Below are positions 1-64,000 of a stretch of 64,000 bases of DNA, piece after piece. The stretch spans positions 148,403 to 212,402 of the forward strand of contig JBAZRH010000001.1 of assembly GCA_041663045.1 (NCBI GenBank), in the 5' to 3' direction. The DNA is from Minisyncoccota bacterium. GTDB taxonomy: Bacteria; Patescibacteriota; Minisyncoccia; Phycocordibacterales; GWA1-40-21. The translations under genes and the position numbers were made by a program. Position 1 is the first letter of the stretch. Each line of letters starts with the position of its first letter. The notes beneath the pieces are model-generated. The model was not told the origin of the DNA and did not search any database. It saw only the letters and a program-made list of their open reading frames with translations.

Positions 1-19
1 GTGCTTTGTCTCTGTCATA

Positions 20-370
20 TTATTCCGTAATTATTAAATTCTTTATAATTTTTGACTTAAGTTTATTGTGTGGAATCATGCCGGAAATGGCTAGCTTCAA
101 AATACCAGCTTTTCCGTGCTTTTCTATAATCTGTGACATGCTTTTCTCATGAAGACCCCCTGGATATCCAGAGTATCTTGTATAAACAGTGTTGAGTTTA
201 TTTTCGGCTATATCAAGCTTGTCGGCGTTTGTTATTTTAACTTCAACATTGAAGACCACGTTTCTGGCATAAGTGGTTGAGTTTTTACCTATAAGTAAGA
301 CAACTGCTTTACTAGCAATTCTTCCTAGCTTACCCCCCGCTGCATCTATTGTGTAAATTTTCTTTTCCAT
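20..370 (-). CDS. rplM: 50S ribosomal protein L13
   Basis: 116 aa; N-terminal ...YTIDAAGGKLGRIASKAVVLL... and overall length/charge pattern match L13; lies downstream of rplQ as in many bacteria. Confidence 0.8.
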   Translation of the reverse strand: MEKKIYTIDAAGGKLGRIASKAVVLLIGKNSTTYARNVVFNVEVKITNADKLDIAENKLNTVYTRYSGYPGGLHEKSMSQIIEKHGKAGILKLAISGMIPHNKLKSKIIKNLIITE

Positions 371-378
371 ATAATTTT

Positions 379-726
379 CTATATAAATTCTATTACCGCC
401 ATTTCTGCGCCGTCCGCGAGTCTTCTTTCAAGCTTTGTAACTCTTGTGTATCCGCCGGTTCTCTCTTTGTATTTTGGTGCTATTTCTTTTATCATCTTTT
501 TAGCAGAAGAAACACCGATCCTTGAAGCTACAAGCCTCATCGCTGCGAGAGTACCAGGTCTTGCTTTTGTAACAAGCTTTTCAATAAATGTTCTTAAAAC
601 CTTGGCTTTTGTTGTTGTCGTCGTGATCTTACCATCTCTCACAAGAGATACAGCAAGAGTCTTCACGAGCGCGTTCCTCTGATTTCTCTTTCTGCCTAGT
701 TGTTTGTTTTTGTTGCTGTGTATCAT
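379..726 (-). CDS. rplQ: 50S ribosomal protein L17
   Basis: 115 aa; KNKQLGRKRNQRNALVKTLAVSLV...RTGGYTRVTKLERRLADGAEMAVIEFI matches the L17 family end to end; follows rpoA. Confidence 0.9.
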   Translation of the reverse strand: MIHSNKNKQLGRKRNQRNALVKTLAVSLVRDGKITTTTTKAKVLRTFIEKLVTKARPGTLAAMRLVASRIGVSSAKKMIKEIAPKYKERTGGYTRVTKLERRLADGAEMAVIEFI

Positions 727-736
727 GATTGATTTT

Positions 737-1693
737 CTACTTTAATATAACCCCAAAATTCCCCAAAACCTTCTTGATTTCTTGGATACCCTTTGCCCCA
801 AGACCCTCTACATCATCAAGATCCTTTTCTTTCTTTCTGGCAAGACCACCGACGGTTCTGATGTTTGCTCCTGTAAGTGCATTGATTGTTCTTACCGAAA
901 GGTCCAATGTCTCTATTCTAGTTTTTAAGAATTCTGAGTCGACTTCTTTTTCGTCTGTGCTTTCTTCTTTCTTTGTTTCTTCTTTTTCTTCTACTGGTTC
1001 TTCAAAACCCACTATGGCTTTGAGTTGTTCTATCATTATGAAGATCGATTTCTCTAAAGTTTCATTTGGCGATATTGAGCCATCTGTTTCCAAAGAAATT
1101 TTAAGTTTATTGAAGTCTGTTCTGTCGCCGACACGCATATTCTCAACCTCATAGTTGACTCTCTTTACTGGGGTAAAGATTGCATCCAAAGCAATCATGC
1201 CGATATCCACTCTTTCCTTCTGGTGTTCTTCTTTTTGTATAAATCCTAGACCCTTCTGAATTCTCATCTCTATATCAAGGGTTGTAGCTTTATCTGTGAT
1301 AGAAGCGATGTGTTGCTCCGGGTTTAGTACCTCTACTTGACCAGGGACTTTTATATCGCCGGCAGTAACATCTTTAATGCCTTTTACTTTAAGCTCGATT
1401 GTTTGAGGTTCATCTGTGAGCATCTTTATTCTAACCTTCTTTAGGTTTAAAATAATATTTATAACATCTTCTTTGATACCGCTTATCGTTGAAAATTCAT
1501 GCTGAACACCGTCTATCTTTATAGATGTTATAGCAACACCAGGGATAGAAGAAAGAATAATCCTTCTCAAAGAATTTCCTAGTGTGTGGCCATATCCTGG
1601 ATAAAGACCGTCTATCTCATAAACACCAGAAAAACCTTCTTCCTTGATTATCTTTGGTTTTGATGGCAATAGTATTTTGTATTGATCAGGCAT
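737..1693 (-). CDS. rpoA: DNA-directed RNA polymerase alpha subunit
   Basis: 318 aa; alpha N-terminal dimerisation domain (LRRIILSSIPGVAITSIKIDGVQHEFSTI) and C-terminal alpha-CTD; canonical position between rpsD and rplQ. Confidence 0.9.
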   Translation of the reverse strand: MPDQYKILLPSKPKIIKEEGFSGVYEIDGLYPGYGHTLGNSLRRIILSSIPGVAITSIKIDGVQHEFSTISGIKEDVINIILNLKKVRIKMLTDEPQTIELKVKGIKDVTAGDIKVPGQVEVLNPEQHIASITDKATTLDIEMRIQKGLGFIQKEEHQKERVDIGMIALDAIFTPVKRVNYEVENMRVGDRTDFNKLKISLETDGSISPNETLEKSIFIMIEQLKAIVGFEEPVEEKEETKKEESTDEKEVDSEFLKTRIETLDLSVRTINALTGANIRTVGGLARKKEKDLDDVEGLGAKGIQEIKKVLGNFGVILK

Positions 1694-1737
1694 ATTTTTA
1701 TTTAAATTAATAATTTATAAAAAGTTTTTTAATTATT

Positions 1738-2343
1738 TTATCTGCTGTAATATTGAAATATGGCCGAAATATCAAACGAGAATTCTGCTGGATTTATCTT
1801 TGGAGCACCTTGAACTTTTGCTTCTTTTTTAATTACATCAAGAGCAAGCCACGAAGGAACCCTTGCTTCTTTTAATTTTTCATTTAAATCCTTAAAGATT
1901 GGTTTTGCTTTGCTAGATTCTCTGATTGTTATTACATCACCTATCTTTACTTGGAAAGAAGGAATAGAATGTCTCTTGCCGTTTACATCTATATGACCAT
2001 GGTTAACCATTTGTCTTGAAGCTTGTCTTGTTTTTGCAAATCCAAGTCTATAGACTACATTGTCCAATCTTTTCTCAAGGCTTTGTACTAGAGCTTCATT
2101 TATATTTGTTGCTTTTTGACTTCCCGCGTTTTTAACATAGTTTTTGAACTGCCTTTCGCCGATGCCATATGTAAATCTAGCTTTTTGCTTTTCAATAAGT
2201 TGCATACCAAAATCCGACTTTGCTCTTCCTTTTGGAGCGAAATCTTTCTTTTGGTTTCTTAGGGCGAATTTCTGGGATTGTGTCTTCTCAAAAATACTTG
2301 GCCCTAATCTTCTTGCTATTTTATATCTTGGTCCTGTTATCAT
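1738..2343 (-). CDS. rpsD: 30S ribosomal protein S4
   Basis: 201 aa; MITGPRYKIARRLG... N-terminus and S4 domain; conserved synteny. Confidence 0.9.
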   Translation of the reverse strand: MITGPRYKIARRLGPSIFEKTQSQKFALRNQKKDFAPKGRAKSDFGMQLIEKQKARFTYGIGERQFKNYVKNAGSQKATNINEALVQSLEKRLDNVVYRLGFAKTRQASRQMVNHGHIDVNGKRHSIPSFQVKIGDVITIRESSKAKPIFKDLNEKLKEARVPSWLALDVIKKEAKVQGAPKINPAEFSFDISAIFQYYSR

Positions 2344-2355
2344 AATTTTTTAATT

Positions 2356-2787
2356 TTAAACTCTTCTTGGTTTCTTTGGCTTTGGTCCATTGTGTGGTAC
2401 CGGTGTTTCGTCTTTGATATTTGTAATATTGAAACCTTTTGAAATAAAGCCTCTTATAGCGGATTCTCTTCCTGAACCAACTCCTTTTACGATCACATCT
2501 ATTTCTTTGAGTCCAAGATCGGCTGCTTTTTCACCCAACACTTCTCCGACTTTGGCAGCCGCAAATGGGGTACCCTTCTTTGCACCCTTGAATCCAAGAG
2601 CTCCTGCGGAAGATGCCATAAGGGCATTGCCTTTTTTATCAGTCAAAAGAACCATCGTATTATTATACGTAGATTGTATATGCAAAGTACCAGACTCAAC
2701 TCTTTTCTTTGAGCTTGCCTTTTGCTGTGTTTGCACTTTCTTATCACCAGCTTTTTCGTCTGTTTTTACAATTCTTTTCTTACCCAT
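2356..2787 (-). CDS. rpsK: 30S ribosomal protein S11
   Basis: 143 aa; ...SSAGALGFKGAKKGTPFAAAKVGEVLGEKAADLGLKEIDVIVKGVGSGRESAIRG... diagnostic of S11. Confidence 0.9.
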   Translation of the reverse strand: MGKKRIVKTDEKAGDKKVQTQQKASSKKRVESGTLHIQSTYNNTMVLLTDKKGNALMASSAGALGFKGAKKGTPFAAAKVGEVLGEKAADLGLKEIDVIVKGVGSGRESAIRGFISKGFNITNIKDETPVPHNGPKPKKPRRV

Positions 2788-2807
2788 TGTTCGTTTTGAT
2801 TATTTAA

Positions 2808-3188
2808 TTATTTTTTATCAGCCGCTTTTCTTCCAGTTCCCATAGTCTTTCTTGTATTACCTCTAAGTGTTCTTGAATTGGTTTTTGTCCTTTGACCTCT
2901 TGCTGGGAGCTTTCTTGCGTGTCTTCCACCTCGGTAGCTTTTGATATCTTTGAGTCTCTTTATGTTTGCGCCGACTTCTCTCTTCAAGTCACCTTCAATT
3001 TTTAGCTTTTCAATAGATTTCTTTATCTTAGCTTCTTCATCTACTGTGATCTCTGCTGGTTTTTTTTCTGGATCAACGCCGGCTTCTTTCAAGATTATTT
3101 TGGCACGTGGTTGAGCGATGCCGTAAAGCACCGTTAGGCCTATTTTTAATCTTTTATTGTCTGGTATTGTTATTCCTACTATACGCAT
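2808..3188 (-). CDS. rpsM: 30S ribosomal protein S13
   Basis: 126 aa; MRIVGITIPDNKRLKIGLTVLYGI... S13 N-terminus and basic C-terminal tail. Confidence 0.9.
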   Translation of the reverse strand: MRIVGITIPDNKRLKIGLTVLYGIAQPRAKIILKEAGVDPEKKPAEITVDEEAKIKKSIEKLKIEGDLKREVGANIKRLKDIKSYRGGRHARKLPARGQRTKTNSRTLRGNTRKTMGTGRKAADKK

Positions 3189-3238
3189 ATAAAAATTTAT
3201 AGAAGTGCTAGAATAGCATTTCTTGATGAAAAAATCAA

Positions 3239-3355
3239 CTACCCTTGTCTTTGCTTGTGTCGAGGGTTCGATGTACAGGTTACATAAACTCGACCCTTTC
3301 TTCTAACGGTCTTACATTTTGCACAAATCTTTTTTACTGATGCTTTTACTCTCAT
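3239..3355 (-). CDS. rpmJ: 50S ribosomal protein L36 (absent from the ORF track; below its length cutoff)
   Basis: Reverse-complement translation gives [38 protein letters not shown] (38 aa). C-x2-C...C...H zinc-ribbon L36 signature; sits exactly between infA and rpsM as expected. Confidence 0.75.
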
Positions 3356-3367
3356 TTTTTATTTTGA

Positions 3368-3586
3368 TTAAAATCTCCTTGTTATTCTTCCCTTTCCGCC
3401 ATATTCGTCGAGTACTACCTCAACTTTATCGCCTATAAGTATTCTGATTCTGTGCATTCTCATCTTGCCGGCTAAATAAGCAAGAACCTCTCCTTTTTCT
3501 CCTTCCAAATTTACTTTAAAAAGAGTGTTCGGAAAGGCCTCTATAACCGTACCTATGGCAGAGGGCTTAATTTTTTGATTCTGCAT
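3368..3586 (-). CDS. infA: translation initiation factor IF-1
   Basis: 72 aa; S1-like OB fold, ...[33 protein letters not shown] matches IF-1. Confidence 0.9.
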
Positions 3587-3646
3587 TTTTAATAAACAAC
3601 GCTTCGTATGATATCAGAAAACAGTTAAGAGTCAAGCCATTAAATG

Positions 3647-5017
3647 TTAATTACTCGTTGTTATATTTCTGATTGAGTCAAATATCTTTATTTTACTGGC
3701 TTTTTCTGGAAAAGTCTGTTTGAACTGTGGTCTTATAGAAGCTTTAATACTTTCAATCGAGTCTTTGAATGTATTATTTACTAATTCATTTATTACATTT
3801 TTATTTTGGCCGATAATCATATCTAGAATAGCTGTTGAGTCGTAATTCCACACAATTTCTATCTTCCCTGTAAATTTAAATTTGAGTGATTCTTCCGTCC
3901 ATGGGCTTGCAGTATTCGATATTATAATTGATGAAATATTTTCTGGAGAAAGGATGCTAACATCTTTATCGTTGAAATCTTTAATTTTATTTTTTGCGAA
4001 TATTTTTGCGAGCTCCGTCTTATCAAACATAATTGCATTTATTGTACCTGTTTCTGTTATTATATATTTTGCACCACTTTCCTGACTATTATTACCTTCT
4101 GTATAATTTATAAAATAATTATCTTTCAAAATTAAGAATTGCTCAGGTTTCTGTATATACAAGTCTTTTAAAAGCCCTGTCTTCAGTGAATCTTTTAACT
4201 CATTCCTTCCTGCCATTAGTCTTTCCTCAGAGACTTTTTTCACCTTTCCTATAAAACCACCAGTTATATCAGTGCTAAGTCTTCCATAAAAAGCGGTATA
4301 TTTTGGACTACCTTTAAATCCTGGAATCTTGAAATCGCCCTTAAGGTCTGAAATCTTCATATTGTATTTGTCTCCTGCTACATCAGCGATGATCTCTACC
4401 TCGATACTCCCAGGGACTTTTGTTCCACTTACGATTTTATATCCAGGCACATCTACAGATTCTCTTATCTTGTATATAAGCCCGTTTGTAGTTTCAAGCC
4501 GAGTATTGTTTATTAACCTTTGAACAGTCTGGCTATAGTTATTGTATATAATTGCCTTACCCACAGCCTTTCTTTCTACATCTTCCTCCCCATCCGTATC
4601 GAGCGTCTTAGATTCTGATTTATTTATTGACATAACCTGAAAATGTAAGCCACTAGTGTTTTGTTTTGATGTTGCTTGATAAGTATCGTCTATGGTTATG
4701 GTTTTATTTTTTGGAGTGACAGTGATACTTGCTGTAGAAAAGAATGATGATGCAAGAAAAATAAGTGCCGCTAGAGAGACGGCTGATATTATCCACAAAA
4801 ATATTTGAGAGTTTTTTGAGATCTTTTCTGGTTCCTCGTTGCTTGTATCTATCTCATTCTTTATTATTGGAGGTAACTTTCTTATGGGAATCTTTGTTTG
4901 TTCCTTTTTCTCTGGAATCGGTCTCTCTTCCTTTGTCTTTGCCATAGATGAAAAACGCACACTTCTTGTCCTTATCTTTTTGTCGACTATTATGTCCTGT
5001 ATCAATTTTTTAGGCAT
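3647..5017 (-). CDS. hypothetical membrane-anchored protein (single N-proximal TM helix, large Thr/Lys-rich extracytoplasmic domain)
   Basis: 456 aa; hydrophobic segment IFLWIISAVSLAALIFLASSFF; no recognisable catalytic motif; start overlaps the upstream gene by 8 nt. Confidence 0.4.
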   Translation of the reverse strand: MPKKLIQDIIVDKKIRTRSVRFSSMAKTKEERPIPEKKEQTKIPIRKLPPIIKNEIDTSNEEPEKISKNSQIFLWIISAVSLAALIFLASSFFSTASITVTPKNKTITIDDTYQATSKQNTSGLHFQVMSINKSESKTLDTDGEEDVERKAVGKAIIYNNYSQTVQRLINNTRLETTNGLIYKIRESVDVPGYKIVSGTKVPGSIEVEIIADVAGDKYNMKISDLKGDFKIPGFKGSPKYTAFYGRLSTDITGGFIGKVKKVSEERLMAGRNELKDSLKTGLLKDLYIQKPEQFLILKDNYFINYTEGNNSQESGAKYIITETGTINAIMFDKTELAKIFAKNKIKDFNDKDVSILSPENISSIIISNTASPWTEESLKFKFTGKIEIVWNYDSTAILDMIIGQNKNVINELVNNTFKDSIESIKASIRPQFKQTFPEKASKIKIFDSIRNITTSN

Positions 5018-6218
5018 ATAAAGGTTTTTGTTTATCCAATTTATCTAACAGAATGATATCCATCTTTATAAATGGTTGTTTCTTGAATATCTTTCCATTT
5101 ATAATGAAATTATTAAATGTCCCCTCAGAGATTTGTGTAATGCTTGGCTTTTTACCGTATATCCTCACGGGATGGTTGTAGTTTTCTTGCTTGATTCTAC
5201 CAACGAAAAGATTTAATAGATCGCTATTAGTTATGATGAAAATCTCAAATGGTACGTCTTTTTCAAGGCAAATCTTTGGTATTGATTCGTTGAATTTTTC
5301 CACCCACATACTCAGACCATCATCTATAATATTATTGACTTTTCTCTCGGATTCTTCGTCGCACTTACCATGAGATTTAATATTTATAAGTGATTGAATT
5401 ATTTCCTTTGTCAGACCCTCTTTCTTTGAGACAGATTCTATTATGGCGTCCTCTCCAAATGGAAAAGATGAAATACCATGTATTATGTCTTCTCTTACGA
5501 CGTAGATATCGGTAATCTTTTTACCAATATCTATATAAATAAAATTGTTTCTATTGGGAAAGAGATCTCTCATAAAAGTAAATGAAGAAAGGGTCTGAGA
5601 GTGAGAATGCTGATCAGTTTTTTGGCCAAATTTTTCTTCTATATATGAATTCAGTTTGTTTATAATTTCTTTTGGAATGAATGATGTAAAAAGATGTATC
5701 TCAATATCTTTTGTCTTTCTGTCGTAAATCTTATCCACCTTATAACCATTAAGTTTGGCTTGAATTATCTTTTCTTCCAGTAGTTCCCAACTACCGGACC
5801 CTTGCGTCTCTTCTATATTTTTCTGCCAATTATTCTCTTGGCTTACCAGAATACGTTTGAGAAAAGCATCATCTATTGTGAATTCCTTATCTTTTGTATA
5901 TTTTATATCTTTACTTTGAGAAACAACCCATGGTGAGCCAATAAAGAAGAAAAATTGTCCGATTTCTTCTTTAATACCCATTTTCTGAATAATACTATGC
6001 ATCTCGGTAATCCCTTTATCTAAAGTCTTTAGGAGGGATGCTGTGTATTTTTTATATAAGATGAGTTCTGATTCATCAATCTTGAAATCTTGGCAATATA
6101 GTATCTCTGGTTTTTTATTTTTGTAGATTCTTGTGACAGCGGAGGTGAGGGTGAATTCTCTTATATCGAAGACAACAGTCAAAGAAGATTTCTTTTTAAA
6201 GAAAGAAAAAAGATTCAT
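5010..6218 (-). CDS. actin-like ATPase, FtsA/PilM family (tentative)
   Basis: 402 aa; N-terminal LTVVFDIREFTLTSAV and internal IYIDIGKKITDIYVVREDIIHGISSFPFGEDAI resemble the phosphate-1/phosphate-2 and adenosine motifs of FtsA/PilM; homology only weakly supported by eye. Confidence 0.35.
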   Translation of the reverse strand: MNLFSFFKKKSSLTVVFDIREFTLTSAVTRIYKNKKPEILYCQDFKIDESELILYKKYTASLLKTLDKGITEMHSIIQKMGIKEEIGQFFFFIGSPWVVSQSKDIKYTKDKEFTIDDAFLKRILVSQENNWQKNIEETQGSGSWELLEEKIIQAKLNGYKVDKIYDRKTKDIEIHLFTSFIPKEIINKLNSYIEEKFGQKTDQHSHSQTLSSFTFMRDLFPNRNNFIYIDIGKKITDIYVVREDIIHGISSFPFGEDAIIESVSKKEGLTKEIIQSLINIKSHGKCDEESERKVNNIIDDGLSMWVEKFNESIPKICLEKDVPFEIFIITNSDLLNLFVGRIKQENYNHPVRIYGKKPSITQISEGTFNNFIINGKIFKKQPFIKMDIILLDKLDKQKPLYA

Positions 6219-6307
6219 GGGTTAATTATAACTCGCAAGAGGAGGAGATGCAATGTTTATAAGCGAACAAGATTCGCTCTCCCCACCCCACTTTCTTCAC
6301 TAAAAGC

Positions 6308-6420
6308 TCGCTCAGATATCCAATTTTGAGACCCGCATAATTTTCTGCTGAAAATTTGCTTAAGACTCGCACCGCCGTGCTCCGTAACTCTCAAAATTGA
6401 ATATCCTCGCTCGCTTACTT
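6308..6420. repeat. 113-nt palindromic structured element, copy A
   Basis: CTCGCTC-AGATATCCAATTTTGAGA-(58 nt core with CCGCATAA / TCTGCTGA / TTTGCT)-TCTCAAAATTGAATATC-CTCGCTCGCTTACT. A second copy at 49855-49967 lies in opposite orientation: same flanks and core motifs, but a completely different 17-bp stem that is again perfectly self-complementary. Confidence 0.6.
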
Positions 6421-6431
6421 GCAGAATGATT

Positions 6432-8318
6432 TTAGCTTTCCAAAACCGCTTTTATTCTTCTGACACCTGCACTCGAAGCTTCTTCCTTCACGATTTTGAA
6501 ATGGCCGAGCTCGCCGGTATTTTTGACATGAGGGCCACCGCAGAATTCAGTGCTGAAATCCCCTACTTTATAGACTTTTACAATATCTCCGTATTTTGAA
6601 AGATCGAAAGAAAGCGTGGTGACGATTTTCTTTGCTTCTTCTTTAGGTAATTCTTTCATTTCGACAGGGATTTTTTCGGCAATTTTTTGATTTACTAGAT
6701 TTTCAACTTCTTTCAATTTATCTGTCGGCACTTTTTCCGGCCAATTAAAGTCGAAACGCATCCTCTCGGCGGTGATATTACTTCCTTTTTGCGCGATTTC
6801 GCCTTTCAGCACATGTCTCAATGATGCCAAAAGTAAATGTGTCGCTGTATGATATTTCGTTTCCATTTCTCCTGTGCCAGCAAGCCCGCCTTTGAATTTC
6901 TGTTCGGAACCAGCTTTTGAGATTTCTTGGTGTTTTTTCATCTCTTCATTAAACTGAAATTCGATTTCTTTAAACTCCCAATCTGGAATTATTCTTCCTT
7001 TATTCCTTAATTCTTCAATTGCTAACTCAAATGGGAAACCATTATTCTGGTATAAATCAAAAAAGAATTCACCAGTTAGATTGCACGGCGTAAAACCATC
7101 ACTTACATCAACAGCAGTTAAAGCCTTTCCTGGTATGTAATTTTGCACTGTGATTTCTGTATTTAAAATCTTTAAGCCTTTTTGAAGAGTCTTCCTAAAT
7201 TTCTCATCCTCTTTTTTAATCACATCCAAAATCTCCCCTTCCTTTTCTTTAAGATAAGGATAAGCGTAATTCAATTTATCAATCACTATTTTTGCTAGAT
7301 TCAGAATCTCCTCTTTTGGAATACCTAGTTGATCTATAAATCTTATAGCTCTTCGCATTATTCTTCTCAAAACATATCCTGCCTCGGTATTTGACGGGTT
7401 TACTCCGTCGGCGATTATCATAACAGCCGAACGAATATGGTCTGCGACTATTCTCTCCGCTCTTTCGTCTTTTTTCTGCGCTTTATTTCTTATTTCAGTA
7501 AGGATTTCTTCAAAGATGTCAGTATCAAAAACTGTAGTCTTTCCTTGCATTACAACAGTAGTCCTTTCGAGTCCCATTCCGGTGTCTACATTTGGTTTTG
7601 CGAGTTTTTCGTATTTTCCATCGGCGGCTTTATTGAATTCCATGAAAACATTGTTCCAGATTTCAATGATTCGGCCGGATTTTACTAGGTCGGCAAACTT
7701 GCCGTTTATAGCGCCTTCTTCTGGGCGAGTATCATAAAACATTTCCGTGTCTCCACCGCAAGGGCCGACAGATCCTGCAATCCAAAAATTATCTTCTTTT
7801 CCGAGAGGAATTATCTTTATGTCCCCTTTTATAATTTCATCTGTACCTGCGACTTCGGCTTTGATATTGAATTTTGAGAAATTTTCTTTCCATATTGAAA
7901 TAGAGTCTTCATCGCGCGGTATGCCATCTTCACCTTTGAAAACCGTTACATAAAGCCTTTTCGGATCAAGTCCAAGGCCTTCTTCTCTACTCGTGAGAAA
8001 CTCAAGGCTCCAAGCAATAGATTCTTTTTTAAAATAATCTCCGAGCGACCAATTTCCCATCATTTCAAAAAAAGTAAGATGGCGATTGTCTCCTACCTCG
8101 TCTATATCACCTGTGCGAACGCATTTTTGGACATTTACTAGGCGGTTGCCAGCAGGGTGTTTCTGGCCAAGCAAATACGGCACGAGAGGTTGCATACCTG
8201 CTGTTGTGAATAGTGAAGAAGGGTCATTTTCAGGGATAAGAGATGCTGAAGGGATTATTTTATGTCCCCTTTTTTCAAAAAATTTTAAATATCTTTGTCG
8301 GATATCTGCGGATTTCAT
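6432..8318 (-). CDS. alaS: alanine--tRNA ligase (short form, no C-Ala domain)
   Basis: 628 aa; class II catalytic core (FTTAGMQPLVPYLLG, HLTFFEMMGNWSLGDYFK), plus editing-domain motifs HTATHLL and CGGPHV near the C-terminus; ends before the usual C-Ala domain. Confidence 0.85.
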   Translation of the reverse strand: MKSADIRQRYLKFFEKRGHKIIPSASLIPENDPSSLFTTAGMQPLVPYLLGQKHPAGNRLVNVQKCVRTGDIDEVGDNRHLTFFEMMGNWSLGDYFKKESIAWSLEFLTSREEGLGLDPKRLYVTVFKGEDGIPRDEDSISIWKENFSKFNIKAEVAGTDEIIKGDIKIIPLGKEDNFWIAGSVGPCGGDTEMFYDTRPEEGAINGKFADLVKSGRIIEIWNNVFMEFNKAADGKYEKLAKPNVDTGMGLERTTVVMQGKTTVFDTDIFEEILTEIRNKAQKKDERAERIVADHIRSAVMIIADGVNPSNTEAGYVLRRIMRRAIRFIDQLGIPKEEILNLAKIVIDKLNYAYPYLKEKEGEILDVIKKEDEKFRKTLQKGLKILNTEITVQNYIPGKALTAVDVSDGFTPCNLTGEFFFDLYQNNGFPFELAIEELRNKGRIIPDWEFKEIEFQFNEEMKKHQEISKAGSEQKFKGGLAGTGEMETKYHTATHLLLASLRHVLKGEIAQKGSNITAERMRFDFNWPEKVPTDKLKEVENLVNQKIAEKIPVEMKELPKEEAKKIVTTLSFDLSKYGDIVKVYKVGDFSTEFCGGPHVKNTGELGHFKIVKEEASSAGVRRIKAVLES

Positions 8319-8346
8319 TGGTCAAATATAACACATTTAGCGGTTT

Positions 8347-9156
8347 TTAGAAGAGAGTACTTCCGGATTTTGTCACCTTTTTCTTCTTTTGCTCATTTGA
8401 AATATCCATAAGTATCTGACCGGCAACTTTTCTATAAGCACAGAATTCACATTTATCTCCCGCTTTCGGCGGAACATCGGCATCGAGGCATTTTTTCATT
8501 TCTATAATAACTTTTTCTATCCAATCGGTATTACCTTTGTAAGGGATAATTGTTACGTCGAATTCTAGCTTACCATCAAAAGCTTTTCTGTCTGTTTTGC
8601 CGTTTACATATACGAAATACCCGGTATCAGAGACTTTAAAATTATTTTGCTTGAAAAGCCACTGATATATTTCCATTTGGCGTTTATAACCGTCTTTCCA
8701 TTCGTCGTCTAAAGTAATCTCCTCATCTTTGCTTGTAGCTTTGTAATCTACTACAATCAACTCACCTGCTTTATTTATCCAAATATCATCTACACCTCCA
8801 CGTAAAATTAGATTTGTTGGCTTGTGAAGACAAGATATTCCCCTTCGCATAGCATCGCGCCACTCCTCCATACGAGGGTCATCGTATGGCACGGCATCTA
8901 TGCCATAAGTTTTCATCAGCGGATGCTGGGTTTTAGCAGATCGGTGAATATCAAACTCTTTTTTCATTAGAAGATCTACCGCATTATTTAGTGTAAATGG
9001 AAAAGAAGCTGGTCTGCCAACTCCATATCTCTGATCCATGTAAAAACACCTTGGGCACTGTACGAAGAGATCTATTTTAGAACGAGAAAGACGAAAAGGC
9101 TCCTTGTCGTTTGGATCATATAAACCTCTTGTCCTTTTCTTGTATTCAAAAGCCAT
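8347..9156 (-). CDS. PD-(D/E)XK nuclease, Cas4/RecB-nuclease-like with Cys cluster
   Basis: 269 aa; N-terminal CPRC and C-terminal CEFCAY cysteines (Fe-S cluster pattern of Cas4-like proteins) flanking a D...VDYK PD-(D/E)XK core. Confidence 0.5.
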   Translation of the reverse strand: MAFEYKKRTRGLYDPNDKEPFRLSRSKIDLFVQCPRCFYMDQRYGVGRPASFPFTLNNAVDLLMKKEFDIHRSAKTQHPLMKTYGIDAVPYDDPRMEEWRDAMRRGISCLHKPTNLILRGGVDDIWINKAGELIVVDYKATSKDEEITLDDEWKDGYKRQMEIYQWLFKQNNFKVSDTGYFVYVNGKTDRKAFDGKLEFDVTIIPYKGNTDWIEKVIIEMKKCLDADVPPKAGDKCEFCAYRKVAGQILMDISNEQKKKKVTKSGSTLF

Positions 9157-10014
9157 TTATTTTTTTGTCTGGATTCTACAGTGTTTACAAAGCTCCTCTA
9201 TTTCCAGATTAATATCTCTGATTTTTTTATCGTCAAAATTCAGATCTTTCAAAAGTTGTTCGTCGAGAAGAGACTTTGAAAGGATGATTCCTCGTGCTAA
9301 AAACATGTTTTTTTCAGCGGTATTGATCGTTGTAAGCGCGGTAAGCGGAATAAGTTCATGTCTTTCTATCATGTTATGTAGGTTATTATTATAAGGATAA
9401 TTCCAACCAACAAGCTTAAGCTGGGGTTGGCACTGGTCATATTGAATTGCCATGGAGCTGAATTTGGTATTTGTAACAATCCAGCCCTCTGTAAGCTCAC
9501 GTTCTTTTCCGCCGAACACATATTTCTGGCCGAAAATATCATCATATCTTGCTTTCACATAGAGAGCTATTTTTAAGTCTGATTTGAGACTAAAATCTGT
9601 GTGGAATTTGGCTTCAGTCATAATAAGCTCACCCTCCTTCCATGCCACAATATCTATCTCATGTTCAACACACTTTCCCTTAACAATCCTATTTGTTTCT
9701 GTCTCATATCCCTCGGCTTTGAATATCTCGGCAATGAATTTTTCAAACGGAAAACCTGTTGGGCCGAGTTGTGCCACGGCTTTTTTGAGAGAATATCGGA
9801 GTGCTGTCGGTCTATGTGTTTTTTTTAAAAAAGAATAGGCCTTTTTATAAATCTCGGCGGTCGTCATGCCGTCTTTTATTTCTGTGCCGATATCGGATAT
9901 TATTTTTCTTACAATTCCATCATCTGCTCCAGATTTTCTAAGAGAAGTTTCGAGTTTTTTATAATCAAAAAGCTCTTTTTCGCCATTTGATTTTACGATG
10001 TATATTTCGGGCAT
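9157..10014 (-). CDS. ATP-cone domain fused to Mrr-like restriction-endonuclease catalytic domain
   Basis: 285 aa. N-terminus IYIVKSNGEKELFDYKKLETSLRKSG...TTAEIYKKAYSFL fits the ATP-cone (NrdR/RNR regulatory) pattern. FEKFIAEIFKAEGYETETNRIVKGKCVEHEIDIVAWKEGELIMTEAKFH fits the Mrr_cat D-(E)-x-K core. Confidence 0.5.
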   Translation of the reverse strand: MPEIYIVKSNGEKELFDYKKLETSLRKSGADDGIVRKIISDIGTEIKDGMTTAEIYKKAYSFLKKTHRPTALRYSLKKAVAQLGPTGFPFEKFIAEIFKAEGYETETNRIVKGKCVEHEIDIVAWKEGELIMTEAKFHTDFSLKSDLKIALYVKARYDDIFGQKYVFGGKERELTEGWIVTNTKFSSMAIQYDQCQPQLKLVGWNYPYNNNLHNMIERHELIPLTALTTINTAEKNMFLARGIILSKSLLDEQLLKDLNFDDKKIRDINLEIEELCKHCRIQTKK

Positions 10015-10047
10015 GACCTTATGATAACATAAAATAGCTTTAAGATA

Positions 10048-11256
10048 CTAGCGGATTATCCCTCCTCCGAGACACACTTCCCCATCATAAATCACGGCAG
10101 ATTGCCCCGGCGTAATAGCTTTTTGGGGATTGGTAAAATACAATTCAAAACCTTCACCACTCTTGACTATCCTGCATTCCTCCAACGGCTGCCTGTATCT
10201 TATTCTTGCTGAATATATTTTTGATAAGTCTGGTGCCTTTTCGTAAATCCAATTTACATTTTTTATATGAACAATTTTTGACTCTTTTTCTTTTATCTTA
10301 TTCTTATCTTGGGAAACTAGTATCGTATTTTTTTCAATATTTTTATCTACTATATAATATGGCGAATCATTTGGAGTTTTCTCTGTAATTTTGAAACCAT
10401 GTCTTTGGCCGATAGTTAGGAAAAAGGCTCCATCATGTTCTCCGATTATCTTCCCCGATTCATTTAAGACTTCCCCACTCTTTTCTTTTATATAATTTTT
10501 CAAAAATTCTTTTATATCTATTTCGCCCAAGAAACACACACCCTGACTATCTTTTTTGTCTGAAGTTGAAAGCCCTAGCCTTTTCGCAATTTCTCTTACT
10601 TCCGGCTTTTCAATATCTCCAACAGGAAAAAGTGTCTTGGAAAGCTGTTTTTGCGTAAGTGTCCAAAGAAAATACGACTGATCTTTATTCTTATCATTCC
10701 CTGCGAGTAGTAATGTCCTATCAAAGGATTCATCTTTGGAGACTTCGCAGGCCGAGTGGGCAGGGTGTCTGCTTTCTGAAGCAGACGAGCGAGGCCGAGA
10801 CTTGAGGGTGGCTTCCCGCTGGGGAGCCAACCCGTGCTCCAAGGATGAGTCCTTTGGTAGGACATATTTAGTTTTTGCATAATGCCCTGTCGCCACAAAA
10901 TCCGTCCCTTGCTCCATAGCCCAATCAAAGAAAGCACCAAATTTTACATATTTATTGCACATTACATCCGGGTTTGGCGTCCTACCGGTTTTGTATTCAG
11001 CTATCATATAGTCGGCCACATCTCTTTTATATTCTTTTTCAAGATCAAGCGTGACAAAAGGAATATCAAGTTTTGCACAAACTCTCATGGCATCAAGTCT
11101 ATCTTCTCGCCAAGTACATTCTACAAAATCCGGATGCCATGTCTTTATAAAGACTCCCGTGACATCATATCCTGCTTTTTTGAGTAGCCCGGCAGAGACA
11201 GAAGAATCTACACCTCCAGATATTCCCACATATACTTTTTTAATATCTCTTTTCAC
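10048..11256 (-). CDS. mnmA: tRNA-specific 2-thiouridylase MnmA (with ~40-aa GC-rich insertion)
   Basis: 402 aa; PP-loop SGGVDSS, ...TGHYA...DQSYFLW...GVCFLGE motifs of MnmA; extra segment between GHYA and DKNKDQSYFL. Confidence 0.85.
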   Translation of the reverse strand: MKRDIKKVYVGISGGVDSSVSAGLLKKAGYDVTGVFIKTWHPDFVECTWREDRLDAMRVCAKLDIPFVTLDLEKEYKRDVADYMIAEYKTGRTPNPDVMCNKYVKFGAFFDWAMEQGTDFVATGHYAKTKYVLPKDSSLEHGLAPQREATLKSRPRSSASESRHPAHSACEVSKDESFDRTLLLAGNDKNKDQSYFLWTLTQKQLSKTLFPVGDIEKPEVREIAKRLGLSTSDKKDSQGVCFLGEIDIKEFLKNYIKEKSGEVLNESGKIIGEHDGAFFLTIGQRHGFKITEKTPNDSPYYIVDKNIEKNTILVSQDKNKIKEKESKIVHIKNVNWIYEKAPDLSKIYSARIRYRQPLEECRIVKSGEGFELYFTNPQKAITPGQSAVIYDGEVCLGGGIIR

Positions 11257-12002
11257 TATGTAAGTTTTATCACAACAGCTGTTCTTTCCGTTCCGTAATC
11301 ATTCTGATTTTGTTTGCTTAATATATCATCTATTCTCTCAAATTCACTTTGCATTTCGCCCATATTACTCTTTTTAAAGATATTTATGAAAGCTTCATTA
11401 TTAAAATGCTTTTCATAACCATCAGTAAACAGTATCAATAAGTCATCCTTTTTATATTCCATTTCGTATACTTGAACAAATTCAGTTAAATCATCGAGCA
11501 AACCCATGTAATTATATTTTTTATTCGGTTCATTTATTTGTCGCCAACTATGAAATTCTGGTGTCTTAAAAACGATTTCTTTATTTCTAATTAAGGCGAA
11601 TCCCGAGTCTATGAAGCGCCCACCGATTATCGTATTTCTTTTTTTAACAACCACAGCAGCAGTAGTACCGAATTCATGTTTGACAGAGTTCCCTCTATAA
11701 TATTTCTTGATATTGTCTAGGGCAAAATTAAAAGTCGAAATTATATCTGTACTAGAAATATTTGGGTAGGCTTTTTCGAGATATTTAATTGATTTATCAC
11801 AAAATATATTAGCTACAATTCTAGGTGGTGTCGGAGCTGTTTTGTCTTCGTAATCTGGTTTACCATCTTTGGTCATGGTTATTCCATCTGCGATAGAATA
11901 GATAGGAAATTTATTACTCAATAAATAAGCATCCTCTGCTCTCCAACATAGTTCGTCAGATATATGAGTGACACAAAAATAATTATTATTCTGGCTTGTC
12001 AT
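11256..12002 (-). CDS. PP2C-family (PPM) Ser/Thr protein phosphatase
   Basis: 248 aa; GTTAAVVVKK, IDSGFALIRN, ILFTDGY metal-binding Asp motifs typical of SpoIIE/PP2C-like phosphatases; 4-nt overlap with ychF and 1-nt with mnmA. Confidence 0.6.
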   Translation of the reverse strand: MTSQNNNYFCVTHISDELCWRAEDAYLLSNKFPIYSIADGITMTKDGKPDYEDKTAPTPPRIVANIFCDKSIKYLEKAYPNISSTDIISTFNFALDNIKKYYRGNSVKHEFGTTAAVVVKKRNTIIGGRFIDSGFALIRNKEIVFKTPEFHSWRQINEPNKKYNYMGLLDDLTEFVQVYEMEYKKDDLLILFTDGYEKHFNNEAFINIFKKSNMGEMQSEFERIDDILSKQNQNDYGTERTAVVIKLT

Positions 12003-13165
12003 ATCTTAAACTCTATGACATCCCCATCTTTTACAATATATTCCTTCCCTTCCGTGCGGATAAGACCTTTTTCACGAGCACTTCCGTGTGAGCCAGCATT
12101 TAGTAAATCTTGCCAGAAAATCACTTCTGCACGGACAAATTTATCTTTGAAATCTTGGTGAATCGCTGTACCGGCAAGGGGTGCCGTCCAGCCCTTTTTG
12201 ATAGTCCAAGCGCGAGTTTCGTCTTCTCCTGTTGTAAAATATGTCAGCAAACCGAGCAAATCATAGCCAGCTTTTATAAGACTATCTATACCATCGTCTT
12301 TTACACCAAGTCCTTCTCTCAATTCTTTTTTATCAGCACCTTCTAGATCTTTGAGTTCTTGTTCAATACCTGCATCTACTATTACATATTTTGAATTTGT
12401 CTCTCTAAAAAACCTCATTAATGCCGTCCAGCGAGGGTCTTCAATCTCACTTGCCCCGAGATCAATTCCTATTGATTTTTCGGGGTCGAGATTTTTCCCC
12501 CCAGCTTTTTTATTCAAAATATACAAAATCGGCTTCATTGTGAGAAGACAAAGTTTTTTGACTTCTACAATTTCCTTTTCACTTGCCCCGTCAAATTGAT
12601 TTTTTATTTGACTGGGGTCAAAGGCTGTACTTGCCAACCTTCCTGCTTCCAAAACAACTTTCAATTTCTCCAATGCACCATTTTCTATTACCGCTTCTTT
12701 ATTTCCCCTTTTTATATCACTTCCGATACTACCGAGCCTTTTCGTGACTGTTTGAAGGTCTGCGAGAATAAGCTCAAGATTTATCGTCTCAATATCCGAA
12801 AGTGGTTCTATTTTATTTGCAACATGGATAATATTGTCATCTTCGAAAATACGCACGACTTCAGCGATAGCATCCGTCTCGCGAATGTTTGTAAGAAATT
12901 TATTGCCAAGCCCTTCACCCGCCGAAGCGCCTTTTACAAGCCCTGCAATATCTACAAACTCAACTGCAGCAGGAATTGTCTTTGCTGATTTTGAGAAAGT
13001 AGAGAGCTTGCCGAGCCTTTCATCCGGCACAGCAACAACACCGACAGATGGATCTATCGTACAAAAAGGATAATTTTCACACGCCACCGCCTTTTTTGTC
13101 AGCGCATTGAAAAGTGTACTTTTCCCGACATTTGGCAAACCTACTATTCCTATTGATAATGACAT
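11999..13165 (-). CDS. ychF: ribosome-binding ATPase YchF (Obg-family GTPase fold + TGS domain)
   Basis: 388 aa; G1 GLPNVGKST, ENYPFCTIDP, C-terminal TGS-like domain. Confidence 0.85.
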   Translation of the reverse strand: MSLSIGIVGLPNVGKSTLFNALTKKAVACENYPFCTIDPSVGVVAVPDERLGKLSTFSKSAKTIPAAVEFVDIAGLVKGASAGEGLGNKFLTNIRETDAIAEVVRIFEDDNIIHVANKIEPLSDIETINLELILADLQTVTKRLGSIGSDIKRGNKEAVIENGALEKLKVVLEAGRLASTAFDPSQIKNQFDGASEKEIVEVKKLCLLTMKPILYILNKKAGGKNLDPEKSIGIDLGASEIEDPRWTALMRFFRETNSKYVIVDAGIEQELKDLEGADKKELREGLGVKDDGIDSLIKAGYDLLGLLTYFTTGEDETRAWTIKKGWTAPLAGTAIHQDFKDKFVRAEVIFWQDLLNAGSHGSAREKGLIRTEGKEYIVKDGDVIEFKI

Positions 13166-13171
13166 ATTTAT

Positions 13172-14194
13172 TTATTTATTAATTATTCTTACGATTCCTT
13201 TATCCGCATCGACTTCTATTAAATCACCGTCTTTAAAAACTTGTGTGGCGATTTTGGTACCTATTATACAAGGTTTCTTTAATTCGCGAGCCACTATTGC
13301 CGCATGGCAAGTAATGCCACCCTCATCTGTGACAAAGCCGGCAGCCTTGAGCATGGCCGGAAGAAAATCTGGAGTAGTCATTGGTGATACAATAATTTCA
13401 TCTTTTTGAATATCTTTTACTTGGTCTCTACGTCGAAGGATTCTGACCTTACCCTGCACTATACCCTTAAAAGCGACTTGACCTTTTACATGCTTAATAT
13501 TTTCTGTTATACGTTCAATATTTAATTTACATTGTTTATACTTTTTTGAAAATTCTTCTTGGCTACCGACGAAAAGAATGTCCCCATCAATTAGTGAAGA
13601 GTTATTCATACGTTTAATAAGCTCGTCTTCAGATGGTAAAGATTCAATCTCTTCAGATAGAATAACGTTTGTATATTTAGCTATTTTGGGGAATAGTTCA
13701 CGAATCGTATTACCTATATAGATATCGTTAGACGCAAAGAAAGTGTCATCTTTCCTTATGTCTAGGATCTCATCTGTAATACGTTTTGGCGTTTTCTCAT
13801 TTGTCACGGTGTAGTACCACAAATTAAAATTGAACATTAATTCTTGTAAGAGAATCAGATATTCCCTAAACTCCTTTATGTCTTTTGCCGATTTATTTTG
13901 CCAATATTCTTTTATAATCGATAATTGGGCTCGATATTCATTAAGAGACGTCTTTAGAAGATCAGGATTACCTAGATTCTGCTCAAGTAGTTTATCCTTA
14001 AGCCACTGTGTCGCAAACTGATTATCCCAAACCTCTACTACACCATCAATCATGTGGTGAATAATTATTGGTAAGAATGGATTCTGCCAGCCAAGTTTTT
14101 CTTTGATTCCTCTCGAGAGTTGTTGTGCCCAAATCTGTTGAATAAGGATCGTTGTATCTCTAGTGTAGCTTTTTTCAAATATATATTTATTCAT
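13172..14194 (-). CDS. PEP-utilising-enzyme swivel (phosphohistidine) domain protein, paralog A
   Basis: 340 aa; C-terminal ...VKGQVAFKGIVQGKVRIL...[76 protein letters not shown]; divergent helical N-terminal ~240 aa. Confidence 0.85.
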   Translation of the reverse strand: MNKYIFEKSYTRDTTILIQQIWAQQLSRGIKEKLGWQNPFLPIIIHHMIDGVVEVWDNQFATQWLKDKLLEQNLGNPDLLKTSLNEYRAQLSIIKEYWQNKSAKDIKEFREYLILLQELMFNFNLWYYTVTNEKTPKRITDEILDIRKDDTFFASNDIYIGNTIRELFPKIAKYTNVILSEEIESLPSEDELIKRMNNSSLIDGDILFVGSQEEFSKKYKQCKLNIERITENIKHVKGQVAFKGIVQGKVRILRRRDQVKDIQKDEIIVSPMTTPDFLPAMLKAAGFVTDEGGITCHAAIVARELKKPCIIGTKIATQVFKDGDLIEVDADKGIVRIINK

Positions 14195-14197
14195 ATA

Positions 14198-15532
14198 CTA
14201 TTTTATAATCTTAACCACCCCCTTATCCGCATCGACTTCTATTAAATCACCGTCCTCAAATATACTTGTAGCATGTTTTGTACCGACAATACAAGGTCTT
14301 TTCAACTCTCTAGATATAATAGCCGCGTGAGATGTTAGACCTCCTTCGTCTGTCACTATTGCAGAAGCGAGGCTCATTATTGGTAAAAATTCTGGGCGAG
14401 TACTTGTTGTTATAAGAATTTCCCCCTTTTGAAATTTTCCGAATTGGTGTTCTTTCAATACAATTTTTGCGATGCCTTGCACGACACCCTTACAGGCGAC
14501 TGTGCCTTTCGCGATTTTATTTTTGTCTTTTGACGTCATCCCTTCTATCACTTCCAGGGCGTTATCTTCTGTAAGTAATTTGGGAGGATTGTACTGTGGC
14601 GATATTAGAAAGACACTTTGTCTCTTACGTTTCAAGATAAAATCATTATCTTTTTTAAGTAATTCAATTTCCTCTGGTCTTGCCCAAATAAGATCATTGT
14701 AAGAGACCCCCTCTGTTTTTGATGCTTCGTGTATTATCGTGCTATAACAAACACTCATCATTTGCATATATACTTTCCTCTCTTCTCTCCACAGAGTGAA
14801 AATCTGAAGAAGATGAATAAGATTTTGCGTTTTTTCACTGAGTTTTGGGAGAAGCATTTGTTGTTCAGCTTCTCTCTTCAAATAATCTGTTGGAACCGGT
14901 TTAGGTAAGAAGTCTGCCCCTAGCATCTTTTCTGTAAGAACTTCTCCGCCAATCCAACTTCCTTTATAGTACCAATATTTTTTGATATATTCTTGTTTCG
15001 TCATCTTCCCTTGAAGAACTAATTCAAAATCAATCGCCGCTTTCTGTGTCCTAGTCGGCTCTATCGTCGCAATCAACCCATGAATATGCTCTTTATCTAT
15101 CCCAACTTTTTCTAACTCTTCGGAGATTTGCTTATCGATTTCTTCAGCGAAAGGATCTAGAGATTCAACAAAGTAAGACTCCATCCAAAACTCTGCAGCA
15201 AGGGTATCTACTTCTTTCCACATCTCTTTCCAGTCTTTTATTGGCTTATTTGTAATATTAAATAAATAATTCTCTTTTTTCTGCCATTTCTCTTTCCAAG
15301 ATATGAATCTTTTTGTTACAAATTCTTTTGAAACGCTTACCCAATATTTCATAAGTCCTTCGCTTGCACGCTTTTCAATAAACCATCTAGAAACCCCATT
15401 ATTGTTTATGACGACGAGTAATGCTTTTGTAACGAGGATTACTCCTATGGAGCAGGAATAATAAAACAATGGTGCTGATTCAGCCGATCCTGTTAGGAAA
15501 AAGTCTTCTTTTTTAAATTTCCATCTATCCAT
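14198..15532 (-). CDS. PEP-utilising-enzyme swivel domain protein, paralog B
   Basis: 444 aa; C-terminal TDEGGLTSHAAIISRELKRPCIVGTKHAT...DADKGVVKIIK; N-domain contains IFTLWREERKVYMQMM motif shared with other paralogs. Confidence 0.85.
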   Translation of the reverse strand: MDRWKFKKEDFFLTGSAESAPLFYYSCSIGVILVTKALLVVINNNGVSRWFIEKRASEGLMKYWVSVSKEFVTKRFISWKEKWQKKENYLFNITNKPIKDWKEMWKEVDTLAAEFWMESYFVESLDPFAEEIDKQISEELEKVGIDKEHIHGLIATIEPTRTQKAAIDFELVLQGKMTKQEYIKKYWYYKGSWIGGEVLTEKMLGADFLPKPVPTDYLKREAEQQMLLPKLSEKTQNLIHLLQIFTLWREERKVYMQMMSVCYSTIIHEASKTEGVSYNDLIWARPEEIELLKKDNDFILKRKRQSVFLISPQYNPPKLLTEDNALEVIEGMTSKDKNKIAKGTVACKGVVQGIAKIVLKEHQFGKFQKGEILITTSTRPEFLPIMSLASAIVTDEGGLTSHAAIISRELKRPCIVGTKHATSIFEDGDLIEVDADKGVVKIIK

Positions 15533-15547
15533 ATTTATTTCGTTATA

Positions 15548-17113
15548 TTAATCTTTTATTATCCTTACGATTCCCTTATCTGCATCCACTTCCACCAAAT
15601 CCCCGTCTTTTAGCACCTTTGTGGCAATCTTTGTGCCTATTATACAAGGAATACCTAGCTCTCTTGAAACAATCGCGGCGTGGCAACTAATACCTCCCTC
15701 ATCCGTGATTATAGCGCCAGCAATTTTCATTGCAGGAACATAGTTTGGCATAGTCATACTCGTCACAAGTATTTCCCCAGCTTCTAATTTACCTATCTCA
15801 TTTGCAGAATGTAATACTTTCACAATACCTTTAACAAGTCCTTTGCATGCAATATTTCCCTTAAATGTATCGACTCTTTCTGTCTTTTTTTCAATTATCT
15901 CTTTTATTTTTTCACCGATTGCTATATCTAATTCGTATATTGTGTCTTTAGTATATATGACAGCATACCCGCCACTTCTTTCAAGGATCTTGTTTAGATT
16001 GATCTTTTCTCCAAGCAAGAAATCTGTGATTTCCCAGAAATTGAATAGGCAGATTTTCTTATGATTATCTAGTCCAGCCCTTTTTCCTATTTCATAAAAT
16101 AGATTTTGAACTTTATAGCACACCTCTTCTAGTTTCTCTACTCTTAGTAAACGAATGTGCGCCAAATCAGATGCCTGATGTGCATAAGTAATAACAACTT
16201 TATTTAATCCAGCCTCTTTTATTATTTGTTTTTTTGCTTTAATAAGTCTTTTCTTTGCTTCTTCAATCTCATTTAGTTTTTTCTGTGGATTTTCTCCGAG
16301 TACCTTTTTTAGGTTATTAATAAAATCAGCAAAGCTCTCATAATTAAATCTAAGTTCGGCGTCTGGAATCCAGGCATATTTTTCATAAACATTTTTGATT
16401 ATCTTTATCTGATTGTCTTTAACACCGCTTAAATTTTCATTTAGTGATTGTACATCTACAAAAGTCGATATTTTTATTGCAAGTTTTATCAAAGATTCCT
16501 CTTTTTCTTGAATAGTTGAAATAGTTTCTGAAGAAGTTAAAAGACGTAAGCTTTCCTGTAGCTCTTCATAATTATTGATTGGATTATATACTTTTGATAG
16601 TTCCTCAGTAATTATTCTTATTAGTCCATCTTCTGCTAAAAGCGGTGGCCATAGGTAGACCAATACATTAAATGAGAAATTAAGATATTTTTCATAATAT
16701 TTAAGTAATTTCTTGTCACACATAACAGAAAAATCTATTTTACTTGTTTTATCTGCCCATGTATCAAATAATTTACATTCTTTATATAACCCTGAAAATA
16801 GTTTATCTAAATACCGATAATCTTCTCTGCACTTCTTTTCAAATAGTACTTTGATTTTATCGGCGTTTTCTTCCTGGGAGTATACGTCGTAGTTTAGAGT
16901 CATTATCTTATCCATTTTATTTTTCAGACCAAAATCTTCCCTATCTGAAACACATCCAACACGGATGAGAGAGTCAAAAAGAGGAGAGTTTAACCTCTTT
17001 AAAACTTTGAACCACTTTTCAGAAGCCAGAGTACCAATTTCTTGTCCAGAGATCGTATTAGTTAAGGTTTTATAATCACCTTCTGATATTTTTATCTTTC
17101 TCGTATTTTTCAT
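15548..17113 (-). CDS. PEP-utilising-enzyme swivel domain protein, paralog C
   Basis: 521 aa; C-terminal [53 protein letters not shown]; 4-nt overlap with next gene. Confidence 0.85.
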   Translation of the reverse strand: MKNTRKIKISEGDYKTLTNTISGQEIGTLASEKWFKVLKRLNSPLFDSLIRVGCVSDREDFGLKNKMDKIMTLNYDVYSQEENADKIKVLFEKKCREDYRYLDKLFSGLYKECKLFDTWADKTSKIDFSVMCDKKLLKYYEKYLNFSFNVLVYLWPPLLAEDGLIRIITEELSKVYNPINNYEELQESLRLLTSSETISTIQEKEESLIKLAIKISTFVDVQSLNENLSGVKDNQIKIIKNVYEKYAWIPDAELRFNYESFADFINNLKKVLGENPQKKLNEIEEAKKRLIKAKKQIIKEAGLNKVVITYAHQASDLAHIRLLRVEKLEEVCYKVQNLFYEIGKRAGLDNHKKICLFNFWEITDFLLGEKINLNKILERSGGYAVIYTKDTIYELDIAIGEKIKEIIEKKTERVDTFKGNIACKGLVKGIVKVLHSANEIGKLEAGEILVTSMTMPNYVPAMKIAGAIITDEGGISCHAAIVSRELGIPCIIGTKIATKVLKDGDLVEVDADKGIVRIIKD

Positions 17114-20100
17114 TTTTTCTTATTTAATAATCTTACCACCCCCTTATCTGCATCCACTTCCACTAAATCTCCATCTTTAAGCACCTGCATAGAGTGTAAA
17201 CAACCGACAATACAAGGGATTTTTAATTCTCTGCTTATTATAGCCGCGTGAGATGTTATACCGCCTTCGTCAGCAATGATGGCAGCCGCTTTTCTCGCTA
17301 TTGCCATCATATTTGGCTGGGTCATACTTGTCACGAGAATTTCACCTTCTTTAAAGTCCTTTATACTTTTTTGTAGCATATCCAAATCTCCAGCTATAAC
17401 CTTCCTGACTTTTCCCGTCGCCTTTCCCAACATAGCAATTTGACCCTTTATTGTATTATCAATATTGATAATTTTCTTAATTTTTTCTTTAAAAAGATTA
17501 TTTGCTTCATCTGCTCCAACAACTCTAAGTTTATTATCACTTATTATAATTGCATAGGATTCTTTTCTGTCTACGATTATTGATTTTATATTTCCACGAT
17601 GTGTTCCATTTAACAATTCAATTGTCTCTGGTGGGGTAACAAAATCTAGCATATCAGATAGAGAGATATTAATTCTCTTTGATACCTCATTTAATAAATG
17701 CCTAGATAAATAATACGATCCTGCCCAATATGATTTTATATTCATCCTCTCGATTGATTGGTATTGTAAAAAGTCGGATAAATATTTTACTTCGTCACTT
17801 TCTGATCCAATTTTTCTGTAAATATTCTCCTGTCCTCTTCTGAGCTTCTCCTTATCTTCTTTTAATTTAGAATATTCTAGTCTATACGTATTTTTTTCAG
17901 ATTTTTTTCTATTCTCAAGAAACTTGAGAGTCCTTTTATCGTCGTATTGGCCGAAGACAAGCCAAGGATACTTTGATAGATGTTTTAGTAAAATCGAGTC
18001 ATCGTGTTTTTTTGATAAAATACTTAGCCAATCTAAATATTCTCTTTGTATATCATCAAGAGAAAGCGGAGTTGATAATATACCAAAAACTCTCGGCCAA
18101 TCATTATTAAAATATTTTCTAATAATCTCTTCTAATCTCTGCTCGGCTTTATAAGTAAATTCTGTCCTAGTGCTTCCAAAATATGCTATCGAATCTTTAG
18201 CGTGATCAATAAAAGAATTATAATCTTTAATTATTTGCCCATTTGTATATCTCGAAAAATCTACCGATTCGATTTTTCTCACCCAATTCCACCATTTCTT
18301 TGCTGCTACCCTATACTTAGATTTGTATTTATTGAAATATTTCTCGTCTAGGTATTTTTCTCCAATTTCTTTGAATTTATCTAGCTGTTTTTTAGGCATA
18401 TAAGTTGTGATCACCGATCCATCAAAATAACAGAATATTTCACCCTCTCCATATATATCCCCGTGAGTTATCAAGGCCTCTGAAGTAGTCCATGATGCTG
18501 GCATTATAGGAGTCGTACTCCACATAAAGACCCATTCATCGTTATTTTTTTCTGATATTCCAACCTCTTTTTTAAGTATCTTTATTACTCCCTTATCCGC
18601 ATCGACTTCCACCAGATCTCCATCTTTGAAAACTTGCGTGGCGATTTTGGTACCGACAATACATGGGATTTTTAATTCCCTGGAAATAATTGCCGCGTGG
18701 CAAGTTAAACCCCCTTCATCTGTAACAATAGCTGCGGCATTTTTTAAATAAGGGACAATTTGAGGGTTGGTCATACCAGAAACTAATATTGTACCGGGAG
18801 GAATATCGGCTCCATTCATAAGACTAAGATGTATTTTGACTGGACCTATCGCTTTTCCATGAAAAGCGATATTTCCTTTTACTTCAGCAACGTTTTGGGG
18901 TTCCAAGATTTTTTTCCAGGACAAATATTCGTTACCAGTTAAAAGATCGTTGCTTACCTTTCTGTATGGTAACAATGCCAAACCATTCATCCTCTCATTA
19001 AGCTCGTCCTTGTTTGGCACTCTTTGTCCATACAAGATCTCTTCTATTTCACAACTTCTAAGCGAGAAAGCTTGATTTAACGTAATGTGATGTTTATCAG
19101 CTAATCCCTGCATAAAATCAGTGAGGATCTCAAATAACGGACCAAGAGAGTTGTGTATTTTGAATTTCAATTCACCGAGTTTTATTAATCTGTTCAAAAT
19201 AGATTTTTGTTGTTTATTGAATTTTAATTTCGTAGCATAAGTTGAATCGTGTAATGCTTTTATTAAATTACTTTCTGTTTTAGCTGCTTTTATTATAATG
19301 TTTTCCAACGCTACCAGAACAGGTTGTTCACAGTATAAATATAGATTGCCTATTTTATCAAATAAATTTTCTATTATTTTCCATCGAGATATTTTATCTT
19401 TATCTGAAACTTTATCTAATTTGGTCTGAAGAGACTCTGGCTTTAACTCTTCGGCCAATTTTTTTAACTCTTTTATTTTTTGATTAGCAAATTTGTCATT
19501 TAAGAGTTTTTCTCCAAGATCAAATGCTTGTCTTTGGCCTTCTTTACTCAGATATCCAGCGATATGATCGTCTTTCTGTAAGACAACATAATCAATTTGG
19601 CCATAATTTTTTGGACGAAAAGCTATATCTGTGAAAATAAAAGGAAAATCTGTTTGACGAAAATGAAGTATATAAGAGTCTCTTTCTTCACTGTTTTTAT
19701 CTTTCAAAATCTTAATCACGCCTTTGTCTGCATCCACCTCGATTTCATCACCATCTTTGATAATTTGAGTGGCAATTTTTGTATCTATAATACATGGCTT
19801 ATGAATTTCTCTCGAGACTATGGCGGCATGACATAATAATCCACCTATATCTGTGATTATGGCAGAAGCCTGTTGCATCAAGATAACAAAATCTGGCGTT
19901 GTCATTGTGGACACTAGAATATCTCCAGCTTTCATTTTATGAAATTCATCTCTATTTATAACAACTCTAGCAATTCCTCGGACTTTTCCAGGATATGCTA
20001 CTACGCCTTTTGTTTCCTTCGCGTCTTTATCGGCATGAGGCAACATCTTGTCTTTTAAGTATTCAATATCTTCTTTATCCTCAATAACAATAGAATTTTC

Positions 20101-20766
20101 TTCCTTGTTGGCAAATAGAAACCAGTTTAAATCTCTCCTCCTTATTCCTCGTTTTTTTAGTTCATCTTTTTCAATTTCTCCTTTTAGTCCGGAAAGTATT
20201 TCAGTTGGAGAAAGCATTGTAAATTGACGATATTCTAGATTCAACTCTTTCGCTACAGCATGAAATAGCGGATATGCTTTGGCTGAAAGCATTGAAAAAT
20301 ATTCCGTAGAAACTTGTTTTACATAACCACAAGCGTGCATACACTCTGCACAAAATTCTAGTTTTTTAGAAACTTTCGGTAAAACCTTTTTTGTATGTAC
20401 CCCAGCATCTTTCGAATGAATTATTTGCTCATAAAGTCTGTCAACGGTTAATAATTCACCCACGAAGTTCAAGACTTCAATCCACTCATATTTTTCTGCA
20501 TGTTCCTCAAGCTTCTTTAATAGTGTTTTATTTTTCTTAACTTCTTTAAGGGTTTTGTTTCCGATTAACTTTTTAAGTTTCAAAACTTCTTGTTGTTGGA
20601 TTGTCAGTGGCGAAATAACCTGAGGTATTAAATCAGGTACAAGATCGGCTGGAAACTTTTCTTTGACGACTATATCCGCTAAAACTTCTTCAGATGCTTC
20701 AACAAGAAAAGTCGCACCCAGAAGCCATATAAAATTTAGCTTTCTAATTTCACCGAAAAGTTCCAA
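17110..20766 (-). CDS. triple-module PEP-utilising swivel domain protein (three N-domain + swivel units in one ORF), paralog D
   Basis: 1218 aa from the TTG/first-Met call. Swivel domains at approx nt 19712-19990 ([25 protein letters not shown]), 18585-18850 ([25 protein letters not shown]) and 17113-17400 ([25 protein letters not shown]). The reading frame stays open upstream to nt 21129 with no ATG. Confidence 0.8.
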   Translation of the reverse strand: MELFGEIRKLNFIWLLGATFLVEASEEVLADIVVKEKFPADLVPDLIPQVISPLTIQQQEVLKLKKLIGNKTLKEVKKNKTLLKKLEEHAEKYEWIEVLNFVGELLTVDRLYEQIIHSKDAGVHTKKVLPKVSKKLEFCAECMHACGYVKQVSTEYFSMLSAKAYPLFHAVAKELNLEYRQFTMLSPTEILSGLKGEIEKDELKKRGIRRRDLNWFLFANKEENSIVIEDKEDIEYLKDKMLPHADKDAKETKGVVAYPGKVRGIARVVINRDEFHKMKAGDILVSTMTTPDFVILMQQASAIITDIGGLLCHAAIVSREIHKPCIIDTKIATQIIKDGDEIEVDADKGVIKILKDKNSEERDSYILHFRQTDFPFIFTDIAFRPKNYGQIDYVVLQKDDHIAGYLSKEGQRQAFDLGEKLLNDKFANQKIKELKKLAEELKPESLQTKLDKVSDKDKISRWKIIENLFDKIGNLYLYCEQPVLVALENIIIKAAKTESNLIKALHDSTYATKLKFNKQQKSILNRLIKLGELKFKIHNSLGPLFEILTDFMQGLADKHHITLNQAFSLRSCEIEEILYGQRVPNKDELNERMNGLALLPYRKVSNDLLTGNEYLSWKKILEPQNVAEVKGNIAFHGKAIGPVKIHLSLMNGADIPPGTILVSGMTNPQIVPYLKNAAAIVTDEGGLTCHAAIISRELKIPCIVGTKIATQVFKDGDLVEVDADKGVIKILKKEVGISEKNNDEWVFMWSTTPIMPASWTTSEALITHGDIYGEGEIFCYFDGSVITTYMPKKQLDKFKEIGEKYLDEKYFNKYKSKYRVAAKKWWNWVRKIESVDFSRYTNGQIIKDYNSFIDHAKDSIAYFGSTRTEFTYKAEQRLEEIIRKYFNNDWPRVFGILSTPLSLDDIQREYLDWLSILSKKHDDSILLKHLSKYPWLVFGQYDDKRTLKFLENRKKSEKNTYRLEYSKLKEDKEKLRRGQENIYRKIGSESDEVKYLSDFLQYQSIERMNIKSYWAGSYYLSRHLLNEVSKRINISLSDMLDFVTPPETIELLNGTHRGNIKSIIVDRKESYAIIISDNKLRVVGADEANNLFKEKIKKIINIDNTIKGQIAMLGKATGKVRKVIAGDLDMLQKSIKDFKEGEILVTSMTQPNMMAIARKAAAIIADEGGITSHAAIISRELKIPCIVGCLHSMQVLKDGDLVEVDADKGVVRLLNKKK

Positions 20767-21110
20767 TATATTATTAAAGGAGGCACTCTTATCTTTTAGT
20801 GTACCCGCATATTCTATCGCACCTTTGCATACTGAATCGCAAACTTTTTTTGCATTATCAAAAAAAACTTTATCCCCATTAATAATTTTATTTTTAATCT
20901 GACCTTGTACAAATGTGGCTAAAGATTTTTTAACAATAAAATTACCCCCCGCAAGCGAGCTCGTCCCTGTTTCCGGTATATTTAGCCCTAGTCTATCTGC
21001 TATCTCTTTATTATAACAATCTTCCCAAAAACAAGATGATAAAATATCATTTTTCCATAGACCATAAAATTTCTGATCATCTACATTAAAACTAGCTAAT
21101 TCAGGAGAGT

Positions 21111-22106
21111 TTAGTTTTTTTTTACTTCTTCAGCTTTTGCCTCTGCTCTTATTGAATCTTTATTTGTCAGCGTAGTGATGGGCCTGCTTTGTACTATATA
21201 AAATTTTCCTTTTTCAAAAGCCCATTCTATATCGCAAGGGAAACCATAATGATTCTCGATTTTCATTATTAAATCTGCGAATTCAAAGATTTGTTTTTCA
21301 GTGAGTACTTGAGATGATGCTTTTGGTTCAGAAATATCGATCCACTCATTGCCACCAGTTGAAACTCTATATAAACCTCTTGCTTGTGTTGAAATATTTG
21401 TATCGATAATTCTTCTCGGATCCTTCTCGACAACATATGAATCTGGTGTTATCTGTCCAGACACTATGGCTTCCCCAAGACCAAATCCAGCTTCTATAAT
21501 CATCTGATTTCTGTCTTCGGTAACAGGATGTACAGAGAAAGCTATACCGGAAACTTCAGAATTTACCATTTTTTGTATGACGACAGCGACTGAAATCTTT
21601 GTCTCGTGTAAATCTTTTTCAAATCTATAAAAAATAGCTCTCGGAGTGAAAAGTGATGCCCAGCAATGCTGAACTTTTTCTAAAACATTTTTCTCTTTAG
21701 TATTTAAATATGAATCAAGTTGTCCTGCCCAAGCGTTTTCTGCGCCGTCTTCTGCGGTGGCGGACGAACGGACGGCTACGAATTCGGTATCTAACTTTTT
21801 AAACTGCGACATTATCTCTTTCGCAATATTTTCTGGCATATCGGCGTTTTTGATAAGACTTTGAATTTTCTCTGAAGCGACTTCAACACTATTTATATCT
21901 TTGTGATTTACTGTATGTAAAACAGTATCTATTTCTTCAGAAAGATTTGCACCTTTTACGAATTCATCGAAAGTAGTTGAGAGGACGACAAAACCCGGCG
22001 GCACTGGTATTCCTGCCTGTGTCATTTCTCCAAGTGAGGCGCCTTTTCCACCGGCAATATCGGCATTGCTTTTATTCAATTCTCTGAAATGCAACGTTAA
22101 TTTCAT
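21111..22106 (-). CDS. PEP synthase / pyruvate-phosphate dikinase N-terminal ATP-grasp (nucleotide-binding) domain protein, stand-alone
   Basis: 331 aa; IAGGKGASLGEMTQAGIPVPPGFVV ... VAVRSSATAEDGAENAWAGQLDSY ... CDIEWAFEKGKFYIVQSRPIT covers Pfam PPDK_N end to end; no swivel or TIM-barrel domain; stop codon sits inside an A9 run. Confidence 0.85.
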   Translation of the reverse strand: MKLTLHFRELNKSNADIAGGKGASLGEMTQAGIPVPPGFVVLSTTFDEFVKGANLSEEIDTVLHTVNHKDINSVEVASEKIQSLIKNADMPENIAKEIMSQFKKLDTEFVAVRSSATAEDGAENAWAGQLDSYLNTKEKNVLEKVQHCWASLFTPRAIFYRFEKDLHETKISVAVVIQKMVNSEVSGIAFSVHPVTEDRNQMIIEAGFGLGEAIVSGQITPDSYVVEKDPRRIIDTNISTQARGLYRVSTGGNEWIDISEPKASSQVLTEKQIFEFADLIMKIENHYGFPCDIEWAFEKGKFYIVQSRPITTLTNKDSIRAEAKAEEVKKN

Positions 22107-22165
22107 ACTGGAAACTATAACAAATTATATATCACTTGGGAAGCTTATTTTTAGTGATAAAAGTG
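22107..22165 (-). promoter_or_regulatory. candidate extended -10 promoter for the PPDK_N gene
   Basis: minus-strand TGATATATAAT ~22 nt upstream of the ATG at 22106; weak -35. Confidence 0.3.
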
Positions 22166-22191
22166 AATAAAACATAGCTCAATTTTGCCTA

Positions 22192-22220
22192 TTGACTTTT
22201 ATATCTAAGTATGCTATCCT
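22192..22220 (+). promoter_or_regulatory. candidate sigma70-type promoter of the GC-rich island gene 1
   Basis: TTGACT-17 nt-TATCCT followed by AAGGAGG Shine-Dalgarno 7 nt before ATG at 22288. Confidence 0.3.
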
Positions 22221-22287
22221 TTCAGGCAGGATACAGGATTGGTACCTGTATGTGTAGAAAACGAAAACAACAGAAGGAGGCGTCAAA

Positions 22288-22923
22288 ATGACGCACAGCA
22301 AACGTAAACTGGTGGCGGTGTTTCAGAGACATGGTGCCACAAACAAAGCGCAAGCGGGTCAGCATGATCTTACCCGCACGCTAAGCGAGGAAGGACGGAA
22401 GCAGGCGGCGTTGATTGGGTCAAAGATCGGTTACAAAATTGACCTTATCATCTCGTCTGCTGCTGGGCGCGCGGTGGAAACAGCATGTATCACGGCACGG
22501 GCGGCGGGTCAGCTCCCGGATGGGGTTCAGCACTTCGCCGAAGATGTGCTTTATCCGCACGAGCATACCTATCCGATTTTGGACGCAGCGTTCAAGAAAA
22601 TCGGGTATGCGCCGCTCGCGAGCTATCTCCTCGACCCAAATGTGGTAAAGGAGACCGCAGCTTACGCGATACGTGCAATGGGCAGGATATGGGAAATCAT
22701 CAACGAGGCCGACTCCGGTCTCGAAGATGAAAAGCAGCCGTTTGTTGTGTTAATAACCTCACACGCCGTCTGCGCCAATATCCTGGCACGGAATATGCAA
22801 CTCGGTACCGACGCGACGCTTGAGGACCTCGTCCTTGTCGGCAGTACGTCAATGGATGCCGGGTCAGCGATCGTGATTGAGCTCGAGGATGACAAGTCCT
22901 CGGCCAAATATATTACGCCGTGA
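22288..22923 (+). CDS. histidine-phosphatase-superfamily protein, SixA-like (phosphohistidine phosphatase-like)
   Basis: 211 aa; RHG motif (VFQRHGAT), LISSAAGRAVETA and LITSHAV second-His motif in the order/spacing of E. coli SixA; strong AAGGAGG RBS; GC-rich codon usage unlike neighbours. Confidence 0.6.
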   Translation: MTHSKRKLVAVFQRHGATNKAQAGQHDLTRTLSEEGRKQAALIGSKIGYKIDLIISSAAGRAVETACITARAAGQLPDGVQHFAEDVLYPHEHTYPILDAAFKKIGYAPLASYLLDPNVVKETAAYAIRAMGRIWEIINEADSGLEDEKQPFVVLITSHAVCANILARNMQLGTDATLEDLVLVGSTSMDAGSAIVIELEDDKSSAKYITP

Positions 22924-22945
22924 TCTGAATATACGGCAAAAAAGA

Positions 22946-23004
22946 CCTCGTTTTGACGAGGCATGGCGGGGGGAACACAATGTTGTGAACCCCGCCTTTT
23001 TATT
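22946..23004 (+). terminator. rho-independent terminator (two hairpins + T-run)
   Basis: CCTCG-ttttga-CGAGG then GGCGGGGGGAACACAA-tg-TTGTGAACCCCGCC followed by TTTTTATT. Confidence 0.6.
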
Positions 23005-23056
23005 ACCCAAATATTCATATTTATAGGCATATTCTTATATAATCTCTATTATGTGC

Positions 23057-23084
23057 TTGACAAGTACTATAAAAGGTGTATAAT
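23057..23084 (+). promoter_or_regulatory. consensus sigma70 promoter
   Basis: TTGACA - 16 nt - TATAAT, perfect consensus hexamers, ~58 nt upstream of GTG start at 23143. Confidence 0.6.
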
Positions 23085-23142
23085 GGGATGGGTAGATGTT
23101 AATTTGAAATAAAACGGTAAAAACCGTGGAAAGAGGTGAAAA

Positions 23143-23616
23143 GTGAGTGCAAATACAAAGCGGATTCTATGTGTGTGCTACGGCAACAGCGACAGGAGTC
23201 CGGCGATGGCGGCGGTACTCAACATGTATCTCAAGAACGCCGGGTACAAGACTTATTGTGAAAGTGCCGGCGTCGGGGAAAATGCTGCGAAAGGCGGTTC
23301 GGCTGCAAAGTTTGCGATTGACGCCTGTAGTCAGATTGGTCTCAATATCTCGGGTCACGACAAGCGTCGGACGACGACGCTCGATCTTAACAGCTACGAT
23401 CTTGTCGTCTGTGCAGACTGTTTGGTCGCCGAGATGCTCATCAAGCAAGGTTGCGACATCGGCAAGATATACAATGCCGAGATTCCCAATCCATGGCCGG
23501 TGAAGTTCAAAGCACAGTACACCGAGACATTCCAGCGAATCCTCGCCGCAATGTATCTCGTCGTGGACCGATACTTCGTCAACATGAATGAAGTGGACGG
23601 TCCGCAAGGTGGTTAA
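23143..23616 (+). CDS. low-molecular-weight protein phosphatase family protein (LMW-PTP / ArsC / YwlE-like)
   Basis: 157 aa; N-terminal P-loop ILCVCYGNSDRSPAMAA = C-x5-R-(S) signature of LMW-PTP/ArsC family; GC-rich. Confidence 0.6.
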   Translation: MSANTKRILCVCYGNSDRSPAMAAVLNMYLKNAGYKTYCESAGVGENAAKGGSAAKFAIDACSQIGLNISGHDKRRTTTLDLNSYDLVVCADCLVAEMLIKQGCDIGKIYNAEIPNPWPVKFKAQYTETFQRILAAMYLVVDRYFVNMNEVDGPQGG

Positions 23617-23637
23617 GCTAAAGAGCTGAAACCGCCG

Positions 23638-23673
23638 GAGCCCAACTGTAAAAAGTTGGGCTCTATTTTTTTT
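23638..23673 (+). terminator. rho-independent terminator
   Basis: GAGCCCAACT-gtaaaa-AGTTGGGCTC followed by TATTTTTTTTAT. Confidence 0.65.
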
Positions 23674-25114
23674 ATATTATTCTTATAATTCCCTTTTCGG
23701 CGTCTAGCTCTACTTTGTCGCCATCTTTCAATACTTTAGTTGCTATTTTTGTACCGATAATGCAAGGAATATTTAATTCACGAGAGATTATAGCGGCATG
23801 GCAAGTGATTCCGCCTTCATCTGTGATTATTCCCCCAGCACGTTTAATAAGAGGTGCAAAATCAGGAGTCGTCATACCTGTGACAATAATATCTCCATTA
23901 TCAAAATTATTCACATGAGAACTTTTTAGTACACGTACCTTCCCTACCACTTTTCCTTTATTCGCAACTTGTCCATGAATTTCCTTTATATCTTTATGAT
24001 CGGTTTTCCACGGCACATTTAACTTTATTAGAAGTTTTCTAGCATTGGAACCTTCATGATATGTACTTCCTTTATCAGAATTTGTTTCTATCACAATATC
24101 CATTCTGTTTTTTATATTTATGCTTATATCCTTTCCAGATATTGCGAGCCTTGCCAGTCTCGGGTCAAGATACCTTGCTTCATCTAAAGTCAGATTTAAT
24201 TTTGAAGCGGCCCATTTAAGGATTATATCATTGAAATAATAACAGATTTGGGCACTAAGCATCTTTCTGTCGTCCTGCATCAAAGACAGGTTTCTCATTA
24301 TCTTGAATAAATAGTTTGTCTCTTCAGAGAATTTATATTTCTCCTGATACTCTTCTTGTAGCAAAACAATATCAATGTTTTGTGAAGTTTTATTATATTC
24401 TTTTGATACCAAAGTTTCTTCAACTCTTTTTGATACAGTTTCTTCTGTCCAGACTATAGGTCCCACATATTCATATGGAAACCAGAAGTATTTATCAGAG
24501 AATATCTTTATGGCTTCTTTAGTATTGATATTTTCTAATCCATTGGACTTGGCTATTTTTAGCAGATTTTTAAATTCCTCTTCTTCTATCTGGCTATATG
24601 ATTTTTCTTGATGACTGACCATTATAGGTAATATTTTATGTGCCTCATCTATGCCGTATTCTTTAAGATGATTTAGTAATTGTCTTTCGGCCTCGGCTCC
24701 ACCAAAAAGCCACAGAATCATATTTTTACGCATCAATTCTTGATAAGTGATTATGAATTTATCAAAGAAATCTGGGAAGCTTTCAATATCTCTGTTTACA
24801 CAAGTATCGGCGAATTCTTTACATAAATCCACCGCTTTTTGCCCGGCTTCTATGCCCTCTTTTCTTATCTTCTCAAGATTATCTTTATTTTCCCAAAGTA
24901 TTTTAAAAGCCCCTTCATTTCTGTCTTTTGAGAATTCTTTTTCAACTACTGCTGTGAAGTGACCGTTTTCCCATATCTCTAGAGATATCCCTCTTTTAAT
25001 TTTTAAATATTCGCCAAGAGGCCAAGAAAAATATGCTGACAAAGGAAAAAGAGCTGGTATATACCTAGTACGCACCATTATCCAGTCTTCTGGTTTATAT
25101 TTCTTTTCAGGCAT
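23672..25114 (-). CDS. PEP-utilising-enzyme swivel domain protein, paralog F
   Basis: 480 aa; C-terminal [51 protein letters not shown]. Confidence 0.85.
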   Translation of the reverse strand: MPEKKYKPEDWIMVRTRYIPALFPLSAYFSWPLGEYLKIKRGISLEIWENGHFTAVVEKEFSKDRNEGAFKILWENKDNLEKIRKEGIEAGQKAVDLCKEFADTCVNRDIESFPDFFDKFIITYQELMRKNMILWLFGGAEAERQLLNHLKEYGIDEAHKILPIMVSHQEKSYSQIEEEEFKNLLKIAKSNGLENINTKEAIKIFSDKYFWFPYEYVGPIVWTEETVSKRVEETLVSKEYNKTSQNIDIVLLQEEYQEKYKFSEETNYLFKIMRNLSLMQDDRKMLSAQICYYFNDIILKWAASKLNLTLDEARYLDPRLARLAISGKDISINIKNRMDIVIETNSDKGSTYHEGSNARKLLIKLNVPWKTDHKDIKEIHGQVANKGKVVGKVRVLKSSHVNNFDNGDIIVTGMTTPDFAPLIKRAGGIITDEGGITCHAAIISRELNIPCIIGTKIATKVLKDGDKVELDAEKGIIRII

Positions 25115-25128
25115 ATCTTTTGAGTCTC

Positions 25129-26001
25129 CTATCCTTGAGCTATTTGTTCCACAACAGAGAGATCAATTTCTTCATCAATACTAAAATCATTTAGAGGTGT
25201 ATCGCTCTTTTTGCTATATTTCAAGTGTAATGTAGGTTTTTCTGATCCAGCTTTTGTAATAACATCCAATTCAAATCCTTCCGTTACATCAAAACCGGTA
25301 TTTTTTAATGCTTTTATAAGTTTATTTCTCTCCTCGATGCCTTTTGTCATTTCTACAACTTTCATCAAGAAACTTTCTGCAATACCTTGATGGGTAGCAA
25401 AGAATCTTTTCATTTCTGGTTCATATTTATCACTTTTTTCTTCGACGAGCTTATTCCATCTTGGAGCAATATTAAAATATTTTAAGACAATTTCCGCTAC
25501 GCCTTTTGCTTGACGAGAATATGTTAGCTGTCCTTCAAAACCTTGTTCTTTTGCCAGTGTGTCGCTTTGATCTGCCAAAAATTCCATGAATTTTCCTTTA
25601 GTGAAAGCGTCTATCGCTTGTTTTTCATACTCTGTCTTTCCAATAGAAAAGTCGAGACGTGAATCTACATTGAATTTTGAGCCGTAAGCCAAATCTTTAT
25701 CAATCTTAGTTTTTAGTTCTTCCAATGTCTCGTTACCGGTTATTTCGTCTTCTCCTCCAGCCATCACAAAACCTGCTGTTTCCCAGGTGCGTTCTTTTGT
25801 AGAGACGAAAGCCACAGATTGATCTATATCACTTCCCTTTTCAGCCTTGTTTTTAGCTTGCATACGGCCTCCTGGAGTAAGTCGGATTTGTTCATCTGTC
25901 TTTGTTTTATCTTTCTCTTTTTCGCCATGGCGGAAGAAGTTTAGAATTATTTCTGATTGATATTCTCTTATTGCCTCCGGACTTTTGATTTGTGATTCCA
26001 T
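25129..26001 (-). CDS. histidine-phosphatase-superfamily (PGAM/SixA-like) protein, native composition
   Basis: 290 aa; FFRHGEKE (RHG catalytic motif) near N-terminus and ATHQGIAE second His motif near C-terminus. Confidence 0.5.
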   Translation of the reverse strand: MESQIKSPEAIREYQSEIILNFFRHGEKEKDKTKTDEQIRLTPGGRMQAKNKAEKGSDIDQSVAFVSTKERTWETAGFVMAGGEDEITGNETLEELKTKIDKDLAYGSKFNVDSRLDFSIGKTEYEKQAIDAFTKGKFMEFLADQSDTLAKEQGFEGQLTYSRQAKGVAEIVLKYFNIAPRWNKLVEEKSDKYEPEMKRFFATHQGIAESFLMKVVEMTKGIEERNKLIKALKNTGFDVTEGFELDVITKAGSEKPTLHLKYSKKSDTPLNDFSIDEEIDLSVVEQIAQG

Positions 26002-26004
26002 ATT

Positions 26005-26865
26005 TTATTTATTATTTAATTTTTTACTATTAATCCAAGCTGCTAACCACTTAACATGAAAAGAAAAATCTTTTTCATTTCTACTATTGTCTTCGTATGG
26101 CCTTTTGCACACCACTCTCGGCGCTGCCATTATCCTTCCTCCAGAGAGCAGGATCGCTCTAAAGAGTTGATTTCCTACCATACCATTTACTGGAACAATG
26201 ACATTTGCACCGTCTTCTACGGCTAAGTCCAAATCAATAGACCAATTCTTTGCATCGTAACCGAGTTTCTTGAGTTCGGAGACAATCCACTCAGTATCTT
26301 CATATGTTTTATTTAAAATTCCTACAACACCATCTTTAATGTCTTTTTTCCTTTTATATGTCTCATGGCGTACGCCGGTGAAGACAGCTATTTTCGGTTC
26401 AACTCCCCACTTCTTTGTAAATTCTGCTATACCTTTTGCTATTTCAAATCTCTCTTCTTTATTCCAACCCTCTGGATTACTACAAAGGCCACAAAAGAGT
26501 TGATCTCCTTTTGGTGTTTCCATTAGGCCAGGATTAAGATCGAAGTGCTCACCCGTTATCTTTTTATAAGCATCGGCTGTTTTAAAATCATCAATTGTTC
26601 CTCTGATTATTCCCTCAACTTCATCGCTAGCCAGCATAGAGGCGATTTTTTGTTCAGGATTTTCATCAATAACTAATTTAAAGCCCTTTACGTCTTTTAT
26701 TGCGCCTGGGCCTACCAAAGTAATGTCTGCATACTCACTCATCTTGCTTAGGCAATCCAATATCTCTTTATCTGGAGTTGCCAAGCCAAAAGCAATATTT
26801 ACCCTGCCCTTCGCTGCAAGTTCTTCTACTTTTTTTGTGAAAGCCCCAAGTTTCTTCGTCGTCAT
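26005..26865 (-). CDS. PTA/PTB-family (phosphate acyltransferase-like) protein
   Basis: 286 aa; ADITLVGPG, SDEVEGIIRGTIDDFKTAD, LFCGLCSNPEG, EPKIAVFTG, VIVPVNGMVGNQLFRAILLSGGRIMAAP align motif-by-motif with the Pta/Ptb/PlsX fold. Confidence 0.45.
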   Translation of the reverse strand: MTTKKLGAFTKKVEELAAKGRVNIAFGLATPDKEILDCLSKMSEYADITLVGPGAIKDVKGFKLVIDENPEQKIASMLASDEVEGIIRGTIDDFKTADAYKKITGEHFDLNPGLMETPKGDQLFCGLCSNPEGWNKEERFEIAKGIAEFTKKWGVEPKIAVFTGVRHETYKRKKDIKDGVVGILNKTYEDTEWIVSELKKLGYDAKNWSIDLDLAVEDGANVIVPVNGMVGNQLFRAILLSGGRIMAAPRVVCKRPYEDNSRNEKDFSFHVKWLAAWINSKKLNNK

Positions 26866-26866
26866 A

Positions 26867-27946
26867 TTATTGCTTTGTTTGTCCTTTTAATAATTGGTCA
26901 ATATCAAGACAGGTTTTTTCTATGAGAGAATGCATAATAGCCATCTTTTGTTCATTATAAGAAAAATCTTTCCAATCACCGCTTTTTGGTCTATCCATAT
27001 AAGCCCTTTCATTGCATTCAATCTGAAGCGCATTTACGCCCATATTTCTACCTGCTCCACCCCAGAATTTGACATTGTGAACACCTTTCATATAATAATT
27101 TCTGATAAATAATTCACCCTTAATATCCTCTGAAATTAATTTCTTTTCATCTTCCGGTAAAGATTCATAGTTTGTTTTCAGGGCTTTTTCAAACGCTTCT
27201 ATAATATCGTCATCGCAACCTTCTCCATCTCTCGTGCCCAAAATAAACATTGGCATCATCTCTGGATCAGGAATACCATAGTGATCATACCAAGTCTTTG
27301 TATCAGCTGTAACAGGAAAAGAATGTCCATCTACAAGAAGAATCCTCTCCTCTTTTCTATTCTGCCTTTTATCTGCCATAGCTCCGACAGCACCCATAAC
27401 AGTATTGTAATAAGGCAGATAATATCTCTCCGCCCAATTCTCTGCTTCTTCTGCGGTCGGTTGCATATCTTCTTTGTACATAGGGCCGAATTTTGCACCC
27501 TTTGTCCAAAGTATTGTGCCCGGAGCTTTCCCCTTCTCATACTTTTTATCCAAATCAAATTCTGGTGCTCTGTTTGGGTCGACGACAAACCTAGATATAC
27601 CAAACTTTACCCAAGGTATTGTCTTGCTTTTAAATATTTCGGGTGTTCCAAGATCTGTAAGCGCAAGAGTTTCTGTGCCTTCTTCTGTCAGCCTATCTTT
27701 TAAGCTTTCTGGAGCATACTCTCCGGCGTGTGGTAATCCAATAATAACATTTGGACAGCCGTCTCTTGCTATCGGGCTAGTATCACTTTCTACCGCTTCA
27801 TTACCAGTTATCTCTTCTTGCCTCATTTCTGGACGAGACGGTAAACCCAAAGCTTCAAGTGTATTGTAAACTTTTTCGAGTTTTTCTCTTCTTTCTGTTC
27901 GAGAGTCCGTATCTGCGAAAGGAAATTTTGGAGGATGTTCGGTCAT
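26867..27946 (-). CDS. N-formylglutamate amidohydrolase (FGase)-family zinc hydrolase-like protein
   Basis: 359 aa; GLPHAGEYAP, LLVDGHSFP, LQIECNERAYMD correspond to the three conserved FGase blocks. Confidence 0.45.
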   Translation of the reverse strand: MTEHPPKFPFADTDSRTERREKLEKVYNTLEALGLPSRPEMRQEEITGNEAVESDTSPIARDGCPNVIIGLPHAGEYAPESLKDRLTEEGTETLALTDLGTPEIFKSKTIPWVKFGISRFVVDPNRAPEFDLDKKYEKGKAPGTILWTKGAKFGPMYKEDMQPTAEEAENWAERYYLPYYNTVMGAVGAMADKRQNRKEERILLVDGHSFPVTADTKTWYDHYGIPDPEMMPMFILGTRDGEGCDDDIIEAFEKALKTNYESLPEDEKKLISEDIKGELFIRNYYMKGVHNVKFWGGAGRNMGVNALQIECNERAYMDRPKSGDWKDFSYNEQKMAIMHSLIEKTCLDIDQLLKGQTKQ

Positions 27947-28005
27947 ATTTTTAAATTATTTAATAATGTCAATTATATCACTATTTTTATCCATCTCAAT
28001 AGACA

Positions 28006-29697
28006 CTAGCTCAGAATTCTCACCGTCCCGTGATTTGCTCTTACTTCTATGAGATCTCCATCTTTGATCATTTGTGTAGCTCTTTGTGTACCGATAATGC
28101 AAGGTTTACCAAGTTCTCGTGAGACAATCGCCGCGTGACAGGTGATACCACCTTCATTTGTGACAATTGCGGAAGCTTTTTTCATAAGCTGGATAAATTC
28201 TGGACGAGTCATACCCGTGACCAATATTTCTCCCTCATTAAATTTGTGAAAGTCTTCTTGACCAAGAATGATACGGGCGATACCTTTTACATAACCCTGA
28301 CAAGCCACTTGTCCAGACAAAATCTTTTCCGGTGCTTGCCCGAGTATTCTCTTTTCCATTTCATCGGATATTGATTGAGCCTCGGCTCCCTCTATTATCT
28401 TATAACCGCCACCGACTGTGGAGATCATCATTCCGTGCTCGTATCTTTTCTTTAATTGATTTAAAGATATAAGTCCTTTGAGTACATTTGGCACTTCATC
28501 AAATACTATATGTTTAAGATATTCATAAGGAATACTGGCTTTTATCTCAATTGCTTTCAAGACATAGTGCATTGAGTGAATACCCATAAGGTTAATCTGT
28601 TTTCTATATTCTCTCCAAAAGACCAATTTCTGAAAGAAAAATAGTGGATTCTGTTTTAAATTGTGTTTCTTAAGAACAGCGTCGATATTAGCTTTAACCG
28701 TTTTTTCATATCTCTTAATTTCTTCACACTTCTTTTTCCAGTCTTTGTCGCAGAGACATTGTTCTACTTCGTCAAATATCTCATCTAGCGTTATGTGATT
28801 CATATGAGCGTAGTTTGATTTATAGTAATCAAAGTCCAATATATATTTAGCTACATCTTTTGATCTTGAGAGATATTCTTTTATCTTTGCCGGTTTCTGT
28901 TGGAGTTTATTTTTAATTATCTTTTTTACTATTTCATAAAGTTTCAATAGACGTTCATTGTTGAAAGTCATAACTTCAGGTGTGGTAAGTGTAGAGACTT
29001 CTTCTGCGGTAAGTGCAAATTGTCTTTTTATTTCCTCTGTCTTTTTTACATCAAAACCGGCGTCGAATGAATCTATAAACAAACTCATTTGCCAGAAGCC
29101 GGCATAAGCATCAAATATTTCTTTCGTAAAGCTGACGATTTCTTCCGCAGAATAATTTAATATTTCATCGGCAGAATGTGAGAGATATATATTCTTTATA
29201 GCGTTCGCGTGTATATTGAATTCATCGAATAATTTTTCTAACTCTTTTTTGTCATTATATCTTTTGTATACCTGCTTTGAGAAATCAAGCATTATCTTTT
29301 TGTCCCAATAGACTTTCATATAATTTCTCTTGAAGAAACCTAAGTGATGGGTAGTAAAATCGCCAAACCAGTCGGTTGGTTGACTTTCAAATCCTAAGAA
29401 TGCCGGAATAGCTGTAAAAGGGATAATGTCACCCTCTTGTCTATAAGGTTCGTAAAATGCTGTTGTAAGATCATGTGACGTCTGCACTTTCTTTTCTTCA
29501 GTTGAAATTTTGAAAAGGTCAGCGGGCTGTATTTTGTATTTTGAACAAAGCTTTTCTAATGTATCAAATTTGATGCCATCAATTTTATTGTGAAAAATAG
29601 CTGTGATGGTATTACGATTGAGACCAGTTTCCCTCGCAATGTCGGATATACTCTTGCCCATTTTCTCGGCTATCTCTTTTAATTTGATTGTTATCAT
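28006..29697 (-). CDS. HTH (XRE-family) DNA-binding domain fused to PEP-utilising swivel phosphohistidine domain
   Basis: Start re-set to MITIKLKEIAEKMGKSISDIARETGLNRNTITAIFHNK (classic XRE helix-turn-helix). C-terminal [30 protein letters not shown] swivel. Shared WREYRK motif in the middle domain. Confidence 0.75.
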   Translation of the reverse strand: MITIKLKEIAEKMGKSISDIARETGLNRNTITAIFHNKIDGIKFDTLEKLCSKYKIQPADLFKISTEEKKVQTSHDLTTAFYEPYRQEGDIIPFTAIPAFLGFESQPTDWFGDFTTHHLGFFKRNYMKVYWDKKIMLDFSKQVYKRYNDKKELEKLFDEFNIHANAIKNIYLSHSADEILNYSAEEIVSFTKEIFDAYAGFWQMSLFIDSFDAGFDVKKTEEIKRQFALTAEEVSTLTTPEVMTFNNERLLKLYEIVKKIIKNKLQQKPAKIKEYLSRSKDVAKYILDFDYYKSNYAHMNHITLDEIFDEVEQCLCDKDWKKKCEEIKRYEKTVKANIDAVLKKHNLKQNPLFFFQKLVFWREYRKQINLMGIHSMHYVLKAIEIKASIPYEYLKHIVFDEVPNVLKGLISLNQLKKRYEHGMMISTVGGGYKIIEGAEAQSISDEMEKRILGQAPEKILSGQVACQGYVKGIARIILGQEDFHKFNEGEILVTGMTRPEFIQLMKKASAIVTNEGGITCHAAIVSRELGKPCIIGTQRATQMIKDGDLIEVRANHGTVRILS

Positions 29698-29725
29698 AAA
29701 AATACTAATGCTTATAATAAGCACA

Positions 29726-29777
29726 AGTATAGCATATCCACATATAATTGCAAGTAGTTGCCTAGTGTACTAGGCAA
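29726..29777 (-). promoter_or_regulatory. candidate promoter (TTGCAA-16-TATACT) with adjacent 9-2-9 palindromic operator TTGCCTAGT-GT-ACTAGGCAA
   Basis: minus-strand -35 at 29748-29753, -10 at 29726-29731; perfect palindrome 29758-29777 immediately upstream of -35 and immediately downstream of the preceding gene stop. Confidence 0.4.
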
Positions 29778-29784
29778 ATCATAC

Positions 29785-30531
29785 TTATCTCTTTATTCTT
29801 TTTCCCTCTACAGAGTCATCGATTCCCTTATGATCTATGATAAATTCTCTCAATCTAACTTCAGCATCTACGGCGTTATTATATGCTTTTCTAACTTCCG
29901 CGGCTATCAATGGATTTTTAGGTGCAGATAATTTTGTACTACCATCTAGCAACTCAGCATAACTTCTTTGACCTCTGGCTTCAGATTTGAGTTGCAGATA
30001 TTCTTTTTCATCATCTGTAAAACCAACATACCTTGACTCTGGATTTAGAAAGTTAATAAAACTAGTCATCTCTTTTACCGCCTCTTTCAATATTTTATCG
30101 TCTCTTTGCTTAAGCTCCTCTTCAGAGAAATTGTATATCATCTTTTCGTTTATAAAGTCTTGCAATTTTTTCTCTGCATTTTGTAAATCGACTTTAAGAT
30201 TTTCAGCGTCTTCTGGTGATCCGCCAGAAGAGAGGTGGGCCAGGATAACACCTTCTGCGTCTTCTACTTCCTGTGATAATTTATCGAACTCTGTTCTTAA
30301 CTCGTCGGCATGCTTATCGATCTTTTTGTTGAACCACTTTAAAGACATTTCACTAACCCATTTGTTGTATTTAGCCAACAGACGAATACCTTTATATATT
30401 ATAGCCTCAGAAAAGCCTTCTGCTGTCTCAATATCTCTATCTAGTTCAGGTATATACTTCACAGCCTCATCATGGATCGTAGCCATTTCCTGATAATCTC
30501 TTTTTATCTTATTTTGATCAAATGATTCCAT
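29785..30531 (-). CDS. hypothetical coiled-coil protein
   Basis: 248 aa; heptad-rich, E/K-rich; no motif recognised; embedded in the array. Confidence 0.4.
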   Translation of the reverse strand: MESFDQNKIKRDYQEMATIHDEAVKYIPELDRDIETAEGFSEAIIYKGIRLLAKYNKWVSEMSLKWFNKKIDKHADELRTEFDKLSQEVEDAEGVILAHLSSGGSPEDAENLKVDLQNAEKKLQDFINEKMIYNFSEEELKQRDDKILKEAVKEMTSFINFLNPESRYVGFTDDEKEYLQLKSEARGQRSYAELLDGSTKLSAPKNPLIAAEVRKAYNNAVDAEVRLREFIIDHKGIDDSVEGKRIKR

Positions 30532-30535
30532 AATA

Positions 30536-31615
30536 TTAATTATTAATGATTTTTATTATACCATTGTTGGCATCAACCTCTACCATATCCCCGTCTTTTA
30601 ATACCTTTGTGGCAATCTTGGTACCAATGACACAGGGTTTTTTGAGTTCTCTTGAGATAATTGAGGCGTGGCACATTATTCCTCCTTCATCAGTGATTAA
30701 AGCGGAACATTTTACTATAGCTGGCATTATCGCTGGGCTTGATTGAAAAGATACGAGAATATCTCCTTCGTTAAACTTTTTCATATCATCTATAGAATTC
30801 ACAACCTTTACTCTACCTCGAGCCGTGCCAGCAAAAGCGACATTACCTCTTATCTCTTTTATATCTTTATCAATTTTTTCAGATAGTAGTGATGGATAAT
30901 TGTCTGTAGTATAGTCGAATTTCACCAGCAGTGGGTTTTTATCTAGTGTCATTGCACACCATTTTGCTCTTCTCTCCAACTCTGTTTTATCTACAGACTT
31001 CTCTCCATTAATAATCTTTCTTAATTCTTCTGGGTGTATACATTCTGCAAGCTCTTCAGAGATATTCAGTGTTTTTATTGCTGCATCGAGATATTTACTA
31101 ATTACGTTTTTTACTATTTGCGGGTAGCGAGTTTCTTTCTTTAATTCCTCGTACATCTCTAGTGTCTTACCAAACACTTCTCTATTTTCGCCATTTTCCA
31201 AAGAAGTATTAATCGCATACAATACCCAAAAAGGTAATATAGTGCAGTAACCTAGATTCTCATTAAGTATTTCCATAACCTCATTGTAAGAATGTATATC
31301 TAGTTTAACTTTGTCATCAATATGTTTTAATAAAAGTTCATCTGCTTTCGTATTCAGTCTCTTGGCTTTTTCATACCAAGCTGTAAATGGTTTATTGTTT
31401 TTCTTGATCTGATTTAAAATATTTAATACAACTGCATCAATATTACTTTTTGTGGCGCTAAGGATACAAATACTATCTCTGTAAGCAAAAACAGATTCAG
31501 TAAAACCTATTCCTGTGGTGTTTTCTAAACATGTTTTGTGCTGCCAAATTGAGACAATTAAAGCAAAAAGCGTCATCTTCCTTTCAGCAAATATCTTTAA
31601 ATCTTGATTTTTCAT
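30536..31615 (-). CDS. PEP-utilising-enzyme swivel domain protein, paralog H
   Basis: 359 aa; [53 protein letters not shown]. Confidence 0.85.
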   Translation of the reverse strand: MKNQDLKIFAERKMTLFALIVSIWQHKTCLENTTGIGFTESVFAYRDSICILSATKSNIDAVVLNILNQIKKNNKPFTAWYEKAKRLNTKADELLLKHIDDKVKLDIHSYNEVMEILNENLGYCTILPFWVLYAINTSLENGENREVFGKTLEMYEELKKETRYPQIVKNVISKYLDAAIKTLNISEELAECIHPEELRKIINGEKSVDKTELERRAKWCAMTLDKNPLLVKFDYTTDNYPSLLSEKIDKDIKEIRGNVAFAGTARGRVKVVNSIDDMKKFNEGDILVSFQSSPAIMPAIVKCSALITDEGGIMCHASIISRELKKPCVIGTKIATKVLKDGDMVEVDANNGIIKIINN

Positions 31616-31616
31616 C

Positions 31617-33098
31617 TTATTTTATAATCTTAATCACACCGTTATTTGCATCCACTTCCACCGTATCACCGCTTTTTAAGACTTTAGAAGCGAATTTTGT
31701 ACCTATTATACAGGGTTTCTTTAGCTCCCTTGCCACAATAGCCGCGTGGCAAGTGACGCCACCCTCATCTGTGACAAAAGCTGCGGCCTTTTTCATAAGG
31801 CTTAGAAAGTCTGGGCGAGTCATACCTGTAACTAGAATATCCCCTTCATTAAACTCTCCTGGGTTATGTGCGTCCATAACTACCCTGACAATACCTTTTA
31901 CAAAACCCTTTTGTGCTACCGTACCTTTGATCTCTTTTGTGTCTTTTAAGTTTTCAATTTTAGGATTGATTTTTTCCCAGAGTTTTTCTGCCTCTTCACC
32001 ATAATACATCTTTTCTTGCCCCAGAATATCATAGAAATAAATACACTCTTCCTTTCTTCCGTTAATATTAAAGTCATCTATATTTTTATTTCCTTCTACT
32101 ATCTTGTCTAATTCCCAAGGTAGTAATAAAGAAGCGTCGTCGTATTTTAGATTATATTTATCGCATAACCATTCCAAGTGAGCACCGAGATAATGATTTG
32201 CAATTAGATTGTACTCTTTCCTCCTATCTACCCACCAAGCGATTTTACCCAGCCAAAGTATTTTCTCATAGTCTTCCGGATCGAGTATATTCTTAATCTT
32301 AATATCCTCACACTCTTTTTGATGTACTTTTGCATAGTTTTCAAGTTCCTCAAGATTTTCTTTGGGGTTGAGTTTTATATCCTTCAGAATTTCAAGCAAT
32401 TGTTGAGCGAAGAATTCAATAGACAAAGCCGAAACGTTTTTATAATTATTTTGTATCCAGTGAAAAGACTTTTGAATCTTTGTCAGACCTTTCACAATCT
32501 TTGAATCAGTCAAAATGTCTTCCAGAGATGTATGGCCGTCTCGATTACAAGATAGTGCAAGTTTAAACAATTCTTGCCTGTAACGATTCAGAAAAGTCTC
32601 CCCATATGGTTCAATTAATATTCGTAAGGATTTTTCTTGGTCAGGATATTTTTTCAACATTTCGTTGAAGAAAGTCTCACCATATACAAGCACCCCGTCT
32701 ATAACTACAGCCGAAATGTACTCGGCATCATAGACCTTAATAAAATTATTAAAATTATTATGTAAATATTCCTCACCTTCTCTCTGTATATCTTCAATAA
32801 AGTCCTTAAAATCTTTCTCATCCTTTAAAAAATCTTTGTATACTTTGTCTAAAATATCTCTATTATTTATAACCTTCTCAAACGATTTATGATATTCATT
32901 TTGATCTGCCAAAAACTGTGCTTCGGCACCAGATTTTGTAATCCTTCCTCCACAAAAGCTTATCAAATAGTACCCCGGGTATCTTTCATAGGTACCTTTT
33001 GTCCATTGTTTGAGTGCATAGCCTATAATATATGGCGAGATTCCACTATTTAGTATCAGCCACTCTTTTACACTTTTAATTCTTTGATCAATTTCCAT
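31617..33098 (-). CDS. PEP-utilising-enzyme swivel domain protein, paralog I
   Basis: 493 aa; [52 protein letters not shown]; WWVDRRKEY motif. Confidence 0.85.
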   Translation of the reverse strand: MEIDQRIKSVKEWLILNSGISPYIIGYALKQWTKGTYERYPGYYLISFCGGRITKSGAEAQFLADQNEYHKSFEKVINNRDILDKVYKDFLKDEKDFKDFIEDIQREGEEYLHNNFNNFIKVYDAEYISAVVIDGVLVYGETFFNEMLKKYPDQEKSLRILIEPYGETFLNRYRQELFKLALSCNRDGHTSLEDILTDSKIVKGLTKIQKSFHWIQNNYKNVSALSIEFFAQQLLEILKDIKLNPKENLEELENYAKVHQKECEDIKIKNILDPEDYEKILWLGKIAWWVDRRKEYNLIANHYLGAHLEWLCDKYNLKYDDASLLLPWELDKIVEGNKNIDDFNINGRKEECIYFYDILGQEKMYYGEEAEKLWEKINPKIENLKDTKEIKGTVAQKGFVKGIVRVVMDAHNPGEFNEGDILVTGMTRPDFLSLMKKAAAFVTDEGGVTCHAAIVARELKKPCIIGTKFASKVLKSGDTVEVDANNGVIKIIK

Positions 33099-33099
33099 A

Positions 33100-34440
33100 T
33101 TATGAAATTATACGAATGATTCCAACATTTGCATCGACTTCTACCAGATCGCCATCTTTAAAAACTTGTGTAGCTATCTTTGTGCCTATTATACAAGGTT
33201 TTTTCATTTCTCTGGCAACAATTGCAGCGTGAGAAGTGATTCCTCCTTGATTAGTGACGAATGCAGCCGCCTTTTTCATTCCAACAATATAATCTGGCAT
33301 TGTCTCTGGAGATACGATAACATCTCCCTCATTTATTTTCTTTAGGTCATTAATGTCCTCTATAATTTTTACAAAACCTTTAACCTTTCCTTTAAATGCA
33401 ATGTTGCCGTGAACTATCTTTTGATCTGTAGTTAATTTTGGTTCAAATATTTTTAATACTTGCTTAAGTTCATCTCCAAAATATAGCTCAGAGACACCAT
33501 TTATGTATGATACTCCACTACATTCAAGACCGTTCTGATCCAGACGTTTTTTTGTATCTATTGGTAAAATATTTTTTTCTGTAAGATAGATTATTTCTTC
33601 CGGAGTTAGAACACCCAAATCTTCCCGTCTTAGGCTATGTCTTAATGCTACATTGTCTAGAGCCGCCCACTGATAATAAACCATTTTACCCGCAAGCTCT
33701 GCGTGAAGAGATCTAAAATAAATAAGTTTTTGTAAGATAATTATTTTTGATTTAATCTCTTTATCCAATGATTTAATATCTATATTTGGCGCACTTTCTT
33801 TGTCCATTGTCTTCCGTAATTCTTTCTGTATATCAAGTATAGTCAATCCATTTCCCGATAGACGTCCAGTTCCAAACCATTCAAAATCTTTTATAAAATC
33901 GTCAATACTAATCTTACTCATTTTTAGCTGATAAAGAGCCTCCTTATATTGCATTGTATATGTGTGTTTAAATGGAATAAGAATTTTTGCAAATTGATCT
34001 GCTGTCAAGCCGCTTTGAGCCGCGATCTCCGGGACAAGTTTTTCTAGACCTTTGTCACAAAAATGTATTAACATTGTAATACATCCGTTGTCTTTAAGTA
34101 ATTTCATACAGGAAACTACATCCCCATCTCTTTTCAGATTATTAGCTAGATATTCAATTTTTTCTGCGAGATTAAAGAGCTTATCAAACCAGGAACTGTC
34201 ATTAAGGAATTTGTCTATAATAAATTTGTCAAAGATTCTGTGGTCAGCATCGCGAGTGTATAAATATCCATCTACACTTAAATACCAATCTCTAAACTCG
34301 GGTGGTAATGATAAATCTTTGAATATCTGTGTTAGAGAAAAACCGGAATATTGGGCATTACAAAAGACATTACTCTTCCATCTACCCCAGAATCTCCACT
34401 CACTAAAATCTGGAATTGAACTATGCATATCCTTTATCAT
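33100..34440 (-). CDS. PEP-utilising-enzyme swivel domain protein, paralog J
   Basis: 446 aa; [52 protein letters not shown]. Confidence 0.85.
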   Translation of the reverse strand: MIKDMHSSIPDFSEWRFWGRWKSNVFCNAQYSGFSLTQIFKDLSLPPEFRDWYLSVDGYLYTRDADHRIFDKFIIDKFLNDSSWFDKLFNLAEKIEYLANNLKRDGDVVSCMKLLKDNGCITMLIHFCDKGLEKLVPEIAAQSGLTADQFAKILIPFKHTYTMQYKEALYQLKMSKISIDDFIKDFEWFGTGRLSGNGLTILDIQKELRKTMDKESAPNIDIKSLDKEIKSKIIILQKLIYFRSLHAELAGKMVYYQWAALDNVALRHSLRREDLGVLTPEEIIYLTEKNILPIDTKKRLDQNGLECSGVSYINGVSELYFGDELKQVLKIFEPKLTTDQKIVHGNIAFKGKVKGFVKIIEDINDLKKINEGDVIVSPETMPDYIVGMKKAAAFVTNQGGITSHAAIVAREMKKPCIIGTKIATQVFKDGDLVEVDANVGIIRIIS

Positions 34441-34442
34441 AA

Positions 34443-35534
34443 TTACTTTATTATTCTAACCACCCCCTTATCCGCATCTACTTCCACCATATCTCCGTCT
34501 TTTAATACCTGCGTAGCGATTTTTGTTCCTATAATGCAAGGCTTCCTCATCTCGCGAGCTACTATTGCGGCATGGCTTAATATTCCCCCCTCGTCTGTAA
34601 TTATCGCAGAACTTTCTTTTATTATATAGATATCGTCAGGGTGTGTCATACTAGTAACTAGTATGTAACCTTTCTCTACAAGATGGTCTGAATTATTTCC
34701 TTGTATCTTATTAAATACTCTACCTTTAACTATCCCTTTGTATGCAGGGAAACCGTTAAGCTCTTTCTTTATGTCTTTTACTAAATAAAACTCTTCATAT
34801 ATTTTTCCAATCAAGTCTTTATCTGTCGAAGTCTCTTCGTATCCATCTATCGTCAATAAATAAAGATATTTCTCTCTTCTTAAATTTAAGACCTTTAGTA
34901 TGTCTATAATATTAAGTCTATTTCCAAGATAATCACCCATTTCCTTTTGCGTCAGATATCTCAGTAAATCTCCGTCAAAATTATTCATTTCCCCTATTTT
35001 GTGAGTGTATTCCTTTATCTTACTTTCTACTTTAGGATAAAATTTAGCAACGATATCTCTTTGTCTTGAAATAGATTCCACATCGATTGTCGTTAGTTTC
35101 CCTTTACTTGCTTCATTACCGATATATCTCCAGAAGCAATTATATATTCCAATACATGTCATATAATTAGAATATATGTTATTTATTAATTTCAAACTTA
35201 ATACTGGATCGTTATCATCCATCTTTTTAAATCTCTCTAAACATTCATTGAATGTGTTTATTGATGGTGTAAATACTATATCTCCAAGGTCTTTATAATT
35301 ATTATCAATGAATTCGCCGGTTTTTTGAGCGATCATCTCTTCATTAAAGAGTGTATGAAATTTTCCATCGCCCCCTATTCCGCAAACTGCATCATACGAA
35401 TATCCTAGTATTTTATACATTGGTTTTGTATATCCATAGAAAATACATGAAAGTGAATAAAGAGGCATCTCCCTTTGAGAAGTTGGTTTTAAACCTTTAT
35501 CTTTGATAATCTTTTCTATTTTAAAGAAATCCAT
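34443..35534 (-). CDS. PEP-utilising-enzyme swivel domain protein, paralog K
   Basis: 363 aa; [52 protein letters not shown]. Confidence 0.85.
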   Translation of the reverse strand: MDFFKIEKIIKDKGLKPTSQREMPLYSLSCIFYGYTKPMYKILGYSYDAVCGIGGDGKFHTLFNEEMIAQKTGEFIDNNYKDLGDIVFTPSINTFNECLERFKKMDDNDPVLSLKLINNIYSNYMTCIGIYNCFWRYIGNEASKGKLTTIDVESISRQRDIVAKFYPKVESKIKEYTHKIGEMNNFDGDLLRYLTQKEMGDYLGNRLNIIDILKVLNLRREKYLYLLTIDGYEETSTDKDLIGKIYEEFYLVKDIKKELNGFPAYKGIVKGRVFNKIQGNNSDHLVEKGYILVTSMTHPDDIYIIKESSAIITDEGGILSHAAIVAREMRKPCIIGTKIATQVLKDGDMVEVDADKGVVRIIK

Positions 35535-35537
35535 TTA

Positions 35538-36977
35538 TTATAATATCTTAACCACCCCCTTATCCGCATCTACTTCGACCAGATCTCCATTCTTTAGCAA
35601 TCTGGTAGCATTTTTTGTACCTATTATGCAAGGGATATTTAATTCACGAGAGACGATAGCCGCGTGGCAAGTGACGCCACCCTCATCAGTAATTATAGCG
35701 ACAGACTTTTTCATAATAGGCACAAATTCTGGGCGAGTCATTGAAGTTACGAGTACAGATCCTGGAATGAATTTAGAAAAGTCTTTTTCATTTAGTATTA
35801 TATTTACTTTTCCTTCTGCTTTTCCTTTGCAACCGATATTACCTTTTATTTCTTTGACTTCTCCGTCTGCCTTATCGATATGGGCATAAATATTCTCTTT
35901 AGTCTTTTTATAATCTTTTGTAGAGATTACCCAGCCATCTTTATTGTAATAAACCCAAACACCACTTTTTCTCTTTTGTAATTCATCTGTAAACCCTTTC
36001 TCTAAATATTTTCCTGAAAATAATTCATGTGGAAATGAAAACACTAAGTCTTCTATCTTTAGACCTGCTCTTTTGAATAGAATTCGTGCAATATTATTTA
36101 AGATTGTAAGAGTTTGTTGTATCCCTTCTTTTCTTGAATCACGCACTTCCATTGCGAGTTGAACATAATCCAATAAAGTTTGTTCTTCTCCCGACAAGCT
36201 CTCTCTAAATTTCTCTAGATTTTTTCTGTGCTCGTCTATTTCATCTGAGAACTTCTTTAATTCACTCAATATAGCTTCTGCACCGCCCTTTTCGTCTATT
36301 GTCTGTTTTACTCTCGCCTTTATCTCCGATATATCCGGTGTTATATAGTAATTTGAGAAAACCCATTGAGCCGGATAACAATCACTGTCTTTATTTATCT
36401 CAAGTAAAGTTTTGTCATATCTTGTTACGAAAGATTCAAAAGTCGGCTGGGTTGCCGTCTTTATAAAGGTCTCAAAGTCAATCGTTTTATCTTTTAATGC
36501 TTCGTAGAGTGATTTAATCATTGCTTCGTCCATTGATTCTGAAAATACGGTTGTGACGAATAACTCCACCTCTAATTCAAAAGCTTCTTTTAGGATTTCA
36601 AAAAGTTGATTGTTATCTTTACTCTCAAGTATTTCCGGATTACTTTTGTCGTATTTATCTTGAATTTCAACTCTGACTTTTCTATAGCCGTTAAATTCCG
36701 GTACATTTTTTATACCTAACTTTATCAAGCGATTATAGGAATGTATCGTCATTTGTTGATATGCGGGTAGATTGAAGAAAATGCCGCCGTATTTTTCTTC
36801 AGCAAAAAACAAGAAAGATATAAAATCGAAGTCATAGTATCGATTTATAAATGGAGGAAAGCCAAGCGGTAGTATGCTTCCATATGAAAAACTAGAAAAA
36901 GTCCCTTCTTGAGAAGTAATCTTCCCTGCCATTTCTTTCTTAAACTTTTCAGCCAATTCTAAAGCACTTTTCTGCAT
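35538..36977 (-). CDS. PEP-utilising-enzyme swivel domain protein, paralog L
   Basis: 479 aa; [51 protein letters not shown]; EVRDSRKEG motif. Confidence 0.85.
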   Translation of the reverse strand: MQKSALELAEKFKKEMAGKITSQEGTFSSFSYGSILPLGFPPFINRYYDFDFISFLFFAEEKYGGIFFNLPAYQQMTIHSYNRLIKLGIKNVPEFNGYRKVRVEIQDKYDKSNPEILESKDNNQLFEILKEAFELEVELFVTTVFSESMDEAMIKSLYEALKDKTIDFETFIKTATQPTFESFVTRYDKTLLEINKDSDCYPAQWVFSNYYITPDISEIKARVKQTIDEKGGAEAILSELKKFSDEIDEHRKNLEKFRESLSGEEQTLLDYVQLAMEVRDSRKEGIQQTLTILNNIARILFKRAGLKIEDLVFSFPHELFSGKYLEKGFTDELQKRKSGVWVYYNKDGWVISTKDYKKTKENIYAHIDKADGEVKEIKGNIGCKGKAEGKVNIILNEKDFSKFIPGSVLVTSMTRPEFVPIMKKSVAIITDEGGVTCHAAIVSRELNIPCIIGTKNATRLLKNGDLVEVDADKGVVKIL

Positions 36978-36979
36978 AT

Positions 36980-38416
36980 CTATTTATTAATTATTCTTAT
37001 TATACCTTTATTTGCATCCACTTCCACCATATCTCCATCTTTTAGCACTTTAGTGGCGATTTTAGTATCTACTATACAAGGGATGCCTAATTCTCTCGAT
37101 ACAATTGCGGCGTGAGAGGTTAATCCTCCAGTATCCGTGACAATAGCGACACTTTTCTTCATAAGGAATATATATTCTGGGCTTGTCATAGGCGCTACAA
37201 GTATTTCTCCTTTATTAAAGACCGTAAGGTGGTCTTTTGGATCCAAGACAATTTTTATTTTACCTTGGACTATCGGCTTTTTACCGGTACTAGCCACAAT
37301 ACCTTTTATCTCTTGGATATTATCTGATATTTTCTCTTCGGCATATTTTTCCCAGCAAAGCATGCTTTCGTCGGTAGACAGTACTTTCTTTGATGGATTC
37401 ATAAAATATCCAACAGCTTTTTCTCTTCTATGTGATATTGTCGAAAAATCTTGTCTCTGTAAGGCCGATAATATTTCCTCTGCACTATAGTCTTTTAAAA
37501 TATCGATATCAATATTAAATCTTTCCGCGACTTCTCTGAGTAGCAATTCTTTATAGTGTAAATATACAAAGACATGTTTCTTCCTATTATCTTGCCAAAT
37601 TATCGCATCACAAAGCCCTTCCGCTATATTTACAATCTCATTTGATAGTTTGTATTTTTCAACAACTCTCTTTTTATTATTCTTTGCATCTATAATCCTT
37701 TCTGTCGTTTTCTTTTCTATATTTATGTCTATTTTACTTTTTCTATCCAGGAAAAAACTTTCGTTTAGTACTTCAACTCCGTCATAACTATTTTTAAGCC
37801 AAAAATAATCCTTCGTATGTTCTTTAATATCTTTTGATTTTACTAGATCAATCTCTTCCTTCTGGAAAAATGATGGCTCTTCTGGGGTGGTAAGAATTTC
37901 CATAATGGAAGATAATTCTTTCTCGGGCTTTACGTATCTTTTGAGTTTTTCTTCAAGCAATCTATCCGAACCGTAATTTCCAAGTTCTACAGGTATTGTT
38001 GGCAGCCAAAAAGATATTACTAAATCATAGAATTCTCTCGAAATATCATACAACTCTTTATTGTTGAGCCTTTTTAATAATTCCTTACTTATCTTTGCCT
38101 CTATTTTTTCTAGACTTTTGACATCTTTCTTCCACCTATCCATCAAAACTTTTCTTCCCTCTTTATTTAAGATGTATTTTATGAAGATTTTTCTACCAAT
38201 TTCTCTTAATTCACTAAAATCATTTAGCCATAGGATTTTACCATCCTTAAATAAAAGCAATGACTTTGGCCAAATATCACCCTCATATTCTTTTGGAAAA
38301 TCATTAAATATTGCATTGTCGAATTCGGAAACATAAAAAAGACGGGCTGGAATAGGTCCCCAACGAAACATCTCTGTATTATCAGAAAACGGCTTAAAAT
38401 CTACTGTATTTTTCAT
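36980..38416 (-). CDS. PEP-utilising-enzyme swivel domain protein, paralog M
   Basis: 478 aa; [53 protein letters not shown]; IWQDNRKKH motif. Confidence 0.85.
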   Translation of the reverse strand: MKNTVDFKPFSDNTEMFRWGPIPARLFYVSEFDNAIFNDFPKEYEGDIWPKSLLLFKDGKILWLNDFSELREIGRKIFIKYILNKEGRKVLMDRWKKDVKSLEKIEAKISKELLKRLNNKELYDISREFYDLVISFWLPTIPVELGNYGSDRLLEEKLKRYVKPEKELSSIMEILTTPEEPSFFQKEEIDLVKSKDIKEHTKDYFWLKNSYDGVEVLNESFFLDRKSKIDINIEKKTTERIIDAKNNKKRVVEKYKLSNEIVNIAEGLCDAIIWQDNRKKHVFVYLHYKELLLREVAERFNIDIDILKDYSAEEILSALQRQDFSTISHRREKAVGYFMNPSKKVLSTDESMLCWEKYAEEKISDNIQEIKGIVASTGKKPIVQGKIKIVLDPKDHLTVFNKGEILVAPMTSPEYIFLMKKSVAIVTDTGGLTSHAAIVSRELGIPCIVDTKIATKVLKDGDMVEVDANKGIIRIINK

Positions 38417-38483
38417 GCAACTTATAAGTAATATATTAACTCATTTTTGAGCTATTGTGAAGTGGGCTGTCGTATAGAGTTTT

Positions 38484-40013
38484 TTACTGTTTTACAATCT
38501 TAACCACACCGTTATTTGCATCCACTTCCACCATATCTCCATCCTTCAACATCTTGGTGGCGATTTTAGTATCTATGATGCAGGGAATCTTAAGTTCACG
38601 AGAAACGATAGCTGCGTGGCATGTAATACCACCCTCATCGGTAACGATTGCACCAGCTTTTCTAATTGCTGGCATTAGAAAAGGTCTCGTCTGACCAGCC
38701 ACAAGAATATCGCCTTCTTTCATCATCTCCATCTTCTTGTTTAATTCTTTCTCTATCCATGAGAACTTTACTACACGACCGATAACTTTACCTTTGCACG
38801 CAATAGTACCCTTTATGCCGCCTTTAGAAGAAGCAACTTCTGTAAAAAGTTCGTTCATTTTTTCTACCGCTGCCTTTCCAGAGTAGAAATGTACCTTATC
38901 TCCATAATCACTGATTAAATTTTTAGAGAGAAATAGATATGCTTCTTCTCTATTCTTTAATTCCTCCTCGGAAAGATATTTGTTGTATTTTACGGCATTT
39001 TCTAATTCATCTAATCTATATTGAACAATAGAATCTTTATTGATTCTCTGATCTACACTCTTTTCAGCTAATTCACTAGTGATTAGACCGAGCACATAAG
39101 CAGATTTCGTCCATGCAAAACGTATTTGCAGTCTAATAAGGCCAATTCTTGACAGATTATTACAAATGTCGACGATTTTTTTACTCAGTTTATACTTGTC
39201 TATTATTTTATCTTTTCTGTCTTTAGAGTCTTTCTGTTTGTCTATTAAGTCGATATAATCTTCGTCGAAATTACTTTTTATATCTCTATTAAGTCTCCTA
39301 ATATAATAGTCAAAATTCCAAGGATTGTTTGTCTCTACTGTGCCCAAGTATATATATTTACGGGAATGGTTTTCTATTTTGATTGTCTCTTCTTTTGTCA
39401 GGTTTTTTTCGGTAAAAACTTTTTCTTGAGAATATTTATCTTTCAACTCTTTTACAATTTGAAGCCACTCCAAGTGTTCTGAAGACAATGAATCTAATTC
39501 ATCCGAAAGTAATAGGGTTGAATATATATTGTCAGTCAAATCTTTGCCATATCTCTCTTCCAATATGCCTTGTACATATTTCTCTATATTTCTAACATAT
39601 TGAGGTTGGCAAGCGTGATAAATAGAATATGACTCTTCATAAGCCCGGAGCTTTTCCTTATATAGTTTAAATAAATCTTGAAAAGTAAGGCTCTTTATGT
39701 TTATTTTAAGAAAGTCATTATAAGAATTATCAGAAATTTCGATAGCTTTCTTTGAATCTTCTATATATTTTTGAGTTTTTGTTTTGTTTGTAAAGCGTTT
39801 GAAACCAAAATCTGCTGCCTCTTCCATTTCCGAGACTTCAAAATAAAACTGTGTACCAACGCTTTTTTCAAAGTAAAATAAAGCATTTTTTTCAACAACA
39901 CCACAATGTTTTTTTAACTTTGTATTATGAGAAAAATTATAAGAGATGGCTTGCTCACCGACGCCAGCACCCATAATACCGGCAGACCACATTTTTTGAA
40001 ATTTTAAAGACAT
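38484..40013 (-). CDS. PEP-utilising-enzyme swivel domain protein, paralog N
   Basis: 509 aa; [53 protein letters not shown]. Confidence 0.85.
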
Positions 40014-40018
40014 ATTAT

Positions 40019-41491
40019 TTAAAGTCTTCTGACAATACCTTTATCCGCGTCAACTTCTACTAAGTCTCCGTCTTTTAATACTTGAGTAGCAATTTTCGTG
40101 CCTATTATGCAAGGAATTCCGAGCTCACGAGAGACAATAGCAGCATGACAAGTGATACCTCCTTCGTCCGTAATGATCGCCGAGGCTATTTTCATAAGTG
40201 GAACATATTCTGGTCGAGTCATGCCAGTTACAAGGATTTCACCTTTCTTAAATTTACCCTTTTCTTCTTCAAAATTATTTAATACTTTGACGATACCACG
40301 CACCAGCCCTTTTGACCCAGTATGCCCTTTGATGACAGATTTCTTTGTATTATCTGTGTGTAATTTCTTATATTGTTCATTGAAATATTTAATAATATCT
40401 TTTTTGTTCTTTTCGAAATCATTATATTCTTCAATACGGGTATTATCACCACTGATTAGGATTATGTATCCTTTTTCTCTTTTCTTTATCAATCTTAAAT
40501 TATCTTTTAGATATTTAATACCCTTTTTAATTTCAGGAATACTCCAGAAATAAATACCGGATTTTTCGACTCCTGCTTCAGAGAAAAGCTTTTCACCAAT
40601 ACGATAGAAAATCGTTGTGGCTTTCATCAAGAAGTCCTTTCTCTCATCTCTTAAAGCAATGATAAATTGCATAAAAGTAACGAATTCTACTTCTTCTTTT
40701 GTAATCTTGCTAAGCCACTTATTGTATTTCTCTTCTCTTGCTTTGATAAGAGTAAGTTCTTTTCCTATTAACTTTTCTGCCCGTTTAATATCTATATGAG
40801 AGTATTCTTTTATAAGGTGTTCTTTAACTTCAGACAGTGGAAATATCTTGGCATAACTTGTTAAGAAGTATTGGCATAATTCAGATATTTTGTCCCAGCT
40901 AGTTCCGTCTTTAATAAGGCTCCATATATAAAGTGTCCTTCTTTTTTCAAAAGAGATTCCATTTGGTGTGATTGCTTTGTCCCAGATTTTATTAAGCCTA
41001 TCCTCGGATATATTAATACTTAGTTCGCGCACAAGTTCTGTGGCGATTTGCTTATCAAAATAAATACTAAAAAATACCAGGGCATTTAGATTCCATATTG
41101 TACTTTCGAATTTGTTAAATGTTGCTAAACAGGTAGGAAAAGTATTTTCCGAAAGATATTTATAATTAAATGACTGGTATAGCCTATCTAATTCTGTTCC
41201 CAATGAGTTAAATTCCTTTTTTATTTTTGTAAGAGTATTATCATCTTTCCAGTATTTTCTAAATACTTCTTTAGCTAAAGCTTTTTCCTTAGAAAGAGGT
41301 AAATATAACATCCCCCCACTGCCTTTAACTAAAAGAAGAAGTGTGTAAGGTAGCTTGTCTTCATAGTATTTAGAGAAATATTGAGAAGTCTGCCATCCCG
41401 CAGCCTGTACAAAGACTCTTGAATCCGTGATCGCGGGCCTTAATTCTTGTCCGTCCAGTTCATCTATAAATCTTTCAATGATATTGGTCAT
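40019..41491 (-). CDS. PEP-utilising-enzyme swivel domain protein, paralog O
   Basis: 490 aa; [51 protein letters not shown]; ALRDERKDF motif. Confidence 0.85.
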
Positions 41492-41496
41492 AAAAT

Positions 41497-42552
41497 CTAT
41501 TTAATAATCCTAATCACTCCTTTATCTGCATCCACCTCTACTATATCTCCGTCTTTTAGCACTTTTGTGGCATTTTTGACCTGAGTAAGCGTAATAATAC
41601 CGAATTCTCTTGAGAAAATAGCGGCGTGGCATAGTAAGCCGCCTTCTTCAGTGACAATAGCTTTAACATCTTTGAGAACATTATTCATAGATGTAGTCGT
41701 CATACTGATCACAACTATTTTGTCTTTTAATTGTTTATCCTTAAAATCTGCTTGAGAGACTACAATCACTTCTCCTGTAATTTTACCTTTTGTCACCGGT
41801 ATACCACTAAGCTCTTTTATCTCCTGTTTTTCTATAGATTTCTCTTCAATCTCTCTCCAATATTTATCAGTATTTAAATCAGTGATTTTCTCTTTGCCTT
41901 TATTATTTTCATATACATACTCGGCTTTTCTTCTTTCCTGAAGTCTATTTATTTTATCTGGGTTTATTTTGCCTTCAAGATATGAGACTATCTCGTAAAA
42001 TGTCAAAAATCTTAAATCTCCCCTTTCTATCTTGTCTTCTCCTGTTGCCGCCAGACATAATTTATCTAAATATTCAAAAAACTCTAAAAATATCAACTTC
42101 CTTTTCTCGTGAAATTCACCAAGTTCTTTTAATTGCTTTTCTGTCAAATCCTTGCCCATACTTCCCACCCTATGAGTGAATTCTAAAAAGCTAGAAAATC
42201 TTACCCATTCATCTCTAGCTTCTTCTAGTCTTTTGATTGTCTCTTCCTTACTTATAAAGTCAGTGGCTCTTTTACAAAGTCTCAGCAAATCGTCGGAGAC
42301 TTTAATACCGAGTTCTAGGCCGCTTTCAATATAATTTTTATCTTTAGCTAGTGCATTTGCTATTCGTTGCGTATTATCTTCATTGTCTTTTGGTTGTATA
42401 TAAACATCCACAACACCGTCATGTCTATGCTCTATCGTCGCTGTATAAAATATTTCTTTTATCGTACCCTTTTTTAACAGAGCGTAGACTATCATTGACC
42501 TGTCTCTCAATGAATAATCTCTTGTTATATATTTTATAAAACTATTTTTCAT
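41497..42552 (-). CDS. divergent/degenerate swivel domain protein, paralog P
   Basis: 351 aa; [52 protein letters not shown]. His retained but the PC(I/V)(I/V)G block is replaced. Confidence 0.75.
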   Translation of the reverse strand: MKNSFIKYITRDYSLRDRSMIVYALLKKGTIKEIFYTATIEHRHDGVVDVYIQPKDNEDNTQRIANALAKDKNYIESGLELGIKVSDDLLRLCKRATDFISKEETIKRLEEARDEWVRFSSFLEFTHRVGSMGKDLTEKQLKELGEFHEKRKLIFLEFFEYLDKLCLAATGEDKIERGDLRFLTFYEIVSYLEGKINPDKINRLQERRKAEYVYENNKGKEKITDLNTDKYWREIEEKSIEKQEIKELSGIPVTKGKITGEVIVVSQADFKDKQLKDKIVVISMTTTSMNNVLKDVKAIVTEEGGLLCHAAIFSREFGIITLTQVKNATKVLKDGDIVEVDADKGVIRIIK

Positions 42553-42554
42553 TT

Positions 42555-43874
42555 TTATTTTATTATTCTCACTATTCCCTTATCCGCATCTACTTCCACC
42601 ATATCTCCGTCTTTCAATACGTGCGTGGCGTTTTTAGTGCCTATGATACACGGTTTTTTCATTTCTCTGGCTATAATAGCCGCGTGACAAGTAATGCTGC
42701 CTTCGTCTGTCACAAAAGCGGCTGATTTTTGCATTGCCGAAATAAAAGATGGGAAAGTCATTTGAGCGATTAAAATATCACCTTCTTTGACCTTATCAAT
42801 GTCATTTGAGTGGGTTACTATCCTTGCAATGCCTCGTACGACCCCTTTAAATGCGGTTCTGCCTTTTACCTCATCACTTTTATGTTTTTTGAAATCCGAA
42901 ATTAATGGTTCATTTGAGACAATATATTTATTATCTATCAGTCCGTAACTGAAGTTTTTATTATATCTCTTTGGTTGACCTGTAATAATGGAATTCGCAT
43001 CATAATCAGCAAGATCTTTAAAACTTACTCCGATATGTTTAGCGGTTTCTTCAAAAAGCGGTCTTGCTATGCCATGAAATTCATAAAACTTGTCCGTCCT
43101 ATCAGTCCTAAAAAAATTCAATTCTTTAAGCTCTTTCGCTAAATCTTTTAATTCTTCCGGAATAATAACTTCATGCTTTTGCGGCTCCTTAAAACCCCTC
43201 TTTATCTCTTCAAAATCTTCTTCAGTATAAAAATCAGTAAAACCATCTCTCGATCTCATCCAGCCATACTTGTTTTTTATCTCTTTTATAGGGACCCCGG
43301 ACATTAATTCTTCCAACATTAAGACATATGCATTTTTCTTAGTCGGTATACACATATCACCCACGAATCTTGAATAGTCTCCCTGAATATATTTTGGTAC
43401 TTCTGTCGCTATTCTCTTGTTAAAATATTCTTCCAGATTAGGGATGACATTTAAATAAAATAAGTAGTCTTTAACCATATCTGACACAAGAGCAATCTTC
43501 TGTGGTATTGTTTTGTTATTATCATTTATAATCTCTCCAAGACTTACTACGTGGCGTTTGTGAGTGATATCTAAGATATTAGACAGATCTGACATTTTGT
43601 GTGACTTGAAATAATTATCAAAGAAAGTAACACCTTTTTCATAAAACTTAACGTCATAATATATATCAGGAAATTGATAGAGATAGTTATCAGCTCCTAA
43701 ACCGTGAAGCCCGCTTCTTGAATAAAACTTTTCCCTTACTCCCTCCCAACATATTGTTGCCATAAAGACAGAATATGGGCGATTAAGCCAATGTGTCCAC
43801 TCTATCTTCTTCAATTCCTTAATAAAGGAATCTCTGTCTTCGGCAAATCTTATATCATTAATTATGTCTTTCAT
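42555..43874 (-). CDS. PEP-utilising-enzyme swivel domain protein, paralog Q
   Basis: 439 aa; [52 protein letters not shown]; 4-nt overlap with next gene. Confidence 0.85.
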   Translation of the reverse strand: MKDIINDIRFAEDRDSFIKELKKIEWTHWLNRPYSVFMATICWEGVREKFYSRSGLHGLGADNYLYQFPDIYYDVKFYEKGVTFFDNYFKSHKMSDLSNILDITHKRHVVSLGEIINDNNKTIPQKIALVSDMVKDYLFYLNVIPNLEEYFNKRIATEVPKYIQGDYSRFVGDMCIPTKKNAYVLMLEELMSGVPIKEIKNKYGWMRSRDGFTDFYTEEDFEEIKRGFKEPQKHEVIIPEELKDLAKELKELNFFRTDRTDKFYEFHGIARPLFEETAKHIGVSFKDLADYDANSIITGQPKRYNKNFSYGLIDNKYIVSNEPLISDFKKHKSDEVKGRTAFKGVVRGIARIVTHSNDIDKVKEGDILIAQMTFPSFISAMQKSAAFVTDEGSITCHAAIIAREMKKPCIIGTKNATHVLKDGDMVEVDADKGIVRIIK

Positions 43875-45352
43875 TTTATTATTTTAACAATTCCTTTATT
43901 TGCATCAACTTCCACCATATCGCCGTCTTTTAATACCTTGGTGGCATTTTTTGTACCGACAATACAAGGTTTTTTTAACTCACGTGACACTATCGCTGCG
44001 TGGGACAAAAGCCCGCCCTCGTCTGTTATGATGGCTAATGCTTTTTCCATAAGTGGCACAAAATCTGGTCTTGTAGCACTAGATACGAGTATGTCTCCTT
44101 TTTTAAACTTAAGAAAATCACTATTACTTAGAACAATAGAAACTCTGCCAGAAACATTACCTTTTGCAACTCCCGTACCTTTTAACTCTTTTATTGTCTC
44201 CTCTTTGTGTAGACTGTTATCGATTAACTGTAATTCGTCTCTATCAGTAACAACGATAATTTTGTCATTTTCACAGAAGTACAGACTATTTTGCTGTCTT
44301 AAGTCTAGTGTCTCTCTCGAGATAACTGATTTCCCTTCAAGTATGGAAGATTTAATCTCGGATTCATTTAAGAAAAGTGTCTGATCGAGTGTTAATTTTA
44401 TTTTTTTAGCAATTCTCTCGAATAGAGGTTTAACATAATATCCGCCCTTATCTCTAATATATGGTTTTTTATCTTTAAGATATGAATAAGATACAAACAT
44501 ATTTAAGAGTATAAATACTTCCTCATTTTCTTTATACTGATTCAATGTTCTATCAGAAATTTTACGTCTTTCTATATACTTATTCTCAAGGTTATTTAGT
44601 TCACCCCTTAAAACTTCTCTGTCTTTTTTAAGCAGTTCGCTCAACCTTTCCGTATAGTATTTCGGTTTATTAGGCTCATAATTTATATCGTACATTGGCA
44701 TATAACAGTATTCTTCAATGTGAGCAATTAAGTGCTTCTCCATAATATCTTTGTCTAATAGTGCAATTTTGTAGAGAGATATTAACTCCATTTCAAGAGG
44801 ATTTGGATATATAGGTTCAGAGATTATGTGAAGAATGTTATCAGCTTCTGTCTCCGACACATTTATCAAAGCAAGGTGTTGTCTAATAGCTTTACCGAGG
44901 GCATGTTCCACATCGTTAAAAAGTATCCAGAAATCGGCAGATATATTTCTTTCAAATGAATAATATCTTTCTAAAATATCAATTAAATCTGCGTCACTAA
45001 TATCATTAGCGATAAATGGTTTGAGTGTATGTAGGAAAGATAGATAATTATCGAAGTCGTTGATAATATTTTTTGCCAATGTCGTCACTACATTTTTTAT
45101 AAAATTAGAATCAGTAAACTTTTTGATAGCCATACTCTCGAATGATTCAATTTCATCTTTAGCTAAATATGTTTCCATATTACCGCTCTTAACCCTGAAA
45201 CATTCATATTTCTGTTTTACGCCGAAGAGCTTCGAAAAGGTATTCCAATAACCATAATGATACAAGCGAATTTTTTGATATGTCATTCTGCGTGTAAAAC
45301 TATAAACCCAATCTCCTTTATAAAACTCTTTTATGTCTAACATCTTATTCAA
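43871..45352 (-). CDS. PEP-utilising-enzyme swivel domain protein, paralog R
   Basis: 493 aa; [52 protein letters not shown]. Confidence 0.85.
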   Translation of the reverse strand: MNKMLDIKEFYKGDWVYSFTRRMTYQKIRLYHYGYWNTFSKLFGVKQKYECFRVKSGNMETYLAKDEIESFESMAIKKFTDSNFIKNVVTTLAKNIINDFDNYLSFLHTLKPFIANDISDADLIDILERYYSFERNISADFWILFNDVEHALGKAIRQHLALINVSETEADNILHIISEPIYPNPLEMELISLYKIALLDKDIMEKHLIAHIEEYCYMPMYDINYEPNKPKYYTERLSELLKKDREVLRGELNNLENKYIERRKISDRTLNQYKENEEVFILLNMFVSYSYLKDKKPYIRDKGGYYVKPLFERIAKKIKLTLDQTLFLNESEIKSSILEGKSVISRETLDLRQQNSLYFCENDKIIVVTDRDELQLIDNSLHKEETIKELKGTGVAKGNVSGRVSIVLSNSDFLKFKKGDILVSSATRPDFVPLMEKALAIITDEGGLLSHAAIVSRELKKPCIVGTKNATKVLKDGDMVEVDANKGIVKIIK

Positions 45353-46433
45353 TTACCTTTACTATTCCCTTATCCGCATCCACCTCTACCATATCTCCAT
45401 CTTTGAAAACTTTGGTGGCATTTTTTGTACCTATAATACAGGGTTTTTTAAGTTCTCGTGCGACGATAGCAGCATGACATGTGATTCCACCTTCATCGGT
45501 AACAAAAGCCGCAGATTTATGCATTGCAGGGAGATATTCTGGTGTTGTCATTGCAGTTATCAGAATTTCACCATCTTCTAAAGTTCCGATATCTTTTTTA
45601 CTCATAATAATCCTTACTTTTCCTCTAACCTTACCGCCACAGGCTACTTGACCTTTTAGCTCTTTGATATTGCCGTGTTTTTTTACAACAAAATCATAAC
45701 CTATTCCGTTTATTACTTTTCTAAAATTTTCTGTAGTATTGTCAGTCAAAATTATCCCCTTCTTTGAATATACAAAACCCTTTATCCTCTCTTTAAGTTC
45801 TTCAGTATCTGGTCTTATGCCACCAATTAAATAATCTGTTAATTCTTCACCAGATAATACCCTGAGAATATGGTTGTCGATTTTGGTTTCTTTTGAAACC
45901 CTAGAAAGAATTTTATTAGTTAGTTCAGCTCCTCCAGGAAACAAATGCTCCGTCTTTTTTCTGTATGCAATAGCAATCTCTATTTCTTTTGCATATTTTT
46001 CTTTTCTCACTATATCGTTTTCTAACCAAACAGGAAGCCAAAACATAACCACAAAAGGACACATTGCACAACTTATATAGTCGACATACTTTTTATAGAT
46101 TTGAGCAATTTCAGGATCAGGTGCTTCATCAATTTTTCTATTTGATTCATCAAAGAAAACATAAATCTCTTTTACAAGATTATCAAATCTATCTGATTCT
46201 TTACCAAACCAATTCTCATCAGAATCGATCTTTGAAAAAACCTTATCTCTAAAACCAATCAGGTGTTCTTCTGGTGGCCTCATTATTTCTGTATATCCAT
46301 CGTGTATATAAAAAACCGAGTCAGAATATGACCAACCCAGCCATTTTTGCATTCCTGTAGTATAGCCACTATGCCAAGCCCTTATGTCTATTAATGAGAG
46401 GTCTCTGGTTATTGTTGTTTCAATTTTCTTCAT
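45345..46433 (-). CDS. PEP-utilising-enzyme swivel domain protein, paralog S
   Basis: 362 aa; [52 protein letters not shown]; 8-nt overlap with upstream gene. Confidence 0.85.
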   Translation of the reverse strand: MKKIETTITRDLSLIDIRAWHSGYTTGMQKWLGWSYSDSVFYIHDGYTEIMRPPEEHLIGFRDKVFSKIDSDENWFGKESDRFDNLVKEIYVFFDESNRKIDEAPDPEIAQIYKKYVDYISCAMCPFVVMFWLPVWLENDIVRKEKYAKEIEIAIAYRKKTEHLFPGGAELTNKILSRVSKETKIDNHILRVLSGEELTDYLIGGIRPDTEELKERIKGFVYSKKGIILTDNTTENFRKVINGIGYDFVVKKHGNIKELKGQVACGGKVRGKVRIIMSKKDIGTLEDGEILITAMTTPEYLPAMHKSAAFVTDEGGITCHAAIVARELKKPCIIGTKNATKVFKDGDMVEVDADKGIVKVIE

Positions 46434-46434
46434 A

Positions 46435-49425
46435 TTATTTTATTATTTTAACAATTCCTTTATCCGCGTCCACCTCTACTATATCACCATCTTTTAAAAC
46501 TTTAGTGGCATTTTTTGTACCTATTATACAGGGTATATGTAACTCCCTTGATACAATGGCCGCATGGCAAGTGATACCTCCCTCATCTGTTATTATAGCA
46601 CCGGCTATTTTCATAGCAGGTACATAATCCGGCGTGGTCATAGAAGCAACCAAAATATCCCCCTTATTAATCTTAACAATATCTTTTGAAGATGAACATA
46701 CTTTTACAATTCCGGTTGTGATTCCAGAAGAAGCAGATCTACCTTTTAATTCTTTAACATTATCGCTTGATACAATAAGGTTGTATTTTTTAGCAAAAGC
46801 GATAGCTTTATCCCCAACAATCCATTCATATTTATGATCGTGAGATATTAGAATAGAATCTTTTGCTCTTTCTGATAACTCACCTTTAAGTCTATTATCC
46901 AAAACACCTGTTATGAGACTATCTTTAATTTCAAGTGGAGTAAGGAAATTAAAATGATCAGGGCTAATATCTAATCTCTTAGAAATCTCTGGTATAACCA
47001 CTAGTTGTAAGTGTGGGTGACTTTTTGTTTGAAATACTTTCTTTAAGTCTTGTAAATAGCCTAATTTGTGTGCAATATCTATAATTTTCTTTAATCTAGG
47101 TTCAAGATTTAATTTTATTAGTAATTCTTTTTGTCTTTGTCTTTTAAGTTTTAATTCGGCTGATCTTCTCTTTAATTCTTTTTCTGGGTCACCTTTTGAT
47201 AAGATATTTTTTATTTTATTTATAAAGTATTTTTTATCCCACAATACGCCCGTATTATATCCAAATGGTATTGATGAATATTCTTTAACATGTTTATCTA
47301 GCAATTTATCTATATTTGCAGGGATCTTTTTCAGAGAAATATTACCAGTCTTTTTAATCTTGTTAGAAATCTTTAGTATTTCTTCTTCCTCTTTACTTAA
47401 ATCATATGCATATGATAAAGATTCTATTAGAACAATCAGGTCATCCTTAGATATCTTCCTTTTTTCAACAGCGTCATCAAGCTCTTTTTCTAATGTAGGC
47501 ATTCCTACCCACCAGACAGGACAATTCTTTAAATGGAAATTTATATATCTCTCACAATATTCCGTATACTTCTCGGCGATGTATTTATTTGTTAGAGAAG
47601 AGAGTTTGTCTTTTGGAAAAGATCTTTCTATAAAGACCATTAGCGTGTCTTTCTGTTTTTCTGACCACTTTACTAGGTCATTTAACCACCCCTTTTCATC
47701 TAAACATTTATTGAGTATGATCTTTCCAATTGTTTCAAATTCACACTGAGAGTCTGTGGCCGTGGCGATATCTTCTCCTATCCAAGTATATATAGCCGAA
47801 TGAGCTCTTGCACCATACTCTTTTCTCATCTCATCTGTCCCGATATATTCTTGTGTAAAATTTGCAGGAAAAATCAGACAGGTCTTTTTAGGTCTTGCTC
47901 TTGAATTCAGTAGTTCACCGGATGGTTCGTATATATTATCTTCAGAAGCACTTACTAATCTTATCATTCCAGTATTTGCATCCACTTCCACCATATCGCC
48001 GTCTTTTAGTGTTTTGGATGCTGTTTGGGTGCCAATTATGCAAGGGATTTTCATTTCCCTTGATATAACAGAAGCATGACTCAATACGCCACCTTCATCC
48101 GTTATTATTGCAATGGCCTTTTGTAATAATGGCACATAGTCTGGTGTTGTTGAATGTGATACAAGAATATCTCCGCTTTGCATTTTTGGAAAATCTGTCT
48201 TTCTGTGTATTATACAGGCTTTTCCTGTAACTTTGCCTGGATAGGCTGTTTGGCCTTTTATTATCTTTGAATCATTTTCAACGTTTATGAGTTTAATCTT
48301 TTCTTTTGCTAATTTGATTATCGAACCGGAATATATTTCGGTACTCTTACCATCCGCATACATAATATAGCCAAGCTTTCTATCTTCTATAGTTTGTGAA
48401 TTCGCTCTAGTTGAAGTGTTTAACAAATTTATAATTTCCTTCGGTAAAAGATAGAAGATGTCTGCATGATTACTCAATCCGAGTCTTTTTGAAAGCTCTG
48501 TAAGAAAATCTTGAAGATATTGTGTATTTCTATAAAATCTTTCTGTTCTCCAGCTTCTAAAAAAGATAGCTTCCTGTAATATATTTATTAGATTTGGGAT
48601 TTTTGAATCTTCTCTTCCAAGGATTTCCTTGTATTTCTTTATTGACTCCGTTACCTTCTTTCTTTCATCTTTTATCTCCTTAAGCTTAGACTCTGGTTTT
48701 ATCTTAATCGCTGCCTCTACTTTTTCTAAGATTTCACTGGAAGAATAATACTGACCATCCATTGAAGCATTTTTTAGCCAACCAAACTCTAATATATGCT
48801 TTTCAATATCATCTTTAATATCTTTACCATCTCTTTTTTTAATTGCTATTTTAAGAATACTAATCTCCTCACTCTGTGAGGAACTCTGTTTCTCTGATGT
48901 GGAAATGACTTGAATAGCTTCGCTAGACTCTTGAGGGAGGACTTTGCGAATATTTGTAAAGATAGTATCTTCCAGATATTTCTCCATAGCCATCGGTAGT
49001 ATCATAAACGCCGAAGATTTCATTTGCTCTGAAGAGTAATCATCAAATAATTCTGCTAATTTTTTATCTTTTAATTCTGTAAAATTAGTTGTATTTATTT
49101 TCTTAATAATTTTCTCAATATTTGAATTAAGTTTGTAAGCTTTTTCAAACATCTCAATTATAAATTCTGGTCGTTTTTTGAATTCATTTAAAGATTTAAC
49201 AAGATTCTTATCCCAAGTGCTTTTCTCAAAAGCTAACTCTTGATCCAAATATATTATAGGGCTCATCTCATATGGAAAATCTAAGTCTTTGTTTGTATGG
49301 TGAGACAAACCTTCCCATAGCATATAAGTAAAAAGAGGAGTTCTGCTTCTCTTATGTATGAAATGCCACTTGAATTTTCCGAGCTTATCCAAGTCAAAAT
49401 TACCCTTATTTGCCGGCTCTATCAT
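46435..49425 (-). CDS. double-module PEP-utilising swivel domain protein (two N-domain + swivel units), paralog T; first gene of the array
   Basis: 996 aa; internal swivel approx nt 47960-48240 (ITDEGGVLSHASVISREMKIPCIIGTQTAS) and C-terminal swivel approx 46440-46720 ([30 protein letters not shown]). Confidence 0.8.
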   Translation of the reverse strand: MIEPANKGNFDLDKLGKFKWHFIHKRSRTPLFTYMLWEGLSHHTNKDLDFPYEMSPIIYLDQELAFEKSTWDKNLVKSLNEFKKRPEFIIEMFEKAYKLNSNIEKIIKKINTTNFTELKDKKLAELFDDYSSEQMKSSAFMILPMAMEKYLEDTIFTNIRKVLPQESSEAIQVISTSEKQSSSQSEEISILKIAIKKRDGKDIKDDIEKHILEFGWLKNASMDGQYYSSSEILEKVEAAIKIKPESKLKEIKDERKKVTESIKKYKEILGREDSKIPNLINILQEAIFFRSWRTERFYRNTQYLQDFLTELSKRLGLSNHADIFYLLPKEIINLLNTSTRANSQTIEDRKLGYIMYADGKSTEIYSGSIIKLAKEKIKLINVENDSKIIKGQTAYPGKVTGKACIIHRKTDFPKMQSGDILVSHSTTPDYVPLLQKAIAIITDEGGVLSHASVISREMKIPCIIGTQTASKTLKDGDMVEVDANTGMIRLVSASEDNIYEPSGELLNSRARPKKTCLIFPANFTQEYIGTDEMRKEYGARAHSAIYTWIGEDIATATDSQCEFETIGKIILNKCLDEKGWLNDLVKWSEKQKDTLMVFIERSFPKDKLSSLTNKYIAEKYTEYCERYINFHLKNCPVWWVGMPTLEKELDDAVEKRKISKDDLIVLIESLSYAYDLSKEEEEILKISNKIKKTGNISLKKIPANIDKLLDKHVKEYSSIPFGYNTGVLWDKKYFINKIKNILSKGDPEKELKRRSAELKLKRQRQKELLIKLNLEPRLKKIIDIAHKLGYLQDLKKVFQTKSHPHLQLVVIPEISKRLDISPDHFNFLTPLEIKDSLITGVLDNRLKGELSERAKDSILISHDHKYEWIVGDKAIAFAKKYNLIVSSDNVKELKGRSASSGITTGIVKVCSSSKDIVKINKGDILVASMTTPDYVPAMKIAGAIITDEGGITCHAAIVSRELHIPCIIGTKNATKVLKDGDIVEVDADKGIVKIIK

Positions 49426-49534
49426 TGGTTTTAATGGTACCAGAAAACACCTTGTTTGAAAAGCCAGATTATTTAGAGGTTGCGTACGTTTATATTTATA
49501 GAAAACGTATATTGTTTAAAATCTTCAGTTCTGA

Positions 49535-49768
49535 TTAACCCTGCATTATCTTCCTCAATTCGTCCTGGTGTTCACGCATAACCTCCATAGCGGCAGAAGT
49601 CTGATCTTTTCCTTCTTTTTGTTTTTGCTCGATTTTCTTGGCGATATCCTCAAAGAATTGCGGATTCTTTTCTATTGCAGAAATTATTTTTTCTTGCTGT
49701 TCCGGCGGAACGCCTTTCATCTGCGACTTCAACATCTGCTTCATCATTAAATTTTTGAAAAATCCCAT
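49535..49768 (-). CDS. small hypothetical protein (77 aa, Met/Lys/Gln-rich)
   Basis: intact ORF with helical, charged sequence; no family recognised. Confidence 0.35.
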   Translation of the reverse strand: MGFFKNLMMKQMLKSQMKGVPPEQQEKIISAIEKNPQFFEDIAKKIEQKQKEGKDQTSAAMEVMREHQDELRKIMQG

Positions 49769-49854
49769 AAAATAAGTTAAAAGTTATTAAGTTGTAAAGC
49801 TCATAAAGTTTACGATGAAAATATCTAAAAAGCAAATTAGTGTCTTTCTGCAAA

Positions 49855-49967
49855 GTAAACGAGCGAAGGCACAGCTTTTAAAAAGCATTGCACAGGCCGA
49901 CGGGCCGAGCATAGCAAAAAGTCAGCAGACTTTTATGCGCGGTTTTTAAAAGCTGTGCCGAGCGAGT
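49855..49967. repeat. 113-nt palindromic structured element, copy B (inverted relative to copy A)
   Basis: Reverse complement reads CTCGCTC-GGCACAGCTTTTAAAAA-(core with CCGCGCATAA / TCTGCTGA / TTTGCT)-TTTTTAAAAGCTGTGCC-TTCGCTCGTTTACT. Same architecture as 6308-6420, with a different but internally complementary stem. Confidence 0.6.
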
Positions 49968-49969
49968 CT

Positions 49970-51208
49970 TTATTCGTACCTGAGTGCCTCCATCGGACTC
50001 TTTTTTGAAGCTTGTCTTGCCGGATATATTCCGAATATAAGCCCGACCAAACTCGCTACAAGCAAACCGAGTATTGCTGCGCCTATTGGGAAAGTATATT
50101 GCCAGTTTAGCCCACCGACATTTTTTATCAATACCGTGGCGATTATTGAAAGCACTGAACCGAGTATTATTCCTATCAAACCTCCTGTTGCGGTAAGTAT
50201 CACAGCTTCAAGCAAGAATTGAGTGAGAATATCTTTATTTGTCGCTCCGATGGCTTTTCTCAAACCGATTTCTTTTGTCCTTTCGGTCACGGATACAAGC
50301 ATAATATTCATAATTCCAATACCTCCGACCACCAGTGAAATCGCCGCGACTGCCGACAAGAAAATCGTCAGCGTATTGAATACCGTGCCGAGTTTTTCCG
50401 CCACTTCCGCCGGAGTTGAGACATAAAAGTCGTCTTTTGTCGGATCGGTAATATTGTGCAAATTTCTCAAAGTGATTCTTATATCACTCGAGGTCTTTTC
50501 CAAATTAACTTCGGAATCCGTCTCGACTATAAGTCTATTAAAATATTTTGTGCCGGTCAGATATCTCTGGGCTGTGGTGTATGGTGTGAGAGCAGCTTCA
50601 TCGAAGCTTATAAAAGACGAGCTGCCCTTCTTTGGTAAAACCCCGATGACCTTGAATGTTGTGTTCTTAATCCTAATCTTCTGTCCAACAGCTTCGTCAT
50701 TTCCAAATAGCTTGTCTTTGGCTTTGTAGCCGAGGACGACCACAGTCGCTCCGCTTCGGACATCGTCGTCTGTATAGAAGACCCCTTTCTCTGGTTGCGC
50801 ATCGAATATTTTTTCTAAAAGCTCTGTACCACCAAAAATAGAAATGCCATATTTTTCATTTTGATATATGGCGTTTGCTGAACCGAAAACCACAGGCATT
50901 ACATATTGAGCGTTTGGAACATTTGTCTTTTGTTTTAGTGCATTCATTTCTCTCTCCTTCAATGAATCTGAAAATAAAGTCGATAGATCACTCATGCCCG
51001 ACGGTTCTTTACCAGGCAAAATAGCGATAGTTTTTGCACCAAGACCTTGTATTTGACCGATAATCAAATCTTTGGCTCCTTGCCCCAAAGACATTATCAA
51101 AATAATGGAGGTAATGCCGATCACTATACCGGTAATAGTAAGAGCCGAACGAGATTTATGCGTTCGTAGCCCTGTTATCGCTGTTTTTAAACTGAATTTT
51201 AATTTCAT
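49970..51208 (-). CDS. ABC transporter permease, MacB/FtsX-like
   Basis: 412 aa; N-terminal TM, large periplasmic domain, C-terminal FtsX-type 3-TM bundle (GIGIMNIMLVSVTERTKEIGLRKAIGA). Confidence 0.8.
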   Translation of the reverse strand: MKLKFSLKTAITGLRTHKSRSALTITGIVIGITSIILIMSLGQGAKDLIIGQIQGLGAKTIAILPGKEPSGMSDLSTLFSDSLKEREMNALKQKTNVPNAQYVMPVVFGSANAIYQNEKYGISIFGGTELLEKIFDAQPEKGVFYTDDDVRSGATVVVLGYKAKDKLFGNDEAVGQKIRIKNTTFKVIGVLPKKGSSSFISFDEAALTPYTTAQRYLTGTKYFNRLIVETDSEVNLEKTSSDIRITLRNLHNITDPTKDDFYVSTPAEVAEKLGTVFNTLTIFLSAVAAISLVVGGIGIMNIMLVSVTERTKEIGLRKAIGATNKDILTQFLLEAVILTATGGLIGIILGSVLSIIATVLIKNVGGLNWQYTFPIGAAILGLLVASLVGLIFGIYPARQASKKSPMEALRYE

Positions 51209-51220
51209 TCTATTATAAGA

Positions 51221-51940
51221 TTATTTAACGAACTCATCTTTGTGAGTCCTTCTGTTTTCTACTTTTATATCGCTTTCAACTTGCCCATCCATAAGTCTTA
51301 TAATTCTCTCTGCATATTCTGCGGTATATGTTTCGTGCGTGATAAGGATAATAGTGTGGCCGAGCTCTTTATTTAATTTCTGTATTATTTCGATAATAGA
51401 CTTTCCGGATTTTGAGTCCAAGTTTCCGGTCGGTTCATCGGCAAAAATAACTTCCGGAGAGTTGACCAAGGCGCGAGCGATAGCCACCCTCTGCTTTTCA
51501 CCTCCAGAGAGCTGGGTCGCCTCGTGATTCATCCTGTGTTCAAGCCCGACAGCTATGACCGCATTTCTCGCAAGGGTTTCCCATTCTTTTTCCGGCTTAT
51601 CAGAATATACAAGGGGGAGTTTGACATTTTCTAGCACCGTAGCCCTCGGCAAAAGATTGAAGGATTGAAAGACAAAACCCATTTCTTTATTTCTCATCTT
51701 CGCCACCTCTTCCTGATTGTATTTTTTGATATCTTTATCAAGGAAAATGTATGTGCCAGTAGTGTGGTCATCGAGAAGCCCGAGTATTTGCAAAAGTGTG
51801 GATTTGCCTGAACCGGATGGCCCCATAATCGCCACAAATTCACCCTTTTTGATATCAAGAGATACACCGCATAAGGCCTCGGTTTTAACCCCGTCATTTT
51901 CATAGACTTTCCACAGGTTTTCTATTTTTATGAAGGACAC
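51221..51940 (-). CDS. ABC transporter ATP-binding protein (MacB/LolD-type)
   Basis: 239 aa; Walker [10 protein letters not shown], signature [15 protein letters not shown], Walker [13 protein letters not shown]. Confidence 0.85.
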
Positions 51941-51949
51941 GATTTAAGA

Positions 51950-53527
51950 TTAAATACTTGGAGAAGCGACGACTTTTTCCCCATCAGTGATTCCGGAAAG
52001 GATTTCTATATATCCATCCACCCCACGCAGACCCGTCTTGACTTCCCTTTCCGTAATATTTTTAGGATTTTGTGGATCGACGATATTTACAAACTTTTTA
52101 TTGTCGAGCGCGTAGACAGACCTTGTCGGGACAGACAAAACAGATTCTTTTTGACCGGTGATTATGTCGAGGTTGGCTGTCATGCCGGATTTTATGCGAT
52201 CGTCTTTTGTTACAAACTTGAATGTGACTTTATAAGTTGAAACACCGTCTATAGTGGTTTCAGCTGGATCTATTTTTATTACAGTAGTATCGAAAAAAGT
52301 ATCAGAACCGTAGGCATCGAGCGTGGTAGAAGCCATATCCCCTATTTCTATTTTTGCTATATCAGCTTCGGCGACAAAAGATTCAACTTCGTATTCTCCG
52401 TATGAGATGACGGAGATTGCTGTCTTGCCTGCTTGTATGACTTCGCCGACTTTTGCGGGAATACTGGTTATTATACCGTTTATAGGCGATCTGATTACGG
52501 ATTTTGCCAATTGGGCATATGCATTGTCGAGGACGGATTTGGCTTGATCCACAAGGGCTTCTTTTGACGATATTTCTTCGGAAGTTGCGCTGGACTTTGT
52601 AAGTATGAGCTGGTTTTCAGCGATTTTGAGAGCAGACTCCGAGATTTTATATTGATTTACAGAAGATGCCAAAGCACTTATCGCTGTGCTTATAGCTGTC
52701 CTTGCAGTTGAGACCGCACTTTTATATGTGTCTATACTTGTCTGTGTCAGGCTTGAATCGGCTGTACTTAAACTATTTACAGCGAGAGCTACTTTATCTA
52801 AAAAGCCTTTTATAGTGTTGAGATTGTCTTTTGCCAATTTTGATTTTCCATCAACAGAAATATTTTGATCGGTGAGTGAATTATCCCATGAGGTTAGCAA
52901 AGCTTCTGTATTCGCTCTGCCCTGTTCAATATCTATTTTCAATTGGAAATTGTTTATATTGAATTTGAGCTCAACATTCTGTGCGCGCGGATTATCAAAA
53001 ATCTGATCGATTTTGTTTCTGATAGAGTCGTCTGATTTTGTGTATGAATCTATAGAAGTATCATTTAATGCTTTTTCACTTTCGATTAAGTCGATTTTTG
53101 TCTTCTCTACCTGGGATTCTTGCAGAGCGATCTGTTCCGGAGTCGAGCCTTTCATGGTTGCACTCAGATTGGCCTCGGCGTTTTTCAAACCAGCTTTTGC
53201 TTGCTCTACTTGTGCGAGAAGATCCCCATTTGACACAGAAGCCAAATATTGAGAGTCGTATACCCTATCTCCTACCGATACTGAAATATCGCTCACTCTG
53301 CCGGTTGTTTCAAAAGATAAATCAACATCGGAAAACGGCTTTACATTGCCTGTTGTGCTTACAACCTCTTTGATATTGTGTCTCTCGACGACGACTGTTT
53401 CTATCGGGGTCGTTTTTGATTTTGCAAATATAATTATAAGGATAATAACTACCACCACCGAGACAGCAATGGCCCACCATTTATTGGATAATATAAAGCT
53501 CTTAACTTTAGTAAAAATATTTTTCAT
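51950..53527 (-). CDS. periplasmic adaptor subunit (HlyD/MacA-like membrane fusion protein)
   Basis: 525 aa; N-terminal TM anchor, long coiled-coil segment, C-terminal beta-barrel-like region; directly upstream of ABC ATPase/permease. Confidence 0.65.
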   Translation of the reverse strand: MKNIFTKVKSFILSNKWWAIAVSVVVVIILIIIFAKSKTTPIETVVVERHNIKEVVSTTGNVKPFSDVDLSFETTGRVSDISVSVGDRVYDSQYLASVSNGDLLAQVEQAKAGLKNAEANLSATMKGSTPEQIALQESQVEKTKIDLIESEKALNDTSIDSYTKSDDSIRNKIDQIFDNPRAQNVELKFNINNFQLKIDIEQGRANTEALLTSWDNSLTDQNISVDGKSKLAKDNLNTIKGFLDKVALAVNSLSTADSSLTQTSIDTYKSAVSTARTAISTAISALASSVNQYKISESALKIAENQLILTKSSATSEEISSKEALVDQAKSVLDNAYAQLAKSVIRSPINGIITSIPAKVGEVIQAGKTAISVISYGEYEVESFVAEADIAKIEIGDMASTTLDAYGSDTFFDTTVIKIDPAETTIDGVSTYKVTFKFVTKDDRIKSGMTANLDIITGQKESVLSVPTRSVYALDNKKFVNIVDPQNPKNITEREVKTGLRGVDGYIEILSGITDGEKVVASPSI

Positions 53528-53577
53528 ACTTTTATTCTAACACAAAAAAGATGTTTGATAAGCATGTACTAATTTTG

Positions 53578-53651
53578 TGGGCAATACAGGGTTCGAACCT
53601 GTGACCTCACGAATGTGAATCGTGCGCTCTAACCAACTGAGCTAATTGCCC
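53578..53651 (-). tRNA. tRNA-Val (anticodon CAC)
   Basis: Minus-strand GGGCAAT TA GCTC AGTTGGTTA GAGC G CACGA TTCACAT TCGTG AGGTC ACAGG TTCGAAC CCTGT ATTGCCC A. Clean cloverleaf; CCA not encoded. Confidence 0.8.
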
Positions 53652-53730
53652 GTACGATAATTTATATCACAAAAGGCTTCTAAATTCTATTTTGATTTTT
53701 AGTATTAAATAAGCTATACTCCTCCGAGTT

Positions 53731-53803
53731 GGGCCGCTAGCTCATTTGGTAGAGCGCATCCATGGCATGGATGAGGCGACCGGTTCGATCCCGGTGCGGT
53801 CCA
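53731..53803 (+). tRNA. tRNA-Ala (anticodon GGC)
   Basis: GGGCCGC/GCGGTCC acceptor stem with G3:U70 Ala identity pair; anticodon arm CATCC-ATGGCAT-GGATG; T-arm ACCGG TTCGATC CCGGT. Confidence 0.8.
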
Positions 53804-53992
53804 CAAGCAAAAATCATTATCGATTTTTGTGGACCGCAGCAAGCAAACTGCTTTGCTTGCGACCGGGATCGAAAGGATTTTTTAATATTTTTTAGAAATT
53901 CTGATTTTTAAAAAATCAAGAAATCACCCGCTGCGGTAGGCAGAGATACCCGGTGCAGTTCACATTTCGTGATACACAAGATACGTTTATTT

Positions 53993-54063
53993 GGGCCTAT
54001 AGTCTAGTGGTACGACGCGTCATTCGCATTGACGAAGCGGCGGTCCGACTCCGCCTAGGTCCA
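53993..54063 (+). tRNA. tRNA-Ala (anticodon CGC), 71 nt
   Basis: GGGCCTA/TAGGTCC acceptor with G3:U70; anticodon arm CGTCA-TTCGCAT-TGACG; T-arm GGCGG TCCGACT CCGCC; D-arm slightly irregular. Confidence 0.65.
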
Positions 54064-54229
54064 CAAAGGTTAAAAATCGCAACTGCTTGCGATTTTTTAC
54101 ACTTTGTGGAAGACGCAGCTATATTTTTGTTTTATGTAATAAAGGCGAAAATAGCGAGCCGGGGTCGCGAGATTTTTCTGTCAGGAAAAATACTTGTGAC
54201 CACAAGATTGTGATACAATATCGATCATA

Positions 54230-54303
54230 CGGGGTGTCGTATAGTGGTAGTATACACGTTTCGGGTACGTGAAGCCTGAGTTCGATTCTCAGCACCCCGA
54301 CCA
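54230..54303 (+). tRNA. tRNA-Pro (anticodon CGG), CCA encoded
   Basis: CGGGGTG/CACCCCG acceptor with C1:G72 (bacterial Pro identity), anticodon arm CACGT-TTCGGGT-ACGTG, T-arm CTGAG TTCGATT CTCAG, 3' ACCA. Confidence 0.7.
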
Positions 54304-54328
54304 ATTTAAAGAATATCTAAGGTCTTTT

Positions 54329-54514
54329 TTATTTACCCTTTTTCGTCTTTCTTTTTGATGTTAACTCTTCCTTGTTTTCTTGTATAAATTTTTTACCTCT
54401 ATCACAATAAATACAAGGACCACCATCTTGGCAGTACTGGCACTGGTCTTTTTCTTGCACTGGGATATTTTGACTCCCTATTTCAAATTCTGGTAAAAAT
54501 GGTTGATTTTCCAT
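54329..54514 (-). CDS. small Cys-rich protein (zinc-ribbon-like, 61 aa)
   Basis: CQYCQDGGPCIYCDRGKK: four Cys in CxxC...CxxC arrangement, basic C-terminal tail. Confidence 0.4.
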   Translation of the reverse strand: MENQPFLPEFEIGSQNIPVQEKDQCQYCQDGGPCIYCDRGKKFIQENKEELTSKRKTKKGK

Positions 54515-54554
54515 AAAATTAAAACAAATACTTATAACTGCTTGTATTATAACA

Positions 54555-54588
54555 CAAAAAATTGGGCGCGAACTAAAGGTTCGCGCCC
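54555..54588 (-). terminator. rho-independent terminator for the 54608-54892 gene
   Basis: perfect 10-bp stem GGGCGCGAAC-taaag-GTTCGCGCCC; on the minus strand followed by a U-run. Confidence 0.55.
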
Positions 54589-54607
54589 GTAAATACCTTC
54601 CTCCTTA

Positions 54608-54892
54608 TTATTTCGCCATCTCCATAATCAGTCGGCCATTGCCACCCTTCAGATAAAATTTCCTTGAACCGATGTAGATATGTTCGTATAGACTACGAAT
54701 CTCTATCCACACCCGTTCTGATATACGAGGATGGGCGCCCGCACCGCTTTGTGCCACATCAATGGCCATAATTAATACAGACTTATGGTCATCTTTTACC
54801 GTGGGCGATGCTTGTACTTCCGTCTTGAAATCTTTTTCAGAAAACGAAAGTACAGTTCTTGGCTTCAACTCGACACGGACTTTTTCTGCCAT
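54608..54892 (-). CDS. hypothetical protein (94 aa; start re-set to MAEKVRVEL preceded by AAAGGAG RBS)
   Basis: ORF-track Met is 12 codons upstream, but a strong SD (AAAGGAG) sits 6 nt before the internal ATG at 54892. Confidence 0.45.
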   Translation of the reverse strand: MAEKVRVELKPRTVLSFSEKDFKTEVQASPTVKDDHKSVLIMAIDVAQSGAGAHPRISERVWIEIRSLYEHIYIGSRKFYLKGGNGRLIMEMAK

Positions 54893-54980
54893 ACCTACTC
54901 CTTTGTTGAGGTTAGGATCAAAGAACAATTCTAGGATCCTTTTATACTTTACAAGATGTTAAAATAAAGTCAAACATATT

Positions 54981-55775
54981 TTAAATGATGAAGTACCTGA
55001 TTATTATAAACAGTATGATTATAACGAAAAGTGTTATTTGCCAATTTCTAACAATCATACTGAAAAAATCTATCATTTTATTATAAATATTTGTAACTAT
55101 TGGATATTTGAATAAGCCACCGGAGCTTGAAGCTTGGTATTTTGTCTCTGCCCCAAGGACCTGCCCGACCATTTCACTGTTTGTCTTGGTCGTTGCTGTT
55201 TGTCCGGTTGAAGGATCACTTGCTACAACACTTTGACTAGCTACTTCTGGCTTTTTATATGTTTCAATCTTATCAGCCAAAGCATTCGCAACTACATCTA
55301 TTTTCTGCACCACATTTTCCGCTATCTTTTGAGTATTTTCTTTTACGACTTCCAATGTTATTGGTTTTGTTATAGAGAGAGATGTTCTATCACTTTCAAA
55401 GGAAAGAAGTGAACTTGTACTTACGCCGTTTATCTCCGTAATCTTTATTTGTACTGAATGTCGGCCCTCCAAAGCTTTCCACGGTCCACTTATTTCTAAC
55501 AAGCTATCTTTTGTAGATGTAAAATTTACTTTCGAATTTAATTCATCATCTACGAAGATAGATGCGATGCCAGAAAAAGTAATGTCAGAATGATTTTGTA
55601 TAGCTCCAAATATTTTCACCAAATCTTGATCATTTATATTGATAGATGAATACCAAACACTCGATAAGATACCAGCATTTATTTGATTTGTGTTTGCAAA
55701 AACCTCTCTTGTAAGAAAAATAATAGAGATGAACCAAATGTATAATAAAGCCCTTTTCATTTTATTCGGATTCAA
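54981..55775 (-). CDS. secreted/membrane-anchored hypothetical protein (N-terminal signal peptide, C-terminal TM helix)
   Basis: 264 aa; MKRALLYIWFISIIFL signal-like N-terminus, Ser/Thr-rich middle, C-terminal hydrophobic ITLFVIIILFIII. Confidence 0.45.
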   Translation of the reverse strand: MNPNKMKRALLYIWFISIIFLTREVFANTNQINAGILSSVWYSSININDQDLVKIFGAIQNHSDITFSGIASIFVDDELNSKVNFTSTKDSLLEISGPWKALEGRHSVQIKITEINGVSTSSLLSFESDRTSLSITKPITLEVVKENTQKIAENVVQKIDVVANALADKIETYKKPEVASQSVVASDPSTGQTATTKTNSEMVGQVLGAETKYQASSSGGLFKYPIVTNIYNKMIDFFSMIVRNWQITLFVIIILFIIIRYFII

Positions 55776-56598
55776 TAGGAATTATAATCGCGTCTTCTGA
55801 AGAATAATTTGTACTACTTGCCATAAATGTTCTCTCTTTAAACACAAGCTGATATATGATATAAGCCCCAAGCGCTATCGCTAAAATTACAAGAAGGGCA
55901 TTTAAGAATGCTGGGTGTTTTTTACTATATTTTATTGTAAACCTAATCAAGAAGAACAAGATGGTTATTGCTATTAATACAGAGACAATAATAATTACAA
56001 TTTTCTTTGTATTTGTGTTATTAGCAAATTGAGTCATAGCTCCCAAGACTTTTGTGCCTGTCGATGTCGGAATATTATTTGAGATATTTTCAGATTCAGA
56101 AACTTTTTCTACTCTAGGACTTGCATAATCTTGAACGATAAAAATCCCCTCTTTGCCTTTATAAGTACCAGAGGCAATACCCGTACCCATTTCTGTATAT
56201 GAATTTTTTAAAAGATTTTCCCTGTGCGTCGGCGAATTCATCCATGCGTCTGTCACTTCTTTTGACTCGTTAAAGTTAATCGCCAAATTTTCTCCTGCAT
56301 AATCATATTTATAACCGACAAGCTCAAGCCAATACCATGGGGTCTTGCCATCTGGACTTACATGAGAAAAATATTGATTGCCCGCCATATCCTCGGCTTT
56401 CATCTGTGCGGCTTTTGATAAGAGCGAATCTACCTTTAACACAGCCAAATTGTTTTGTTGTCTTTCTTGATTTGTTAGGTCTGAGAGTGCACTGACGAGG
56501 ACTGTTGCGGGCTGAAAAGACCCATTCATAAATCCCCCGATTAAAATCAGTAATTCAACACAGAGGACTATTGTCGCAATTTTTCTTAGATTGTTCAT
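55762..56598 (-). CDS. CAP-domain (SCP/PR1-like, YkwD-type) extracytoplasmic protein with C-terminal TM segments
   Basis: 278 aa; ...YFSHVSPDGKTPWYWLELVGYKYDYAGENLAINF...WMNSPTHRENLLKNSYTEMGTGIASG matches CAP-domain conserved blocks. Confidence 0.6.
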   Translation of the reverse strand: MNNLRKIATIVLCVELLILIGGFMNGSFQPATVLVSALSDLTNQERQQNNLAVLKVDSLLSKAAQMKAEDMAGNQYFSHVSPDGKTPWYWLELVGYKYDYAGENLAINFNESKEVTDAWMNSPTHRENLLKNSYTEMGTGIASGTYKGKEGIFIVQDYASPRVEKVSESENISNNIPTSTGTKVLGAMTQFANNTNTKKIVIIIVSVLIAITILFFLIRFTIKYSKKHPAFLNALLVILAIALGAYIIYQLVFKERTFMASSTNYSSEDAIIIPIESE

Positions 56599-56696
56599 AC
56601 TATGTATAGATTATAACATAAGTATTTTTTTATAAAATCAATCAATGTTGATTGAAGTAAAATATTTTTTATGCTAATCTATCCCGAGTTAGATAA

Positions 56697-56769
56697 GGGC
56701 CTGTAGCTCATCTGGTAGAGCGCCTCATTTGCAATGAGGAGGTAAGCGGTTCGAGCCCGCTCAGGTCCA
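56697..56769 (+). tRNA. tRNA-Ala (anticodon TGC)
   Basis: GGGCCTG/CAGGTCC acceptor with G3:U70; anticodon arm CCTCA-TTTGCAA-TGAGG; T-arm AGCGG TTCGAGC CCGCT. Confidence 0.8.
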
Positions 56770-56843
56770 CAAGCGTTAAGAAAATCCGCACTTCTCTGTC
56801 TTAACCCGAAGTAATAGGGCTTACCTGAATAGCCTAGAACAGG

Positions 56844-56883
56844 AGAGCACACAAACCGTAGGGAATGTGTGCTCTTTTTTATT
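56844..56883 (+). terminator. rho-independent terminator after tRNA-Ala(TGC)
   Basis: AGAGCACACA-(12 nt)-TGTGTGCTCT followed by TTTTTTATT. Confidence 0.55.
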
Positions 56884-57087
56884 GTCTTTATTGAATTTGT
56901 ATTTTTGTCTTTTGTCCGCCCTGAATTCCGAAAAGAAATGTGAAGCGAATCCCGCCCGCATTTCTTTCAAAAAAGGTTCGCGCAAATGCTAAAATAACAC
57001 CACTATCGTTTTTAAATCTCTTTTTTTGTAGAAAATTATTGATTTTTCTGATACTATGTAATTAATCAAAATAATAACCAATATTTT

Positions 57088-58527
57088 ATGAAAATTACCG
57101 ATATTAAAAATGACGAGCTTAAATATATGGTTGAGAGGATTGAGCCATATTTTGCTTCGTCTATTATAATTAGAGGGATGGTTGATAAGAAAAACGTCGA
57201 GAATATTCTTGAATGGAGAGCTGGAGTAAGATGGTTATATACTAATAATTATTTTTTTGCTAAAACGAGTGATCAAAAGATTGCTAAGGAAGATTTACAA
57301 AATAAATTCAAAAAAGGAGGGAATATTTATACTGGTAATCTAATAAAGAAATGTTTTGAACTTGGCAATCAACTAATTGAAGTCGCAAAGTCCATTGAGG
57401 TAATTACAAGTAAAGAAAACTTAGCCACCGAAGAAATGTATGATTGTCTAAAAAGATACTTGGATTCTGCTAGTAATTATATGATTTTTCAAAATCTGGT
57501 TTTGTTTGAAGACCCAATCTCGGAATTAGCCCGCAATACAGTAAAGAAATATGCAAAAAGTGAAAAGGAAGAAAATGAACTTCTTGGACTTATAACTACT
57601 GCTAGCCATCTAACTGGCGGGGAAAAAGAGCAGGATGATTTTCTAAGATTAGGTATTAAGAAAGCCACTGATAAGGAAATTGACGAACATGCTAGAAAAT
57701 ATGGTTGGCTAGCAATAAGATTCTTTGTTGGGGAACCGTGGACTAAAAATGATGTACTAGGGCGACTTTCTAGAACTGATTCTGTATCTGCTGAGATAGA
57801 ACTCAAAAAAAGGATTGAGTATCGGGAAGGAATTGAGAAAAAAATCATAAAGGCGATAGATGTTTTTAGCAAAGAAGACAAAGATATTGTTCAGCTCATT
57901 AGAGATGTTGTATATCTACGTACCCAGAGGACAGACTTCTTTCAGGAGTCGTCGTATTACGTACAAACTTTAGTAAAGGAAATTGCTATTAATTTTGGCG
58001 TTTCTTATTACGATCTTCTCTATTTGAGTGTACCAGAAGTCTTACAAGCACTGAAGGATAAGTTCAATGTAATAGGAAGCATTGAGAAAAGAAAGAAAGG
58101 CTTTGTCGTTTTTTTTGATTACGATGAAGATCATATTCTTGAAGGATCTGAAGCAAAAAAATTCGTCGATGAAAGACCGATATTAAATCATAGAACTTTG
58201 GAGGTGAAGGAATTGAAGGGCAGTATTGGATATAAAGGCAAGGCAAAAGGAAGCGTATGTATTGTTAAAACGGCCCATGACAATTCTAAAGTTAAAGAGG
58301 GGGATATTATTGTTGCGATTATGACTACGCCCAACTTTATCCCAGCATTAGAAAAAGCATCTGCATTTATTACTGATGAAGGCGGAATTACTTGTCATGC
58401 TGCAATTATAGCTCGGGAAATGAAAAAGCCCTGTATTATTGGTACTAAAAATGCTACCCAAGTTTTAAAAGATGGAGATTTGGTTGAGGTGGATGCTGAT
58501 AAGGGGGTGGTGAGAATAATTAAATAA
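57088..58527 (+). CDS. PEP-utilising-enzyme swivel domain protein, outlying paralog U
   Basis: 479 aa; C-terminal [52 protein letters not shown]; VYLRTQRTDFF motif in N-domain. Confidence 0.85.
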   Translation: MKITDIKNDELKYMVERIEPYFASSIIIRGMVDKKNVENILEWRAGVRWLYTNNYFFAKTSDQKIAKEDLQNKFKKGGNIYTGNLIKKCFELGNQLIEVAKSIEVITSKENLATEEMYDCLKRYLDSASNYMIFQNLVLFEDPISELARNTVKKYAKSEKEENELLGLITTASHLTGGEKEQDDFLRLGIKKATDKEIDEHARKYGWLAIRFFVGEPWTKNDVLGRLSRTDSVSAEIELKKRIEYREGIEKKIIKAIDVFSKEDKDIVQLIRDVVYLRTQRTDFFQESSYYVQTLVKEIAINFGVSYYDLLYLSVPEVLQALKDKFNVIGSIEKRKKGFVVFFDYDEDHILEGSEAKKFVDERPILNHRTLEVKELKGSIGYKGKAKGSVCIVKTAHDNSKVKEGDIIVAIMTTPNFIPALEKASAFITDEGGITCHAAIIAREMKKPCIIGTKNATQVLKDGDLVEVDADKGVVRIIK

Positions 58528-58544
58528 ATTAATGGTTAAAATTT

Positions 58545-59156
58545 ATGAGAAAAGAGATTGTCATTTTTGATTTTGACGGAGTAATAGTTAATAGCTTAGA
58601 ATTGGGTTATTCGATTAATAAAGAGATGATGCCTGATTTGAAATACGAAGAATGGGCTGGTTGGTTTGAAGGTAATTTATACAAGAATATAAGAAAAGAA
58701 CATGCAAATGATAAGTCTCAAAATGATTTCCATCAGCAATATTCAGCCAGAGTAAATAATTGTTTATTAGTCGAAGGTATTACCGAGACAATCAAAGAGC
58801 TTTCGAGAAGATTTGATTTAATAATTATTAGTTCATCGACGAGTATAGGCATTCGTAATTTCTTAGAAAAACACAATCTCATATCTTACTTTAAGGAAAT
58901 TCTTGGTGCGGACATTCATCGCAGTAAAATTGAAAAATTTAAAATGGTTTTATTGAAATATAATATAAAGCCCGAAGAGACCCTTATTATTACAGACTCT
59001 GTTGGAGATATAAAAGAAGCAAAGAATGTTGGTGTTAAGACAGTGGCAGTTACATGGGGAATACACGATATTAAAAAATTAAAAAATGAAGAACCAGACT
59101 CTATTGTGAAAAGACCAAGTGAAGTGGTTGGTAGTGTTTTTAAGGTGTTGTCTTAA
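58545..59156 (+). CDS. HAD-superfamily hydrolase (phosphatase/beta-phosphoglucomutase-like)
   Basis: 203 aa; motif I FDFDGVIVNS, motif IV ITDSVGDIKEAKNVGV; starts 17 nt after the swivel gene. Confidence 0.7.
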   Translation: MRKEIVIFDFDGVIVNSLELGYSINKEMMPDLKYEEWAGWFEGNLYKNIRKEHANDKSQNDFHQQYSARVNNCLLVEGITETIKELSRRFDLIIISSSTSIGIRNFLEKHNLISYFKEILGADIHRSKIEKFKMVLLKYNIKPEETLIITDSVGDIKEAKNVGVKTVAVTWGIHDIKKLKNEEPDSIVKRPSEVVGSVFKVLS

Positions 59157-59157
59157 T

Positions 59158-60126
59158 TTACTTCTCTTCAATAGCAATCGTGAGCAAATGATCCAGAAAA
59201 TCAGGGAATGAACAGCCAATAGCTTTCAGCGATTTTGGCATAAGAGACTCGCTTGTAAGGCCAGGCAAAGTATTTACTTCCAAGATATAAACCCCTCTTC
59301 TCGGCGTGACGATAAAATCTGAGCGAGAATAATGCTTGAGCCCGAGGGCCTTGTGCGCCTCCTCAGCCATACGCTGGATTTCTTCTTTTTCCTTTATGCT
59401 GAATATTCCTGGGCAGATTTCTTCCGACTTGCCATTATATTTTGAATTAAAATCAAAAAATTCGGCATCTTTTGGCTTCTTTATTTCTATCGGCAAAAGT
59501 GAATAGACATCTTTGCCACGGAATTTGTCTATCACCCCGCATGTCGCTTCCCTACCTTTTATAAATTCTTCTATAAGCACAGTGTCCGAATGTTTGAATG
59601 CTTCAGCGATACCTTTTTCTATGCCAGCTATCGTGCTTGCTATCGTCACCCCAAGAGATGAACCGCTATTGTTTGGTTTGATGACGACAGGTATGGGGAA
59701 TGATTTGAAAAGCCTTTTTGAAAAATCGTGTATTTCTTCGCCGAGCGAGATCGTCGTATGAAGTGGAGTTTTGATGCCGTGTTGTTTGAAAATCTGTTTG
59801 GAAAGGATTTTGTTCATACCGATGGCCGAAGCGAGTGCGCCAGAGCCGGTGAAAGGGATTCCAAAATGCTCCAAAAGCTGTTGGACTTTGCCGTCTTCGC
59901 CATAAGTGCCGTGCATTGCATTGAAGACGACATGCGCATCGGCAAATACTTTTTCTGGTTTTACGGGAGCGCCATCTATATGCCAGACACCTTTTTTATC
60001 TATATAAACATCTATCGGAATATATTTATGTGGTAGATTTTCCATCACCGACTTTCCAGTCTTCAAAGAGACTTCATGCTCGCCACTAGTGCCCCCGCGT
60101 AATATTGCAACTTTTACTCGATTCAT
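59158..60126 (-). CDS. ddl: D-alanine--D-alanine ligase
   Basis: Start re-set to MNRVKVAILRGGTSGEHEVSLKTGKSV (ORF-track upstream extension lacks a signal). ATP-grasp Ddl motifs throughout. Extended -10 TGATATAAT 7 nt upstream of the ATG. Confidence 0.85.
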   Translation of the reverse strand: MNRVKVAILRGGTSGEHEVSLKTGKSVMENLPHKYIPIDVYIDKKGVWHIDGAPVKPEKVFADAHVVFNAMHGTYGEDGKVQQLLEHFGIPFTGSGALASAIGMNKILSKQIFKQHGIKTPLHTTISLGEEIHDFSKRLFKSFPIPVVIKPNNSGSSLGVTIASTIAGIEKGIAEAFKHSDTVLIEEFIKGREATCGVIDKFRGKDVYSLLPIEIKKPKDAEFFDFNSKYNGKSEEICPGIFSIKEKEEIQRMAEEAHKALGLKHYSRSDFIVTPRRGVYILEVNTLPGLTSESLMPKSLKAIGCSFPDFLDHLLTIAIEEK

Positions 60127-60175
60127 ACTGAAGATTATATCAAATAATGTAAAATTTGGGAAAAGAAAAAGTCCG

Positions 60176-60213
60176 CCCACATAGCAATTGCTAGGGGCGG
60201 ATAGCTTGGGAAA
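60176..60213 (-). terminator. rho-independent terminator on the minus strand (end of uvrC transcript or of a candidate ncRNA)
   Basis: TCCGCCC-(CTAGCAATTGCTAG palindromic loop)-GGGCGGA stem, followed on the minus strand by CTTTTTCTTTTCCC. Confidence 0.45.
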
Positions 60214-60465
60214 AGTATGATGTTGAGGAGAGCGATCGTGAGCTCCTTGTCCGTACTCTGCGAGGTGTCAGATGCATGTCAGGCCAGATAGCTACCAGCA
60301 GTGGATCCACCTGACGGAATCCAGGCTCTGCTGTTCAGCAATTCTGTTTTGCCTTAACCCGTCATGAATCGCTCGACAGCACGATAAAAGCAAGCATGCT
60401 CACGACCGCTATCCCTCAACATCAAAAGATCTGCTCTTTATAAAATAGCATAATAAATATTGTCG

Positions 60466-61827
60466 TCAAACCAAGGACTTTTTGGCGAGGGTTTTGCGAT
60501 GATATTTGATGGCAAATCTATGAGCTTCGTTATTTGCGAGTAGAATGTCGTTTGAATATTTGGAAGTGATAGTTTTATCCCCCAATATCGCCTTTGGCCT
60601 ATGTCTTTCATCTTTAAGTACCGAAACCACCTCCAACTTGGCTATACGATAGCCAAGTAAACGAGATACGACTTCCCTAGCGACTTTGATCTGGGCTTTT
60701 CCTCCATCCACAACTATTATTTGTGGAAAAGCCCATTCTTCATGAGCGAGTCTTCTCTCCAATATTTCTTTTAGACCGGCAATATCATTTTGCTTACTTT
60801 CTCTTATTTTGAATTTTCTATATCCATTTTTTGCTGGCTCGCCGTCTTCTAGCACTACCATAACGCCGACATTGGCTGTGCCACTGATGTGGGCAATGTC
60901 GTAGGCTTCGATACGGAGGATTTTTCTTTCCTCAAGGTTCGACCTTTCTTGGGATTTAAGGTCGAACCTTTTCCCAGAGAAATCCTCCGCTTTTAGGAGA
61001 GCGACATCCTGAATATGATTTAATGCGAAAATTGTCTTTTTAATTTCTCCAGCTTTTTCAAATTTTTGCTCTTTCGCCAAGGCCTTCATCTCTTTTTCAA
61101 GATTTTTTATGATTTTTGTCTTTTTACCTTCAAAAAATAAAATAATATTTTTAATTATTTTTTTATAATCAACTTTTGAAATGCTCCCGTCGCAAGCTCC
61201 GGGGCAAAGTCCGATTTGTTTATTGAAGCAAGGCTCGCCTTGGTTTGGAGTGCATCTATCACGAAATGGAAAAATTTTGCGAACAATTTTCACAGCTTCT
61301 TTGAGTTGGGTGCTGTGTGGAAAAGGTCCAAAAATACGCTGGACTGGCTCCTCAAGGTTCGACCTTTTTTGAGATTTAAGGTCGAACCTTTTCCAGCTAG
61401 TCATATTTGATTTATCAAGGAGAGACCTTGGATCTGCAAAAAGGTCTCTCCTTGGAAAATCTAAACTTCTTCCTCTTTCTATCAAAACTCTTGGAAAGTC
61501 CTCTTTTGTAATAATGACAAAATTATAACTTTTATCATCTTTTTCTTTTGTATTGTATTTCGGTTTATGTTTTTTTATAAGTTCGGCTTCTAGGATAAGT
61601 GCTTCAAGGATAGAGTCAGTCTTTTGAAAAGTGATTTTGTCCGCCTTAAAAACCATATCTACAATAAGCGGACCGCGAGTGGCGATAAGATCATTACTAA
61701 AATAGCTTTTTACCCTATCGCGAAGAGATGTCGCTTTTCCAATATAAAAAATCTCCCTCCCCTTTTTGAAGAAATAAATGCCAGGCGTATCGGGTAGTTT
61801 GTGTTTTTTTAAATCTTGACTTTGCAT
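60466..61827 (-). CDS. uvrC: excinuclease ABC subunit C (short form, GIY-YIG + endonuclease core) carrying two in-frame palindromic repeat insertions
   Basis: 453 aa; GIY-YIG N-terminus (GIYFFKKGREIFYIGKATSLRDRV), IFGPFP, RIEAYDIAHISG endonuclease motif. Confidence 0.8.
   Translation of the reverse strand: MQSQDLKKHKLPDTPGIYFFKKGREIFYIGKATSLRDRVKSYFSNDLIATRGPLIVDMVFKADKITFQKTDSILEALILEAELIKKHKPKYNTKEKDDKSYNFVIITKEDFPRVLIERGRSLDFPRRDLFADPRSLLDKSNMTSWKRFDLKSQKRSNLEEPVQRIFGPFPHSTQLKEAVKIVRKIFPFRDRCTPNQGEPCFNKQIGLCPGACDGSISKVDYKKIIKNIILFFEGKKTKIIKNLEKEMKALAKEQKFEKAGEIKKTIFALNHIQDVALLKAEDFSGKRFDLKSQERSNLEERKILRIEAYDIAHISGTANVGVMVVLEDGEPAKNGYRKFKIRESKQNDIAGLKEILERRLAHEEWAFPQIIVVDGGKAQIKVAREVVSRLLGYRIAKLEVVSVLKDERHRPKAILGDKTITSKYSNDILLANNEAHRFAIKYHRKTLAKKSLV
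60931..60974. repeat. 44-nt palindromic repeat inside uvrC, copy 1
   Basis: CTCAAGGTTCGACCTTTCTTGGGATTTAAGGTCGAACCTTTTCC; internal inverted repeat AAGGTTCGACCTT / AAGGTCGAACCTT; translated in frame as KRFDLKSQKRSNLEE. Confidence 0.7.
61351..61394. repeat. 44-nt palindromic repeat inside uvrC, copy 2 (exactly 420 nt from copy 1)
   Basis: CTCAAGGTTCGACCTTTTTTGAGATTTAAGGTCGAACCTTTTCC, 3 mismatches to copy 1; translated in frame as KRFDLKSQERSNLEE. Confidence 0.7.
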
Positions 61828-61884
61828 GTCTATTGTGATTACATACTAGCAGAAAGAACAAACAATTCAATAAGGAGAGGAAAA

Positions 61885-62109
61885 ATGAAGTTGAAAGATG
61901 TTTTGATCGGTTCTTTGTTTGCTGGCGTTATCGCTTTTTGTATCGCCTTCTGGCAAGTCGATGCAAAATTCACAAATGCCCTATGGACATTTGGCATCAC
62001 ATTCATTGTCTCACCGTTTGTGATCGGATACCTCTATCTTAACAATGACGGATGGTACAATGACAATAATAGTAGTGTCCCTGAAATAGAGATGGGGATG
62101 GAGCTTTAG
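61885..62109 (+). CDS. small membrane protein (74 aa, 2 predicted TM helices)
   Basis: start re-set to MKLKDVLIGSLFAGVIAF preceded by AAGGAGAGG RBS; hydrophobic helices. Confidence 0.45.
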   Translation: MKLKDVLIGSLFAGVIAFCIAFWQVDAKFTNALWTFGITFIVSPFVIGYLYLNNDGWYNDNNSSVPEIEMGMEL

Positions 62110-62138
62110 ACAATACAAACAAAAGGAAGGAGATTACG

Positions 62139-62333
62139 ATGATTATAAAGGTCTTTGCTTGGTCTATCTTTGTGGTCGGGGCAATCATTATTGTACTTGG
62201 CCTCATAGACTTTCTTTTCTACGGGGGCAAGTTCAGTAGGTTGTCGTTTTTCAGAAAAATGATGCCACTGGGTTTATGGATGTTGTTTCTGGCAGCTTGT
62301 TTTGCCTTACTTCTGTCTACAAAGGTAAAATGA
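62139..62333 (+). CDS. small membrane protein (64 aa, 2 predicted TM helices)
   Basis: AAGGAGA RBS 6 nt upstream of ATG; MIIKVFAWSIFVVGAIIIVLGLIDFLFYGG hydrophobic. Confidence 0.45.
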   Translation: MIIKVFAWSIFVVGAIIIVLGLIDFLFYGGKFSRLSFFRKMMPLGLWMLFLAACFALLLSTKVK

Positions 62334-62374
62334 ATTGTCTCACAAAGGAGTACAGTACACTACTGTTCTCCTTT

Positions 62375-64000
62375 TTATTTTTTAAGAACTTTCTTCAAAT
62401 AATGCCCAGTATACGATTTGTTATTATTGGCGACATCCTCTGGCGTTCCCTTTGCCACTATTTCCCCGCCTTTGTCGCCTCCTTCGGGGCCAATATCGAT
62501 AATATAGTCGGAGGATTTTATGAGATCCATATTGTGTTCTATCACGACGACGGTGTTTCCAGCATCTACAAGTTTTTGTAAAATTTCAATAAGCTTTTTT
62601 ACATCTTCATAATGAAGTCCGATGGTCGGCTCGTCCAAAAGATACATTGTTCTGTGCAGATTTGGCCTGTAAAGTTCGGTAGAGATTTTTACCCTTTGTG
62701 CCTCACCTCCAGAAAGCGTCGTGGCACTCTGACCAAGTTTCAAATATCCAAGACCGACTTCATTCATCTCATGCAAGCGGTCAAAAATCGCAGGAATGTC
62801 CTCAAAGAATTTGAGTGCTTCTTCCACAGTCATCTCAAGCACCTGATGAACATTTTTGCCTTTGTATTTCACCTCCAGCGTTTCCTTTGTGAACCTTTTG
62901 CCATTGCAGACATCGCAGGGGACGTAAACTGTCGGCAAGAAATGCATTTCCACAGCGATAGTGCCATTCCCCTCGCAAGCTTCGCATCTGCCACCTTTTA
63001 CATTGAAAGAAAAACGATTTGATTTCCATCCCCTTTCACGCGCTTCCGTAGTTGCCGAAAACATATCTCTTATATGAGTCCATGCGCCGGTGTATGTGGC
63101 AGGGTTTGACCTTGGCGTTCTGCCTATCGGCGACTGATCTATCATAATAGTCCTCCCGACATATTCTGAACCAGTGAAAGATGCGCAGTGGTGAGTTTCA
63201 TTTGTCCTGTATTTTCTATCAACTCTCGCCTGCAAGTTTTTATGCAATATTTCATAAACAAGAGATGATTTGCCCGAGCCAGATACGCCAGTGACACAGA
63301 CGAATTTACCAAGCGGAATATCAATATTCATATTTTTAATATTAAATATTTTTCCACCACGGATCTTTATCGCACCTTTGTCTTGGTCGCGCCTTTTCTT
63401 CGGCTTTTCTATTTTCTTCTCACCACGCAAATATGCGAGAGTAAGTGAATCACTTTTATTGTCTTTTGCTGTGAGAAGCTCCTCCAAGTATCCAGAGACC
63501 ACGACTTCCCCACCGTGCACTCCAGCGCCCGGGCCGATGTCTATGATATAGTCTGAAGAATACATAGTGTCTTCATCATGTTCCACCACAATAATAGTAT
63601 TTCCCAAATCACGGAGATTTGTAAGGGTCTTTATAAGGCGGTCATTGTCGCGTTGATGCAGACCGATAGTCGGCTCATCCAAGACATATAAAGCGCCAAC
63701 AAGGCCAGAGCCAAGCTGTGATGCGAGGCGTATCCTCTGTGCCTCTCCGCCAGAAAGTGTATAAGCCTTTCTTTCAAGTGAAAGATAATCTATACCGACA
63801 TCTATCATAAATTGCAGTCTCGCATCTATTTCTTTGACTACGACTTTGCAAATTTCTTTTTCGACTTCTGTGAGTTTGAGATTTTCTATAAAGTGTTTCG
63901 CGTCTTTTATTGATTTGCCGACAAAATCCACAATACTTATGCCACCAAGAAGCACATGTAGAGCTTCTTCACGAAGTCTTGCACTGTGGCAAGTGTCGCA
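62375..64000 (-). CDS. uvrA: excinuclease ABC subunit A (C-terminal ~540 codons in window; gene continues past window end)
   Basis: Second ABC ATPase module of UvrA: Walker A GVSGSGKSSL, zinc-finger CEACEGNG...CDVCNGKRF, signature LSGGEAQR, Walker B YLLDEPT. Frame stays open to nt 64000. Confidence 0.85.
   Translation of the reverse strand, partial: CDTCHSARLREEALHVLLGGISIVDFVGKSIKDAKHFIENLKLTEVEKEICKVVVKEIDARLQFMIDVGIDYLSLERKAYTLSGGEAQRIRLASQLGSGLVGALYVLDEPTIGLHQRDNDRLIKTLTNLRDLGNTIIVVEHDEDTMYSSDYIIDIGPGAGVHGGEVVVSGYLEELLTAKDNKSDSLTLAYLRGEKKIEKPKKRRDQDKGAIKIRGGKIFNIKNMNIDIPLGKFVCVTGVSGSGKSSLVYEILHKNLQARVDRKYRTNETHHCASFTGSEYVGRTIMIDQSPIGRTPRSNPATYTGAWTHIRDMFSATTEARERGWKSNRFSFNVKGGRCEACEGNGTIAVEMHFLPTVYVPCDVCNGKRFTKETLEVKYKGKNVHQVLEMTVEEALKFFEDIPAIFDRLHEMNEVGLGYLKLGQSATTLSGGEAQRVKISTELYRPNLHRTMYLLDEPTIGLHYEDVKKLIEILQKLVDAGNTVVVIEHNMDLIKSSDYIIDIGPEGGDKGGEIVAKGTPEDVANNNKSYTGHYLKKVLKK

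Follow-up and report, generated by a model that had tools for sequence, protein, structure and literature searches.

A one-base frame break in a linker poly-A run of a putative multi-module dikinase gene from a Minisyncoccota bacterium

On the minus strand of the 64-kb stretch of DNA analysed here (the window), an ORF for a PPDK_N-type ATP-grasp protein (ORF1) closes just past a run of nine adenines, and a second frame, coding for substrate-binding and phosphohistidine swivel domains (ORF2), is open across that same run without a start codon. Are these two genes, one gene that is read through a recoding site, or one gene whose frame was broken by a single base, either in the cell or in the assembly?

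Reading frames around the A9 run

ORF1 (21111..22106, minus strand, 331 aa) encodes an ATP-grasp domain recognized by Pfam, followed by an 18-residue linker tail, and ends GCT GAA GAA GTA AAA AAA AAC TAA. An earlier note on this DNA had described a PPDK_N ORF ending in A9 and a -1 frame open for about 120 codons without an ATG, and both are present in the sequence; its quotation of the last 21 nt is correct in its letters, but these span 21111-21131 rather than 21111-21133. The A9 homopolymer (21115..21123, T9 on the plus strand) lies in the inter-domain linker. The -1 frame opens after a TGA at 21130-21132, two codons ahead of the A9, reads AGA AGT AAA AAA AAA CTA AAC TCT CCT GAA..., and continues to a stop at 17110. 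The 0 and +1 frames close one and three codons past the A9, while the -1 frame continues for 1334 codons, and the frame break is confined between the -1-frame TGA and the 0-frame TAA (21111-21113). Adding one A to the A9 produces a single ORF of 1665 aa, with ...EEVKKKLNSPELASF... as the junction peptide of the predicted fusion. Across its 1334 codons ORF2 is undamaged, which would agree with a very recent break or with an ORF2 that is still expressed. An alternative genetic code or stop read-through was considered and rejected, as the 0 frame meets a TAG four codons past the TAA.

ORF2 as called from a TTG at 20766 (17110..20766, minus strand) comprises the remainder of module 1 together with modules 2 and 3. 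Ahead of it lies the start-less stretch (20767..21114, minus strand, -1 frame), which begins (KKK)LN-SPELASFNVDDQKFYGLWKNDILSSCFWEDC... and constitutes the N-terminal third of the first substrate-binding domain. Its 114 codons align with residues 11-124 of a stand-alone module, P0121 (41% identity, E 2e-33), and with residues 791-904 of P0004 (46% identity, E 1e-36), and residues 1-120 of the AlphaFold model have block-mean pLDDT values of 80-97. The stretch holds no ATG, GTG or TTG in the -1 frame; the TTG at 20766, 121 codons past the TGA, is the first of these, and the first ATG is codon 263. We also discarded a near-cognate start, since the first 28 codons past the A9 contain no NTG or ATN codon and none precedes an ATT within the conserved GLWKNDILSS motif. 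No other of the 85 family ORFs examined has a start-less lead as long as these 121 codons; the rest start 0-32 codons from their frame opening, bar L001, with a long leader of 78 codons, and L003, whose start-less module was considered as a homopolymer shift and instead has an in-frame TGA.

Expression signals around the junction are few. We found neither an internal promoter nor a terminator within 20767-21110, and an Rfam scan of the window returned tRNAs only. Shine-Dalgarno motifs are almost absent upstream of the 41 genes considered, and a search for a ribosome binding site ahead of ORF2 is uninformative because the genome shows essentially none upstream of any gene. A promoter-like site (TTCCCA-17-TATAGT with a TG extension; 22114..22142, minus strand) ends 8 nt before the ORF1 ATG and may mark where a leaderless or short-leader transcript of the gene begins, though it is a consensus match only, of a kind found 5 times against 5.5 expected in shuffles.

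The A9 is the sole A/T run of at least nine in the window. Relative to an iid expectation, runs of 5-7 are enriched in the window and runs of at least eight are depleted (T8, 4 versus 8.2; T9, 1 versus 3.0; T10 or longer, 0 versus 1.5). No other frame break occurs among the roughly 40 tiled minus-strand genes, despite 42 runs of 7-8 in the window. One further candidate for a split gene, at an A8 run (23666-23673), proved to be the end of a gene beside an antisense ORF that overlaps a real LMWPc gene.

Domain content and relatives

Residues 16-324 of ORF1 match PF01326 (PPDK_N, 3e-99), and comparison with the ATP-grasp domains of PEP synthase and RPH-Lm in the PDB gives values of 1e-96 to 3e-78, the last being that for RPH-Lm; in NCBIfam it matches the N-termini of PEP synthase and RPH, with every score lying far under cut-off. 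The tail past the conserved SRPITTL domain end consists of 18 residues, TNKDSIRAEAKAEEVKKN. In ORF2, each of modules 1-3 is a substrate-binding domain followed by a phosphohistidine swivel, and the three swivels that the earlier note had read from the sequence are indeed recovered as PF00391 domains on the minus strand: swivel 1 with its catalytic-His motif (19684..20007), swivel 2 with TDEGGLTCHAAIISRE (18568..18876) and swivel 3 with ADEGGITSHAAIISRE (17116..17430), all three carrying a GG-x-x-x-H motif. Module 1 is modelled with pLDDT mostly 80-97 over residues 1-370. When module 1 and its swivel were searched against the PDB with Foldseek, six RPH-Lm entries were the sole significant matches (E 2e-6 to 5e-4, prob 1.00), with TMq values (0.37-0.48) kept moderate by the poor modelling of the swivel part.

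These features place ORF1 and ORF2 together close to the RPH-like dikinases: a PPDK_N-type ATP-grasp, a swivel with its catalytic His, and a RIF-binding-domain fold are all present, and they lie in one polypeptide with A10 only, not as assembled. RPH-Lm (PDB 5FBS/5FBT/5FBU, 5HV1-3; PMC4844700) has the same arrangement of an ATP-grasp, an all-helical substrate-binding domain and a C-terminal swivel, and its swivel shares the motif T-x-x-G-G-x-x-x-H with those of ORF2. Unlike RPH-Lm, the window has three units of substrate domain and swivel in series and 21 more encoded separately, and identity to the RIF-binding domain is only about 14%. Rifampin is not inferred to be a substrate, because scores against the equivalog for rifamycin-inactivating Rph (NCBIfam NF041857, cut-off 999 bits) are far too low, at 297 bits for ORF1 and 159 for ORF2. 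[quoted passage not shown] In two-component dikinases each subunit has its own start; ORF1 has one, as do the window's 21 other module genes, but ORF2 does not, having 121 codons of conserved sequence without a start.

The nearest of these module genes lie directly downstream in the same orientation, as three single-module genes of 340, 444 and 521 aa (13172..17113, minus strand), all of which have an ATG of their own and carry a swivel domain at the C-terminus. With its 21 separately encoded modules, the window holds 24 swivel modules in all and one ATP-grasp. This array is a more unusual feature than the split gene.

Among relatives, the fused form prevails. Each of the 120 homologs closest to the hypothetical fusion is a single protein of 900-2900 aa with both PF01326 and PF00391, and in P0012, P0020 and P0122 one frame runs from SRPITTL through a linker of 10-24 aa into SPEL..F..Y.F.G.WK.D...CFW.DC. 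These relatives support a single gene as the ancestral, functional state of ORF1 and ORF2. The stand-alone modules P0121 and P0123 have their own Met about 10 residues ahead of the SPEL motif, where the window has no start; a homolog search with module 1 alone, which served to define such natural N-termini, gave four matches and was limited by its word index.

Stand-alone PPDK_N genes occur naturally in 6 of 21 related loci, and a stand-alone ATP-grasp is in itself not exotic. These six natural genes end 1-5 residues past SRPITTL, versus 18 in ORF1, and the module genes that come immediately after such genes at L003, L009 and L019 each have a start of their own. An exact look-up of ORF1 in the assembly collection found no record, and a junction-spanning scan of genome and metagenome contigs yielded the 21 loci, none of them from the same species; the best match has 89% identity in the ATP-grasp only, with unrelated modules downstream. 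The earlier note had suggested comparing fused and split forms at related loci: there are fused relatives with the same junction, but neither the homolog searches nor the 21 loci contained an ortholog of the window junction with a frame shift.

Poly-A tracts in the linkers of the family

A8-A11 tracts recur in the inter-domain linkers of this family, in which linkers make up 2.6% of 160 kb of coding sequence. Besides an in-frame A9 in L023 (at the same junction), L024 (with the same GTA AAA AAA AAC) and L026, there is an A11 in L027 and an A8 in L028 and L030. The linker tracts are written in pure A, which is avoided elsewhere: an unbroken A8 or longer encodes KK[KN] in 6/8 of the cases in linkers but in 6/34 of those outside them (Fisher p = 0.0036), an enrichment counted on 6-8 tracts only. 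Past the long in-frame tracts, both alternative frames are closed within four codons in five of five cases, versus about 17% after A6-A7 runs.

A second split gene occurs at locus L027. Its protein P0003 ends CTA AAA AAA AAG TAA, and the -1 frame runs on for at least 198 further codons into a module without a start at its natural N-terminus. The geometry is that of the window, with an A9, a TAA one codon later and one extra A sufficing to fuse the frames. In another assembly, P0125 is identical to P0003 over 2042/2042 residues and then to the L027 -1 frame over 201/201, so that the fused form agrees with the split one in 2243/2243 residues, its A10 being deduced from the protein sequence. Because the identical gene is fused in the other assembly, the split state is not fixed. 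The difference in length may have a technical cause. At the A11 tract of L027, the assembly of L027 and two other assemblies agree.

The L027/P0125 pair recalls contingency loci (PMC2831843, PMC1891110), in which a one-base difference within an intragenic homopolymer likewise toggles the frame. In contingency loci the switch is between a gene that is on and one that is off; in the present case, as read from assemblies, it would alter the covalent linkage of domains. A literature search on multi-swivel proteins in CPR and on phase variation in Saccharibacteria found nothing relevant.

Origin of the break and its possible consequences

We consider it likely that ORF1 and ORF2 are one RPH-type multi-module dikinase gene broken at an unstable or miscounted homopolymer. 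Such a gene would encode an ATP-grasp domain, a linker of about 20 residues and three units of substrate-binding domain plus phosphohistidine swivel, and its frame would have been broken by a one-base shortfall in the linker poly-A, with A9 where A10 would give 1665 aa. That the tracts are recurrent and length-unstable, and that an identical gene occurs both split and fused, argues for a homopolymer length variant and not for a conserved recoding signal. Two observations sit less easily with this reading. An in-frame A10 would be longer than every other run of the window, in a genome where long runs and KKK are otherwise avoided, and both out-of-frame cases share the same need for one more A at an A9. 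The shared geometry and the prompt stops in the alternative frames could reflect selection for slippage sites as a functional device.

Within the single-gene explanation, the split itself may be unreal: the genome would carry A10, making the gene an ordinary one of 1665 aa, and the consensus would have lost one A. Deletion-type miscalls at long homopolymers happen on all sequencing platforms, and the homopolymer with the break is the longest that the window has. L027 and P0125 differ solely at such a tract, and an in-frame A10 is plausible given that relatives carry an in-frame A9 and A11 in the same linker. We nevertheless give a pure assembly or sequencing artefact somewhat less than an even chance. 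The densely tiled window, with its many runs of 7-8, has no further frame break, and the assembly of L027 reproduced an A11 correctly and yet differs from P0125 at A9/A10. These two points incline us slightly toward a genuine contracted allele over a miscall, and because hypermutability in vivo is also to be expected of tracts of this length, a real variant is no less likely.

If the contracted allele is genuine, standard decoding would release a free ATP-grasp protein, which could serve the 21 separately encoded swivel modules in trans. In HpeHI, CreHI and PpsAB, a separate ATP-grasp subunit phosphorylates the swivel His of its partner in trans (PMC12167813), and for the single-module genes of the window the free ORF1 product would need to act in the same manner. 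Those systems pair one ATP-grasp with one partner, each with its own start, whereas ORF2 is start-less and would be read through the tract. We infer that, alongside such trans-phosphorylation, slippage would take place at the A9, both as RNA-polymerase slippage on A9/T9, which in most events adds one A, and to some extent as -1 slippage of ribosomes on A AAA AAA. The outcome would be a minority of full-length fusion, the only route by which module 1 could be translated intact. Runs of nine A or T slip efficiently in bacterial RNA polymerase (PMC5009743), and among slippage events at homopolymers insertions dominate (PMC5574713).

Frameshifted endosymbiont genes, which are rescued in 12-50% of transcripts (PMC5009743), are a close precedent. 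In Buchnera and Blochmannia, as cited in PMC5009743, frameshifts in poly(A) tracts are rescued by polymerase infidelity, a view questioned in PMC5574713. As described there, these genes resemble that of the window: the genome is AT-rich and reduced, a 1-nt indel lies within a long run of A, and the gene is intact in all other respects; their indels are genuine and the frame is partly restored in transcripts. The host here is instead of the CPR/Patescibacteria type, and the tract lies in a domain linker, so that the unrescued product, a free ATP-grasp, is plausibly functional.

A broader suggestion, which we regard as doubtful though worth stating, is that the linker tracts of CPR/DPANN multi-module dikinases are not accidents but are maintained as slippage or phase-variation sites. 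RNA-polymerase slippage, reversible 1-nt indels or both would then set how many modules are tethered and how many act in trans, with the window and L027 both in the state in which an A9 needs one more A to fuse. Hints of this are the concentration of the tracts in linkers, their pure A there as opposed to AAG-broken runs elsewhere, the prompt stops in the non-continuing frames, and the identical geometry of two independent out-of-frame cases.

We find it less likely still that the A9 is a programmed recoding site, selected for transcriptional slippage, -1 frameshifting or both and fixing a ratio of free ATP-grasp to three-module fusion, in the manner of a reversed Thermus dnaX, IS transposases or mxiE. 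This was the first possibility raised by the earlier note, and parts of it hold. The run at 21115-21123 has the threshold length of nine A or T for efficient RNA-polymerase slippage (PMC5009743), and the slippery heptamer A AAA AAA that the note had pointed out is a valid X XXY YYZ site in the 0 frame, situated in the overlap between the -1 TGA and the 0-frame TAA. The early stops in the 0 and +1 frames next to a long open -1 frame, the intact ORF2, the matching geometry of L027 and the clustering of long tracts in linkers with prompt stops in both alternative frames would also fit. The reading as a programmed signal is not supported, however. No stem-loop or pseudoknot follows the site, where the note had envisaged a stimulatory structure, and folding is weaker than in shuffles (z +0.96 and +1.77); there is no SD-like stimulator upstream, in a genome nearly without SD motifs. 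No ortholog among the homologs and loci searched shows conservation, the same junction is simply in frame in relatives, and the sole testable pair, L027/P0125, is fused in the other assembly. Even so, the physical part of the proposal, slippage on a real A9 giving some fusion beside free ATP-grasp, is sound.

In Thermus thermophilus dnaX, transcriptional slippage at a run of nine is experimentally shown and conserved (reviewed in PMC5009743). Both genes have an A9/T9 run and nearby stops in the non-continuing frames, an arrangement in which a mixture of mRNAs would yield a long and a short product. The long product of dnaX is the unslipped one, whereas that of the window needs a slip, and conservation and mRNA heterogeneity are established for dnaX alone.

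It is very improbable that ORF1 and ORF2 are two independent genes, a natural stand-alone ATP-grasp and an ORF2 starting at TTG 20766 or at a non-canonical codon: separate PPDK_N and module genes do occur in 6 of the 21 related loci and 21 modules of the window are separate genes, but the 114 codons ahead of the TTG are conserved domain sequence with a confident fold, natural stand-alone modules begin with an ATG about 10 residues before the SPEL motif, the first 28 codons past the run offer no NTG or ATN, the ORF1 tail has the length of a linker and not of a terminus, and no other of the 85 family ORFs has so long a start-less lead. An open -1 frame arising by coincidence, the last of the earlier note's possibilities, is excluded, because the start-less stretch is homologous, folded coding sequence.

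Annotators should enter ORF1 and ORF2 as a single interrupted gene, or else mark them as a possible homopolymer error, and not record them as a stand-alone ATP-grasp and a truncated 1218-aa protein starting at the TTG. Should reads show an A10, the split in the window would be an artefact, and the pattern across the family would still stand. This CPR/DPANN family has been little studied, and in it single-base changes in the poly-A of linkers cross the boundary between fused and trans-acting modules. Such changes could be one way in which modular arrays rearrange, and slippage at the tracts could give mixed products. If the tracts are selected, homopolymer slippage would have a new use, namely to tune how the domains of a multi-substrate kinase are tethered, and this in lineages whose recoding and phase variation have received very little study.

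The junction between ORF1 and ORF2

ORF1, the PPDK_N ATP-grasp gene (22106..21111, minus strand, 331 aa), ends in GCT GAA GAA GTA AAA AAA AAC TAA, with a run of nine A's (A9) near its 3' end at 21115-21123 on the same strand. Across this run the -1 frame reads TGA at 21130-21132, then AGA AGT AAA AAA AAA CTA AAC TCT CCT GAA..., and stays open for 1338 codons, up to a stop at 17110. ORF2, the three-module frame downstream, was called from TTG 20766, the first ATG, GTG or TTG in frame, which lies 121 codons past the TGA; its earliest ATG is codon 263. On re-reading, the earlier note had described the ORF1 end, the A9 run and the open, start-less frame accurately, and the 21 nt that it quoted from the ORF1 end are correct in sequence but end at 21131, not 21133. 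ORF1 and ORF2 are joined only by the gain of one base or by a -1 slip: adding one A in silico yields a single ORF of 1665 aa, and A8 or A11 in place of A9 reads ...KKTKLS*.

The joined protein is an RPH-like small-molecule dikinase, as judged by the absence of a PEP/pyruvate TIM-barrel domain and by NCBIfam PEP-synthase and RPH equivalog scores that all fall far under cut-off. The same two observations rule out a PEP synthase, and rifampin kinase identity is not demonstrable with the RPH (Listeria rifampin phosphotransferase) equivalog so far under cut-off. ORF1 encodes a PPDK_N ATP-grasp domain (Pfam 3e-99); among known structures, PEP synthase and Listeria RPH match it with their N-termini (1e-96 to 3e-78). 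Extended ORF2 carries three PEP-utilizers swivel domains, each with a GG-x-x-x-H phosphohistidine motif and each preceded by 350-400 residues without a Pfam match. The AlphaFold model of its first unit (module 1) has a block-mean pLDDT of 80-97 over residues 1-120 and mostly exceeds 80 as far as residue ~360; six entries for the Listeria enzyme are the sole significant matches to it in the PDB (E 2e-6 to 5e-4). The host is a bacterium, as its bacterial rpoA, uvrA/C, mnmA and alaS indicate; its DNA is AT-rich (GC ~35%), and a contig search places its nearest relatives among Candidatus Saccharibacteria and other Patescibacteria MAGs.

The start-less stretch is genuine coding sequence and belongs to one gene with ORF1. 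Its 114 codons align with residues 11-124 of the related protein P0121 (41% identity, E 2e-33) and with residues 791-904 of P0004 (46% identity, E 1e-36), where the module-1-type unit comes after a swivel domain instead. Three relatives (P0012, P0020 and P0122) cross the same junction in a single frame, with ...SRPITTL at the end of the ATP-grasp domain, a linker of 10-24 residues, and then SPEL.(D)F....Y.F.G.WK.D...CFW.DC..., and each of the 120 top database hits for the hypothetical fusion has PF01326 together with PF00391 in a single protein (900-2900 aa). The stand-alone module-1-type units P0121 and P0123 have their own Met ~10 residues ahead of the SPEL motif; at that position the window encodes R S K K K L N, and none of these codons could serve as a start. 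The ORF1 tail past SRPITTL is 18 residues long and reaches directly to the module, and in relatives the six ATP-grasp genes that naturally stand alone end 1-5 residues past this motif.

The A9 run is the only A/T run of at least nine in the 64-kb window, where runs of 5-7 are about twice as common as an iid model predicts and runs of at least 8 are below expectation (T8, 4 vs 8.2; T9, 1 vs 3.0; T10+, 0 vs 1.5). KKK is rare in window proteins and never encoded by pure A. The 121-codon lead of ORF2 is the longest among 85 family ORFs from the window and related loci, and next come L001, with a long leader of 78 codons, and L003, which has an in-frame TGA. The L003 module gene (~6960-7020; Ca. 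Saccharibacteria MAG CAYUVX010000003.1) begins ATG AGT TTA TCA..., meets the TGA after 20 codons (TAT CCT TGA TAC) and then continues as conserved module for 495 codons without a start; the TGA could reflect a nonsense mutation, pseudogene status, an error or stop-codon recoding. At 23666-23673 of the window a T8 run (minus-strand A8) overlaps the stop codon of a 480-aa module gene (23672-25114), and we judged this a chance event rather than a second frame break because the minus-strand frame that follows, 165 codons, is antisense to an LMWPc gene and has no module-like sequence.

Poly-A tracts in related genes

A second A9 junction lies at 15199-15207 of the related locus L027 (ENA ERZ27250158 k141_448703), where the upstream ORF runs into A9 and then G TAA. 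The product, P0003 (2042 aa), ends ...VVKVLKKK*, encoded CTA AAA AAA AAG TAA. The -1 frame opens 2 codons ahead of A9 and runs 198+ codons into a further module, with its first start a GTG 24 codons in; the L028 homolog of this module has its own ATG at exactly the corresponding point. The geometry is that of the window: A9, TAA one codon on, and one added A joining the frames. In another assembly (JGI 3300072015, 1.05-Mb contig), P0125 (2842 aa), a member of the 90% cluster of P0003, is identical to it at 2042/2042 positions and continues ...KKKVKIEFTEIF..., where 201/201 residues match the L027 -1 frame (2243/2243 in total). Judged by these translations, a single gene is split in the first assembly and fused in the second, without other amino-acid difference. 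Such a tract is either hypermutable in vivo or miscounted by sequencing, and on either account the split does not represent fixed recoding.

Of 160 kb of family coding sequence, 2.6% is inter-domain linker, yet most long runs lie there. In-frame A9 tracts occur at the ATP-grasp-to-module-1 junction of L023 (408-416), as in the window, and in linkers of L024 (5400-5408, GTA AAA AAA AAC, identical to the window) and L026 (2613-2621); L027 has an in-frame A11 in its ATP-grasp-to-module linker (10020-10030), and L028 (10163-10170) and L030 (9911-9918) have in-frame A8 in linkers. The sole further A9, in L032, is internal. Linkers are not much richer in lysine than other sequence (11.8% vs 9.7%). 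KK[KN] is ~8-fold commoner in linkers, and is written as an uninterrupted A run in 6/8 linker cases vs 6/34 elsewhere (Fisher p = 0.0036). Both alternative frames reach a stop within 4 codons after every one of the five in-frame tracts of at least nine; among A6-A7 runs of these genes the figure is ~17%, and the comparison has a post hoc threshold and small n.

Origin of the frame break

We consider it quite probable that ORF1 and ORF2 are a single gene, broken at a linker poly-A tract of unstable length. The earlier suggestion of one gene broken by a sequencing error thus holds in its first half, while for the error itself we lean slightly the other way, toward a genuine contracted allele. 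This lean rests on the lack of any other frame break across ~40 tiled genes and 42 runs of 7-8 in the window, on the A11 tract of the L027 assembly being consistent with two other assemblies, and on the expectation that tracts this long mutate fast; the split state would also be tolerable if, as gene content implies, the ATP-grasp already works in trans. An assembly miscall of A10 as A9 falls just short of an even chance within the one-gene reading, and has the otherwise unbroken window and the consistently reproduced A11 against it. With a genuine A9 allele, slippage would be predicted to give A10 in a minority of transcripts and hence some fusion protein; at homopolymers insertions predominate (PMC5574713), and endosymbiont frameshift rescue has been reported at 12-50% (PMC5009743). 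A fusion made in this way would be incidental rescue unless conservation were shown.

A dedicated programmed recoding device, also proposed earlier, is unlikely. The run does contain a valid slippery heptamer, A AAA AAA, and with nine A's it reaches the length for efficient slippage by bacterial RNA polymerase (PMC5009743). However, the stimulatory structure suggested downstream is missing, as 95 nt downstream and 101 nt around the run fold worse than shuffled controls (z +0.96 and +1.77), the shift site has no SD-like element, protein and contig searches returned no ortholog with the same junction plus a shift, and the L027-type split is not fixed, being fused in another assembly. No promoter or terminator was found between ORF1 and ORF2. 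The proposed ribosome-binding-site test is uninformative because the source genome has essentially no SD motifs upstream of its genes; the 25 nt upstream of ~41 minus-strand window starts gave 2 weak SD hits in 41 genes. Upstream regions of minus-strand genes are A/T-rich, several with TATAAT-like boxes 7-12 nt before the ATG, and a TG-extended TATAGT box (22114-22142, minus strand) ends 8 nt before the ORF1 ATG. These sequence features suggest that initiation in this genome may be leaderless or SD-independent. A coincidental open frame is excluded by the homology of the 114 codons, the in-frame relatives and the ORF1 tail length, and two independent genes are essentially excluded.

The module array and its single kinase domain

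Fused and split architectures are both natural in this dikinase family. A stand-alone ATP-grasp gene occurs in 6/21 related loci, in three of which (L003, L009 and L019) the module gene directly after it has its own start (L009: TAA ATG), and in other loci the ATP-grasp is fused to one to five modules. The sole abnormality of the split state is that ORF2 has no way to start. The array (13172-49425, minus strand; 57088-58527, plus strand) holds 24 PEP-utilizers swivel domains: ORF2 has 3, a 996-aa gene (46435-49425) has 2, and the other 19 belong to single-module genes (340-572 aa) that follow closely on one another. ORF1 is the only PPDK_N ATP-grasp in the window. With 24 modules and one ATP-grasp, most modules must be served in trans, and this gene content implies that many substrate modules share one kinase domain. 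The window modules would then be served in the manner of HpeHI, CreHI and PpsAB, two-component dikinases that have been characterised (PMC12167813), and since most modules need such service, the free ORF1 product is plausibly functional.

The nearest ATP-grasp relatives (L001, L010, L012 and P0032; 84-89% identity) have wholly different modules downstream, and window modules match best at other positions of other proteins, module 1, for example, corresponding to the third unit of P0004. Sequence comparison of this kind indicates that modules are shuffled rapidly at linkers.

The array and its ATP-grasp are flanked by histidine- and tyrosine-type phosphatases. Genes for His_Phos_1 (histidine-phosphatase superfamily) and LMWPc (low-molecular-weight phosphotyrosine phosphatase) adjoin dikinase genes both in the window (22288-22923 and 23143-23616, plus; 25129-26001, minus) and in several unrelated relatives (L022 10726-11322; L024 6510-6950; L026 6183-6752; L028 8453-9160; L029 100-711), which suggests a conserved kinase/phosphatase pairing. 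Between 22001 and 24000, GC rises to 46% vs ~35% elsewhere and GC skew is reversed, coinciding with the two plus-strand phosphatase genes inserted between minus-strand module genes.

Multidomain genes are known to be split by homopolymer indels, with rescue by slippage as a possibility, and the ORF1/ORF2 break is a new instance of this in an unusual family and lineage. More unusual than the break, and without description in the literature searched, are two family-level observations: poly-A tracts are concentrated where modules meet, and 24 swivel modules are arrayed with one ATP-grasp, flanked by histidine- and tyrosine-type phosphatases.

What the first reader, a model, noticed from the sequence alone, without database searches (positions are those of the whole stretch)
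28006..29777. XRE-type helix-turn-helix fused to a swivel phosphohistidine domain, with a perfect palindromic operator next to its own promoter
Seen in sequence:
- The N-terminal 60 aa form a classic XRE HTH (KLKEIAEKMGKSISDIARETGLNRNTITAIFHNK). The C-terminus is a full swivel domain with His (ITCHAAIV). The middle domain carries the array-wide WREYRK motif.
- 5' of the gene: TTGCAA-16-TATACT, and immediately beyond it the 9-2-9 palindrome TTGCCTAGT GT ACTAGGCAA.

Inference: a transcription factor whose DNA binding could be switched by phosphorylation on the swivel His, charged by the same ATP-grasp module and reset by the SixA-like phosphatase. That would make it the regulator of the locus, likely autoregulated through the palindrome.
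Basis: partly seen in the sequence, partly recalled or inferred. Interest (0 to 1): 0.65.

Follow-up and report, generated by a model that had tools for sequence, protein, structure and literature searches.

The report
DNA-binding dikinase subunit with conserved operator
A gene from an ultra-small (Patescibacteria/CPR) bacterium fuses a DNA-binding domain to the phosphate-carrying half of a rifampin-phosphotransferase-like kinase. The palindrome beside its promoter is conserved in front of the same gene in most other CPR genomes examined, so it is very probably the protein's own operator, marking an uncharacterised but directly testable enzyme-regulator family.

Summary
The minus-strand gene 28006-29697 (563 aa) carries an XRE-type HTH above Pfam thresholds and a C-terminal phosphohistidine swivel domain. 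Orthologues confirm the start codon.

The middle domain is not anonymous. It matches the rifampin-binding domain of rifampin phosphotransferase (RPH), and WREYRK aligns with RPH's catalytic Arg666/Glu667/Lys670. The protein is therefore an HpeH/PpsA-type subunit of a split "two-component dikinase" with an HTH added. Its ATP-grasp partner is the stand-alone gene 21111-22106.

The palindrome is the strongest result. Scoring only the window's own 18-bp dyad, 19 matches of at least 13/16 lie within 150 nt upstream of 28 orthologues (4.2 kb). None lies in 425.7 kb of flanking DNA. All six orthologous loci fetched afterwards also carry it.

Many orthologues have a second site at or over the transcription start, which suggests autorepression.

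Not supported:
- "Regulator of the whole locus": no other promoter region in the window has the site.
- An "array-wide" WREYRK motif: the paralogues carry only a degenerate version.

The phospho-switch idea remains untested. I found no paper describing this fusion. It is best classed as a new variant of known kinds.

The parts
28006..29697 (-). CDS, 563 aa: XRE HTH, flexible linker, RPH-type substrate-binding domain, phosphohistidine swivel domain
   Evidence: ORF. Pfam. 100% identical to P0001, and >100 full-length orthologues. AF2 model with pLDDT 94.1.
29503..29685 (-). HTH_26 / XRE DNA-binding domain (aa 5-65). T24, R28 and N29 are invariant; N27 and T30 are nearly invariant.
   Evidence: Pfam HTH_26 1.9e-13, HTH_19 and HTH_3. 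Conservation. Structural match to the SaPI2 Stl repressor HTH.
29449..29502 (-). Linker (aa 66-83). Low model confidence over aa 66-75, so presumably flexible.
   Evidence: pLDDT below 50 for residues 66-75. Poorly conserved in the alignment.
28333..29448 (-). Middle domain (about aa 84-455), homologous to the rifampin-binding domain of RPH and to HpeH
   Evidence: The six best Foldseek PDB hits are all RPH-Lm, E 1e-11 to 7e-10, with 554-585 aligned columns. The family profile aligns positions 348-556 with RPH-Lm 658-866.
28600..28617 (-). W361-R362-E363-Y364-R365-K366, equivalent to RPH-Lm Y665-R666-E667-Y668-P669-K670 (acceptor-site catalytic residues)
   Evidence: HMM alignment. Role of Arg666/Glu667/Lys670 from PMC4844700. 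R362 and K366 are invariant and E363 is >=90% conserved in 100 orthologues.
28009..28329 (-). Swivel phosphohistidine domain (aa 457-563). Catalytic His521 is at nt 28135-28137 in [12 protein letters not shown].
   Evidence: PF00391 6.4e-24. PEP synthase and RPH swivel matches. The GGxT[S/C]HAA motif is described in PMC12167813. H521, G516 and G517 are invariant.
29726..29753 (-). Sigma-70-type promoter: -35 TTGCAA (29753-29748), 16 nt, TGc + -10 TATACT (29731-29726)
   Evidence: Sequence. Consensus scan 9/12 with TG. TTGACA-16/17-TATAAT-like promoters sit in the equivalent position in orthologues.
29758..29777 (.). Operator: perfect dyad TTGCCTAGT-GT-ACTAGGCAA (core 29759-29776). Centre is about -48 from the predicted transcription start.
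   Evidence: Unique in the window. Family consensus TGMCTAGT-NN-ACTAGKCA. 19 matches >=13/16 in 4.2 kb upstream of orthologues against 0 in 425.7 kb. 6 of 6 loci fetched afterwards carry it.
29709..29723 (.). Second, 15-bp palindrome TGCTTATTATAAGCA between the -10 and the ATG. Possibly a degenerate proximal operator; unverified.
   Evidence: Its centre is 51.5 bp from the distal dyad, where orthologues have a proximal site 52, 62-64 or 71-72 bp away. Its half-site spacing is 3 bp shorter, and it scores below 10/16 against the consensus.
21111..22106 (-). Stand-alone ATP-grasp (PPDK_N) protein, 331 aa: the presumed in-trans partner that loads His521
   Evidence: PF01326 3e-99. NCBIfam alignments to the N-termini of PEP synthase and RPH. 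PPDK_N genes lie in the same operon as orthologues in L010, L012, L201, L203 and L204.
25129..26001 (-). Histidine-phosphatase-superfamily protein (290 aa), downstream on the same strand
   Evidence: PF00300 2.8e-08. His_Phos_1 genes recur beside orthologues.
22288..22923 (+). Second histidine-phosphatase-superfamily protein (211 aa), divergent from the ATP-grasp gene
   Evidence: PF00300 2.7e-10. Best NCBIfam hit is SixA, far below cutoff.
27972..27999 (-). Separate promoter-like site TTGAGA-16-TATAAT (with TG) in the 59-nt gap before the next gene (FGase-family, 26867-27946)
   Evidence: Consensus scan 11/12. No terminator-like site was found in this gap.

Best explanation
The gene encodes a bifunctional protein: the substrate-binding and phosphocarrier subunit of a split, RPH/HpeH-type small-molecule dikinase, with an added N-terminal XRE helix-turn-helix.

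Shown:
- The three-domain architecture.
- Conservation of the donor His521 motif and of the acceptor-site R362/E363/K366.
- A separate ATP-grasp gene in the locus.
- An 18-bp dyad, TGMCTAGT-NN-ACTAGKCA, found specifically in front of this gene in most of the CPR genomes examined.

Inferred:
- The protein binds the dyad as a dimer and controls its own promoter. Repression is most likely, because many orthologues carry a second dyad 5, 6 or 7 helical turns downstream over the transcription start, and one (L205) has its only dyad 2 nt after the -10.
- In many genomes the same promoter also drives the ATP-grasp partner, paralogous swivel subunits and a phosphatase (His_Phos_1 or HD).
- The ATP-grasp protein loads the beta-phosphate of ATP onto His521. 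The swivel domain then docks on the middle domain and passes the phosphate to a bound small molecule.
- Ligand occupancy and/or the phosphorylation state of His521 changes swivel docking or the monomer-dimer balance of the body. This alters operator occupancy through the flexibly tethered HTH, so that the presence of substrate induces expression. That would make it a 'trigger enzyme' type of one-component regulator.
For: - Domains.
- RPH homology of the middle domain.
- WRExxK aligns with RPH-Lm R666/E667/K670. Those residues are needed for the second phosphotransfer (PMC4844700).
- Invariance of R362, K366, H521, G516 and G517 in 100 orthologues.
- Split dikinases exist and work in trans: HpeHI, CreHI and PpsAB. 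HpeH is a monomer/dimer mixture (PMC12167813).
- In RPH the interface between the swivel and the rifampin-binding domain responds to ligand.
- Operator statistics: 19 versus 0 using the window-only consensus; 23 versus 1 using the degenerate consensus; 6 of 6 later loci.
- Site geometry relative to the -35, -10 and start codon, and site-to-site spacings of 52, 62-64 and 71-72 bp.
- Operon contexts: L010, L012 and L204 (HTH gene followed by a PPDK_N fusion); L203 (HTH-HD-PPDK_N); L201 (HTH, His_Phos_1, two further genes, PPDK_N); L001 is syntenic with the window.
Against: - No DNA-binding, phosphorylation or ligand data exist.
- The window has only the distal dyad, centred near -48, upstream of a weak -35. 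That position is also compatible with activation.
- The HTH is joined by a disordered linker, so any allosteric coupling must act through oligomerisation, which is unproven.
- 9 to 10 of the 28 GTDB orthologue upstream regions lack a good match to the dyad. L004 has no match; L019, L021 and L023 carry a different dyad.
- The consensus degeneracy and the weak proximal sites (10-12/16) were chosen after looking at the data, so the helical-phasing pattern is only suggestive.
- No other target of the regulator was found.
Confidence: 0.6

Rival explanations
1. Pure phospho-switch regulator of the whole array. The middle and swivel domains are only a receiver. His521 is charged by the ATP-grasp protein and reset by a SixA-like phosphatase. 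The phosphorylated or unphosphorylated form controls all promoters of the dikinase locus.
For: Conserved His motif and a separate ATP-grasp gene. His_Phos_1 genes lie beside orthologues in the window, L004, L012, L201, L204 and L206, and an HD hydrolase in L203. A PPDK-derived protein acting as a regulatory histidine kinase has a precedent in VadK (PMC13400623).
Against: No operator or half-sites occur at the other promoter regions of the window or in 425 kb of orthologue flanks. The acceptor-site R-E-x-x-K is invariant, which argues for a real small-molecule acceptor. The SixA assignment is far below threshold. The phosphatases could equally act on the phosphorylated product.
Confidence: 0.2
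2. Same protein and same operator, but the protein is an activator of its own weak promoter rather than a repressor. It would bind just upstream of the -35 and recruit RNA polymerase.
For: In the window the only good dyad ends 4-5 nt upstream of a non-consensus -35 (TTGCAA), with its centre near -48. The distal site has the same position in many orthologues.
Against: Many orthologues have consensus TTGACA-17-TATAAT promoters, which need no activator. They also have a second dyad between the -10 and the ATG. In L205 the sole dyad starts 2 nt after the -10. Those are classic repressor geometries.
Confidence: 0.2
3. The palindrome has nothing to do with the HTH protein. It is a terminator or RNA hairpin of the upstream gene (stop at 29785), or a chance palindrome.
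For: It starts 7 nt after the upstream stop codon. The window holds 7 perfect palindromes of this size.
Against: No T-tract follows it, and it was not called by the terminator scan. The sequence itself, not just the pairing, is conserved upstream of orthologues whose upstream neighbours are unrelated or divergent genes. The enrichment is 19 versus 0, and 6 of 6 later loci carry it.
Confidence: 0.03
4. The HTH does not regulate transcription. It merely tethers the dikinase subunit to DNA, or serves as a protein-interaction module.
For: The flexible linker makes the HTH an independent module. Nothing experimental is known.
Against: A sequence-specific dyad is fixed at the promoter of the protein's own gene, with promoter-flanking pairs of sites. 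That is the signature of autoregulation. No such sites occur elsewhere in the DNA examined.
Confidence: 0.05

Closest known systems
HpeH / PpsA / CreH: the substrate-binding + swivel subunit of two-component small-molecule dikinases (HpeHI, phenylphosphate synthase PpsAB, CreHI). PMC12167813.
   Same: RPH-type substrate-binding domain followed by a C-terminal swivel domain with GGxT[S/C]HAA. The ATP-grasp is encoded as a separate protein (HpeI here corresponds to 21111-22106). The acceptor-site R-E-x-x-K is conserved.
   Different: The known subunits have no DNA-binding domain, and their genes are controlled by separate regulators. Their substrates are phenolics in aromatic catabolism. Here the organism is a reduced-genome Patescibacterium, the substrate is unknown, and the window holds about 19 paralogous genes (22 swivel units).
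Rifampin phosphotransferase RPH-Lm (PDB 5FBS/5FBT/5FBU/5HV1-3). PMC4844700.
   Same: Best structural match over the middle and swivel domains. The profile alignment covers RPH residues 658-866, including Arg666/Glu667/Lys670 and the catalytic His.
   Different: RPH is a single chain with the ATP-grasp domain fused at the N-terminus and has no HTH. Sequence identity is only about 16-18%. No NCBIfam RPH model comes near its cutoff, so this is not an RPH orthologue and nothing suggests rifamycin as the substrate.
XRE/Cro-C1 family repressors with C-terminal effector domains, for example SaPI2 Stl (PDB 8Q86), and small YozG-type HTH_26 proteins
   Same: The HTH fold and sequence family. A palindromic operator at its own promoter, and autoregulation as the default logic.
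   Different: The effector domain here is a dikinase phosphocarrier module. I found no description of that combination.
Histidine-phosphorylated transcription regulators of the PTS (PRD-containing LicT/MtlR-type), and the PPDK-derived regulatory kinase VadK (PMC13400623)
   Same: The concept: a phosphohistidine relay that uses swivel-type chemistry and feeds into regulation.
   Different: PRD regulators are phosphorylated on PRD domains by HPr or EIIB and do not contain a swivel domain (background knowledge). VadK has no DNA-binding domain and did not regulate transcription of its pathway (section title). Neither shares the domain architecture seen here.

Membership tests
Two-component small-molecule dikinase, HpeH/PpsA-type subunit | C-terminal swivel phosphohistidine domain with the GGxT[S/C]HAA[I/V] motif | tested here: met
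   PF00391 6.4e-24, aa 486-557. GGITCH521AAIVSR. Invariant G516, G517 and H521. Motif definition from PMC12167813.
Two-component small-molecule dikinase, HpeH/PpsA-type subunit | RPH-type (rifampin-binding-domain-like) substrate-binding domain N-terminal to the swivel | tested here: met
   The top six Foldseek PDB hits are all RPH-Lm, 554-585 aligned columns, E 1e-11 to 7e-10. The profile match extends about 100 residues into the rifampin-binding domain. TM-scores are low (0.30-0.37) because of differing domain arrangement. No per-domain superposition was possible.
Two-component small-molecule dikinase, HpeH/PpsA-type subunit | Acceptor-site catalytic residues equivalent to RPH Arg666/Glu667/Lys670 | tested here: met
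   R362/E363/K366 align with R666/E667/K670. They are invariant or nearly invariant in 100 orthologues.
Two-component small-molecule dikinase, HpeH/PpsA-type subunit | ATP-grasp (PPDK_N) component encoded as a separate polypeptide in the same locus | tested here: met
   21111-22106, PF01326 3e-99, 331 aa with no other domain. PPDK_N genes lie downstream of orthologues in L201 and L203 (stand-alone) and in L010, L012 and L204 (fused to their own swivel units).
Two-component small-molecule dikinase, HpeH/PpsA-type subunit | ATP-dependent phosphorylation of a small molecule through a His~P intermediate | not testable with these tools
   Needs biochemistry. The substrate is unknown.
XRE-family autoregulated transcription factor | Cro/C1-type helix-turn-helix above family thresholds | tested here: met
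   HTH_26 50.8 bits (cutoff 22), HTH_19 33.9 (30.2), HTH_3 27.3 (23).
XRE-family autoregulated transcription factor | Palindromic operator at the promoter of its own gene, conserved with the protein | tested here: met
   19 of the 29 upstream regions (28 GTDB orthologues plus the window) have a site >=13/16, as do 6 of 6 loci fetched later, against essentially none elsewhere.
XRE-family autoregulated transcription factor | Sequence-specific DNA binding and an effect on transcription | not testable with these tools
   Needs EMSA, footprinting or a reporter assay.
Rifampin phosphotransferase (RPH) proper | Single chain ATP-grasp + rifampin-binding domain + swivel, scoring above the NCBIfam RPH models | tested here: not met
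   No ATP-grasp domain in this protein. NF041857 scores 69.7 bits against a cutoff of 999, and NF000283 56.3 against 1700, over the swivel domain only.
PEP synthase / PPDK | C-terminal PEP/pyruvate-binding TIM-barrel domain and a central swivel | tested here: not met
   Only the swivel region aligns. There is no PEP-utilizers_C domain. The database name 'PEP-utilizing enzyme' is only a domain-level label.
SixA-type phosphohistidine phosphatase (neighbouring genes 22288-22923 and 25129-26001) | Score above the SixA equivalog model | tested here: not met
   TIGR00249 scores 23.8 bits against a cutoff of 74.5 for 22288-22923, and gives no hit for 25129-26001. Only membership of the His_Phos_1 superfamily is established.

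The most novel reading that the evidence does not exclude
The swivel phosphohistidine domain is used here as a signalling device. The occupancy of His521 is set by an ATP-grasp loader, by a small-molecule acceptor bound in the RPH-like pocket, and by a dedicated phosphatase. That occupancy directly gates operator binding by the fused HTH. This would be a third, previously unrecognised route from phosphohistidine to transcription, alongside His-Asp two-component systems and PTS/PRD regulators. It would be conserved across the Patescibacteria, where it controls a dikinase module that some lineages have expanded into arrays of about 20 paralogous genes, possibly to trap or detoxify host-derived metabolites.
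Probability: 0.25. Interest if true: 0.8.

Novelty: new variant of a known kind. Interest (0 to 1): 0.62.

Why it matters
Very few transcription factors of Patescibacteria (CPR) have a known operator, ligand class or logic. This work provides three things:
- A conserved regulator family: 34 clusters at 50% identity and more than 100 at 90% identity.
- A defined 18-bp operator.
- A concrete biochemical hypothesis: a dikinase subunit that also binds DNA.

All the parts can be expressed in E. coli, so the hypothesis is directly testable without culturing the organism.

It also extends the recently recognised two-component small-molecule dikinases (HpeHI, PpsAB, CreHI) beyond aromatic catabolism, into a lineage where they are hugely expanded. 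It would be the first case I could find of such a subunit fused to a DNA-binding domain. If phosphohistidine on a swivel domain gates DNA binding, that is a new signalling principle.

Tried and rejected
- **Metagenome scan for the dyad.** I scanned metagenome contigs for the exact dyad TGMCTAGTNNACTAGKCA to find further regulon members. None of them encodes an HTH-swivel gene, so these are chance or unrelated palindromes and the result is uninformative.
- **Second operators in the window.** I looked for further operators or half-sites in the window's other promoter regions and for near-matches to the 20-mer. None was found.
- **Terminator reading.** The palindrome was considered as a terminator of the upstream gene and rejected.
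- **Defence-system check.** PADLOC gave nothing relevant.
- **Sequence-only PDB search.** Searching the single protein found only the HTH and the swivel domain. The family profile and the structural model were needed to place the middle domain.
- **Literature.** Searches for the fusion or for the CPR expansion found no description. This covers open-access literature only.
- **Recognition helix versus operator variant.** The NRNT helix is invariant, so the A/C variation in the half-site is unexplained. Only the Magasanikbacteria clade (L019, L021, L023; ISQETG in place of IARETG) has a clearly different dyad, and three related genomes are too few to count as covariation.
- **Genome-wide regulon scan.** This could not be done, because only 64 kb of the 428,695-bp contig and flanks of up to 10 kb on each side of the orthologues were available.
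Full report
**1. What is at the coordinates**

The finding lies on the minus strand. The mechanical ORF is 28006-29724 with a GTG start. The real start is the ATG at 29697 (MITIKLKEIAEK..., 563 aa).

A sigma-70-type promoter lies upstream: TTGCAA (29753-29748), a 16-nt spacer, then TGc-TATACT (29731-29726). This places the transcription start near 29719, downstream of the GTG.

More than 100 full-length orthologues of 555-572 aa align from residue 1. In many of them an in-frame stop lies only 6-36 nt upstream of the ATG.

There is no Shine-Dalgarno sequence. The next gene downstream lacks one too, by direct reading of the sequence, so this is not evidence against the start.

Pfam gives HTH_26 (aa 5-65, E 1.9e-13), HTH_19 and HTH_3, all above their curated cutoffs. 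It also gives the PEP-utilizers mobile (swivel) domain at aa 486-557, E 6.4e-24.

The palindrome TTGCCTAGT-GT-ACTAGGCAA is at 29758-29777, 4 nt from the -35 hexamer and 7 nt after the stop of the upstream gene. It has no other copy in the window even at 3 mismatches.

**2. What the protein is**

The protein is identical to a database entry from a 428,695-bp contig of a Candidatus Paceibacterota MAG, named only 'PEP-utilizing enzyme'. Housekeeping genes flank the array in the window (YchF, MnmA, AlaRS, RpoA, S4).

A sequence search of the PDB recognises only the HTH and the swivel domain. An AlphaFold2 model built on 100 orthologues is very confident (mean pLDDT 94.1). The single disordered stretch is at residues 66-75, between the HTH and the rest.

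The six best Foldseek PDB matches are all crystal structures of rifampin phosphotransferase RPH-Lm. Their alignments span 554-585 columns, covering the middle as well as the swivel domain.

A profile of the family aligns positions 348-556 with RPH-Lm residues 658-866. In that alignment W361-R362-E363-Y-R-K366 falls on Y665-R666-E667-Y-P-K670. In RPH, Arg666, Glu667 and Lys670 form the network that positions the phosphohistidine and the acceptor hydroxyl for the second phosphotransfer (PMC4844700).

In the 100-orthologue alignment R362, K366, H521, G516 and G517 are invariant. E363 and T519 are conserved in at least 90% of sequences. The His motif [12 protein letters not shown] matches the GGxT[S/C]HAA signature of this enzyme class (PMC12167813).

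The protein has no ATP-grasp domain. A 331-aa protein consisting only of that domain is encoded at 21111-22106 (PF01326, E 3e-99).

This split is known. In HpeHI, CreHI and phenylphosphate synthase PpsAB, one polypeptide is the ATP-grasp. The other carries the rifampin-binding-like domain and the swivel domain, and they act in trans (PMC12167813).

The focal protein is therefore an HpeH/PpsA-type subunit with an XRE HTH added at the N-terminus. It is not an RPH orthologue or a PEP synthase. All NCBIfam models score far below cutoff and only over the swivel domain.

**3. The palindrome is a conserved operator**

A scan of one genome per GTDB species, using an alignment of the N-terminal 260 residues, returned 28 orthologous loci. 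All are Patescibacteria-type contigs. The remaining 52 hits were only small stand-alone HTH proteins.

Their upstream regions carry the same dyad. Examples:
- TTTGCCTAGTAAACTAGGCAAA (L007)
- TGACTAGTATACTAGTCA (L005)
- TGACTAGTTTACTAGTCA (L009)
- TGCTTAGTATACTAAGCA (L016)

I scored only the 16 specified positions of the window's own dyad, with no information taken from the orthologues. Matches of at least 13/16 number 19 in the 150 nt upstream of the 28 genes (4.2 kb in total). None occurs in the other 425.7 kb of those loci.

With the degenerate consensus TGMCTAGT-NN-ACTAGKCA the count is 23 against 1.

As a later check I fetched six further orthologous loci (L201-L206). All six have a dyad of at least 14/16 between -53 and -91 from the start codon. 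Apart from proximal sites at -27 and -29, they have no match of 13/16 or better elsewhere.

The HTH is unusually conserved. T24, R28 and N29 are invariant, and N27 and T30 nearly so. This fits a conserved operator.

The exceptions are informative. L004 has no match. The three Magasanikbacteria orthologues (L019, L021, L023) differ in helix 2 (ISQETG in place of IARETG) and carry another dyad, TTTTTGTAAT-N6-ATTACAAAAA, in the same place.

Within the window alone the palindrome would not be compelling: 7 palindromes of this size are present against 1.75 expected. The comparative evidence makes the case.

**4. Geometry and likely sign of regulation**

The distal dyad usually ends 5-8 nt upstream of a TTGACA-like -35.

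Many orthologues have a second, weaker dyad between the -10 and the ATG. The start-to-start distances cluster at 52, 62-64 and 71-72 bp, roughly 5, 6 and 7 helical turns. Several of those proximal sites score only 10-12/16 and were picked after inspection, so the phasing is suggestive rather than proven.

In L205 the only dyad begins 2 nt after the -10.

Sites flanking or covering the core promoter indicate autorepression. In the window only the distal site is a good match.

A 15-bp palindrome, TGCTTATTATAAGCA (29709-29723), sits where a proximal site would be, with its centre 51.5 bp from the distal centre. Its half-sites are 3 bp closer together, so I list it as unverified. Activation from the distal site cannot be excluded for this particular promoter.

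**5. What it controls**

The operator is found only at the protein's own promoter.
- No half-site occurs in the window's other promoter regions, including 49426-49969 and 20767-21110. Region 22107-22287 has one half-site with one mismatch.
- The 59-nt gap downstream of the gene contains its own promoter-like site, TTGAGA-16-TATAAT with TG, at 27999-27972. No terminator-like site was found in that gap.

The claim that it regulates the whole array is therefore not supported here.

In other genomes the gene is the first of an operon:
- It is followed within 5-25 nt by a PPDK_N fusion protein (L010, L012, L204) or by a swivel paralogue (L014, L019, L021, L023, L027). In L017, L022 and L024 the downstream swivel paralogue ORF overlaps the end of the HTH gene.
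- L203 has a minimal HTH-HD-PPDK_N arrangement.
- L201 has HTH, His_Phos_1, two further genes, then PPDK_N.
- L001 is syntenic with the window: HTH, FGase-family, Mmp4-like, swivel, PPDK_N.

Elsewhere the gene is monocistronic among unrelated neighbours (L002, L011, L015, L016, L028, L202).

In L201 and L203 the HTH protein is the only swivel protein near the stand-alone ATP-grasp. That supports the two proteins being a functional pair.

Histidine-phosphatase-superfamily genes recur nearby: the window (two), L004, L012, L201, L204 and L206. None reaches the SixA model threshold. They may act on His~P or on the phosphorylated product.

**6. Mechanism**

Shown:
- The architecture.
- Intact donor and acceptor catalytic residues.
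- A separate ATP-grasp gene.
- A family-specific operator.

Inferred:
- A dimer binds the dyad and represses the promoter.
- The ATP-grasp protein loads His521.
- The swivel domain docks on the RPH-like domain and phosphorylates a bound small molecule.
- Ligand binding and/or the His~P state changes swivel docking or the monomer-dimer balance, and so changes operator occupancy.

Two published observations make this coupling plausible. In RPH the interface between the swivel and the rifampin-binding domain responds to ligand. HpeH is a monomer-dimer mixture. Because the HTH hangs on a disordered linker, any coupling is more likely to work through oligomerisation than through a rigid-body change.

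My confidence is about 0.85-0.9 for the architecture and the operator. It is about 0.75 for the dikinase-subunit role and about 0.35 for the specific switch.

**7. Comparison and novelty**

The closest known systems are:
- HpeH/PpsA/CreH, which have the same enzyme module but no HTH.
- RPH, which has the same fold in a single chain.
- XRE repressors such as SaPI2 Stl, which share only the HTH.
- PTS/PRD regulators and VadK, which share only the concept of phosphohistidine-linked regulation.

Five literature searches found no description of an HTH-dikinase fusion or of the CPR expansion.

The family is compact and appears confined to Patescibacteria-type contigs. An exhaustive search of 1.84 billion representatives with residues 1-300 found 34 clusters (at 50% identity) at E <= 1e-30. 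A few records are titled as archaeal or gammaproteobacterial MAGs, which are probably binning or labelling errors.

I class it as a new variant of known kinds. The interest is moderately high because it yields an operator, a partner and a testable switch for a lineage whose regulation is almost unknown.

Noticed in passing
window 13172-20766, 23672-25114, 30536-49425 (all minus strand): About 19 paralogous genes (22 swivel units, including a 996-aa double and a 1218-aa triple). Each has a variable N-terminal domain plus a PEP-utilizers swivel domain. They occupy roughly 29 kb of the window and are served by a single stand-alone ATP-grasp gene (21111-22106). This is an extreme expansion of HpeH-type dikinase subunits in a reduced genome. 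The acceptor-site motif is degenerate in many copies.
   Followed up: partly
window 26005-26865 (-): A 286-aa protein with no Pfam hit but a sub-threshold match to methanogenesis marker protein Mmp4/MtxX (TIGR03270, E 1.9e-21, 76 bits against a cutoff of 190). It is 63% identical to, and syntenic with, its counterpart next to the FGase-family gene in L001.
   Followed up: partly
window 27972-27999 (-): A near-consensus promoter-like site, TTGAGA-16-(TG)TATAAT, lies in the 59-nt gap between the HTH gene and the FGase-family gene. The downstream genes may therefore be transcribed independently of the operator-controlled promoter.
   Followed up: no
window 34647-34665: Perfect palindrome CATACTAGT-A-ACTAGTATG inside a swivel paralogue gene. 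It has the same CTAGT/ACTAG core as the operator but 1-nt spacing and different flanks. Probably chance.
   Followed up: no
L019, L021, L023, upstream of the orthologue (about -62 to -115 from the start): Magasanikbacteria orthologues (495 aa; helix 2 reads ISQETG) carry a different dyad, TTTTTGTAAT-N6-ATTACAAAAA, just upstream of a TTGACA -35. This may be a change of specificity within the family.
   Followed up: partly
L206 9300-10991: A second HTH-swivel paralogue (563 aa) lies 1.6 kb downstream of the orthologue in the same locus. Its upstream region lacks the dyad.
   Followed up: no
L012 11714-16531; L010 11683-13704; L007 14252-16306; L204 7699-9720: In other genomes the ATP-grasp is fused in cis to one swivel unit (673-684 aa) or three (1605 aa). 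In L010, L012 and L204 this fusion is encoded directly downstream of the HTH-swivel gene, so split and fused forms coexist in this lineage.
   Followed up: partly
window 9157-10014 (-): An unusual fusion of an ATP-cone domain with an Mrr-type restriction endonuclease domain. It lies next to a PD-(D/E)XK/Cas4-like nuclease gene (8347-9156).
   Followed up: no
L001, L005, L007, L008, L013, L016, L018, L022, L025; protein P0022: Contigs carrying this Patescibacteria-type locus are titled 'archaeon GW2011_AR5', 'uncultured Gammaproteobacteria bacterium' or 'Candidatus Bathyarchaeia archaeon' in the public records. These are likely binning or labelling errors.
   Followed up: no
window 23143-23616 (+) and 22288-22923 (+): A low-molecular-weight phosphotyrosine-phosphatase-family gene and a His_Phos_1 gene lie on the opposite strand, in the middle of the dikinase array. 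L012 has the same pair of families near its HTH-swivel gene.
   Followed up: partly

Follow-up and report, generated by a model that had tools for sequence, protein, structure and literature searches.

The question raised by this locus is what the short palindromic repeats inside its uvrC-like gene are, and how they came to lie in the reading frame of a conserved protein. The window, which is the whole 64-kb stretch of DNA that was analysed, contains in its list of open reading frames a uvrC-like gene at 60466..61827 on the minus strand that encodes a protein of 453 aa and hosts all three hairpins described below. Pfam matches place a GIY-YIG nuclease domain at aa 16-92, a UVR motif at aa 238-269 and an RNase H-like endonuclease domain at aa 301-440, while the C-terminal HhH2 is absent. 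Sequence matches in the PDB are to the N- and C-terminal domains of UvrC, and its homologues, from Candidatus Paceibacterota, are annotated as excinuclease ABC subunit C.

Two of the hairpins, both also seen in the orthologue alignment, are nearly the same. Site 1 (61349..61396, minus strand; hairpin at 61354-61390) and site 2 (60929..60976, minus strand; hairpin at 60934-60970) are 96% identical over 46-48 nt, start exactly 420 nt apart, and each enclose an 11-nt loop between inverted arms that match perfectly over 13 bp (AAGGTTCGACCTT / AAGGTCGAACCTT); the number of matches expected by chance for this repeat was 0.00 in dinucleotide-preserving shuffles. The unit shared by the two sites is 48 nt, or 16 codons, in the uvrC frame at both, and reads GGGAAAAGGTTCGACCTTAAATCCCAAGAAAGGTCGAACCTTGAGGAA on the coding strand at site 2. 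In conceptual translation, site 1 gives W-KRFDLKSQKRSNL-EE (aa 145-160) in the linker separating the GIY-YIG domain from the Cys-rich middle region, with the peptide KRFDLKSQKRSNLEE at aa 146-160 followed by IFGPFP. Site 2 gives G-KRFDLKSQERSNL-EE (aa 285-300) in the linker separating the UVR motif from the RNase H domain, with the peptide KRFDLKSQERSNLEE at aa 286-300 followed by RIEAYDIAH. The predicted RNA fold has an energy of -23.8 kcal/mol at site 1 (z = -5.1; covariance model E = 9e-13) and of -20.7 kcal/mol at site 2 (E = 2e-12).

A third, variant hairpin at 61416..61454 (minus strand) was recovered by a hairpin scan, a regular expression for the general architecture, folding and the covariance model. 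It lies within uvrC, 20 nt upstream of site 1, and consists of CAAGGAGAGACCTT, an 11-nt loop and AAGGTCTCTCCTTG, with a perfect 14-bp stem and an outer 5-bp stem (-27.6 kcal/mol, z = -6.1; covariance model E = 2e-11). Its translation is PRRDLFADPRSLLD (aa 125-138). The third hairpin keeps the AAGG-N5-CCTT boxes found in the other two and differs from them in the stem centre (AGAGA/TCTCT); the same variant type is also dispersed on metagenome contigs. The UvrC residues encoded by hairpin DNA include ...TSWKRFDLKSQK... The covariance-model search of the 64 kb returned these three copies, all in uvrC, and no copy outside uvrC in the window; the rest of the source contig (428,695 bp in total) was not covered. 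None of the uvrC copies qualifies as an intrinsic terminator, for which a GC-rich hairpin at the end of a gene must lead directly into a T/U run: the DNA after them is GAGGAG/GAGGAA or GATAAA without a T run, and all are internal to the ORF.

An earlier note, made from the sequence alone, had described two 44-nt palindromic repeats in uvrC, exactly 420 nt apart and translated in frame before IFGPFP and RIEAYDIAH. The positions, the 13-bp arms, the in-frame translation and the placement of the peptides all held, whereas the length is corrected to a shared unit of 48 nt and the count of two held only in part, the third hairpin having been missed. The same note had placed the segments in UvrC linkers and taken them for lineage-specific insertions, and had proposed alignment with orthologues as the check. 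The linker placement held in both the orthologue alignment and the domain matches, and the alignment came out for insertion: in the nearest UvrC relatives (74-81% identity, 408-419 aa), the site 1 segment is missing and only a degenerate trace remains at site 2. Thus, the uvrC segments are in-frame insertions in inter-domain linkers. The lineage-specific part held only partly. Since UvrC orthologues at about 70% identity carry inserts at the same two sites as the source organism, the insertions are not specific to that organism, and are old or recurrent and evolving in concert.

The occupancy of the two sites is patchy. Among 120 UvrC orthologues, site 1 is filled in 14, site 2 in 12 and both in 6, with states that range from intact through decaying and remnant to empty; linkers with an insert are about 10-11 aa longer. 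In five of the six doubly occupied proteins both sites are of the same type, and orthologous sites keep perfect stems even where the proteins have diverged by about 30%. These patterns show within-genome homogenisation of the uvrC copies, together with decay or loss in some lineages. A filled/empty pair was found at 93% protein identity, but the linkers differ so much, even between such close proteins, that neither the exact insertion boundaries nor any target-site duplication (TSD) could be resolved. Solved UvrC domains begin directly after site 2. An AlphaFold model built from a 24-sequence alignment had a mean pLDDT of 59.6 and is consistent with both insertion zones being unstructured, and nothing more; surface-loop placement remains a possibility that so weak a model cannot prove.

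The hairpin is not restricted to uvrC, and is dispersed through unrelated genes of many genomes. In species-representative genomes, the same arms occur at no fewer than 125 places in 120 stretches (the scan ended at its limit), and with variant centres included the tally rises to 151 or more copies, spread over 81 genomes. Nearly all taxon-labelled records with the element are Patescibacteria. The host range that we claim is Parcubacteria-type groups and one Microgenomates record, not all CPR; the labels 'uncultured Candidatus Saccharibacteria' and 'Bdellovibrionales' on TPA MAGs were distrusted, and one record labelled Saccharibacteria (L094) carries a uvrC of Paceibacterota type. Density elsewhere is a few copies per 100-kb contig, and searching metagenomes with the loop version of the source genome, so as to reach the remainder of its contig, gave 0 matches. 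About 70% of the copies (110-120 of 157) are in frame within long ORFs, and the remaining copies that were checked are truly intergenic, between separate complete genes, with no gene split. Host genes include those for TsaD (5 copies), CysRS (3) and an IscS-like protein (3), in which the hairpin peptides fall in alignment gaps relative to solved homologues; in TsaD and CysRS the positions are scattered and not limited to domain junctions. All three open frames are used, giving the mutually unrelated peptides RFDL/RSNL, GSTL/GRTL and KVRP/KVEP. Translation of the inserts is inferred from frame preservation, without peptide data. The search for further copies that the earlier note had proposed thus found in-frame copies in many unrelated genes of related genomes, and none outside uvrC in the 64 kb; its proposal of a family analogous to the Rickettsia palindromic elements (RPEs) in this lineage held as a functional analogy, with a far wider range over many Parcubacteria-type CPR groups. 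No description of in-frame or palindromic hairpin inserts in CPR, Patescibacteria or Parcubacteria, nor of the core sequence, was found in the searchable literature, and the family is probably undescribed.

The copies follow strict sequence rules. Each has the layout AAGG-N5-CCTT, a loop of 5-16 nt, and AAGG-N5'-CCTT, about 37-48 nt in total, in which the AAGG/CCTT boxes never change, whereas the 5-bp centre of the stem varies but stays paired. The centres are complementary in 162 of 163 AAGG-N5-CCTT pairs against a chance expectation of 1.6%, with about 20 distinct centres and strong covariation at all five central pairs, while an identical 13-mer recurs across many candidate phyla. The arms are free of stop codons in all six frames. 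Hairpin stability ranges from -21 to -29 kcal/mol, with z as low as -6. Both loop orientations are present in coding and in intergenic DNA, with a sense-strand bias of 27 to 10, and single stem mismatches on the sense strand are A.C in five cases and G.U in four (small numbers). At each of the five flanking positions beside the arms, the bases are inverted-complementary in about 46-64% of copies and do not form direct repeats. Some intergenic members are terminator-like, with AAAAC...GTTTTT flanks. Taken together, the anatomy, the insertion status, the dispersal over genes and genomes, the translation-compatible frames and the arm covariation are shown.

On balance, we favour, with moderate confidence, the reading that these hairpins are a selfish repeat family of Parcubacteria/CPR that works like the Rickettsia RPEs without being homologous to them. 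Because the arms are stop-free in all six frames, in-frame copies in surface loops or inter-domain linkers would simply be translated, adding 12-16 hydrophilic residues, and would persist even inside essential genes, while frame-breaking copies would be purged. Multiplication is inferred to proceed via a single-stranded hairpin or fold-back intermediate, or by gene conversion from other copies, and either route would maintain perfect stems and co-switch the type at both uvrC sites. A host- or element-encoded factor recognising the boxes would probably be needed, and none has been identified. The mechanism of spread is not established, and the selfish behaviour is itself an inference. For UvrC we infer that the elements likely have no useful role and merely leave the two linkers longer by about 45 residues in total.

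Several observations speak against the selfish reading. Besides the negative searches for a parent element or vector and the lack of demonstrably recent transposition described below, stems remain perfect across about 30% protein divergence, and the same 13-mer is found over many candidate phyla. Because such conservation exceeds the norm for a decaying selfish insert, some constraint or function is not excluded.

Searches for a parent element or a vector were negative. Around the copies examined we found no transposase, parent element or target-site duplication, and no longer element bounded by the arms was present in 865 kb of loci (8-kb pieces around matches, not whole genomes). Solo arms, considered as possible ends of an autonomous element, turned out to be hairpins with one mutated partner, swapped arrangements, or 13-mers tipping shorter hairpins. 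Since the element is missing from 2.9 million viral contigs (0 matches), there is no obvious vector. Rfam 15 returned nothing at gathering score, the best hit being 26 bits against a required 44 and only noise from miRNA- and snoRNA-like hairpins. No demonstrably recent transposition was seen, and the copies in the source window are confined to one gene. TIGR-Tas arrays were considered as PMC12045711 mentions Parcubacteria together with arrays of palindromic stems; these arrays are marked by box C/D motifs and regular spacing beside tas genes (PMC12045711). A CRISPR- or TIGR-type array was rejected on architecture, as the copies are dispersed in ORFs at irregular spacing, without C/D boxes and without a neighbouring Tas or Cas gene.

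Several rival explanations deserve consideration. The hairpins could be functional in mRNA, pausing ribosomes at domain boundaries for co-translational folding or acting in mRNA stability or processing, and be kept by selection. The very stable folds, the location of the uvrC copies at domain boundaries, the compensatory changes with perfect stems kept at orthologous sites, and some bias in sense-strand loop orientation all speak for this. On the other hand, sense-strand mismatches are G.U no more often than A.C (4 vs 5, small numbers), both orientations, three frames and intergenic spacers are all used, the nearest UvrC relatives manage without the element and decayed remnants are common, the positions in TsaD and CysRS are not confined to domain junctions, and no Rfam family matches. 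We regard this rival as unlikely. A similarly low standing is given to the idea that the 13-mer is a DNA signal for a conserved CPR protein, such as a DUS/USS-like uptake, recombination or nucleoid site, that accumulates by molecular drive and often as inverted pairs. In its favour, one 13-mer is common to many candidate phyla, the invariant AAGG/CCTT boxes resemble protein contact points, and some intergenic copies have the terminator-like flanks seen in paired DUS; CPR bacteria are also thought to scavenge DNA. Against it, USS and DUS occur at roughly one per kb, whereas here there are three copies in 64 kb, and a few per 100 kb elsewhere. Moreover, the copies were inserted as units of about 40-48 nt and are not motifs grown by point mutation, and recognition of a duplex needs no complementarity between the centres of the two arms, yet 162 of 163 are complementary.

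Another idea is that the repeated peptide is itself the functional unit, for example as a short linear motif through which the UvrC linkers interact with partners, with the palindrome incidental. It finds support in several orthologues, where both linkers carry this peptide between conserved flanks (F-S/G-G-K ... E-E). Because the same DNA is read elsewhere in three frames as unrelated peptides, this rival is effectively refuted; in addition, synonymous positions are identical too, covariation of the arms is at the nucleotide level, variant centres alter the peptide completely (e.g. KRSFL..KRRDL), and intergenic copies exist. It is also very unlikely that the elements are spliced out or skipped by ribosomes, as mini-introns or bypass elements like the mitochondrial 'byps', and never appear in protein. 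Short stable hairpins inside essential genes would fit this idea, and introns are known from the rRNA genes of CPR. However, all genic copies examined leave the host frame open without a stop or frameshift (110-120 of 157), a constraint not to be expected of inserts that are spliced or bypassed, and the non-ORF copies checked sit between separate complete genes. A bolder reading is possible, though not likely, in which the hairpins are cis-elements of an undescribed Parcubacteria-wide system with a dedicated protein that recognises the boxes on a folded single strand. That protein could be a transposase specific for hairpins, a nuclease, or a factor for DNA uptake or recombination, and the covarying 5-bp centre would encode specificity or identity. 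Such a system would account for the persistence of the 13-mer and of perfect stems across phyla and orthologous sites, and for the co-switching of types within a genome.

One close known parallel is the RPE. Both are interspersed palindromic repeats in intergenic and coding DNA of small-genome, host-dependent bacteria, and both frequently insert in frame into unrelated housekeeping genes and are translated, although translation of the present family is inferred from frame. RPE-1 to RPE-10 of Rickettsia, also present in Wolbachia, share with the CPR family that some insertions are ancient and common to orthologous sites and that proliferation is lineage-specific (PMC10969869, PMC1779305). RPEs are 100-150 bp long (PMC1779305, PMC10969869) with a family consensus, each encoding a conserved peptide, whereas the CPR elements measure 37-48 nt, combine a perfect stem and fixed AAGG/CCTT boxes with a freely covarying 5-bp centre, use three frames, often lie several to a gene, and are hosted by Patescibacteria/Parcubacteria MAGs and not by Rickettsiales. 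The resemblance is likely functional only, as no evidence of a sequence relationship is at hand, although no direct comparison with the RPE consensus was made.

REP/BIME sequences, which are mobilised by RAYT (IS200/IS605-like Y1) transposases, are alike in being short hairpins of 20-40 nt with a small conserved motif and a stem that varies between genomes yet stays paired. By analogy, a trans-acting enzyme recognising structure and a short box on single-stranded DNA is possible. REPs are extragenic by definition, have a GTAG-type head, and usually accompany a RAYT gene flanked by REPs; in contrast, about 70% of the CPR copies are inside ORFs, and their AAGG/CCTT motif lies within a perfect stem with variable flanks instead of forming a GTAG foot of an imperfect hairpin. 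MITEs such as Correia elements, ERIC and Nezha are likewise small, non-autonomous inverted-repeat elements able to sit in transcribed regions, and can create in-frame fusions or supply terminators or ribosome-binding sequences (PMC10969869). Unlike MITEs, which have terminal inverted repeats with direct TSDs and derive from identifiable IS, the CPR elements have internal conserved repeats and often inverted-complementary flanks, and are below the usual MITE size; no TSD or parent IS was seen in the loci fetched around them. The coding palindromes of Nematomorpha mitochondria are also perfect inverted repeats, embedded in protein-coding genes so that the two arms are both translated (PMC6649704), but these reach 284 bp, lie in animal mitochondrial genes and do not form a dispersed family with one conserved core. 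DUS (Neisseria) and USS (Pasteurellaceae) share a short conserved motif tolerated in coding regions in permissive frames, and inverted pairs of them can serve as terminators. They are much denser, arise by point mutation and need no arm-to-arm covariation; their density of about one 9-12 bp motif per kb is far from reached by three copies per 64 kb, all of them within uvrC.

Should the wide range suggested by the scan, which ended at its limit, hold up, these hairpins would be a general and seemingly unnoticed feature of Parcubacteria (CPR) genomes, in which essential enzymes (UvrC, TsaD, CysRS, IscS and others) would bear one to five translated hairpin inserts. Such inserts bear on the alignment, modelling and annotation of CPR proteins, and their presence or absence and stem type may serve as markers when uncultured lineages are studied by fine-scale phylogeny or population genetics. 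Fixed boxes with a covarying centre, together with concerted evolution, suggest a specific molecular machine, which may be findable by phylogenetic profiling. Next to Rickettsia, the family would be an independent natural experiment, the second of its kind and much larger, on how selfish palindromes invade the coding sequence of reduced genomes and are tolerated there.

The uvrC-like open reading frame on the minus strand at 60466-61827 (453 aa) was assigned from its Pfam domains and from matches to the solved N- and C-terminal domains of UvrC. Pfam places a GIY-YIG domain at residues 16-92, a UVR motif at 238-269 and an RNase H-like endonuclease domain at 301-440, and an identical protein is recorded from a Candidatus Paceibacterota MAG. 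UvrC of this Paceibacterota clade (the window protein and homologues P0001-P0120) has only about 400-450 aa, and the RNase H-like domain forms its C-terminus; the C-terminal (HhH)2 DNA-binding domain usual in bacterial UvrC had no Pfam match. The nearest relatives have 408-419 aa, and the window UvrC is about 40-45 residues longer because of three hairpin inserts together.

Two of these inserts (60929-60976 and 61349-61396) are 96% identical, and each contains a perfect 13-bp inverted repeat, AAGGTTCGACCTT / AAGGTCGAACCTT, with a loop of 11 nt, where shuffled sequences gave an expectation of 0.00 such matches. Their hairpins begin at 60934 and 61354, 420 nt apart, and the coding-strand peptide is (G/W)KRFDLKSQ(K/E)RSNLEE. 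The earlier note had claimed two in-frame uvrC repeats with 13-bp inverted repeats at this distance, which held; its unit length of 44 nt failed, as the common unit is 48 nt (16 codons), and its count of two was too low. Both a perfect-hairpin scan and a search by overall architecture (AAGG-N5-CCTT, loop, AAGG-N5-CCTT) found a third hairpin on the minus strand at 61416-61454 (CAAGGAGAGACCTT-ggatctgcaaa-AAGGTCTCTCCTTG), which lies 20 nt upstream of the copy at 61349-61396 and encodes PRRDLFADPRSLLD (residues 125-138). The sense-strand RNA folds predicted for the three hairpins are all strong, at -20.7, -23.8 and -27.6 kcal/mol. When the whole window was searched without filters using a covariance model of 70 members of the hairpin family, the matches were exactly the three uvrC hairpins (E 1e-11 to 1e-13), and the next-best match had an E of ~0.7.

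For the comparison of UvrC, 24 orthologues were aligned as proteins, eight genes with available DNA were aligned by codon, and an unbiased set of 120 homologues was examined. The orthologue and codon alignments place site 1 (hairpin at 61354-61390) in the linker from the GIY-YIG domain to the Cys-rich middle region, and site 2 (60934-60970) in the linker from the UVR motif to the RNase H domain. That domain matches solved structures from residue 304-305 onward, directly past site 2. In the closest relatives (P0002-P0005, 74-81% identity), site 1 is empty and site 2 holds a degenerate trace, ...TCGAACCTAGA... Farther relatives vary: both sites are filled by intact copies in P0006 and P0007, only site 1 is so filled in P0008, and P0009 has a copy at site 2 only, with one arm decaying, while P0013 has no copies though it is 93% identical to P0009. 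An intact element peptide was found at site 1 in 14 of the 120 homologues, at site 2 in 12 and at both in 6, and linkers with the element exceed the others by ~10-11 residues. The set contains three stem types (KRFDL..KRSNL, the swapped KRSNL..KRFDL, and KRSFL..KRRDL), and five of the six doubly filled proteins have the same type at both sites. Because of this patchy occupancy and these shared stem types, the uvrC hairpins are insertions relative to UvrC generally, are old or recurrent at both sites and decayed or lost in many lineages, and evolve in concert within one genome. An AlphaFold model of low overall confidence (mean pLDDT 59.6, RNase H domain predicted well) does no more than fit UvrC residues 91-181 and 273-301 being unstructured.

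The stems also covary. Compensatory arm changes separate the uvrC orthologues: site 1 of L002 (L numbers denote loci fetched around hairpin matches) has TTTGA/TCAAA, and the uvrC of L003 has the entire stem centre swapped, AAGGTCTTTCCTT / AAGGAGAGACCTT, at both sites. The layout AAGG-N5-CCTT...AAGG-N5-CCTT matched 163 times in 865 kb of fetched loci, with ~20 distinct centres, which were complementary with at most one mismatch in 162 of the 163 matches versus 1.6% by chance. In an alignment of 70 copies, the eight box pairs are invariant and double changes are numerous at the five central pairs; at pair 12-41, for instance, the bases are CG in 41 copies, UA in 9, AU in 8, GC in 7 and UG in 5, and are unpaired in none. 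The covariation score was 0.318, against 0.113 for shuffles and at most 0.10 when partners were slid. Each of the five flanking positions per side is also paired in roughly half of the copies, with differing sequences, and the palindrome is therefore often longer than the conserved core. Lone 13-mers (AAGGTTCGACCTT or AAGGTCGAACCTT) were also seen at the tips of shorter, flank-made hairpins (L034:3573, L036:135; ccatc-13-mer-gatgg and ttccg-13-mer-cggaa). Since each arm is itself quasi-palindromic (AAGGT-NNN-ACCTT), the full element could derive from fold-back duplication of a 13-mer mini-hairpin.

Searching a single genome for each GTDB species with the arms and no flanks gave only lower bounds (at least 120 stretches). 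In 81 genomes it found at least 125 canonical copies, with the two conserved 13-nt arms, and at least 151 once variant centres are counted. Several of these genomes yielded 4-7 copies each within 8-30 kb of fetched sequence. The record titles include Kaiser-, Taylor-, Yanofsky-, Adler-, Wolfe-, Vogel-, Zambryski-, Yonath-, Wildermuth- and Moran(ii)bacteria, Paceibacterota, Minisyncoccia and one Microgenomates; generic 'Saccharibacteria' or 'Bdellovibrionales' labels on TPA MAGs were not trusted for host range. A record titled 'uncultured Candidatus Saccharibacteria' (L094, CAYQFQ010000007.1) has a Paceibacterota-type uvrC (P0007), and a MAG titled 'uncultured Bdellovibrionales' (CAZFIH01; L021/L024/L086/L089) has five CPR hairpin copies; some TPA MAGs probably have unreliable organism names at NCBI. 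Loops are 5-16 nt long, with a common motif G(A/G)GAATTC(G/T)GG..TT in either orientation and genome-specific flavours. The AGAGA/TCTCT centre of the third uvrC hairpin recurred in 12 copies on 6 metagenome contigs, with at least 4 on one contig of 99.6 kb, and such copies are in frame within ORFs of 588, 825 and 3511 aa. No copies were found in 2.9 million viral contigs.

Long open frames contain 89 of 125 canonical copies (110 of 157 under a stricter criterion), and about ten further copies are in regions where both strands have an open frame. All three reading frames allowed by the stop-free arms are used (RFDL/RSNL, GSTL/GRTL and KVRP/KVEP). Five hairpins with five different centres occur within 1 kb in a TsaD/Kae1 gene (L117:2174-3208), and three each in genes for cysteinyl-tRNA synthetase (CysRS; L118:3937-4906) and an IscS/NifS-type desulfurase (L046:451-1554). 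Against solved homologues, three TsaD segments fall at gaps of 9-18 residues and a fourth within an insertion that does not align; the three CysRS segments are all opposite gaps. The centres differ inside one gene (CAACG, CAATG, ACGGT, ACTGT, TTCGA). This clustering parallels the window, where the three copies are all in uvrC; clusters in single housekeeping genes suggest local spread or gene-specific tolerance. Copies outside ORFs occupy short spacers separating complete genes (atpA-atpG, membrane protease/rpsL, hup/glpX and others), and often make up the whole spacer (L021:598-633 and 2696-2731, L033:2738-2773, L054:3618-3653, L026, L035, L041, L068). Some have AAAAC-hairpin-GTTTTT flanks resembling intrinsic terminators; others, as in atpA-atpG, have TCCT-hairpin-AGGA(N)ATG flanks, which give the upstream gene its stop codon (TAA) and the next gene an SD-like AGGA.

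Elsewhere in the window, some 20 paralogous genes in tandem, very uneven in length (340-1218 aa), occupy ~12000-48200 on the minus strand (e.g. 13172-14194, 14198-15532, 15548-17113 and 17110-20766), an array unusually large for a genome of this size. All three paralogues tested end in a PEP-utilising-enzyme mobile (swivelling phosphohistidine) domain (PF00391, E 1e-24 to 1e-26); the N-terminal parts are variable and the conserved 3' ends form repeat families D1/D2 at a spacing of 1-1.5 kb, with a partial inverted copy at 58277-58528. A tRNA cluster (Val-CAC, Ala-GGC, Ala-CGC, Pro-CGG, Ala-UGC) lies at 53577-54303 and 56697-56770. The final 12 nt of tRNA-Ala(GGC) recur 20 nt downstream in perfect inverted form, and the resulting 12-bp hairpin (53795-53838), which reuses the acceptor/3' end, may be a terminator or processing signal.

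Splicing or ribosomal bypass would remove the hairpins from the product; no frame-breaking genic copy was found among the copies examined, which argues against both and fits translation, inferred here from frame, with purifying selection. Mere protein binding to duplex DNA would need no complementarity between the arm centres. Because the variable centres must remain mutually complementary, the intrastrand hairpin matters, whether in single-stranded DNA, in RNA or in a copy-generating process. When stems with one mismatch were read in the direction of the host gene, the mismatch was A.C in 5 cases, G.U in 4 and of another type in 5, so that there is no sign of selection for mRNA-specific pairing in these small numbers; the loop motif is biased 27 to 10 in orientation on the sense strand, though stop codons and common ancestry confound this bias.

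Among known systems, no Rfam family matched the hairpin, and the full-text literature searched contained nothing relevant on palindromic, in-frame or hairpin insertions in CPR, Patescibacteria or Parcubacteria, or on the core sequence. TIGR stem arrays, which Parcubacteria also have, consist of tandem box-C/D guides beside tas genes and differ from this family. REP elements likewise combine a small fixed motif with a variable but paired stem, but are extragenic. Of the known systems, Rickettsia palindromic elements (RPEs) resemble the hairpins most. RPEs are 100-150 bp long, fall into about ten families and are present both between and within genes; insertions in ORFs often keep the reading frame, and some at orthologous sites are ancient (PMC10969869, PMC1779305). 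The CPR family behaves alike, but fails RPE membership on length, sequence family and host.

The reading of the uvrC repeats as an element family was essentially right, and its breadth was understated in the earlier note. The core is unusually well conserved, so a dedicated, so far undescribed system stays in view, but only as a possibility, with no mobilising factor identified. On balance, we lean towards a selfish hairpin repeat family that is tolerated in frame and whose stems and copies are maintained by a hairpin-based process. In-frame tolerance would come from stop-free arms and from landing in linkers and loops, and hairpin-based copying or conversion would keep the stems perfect and homogenise the copies.
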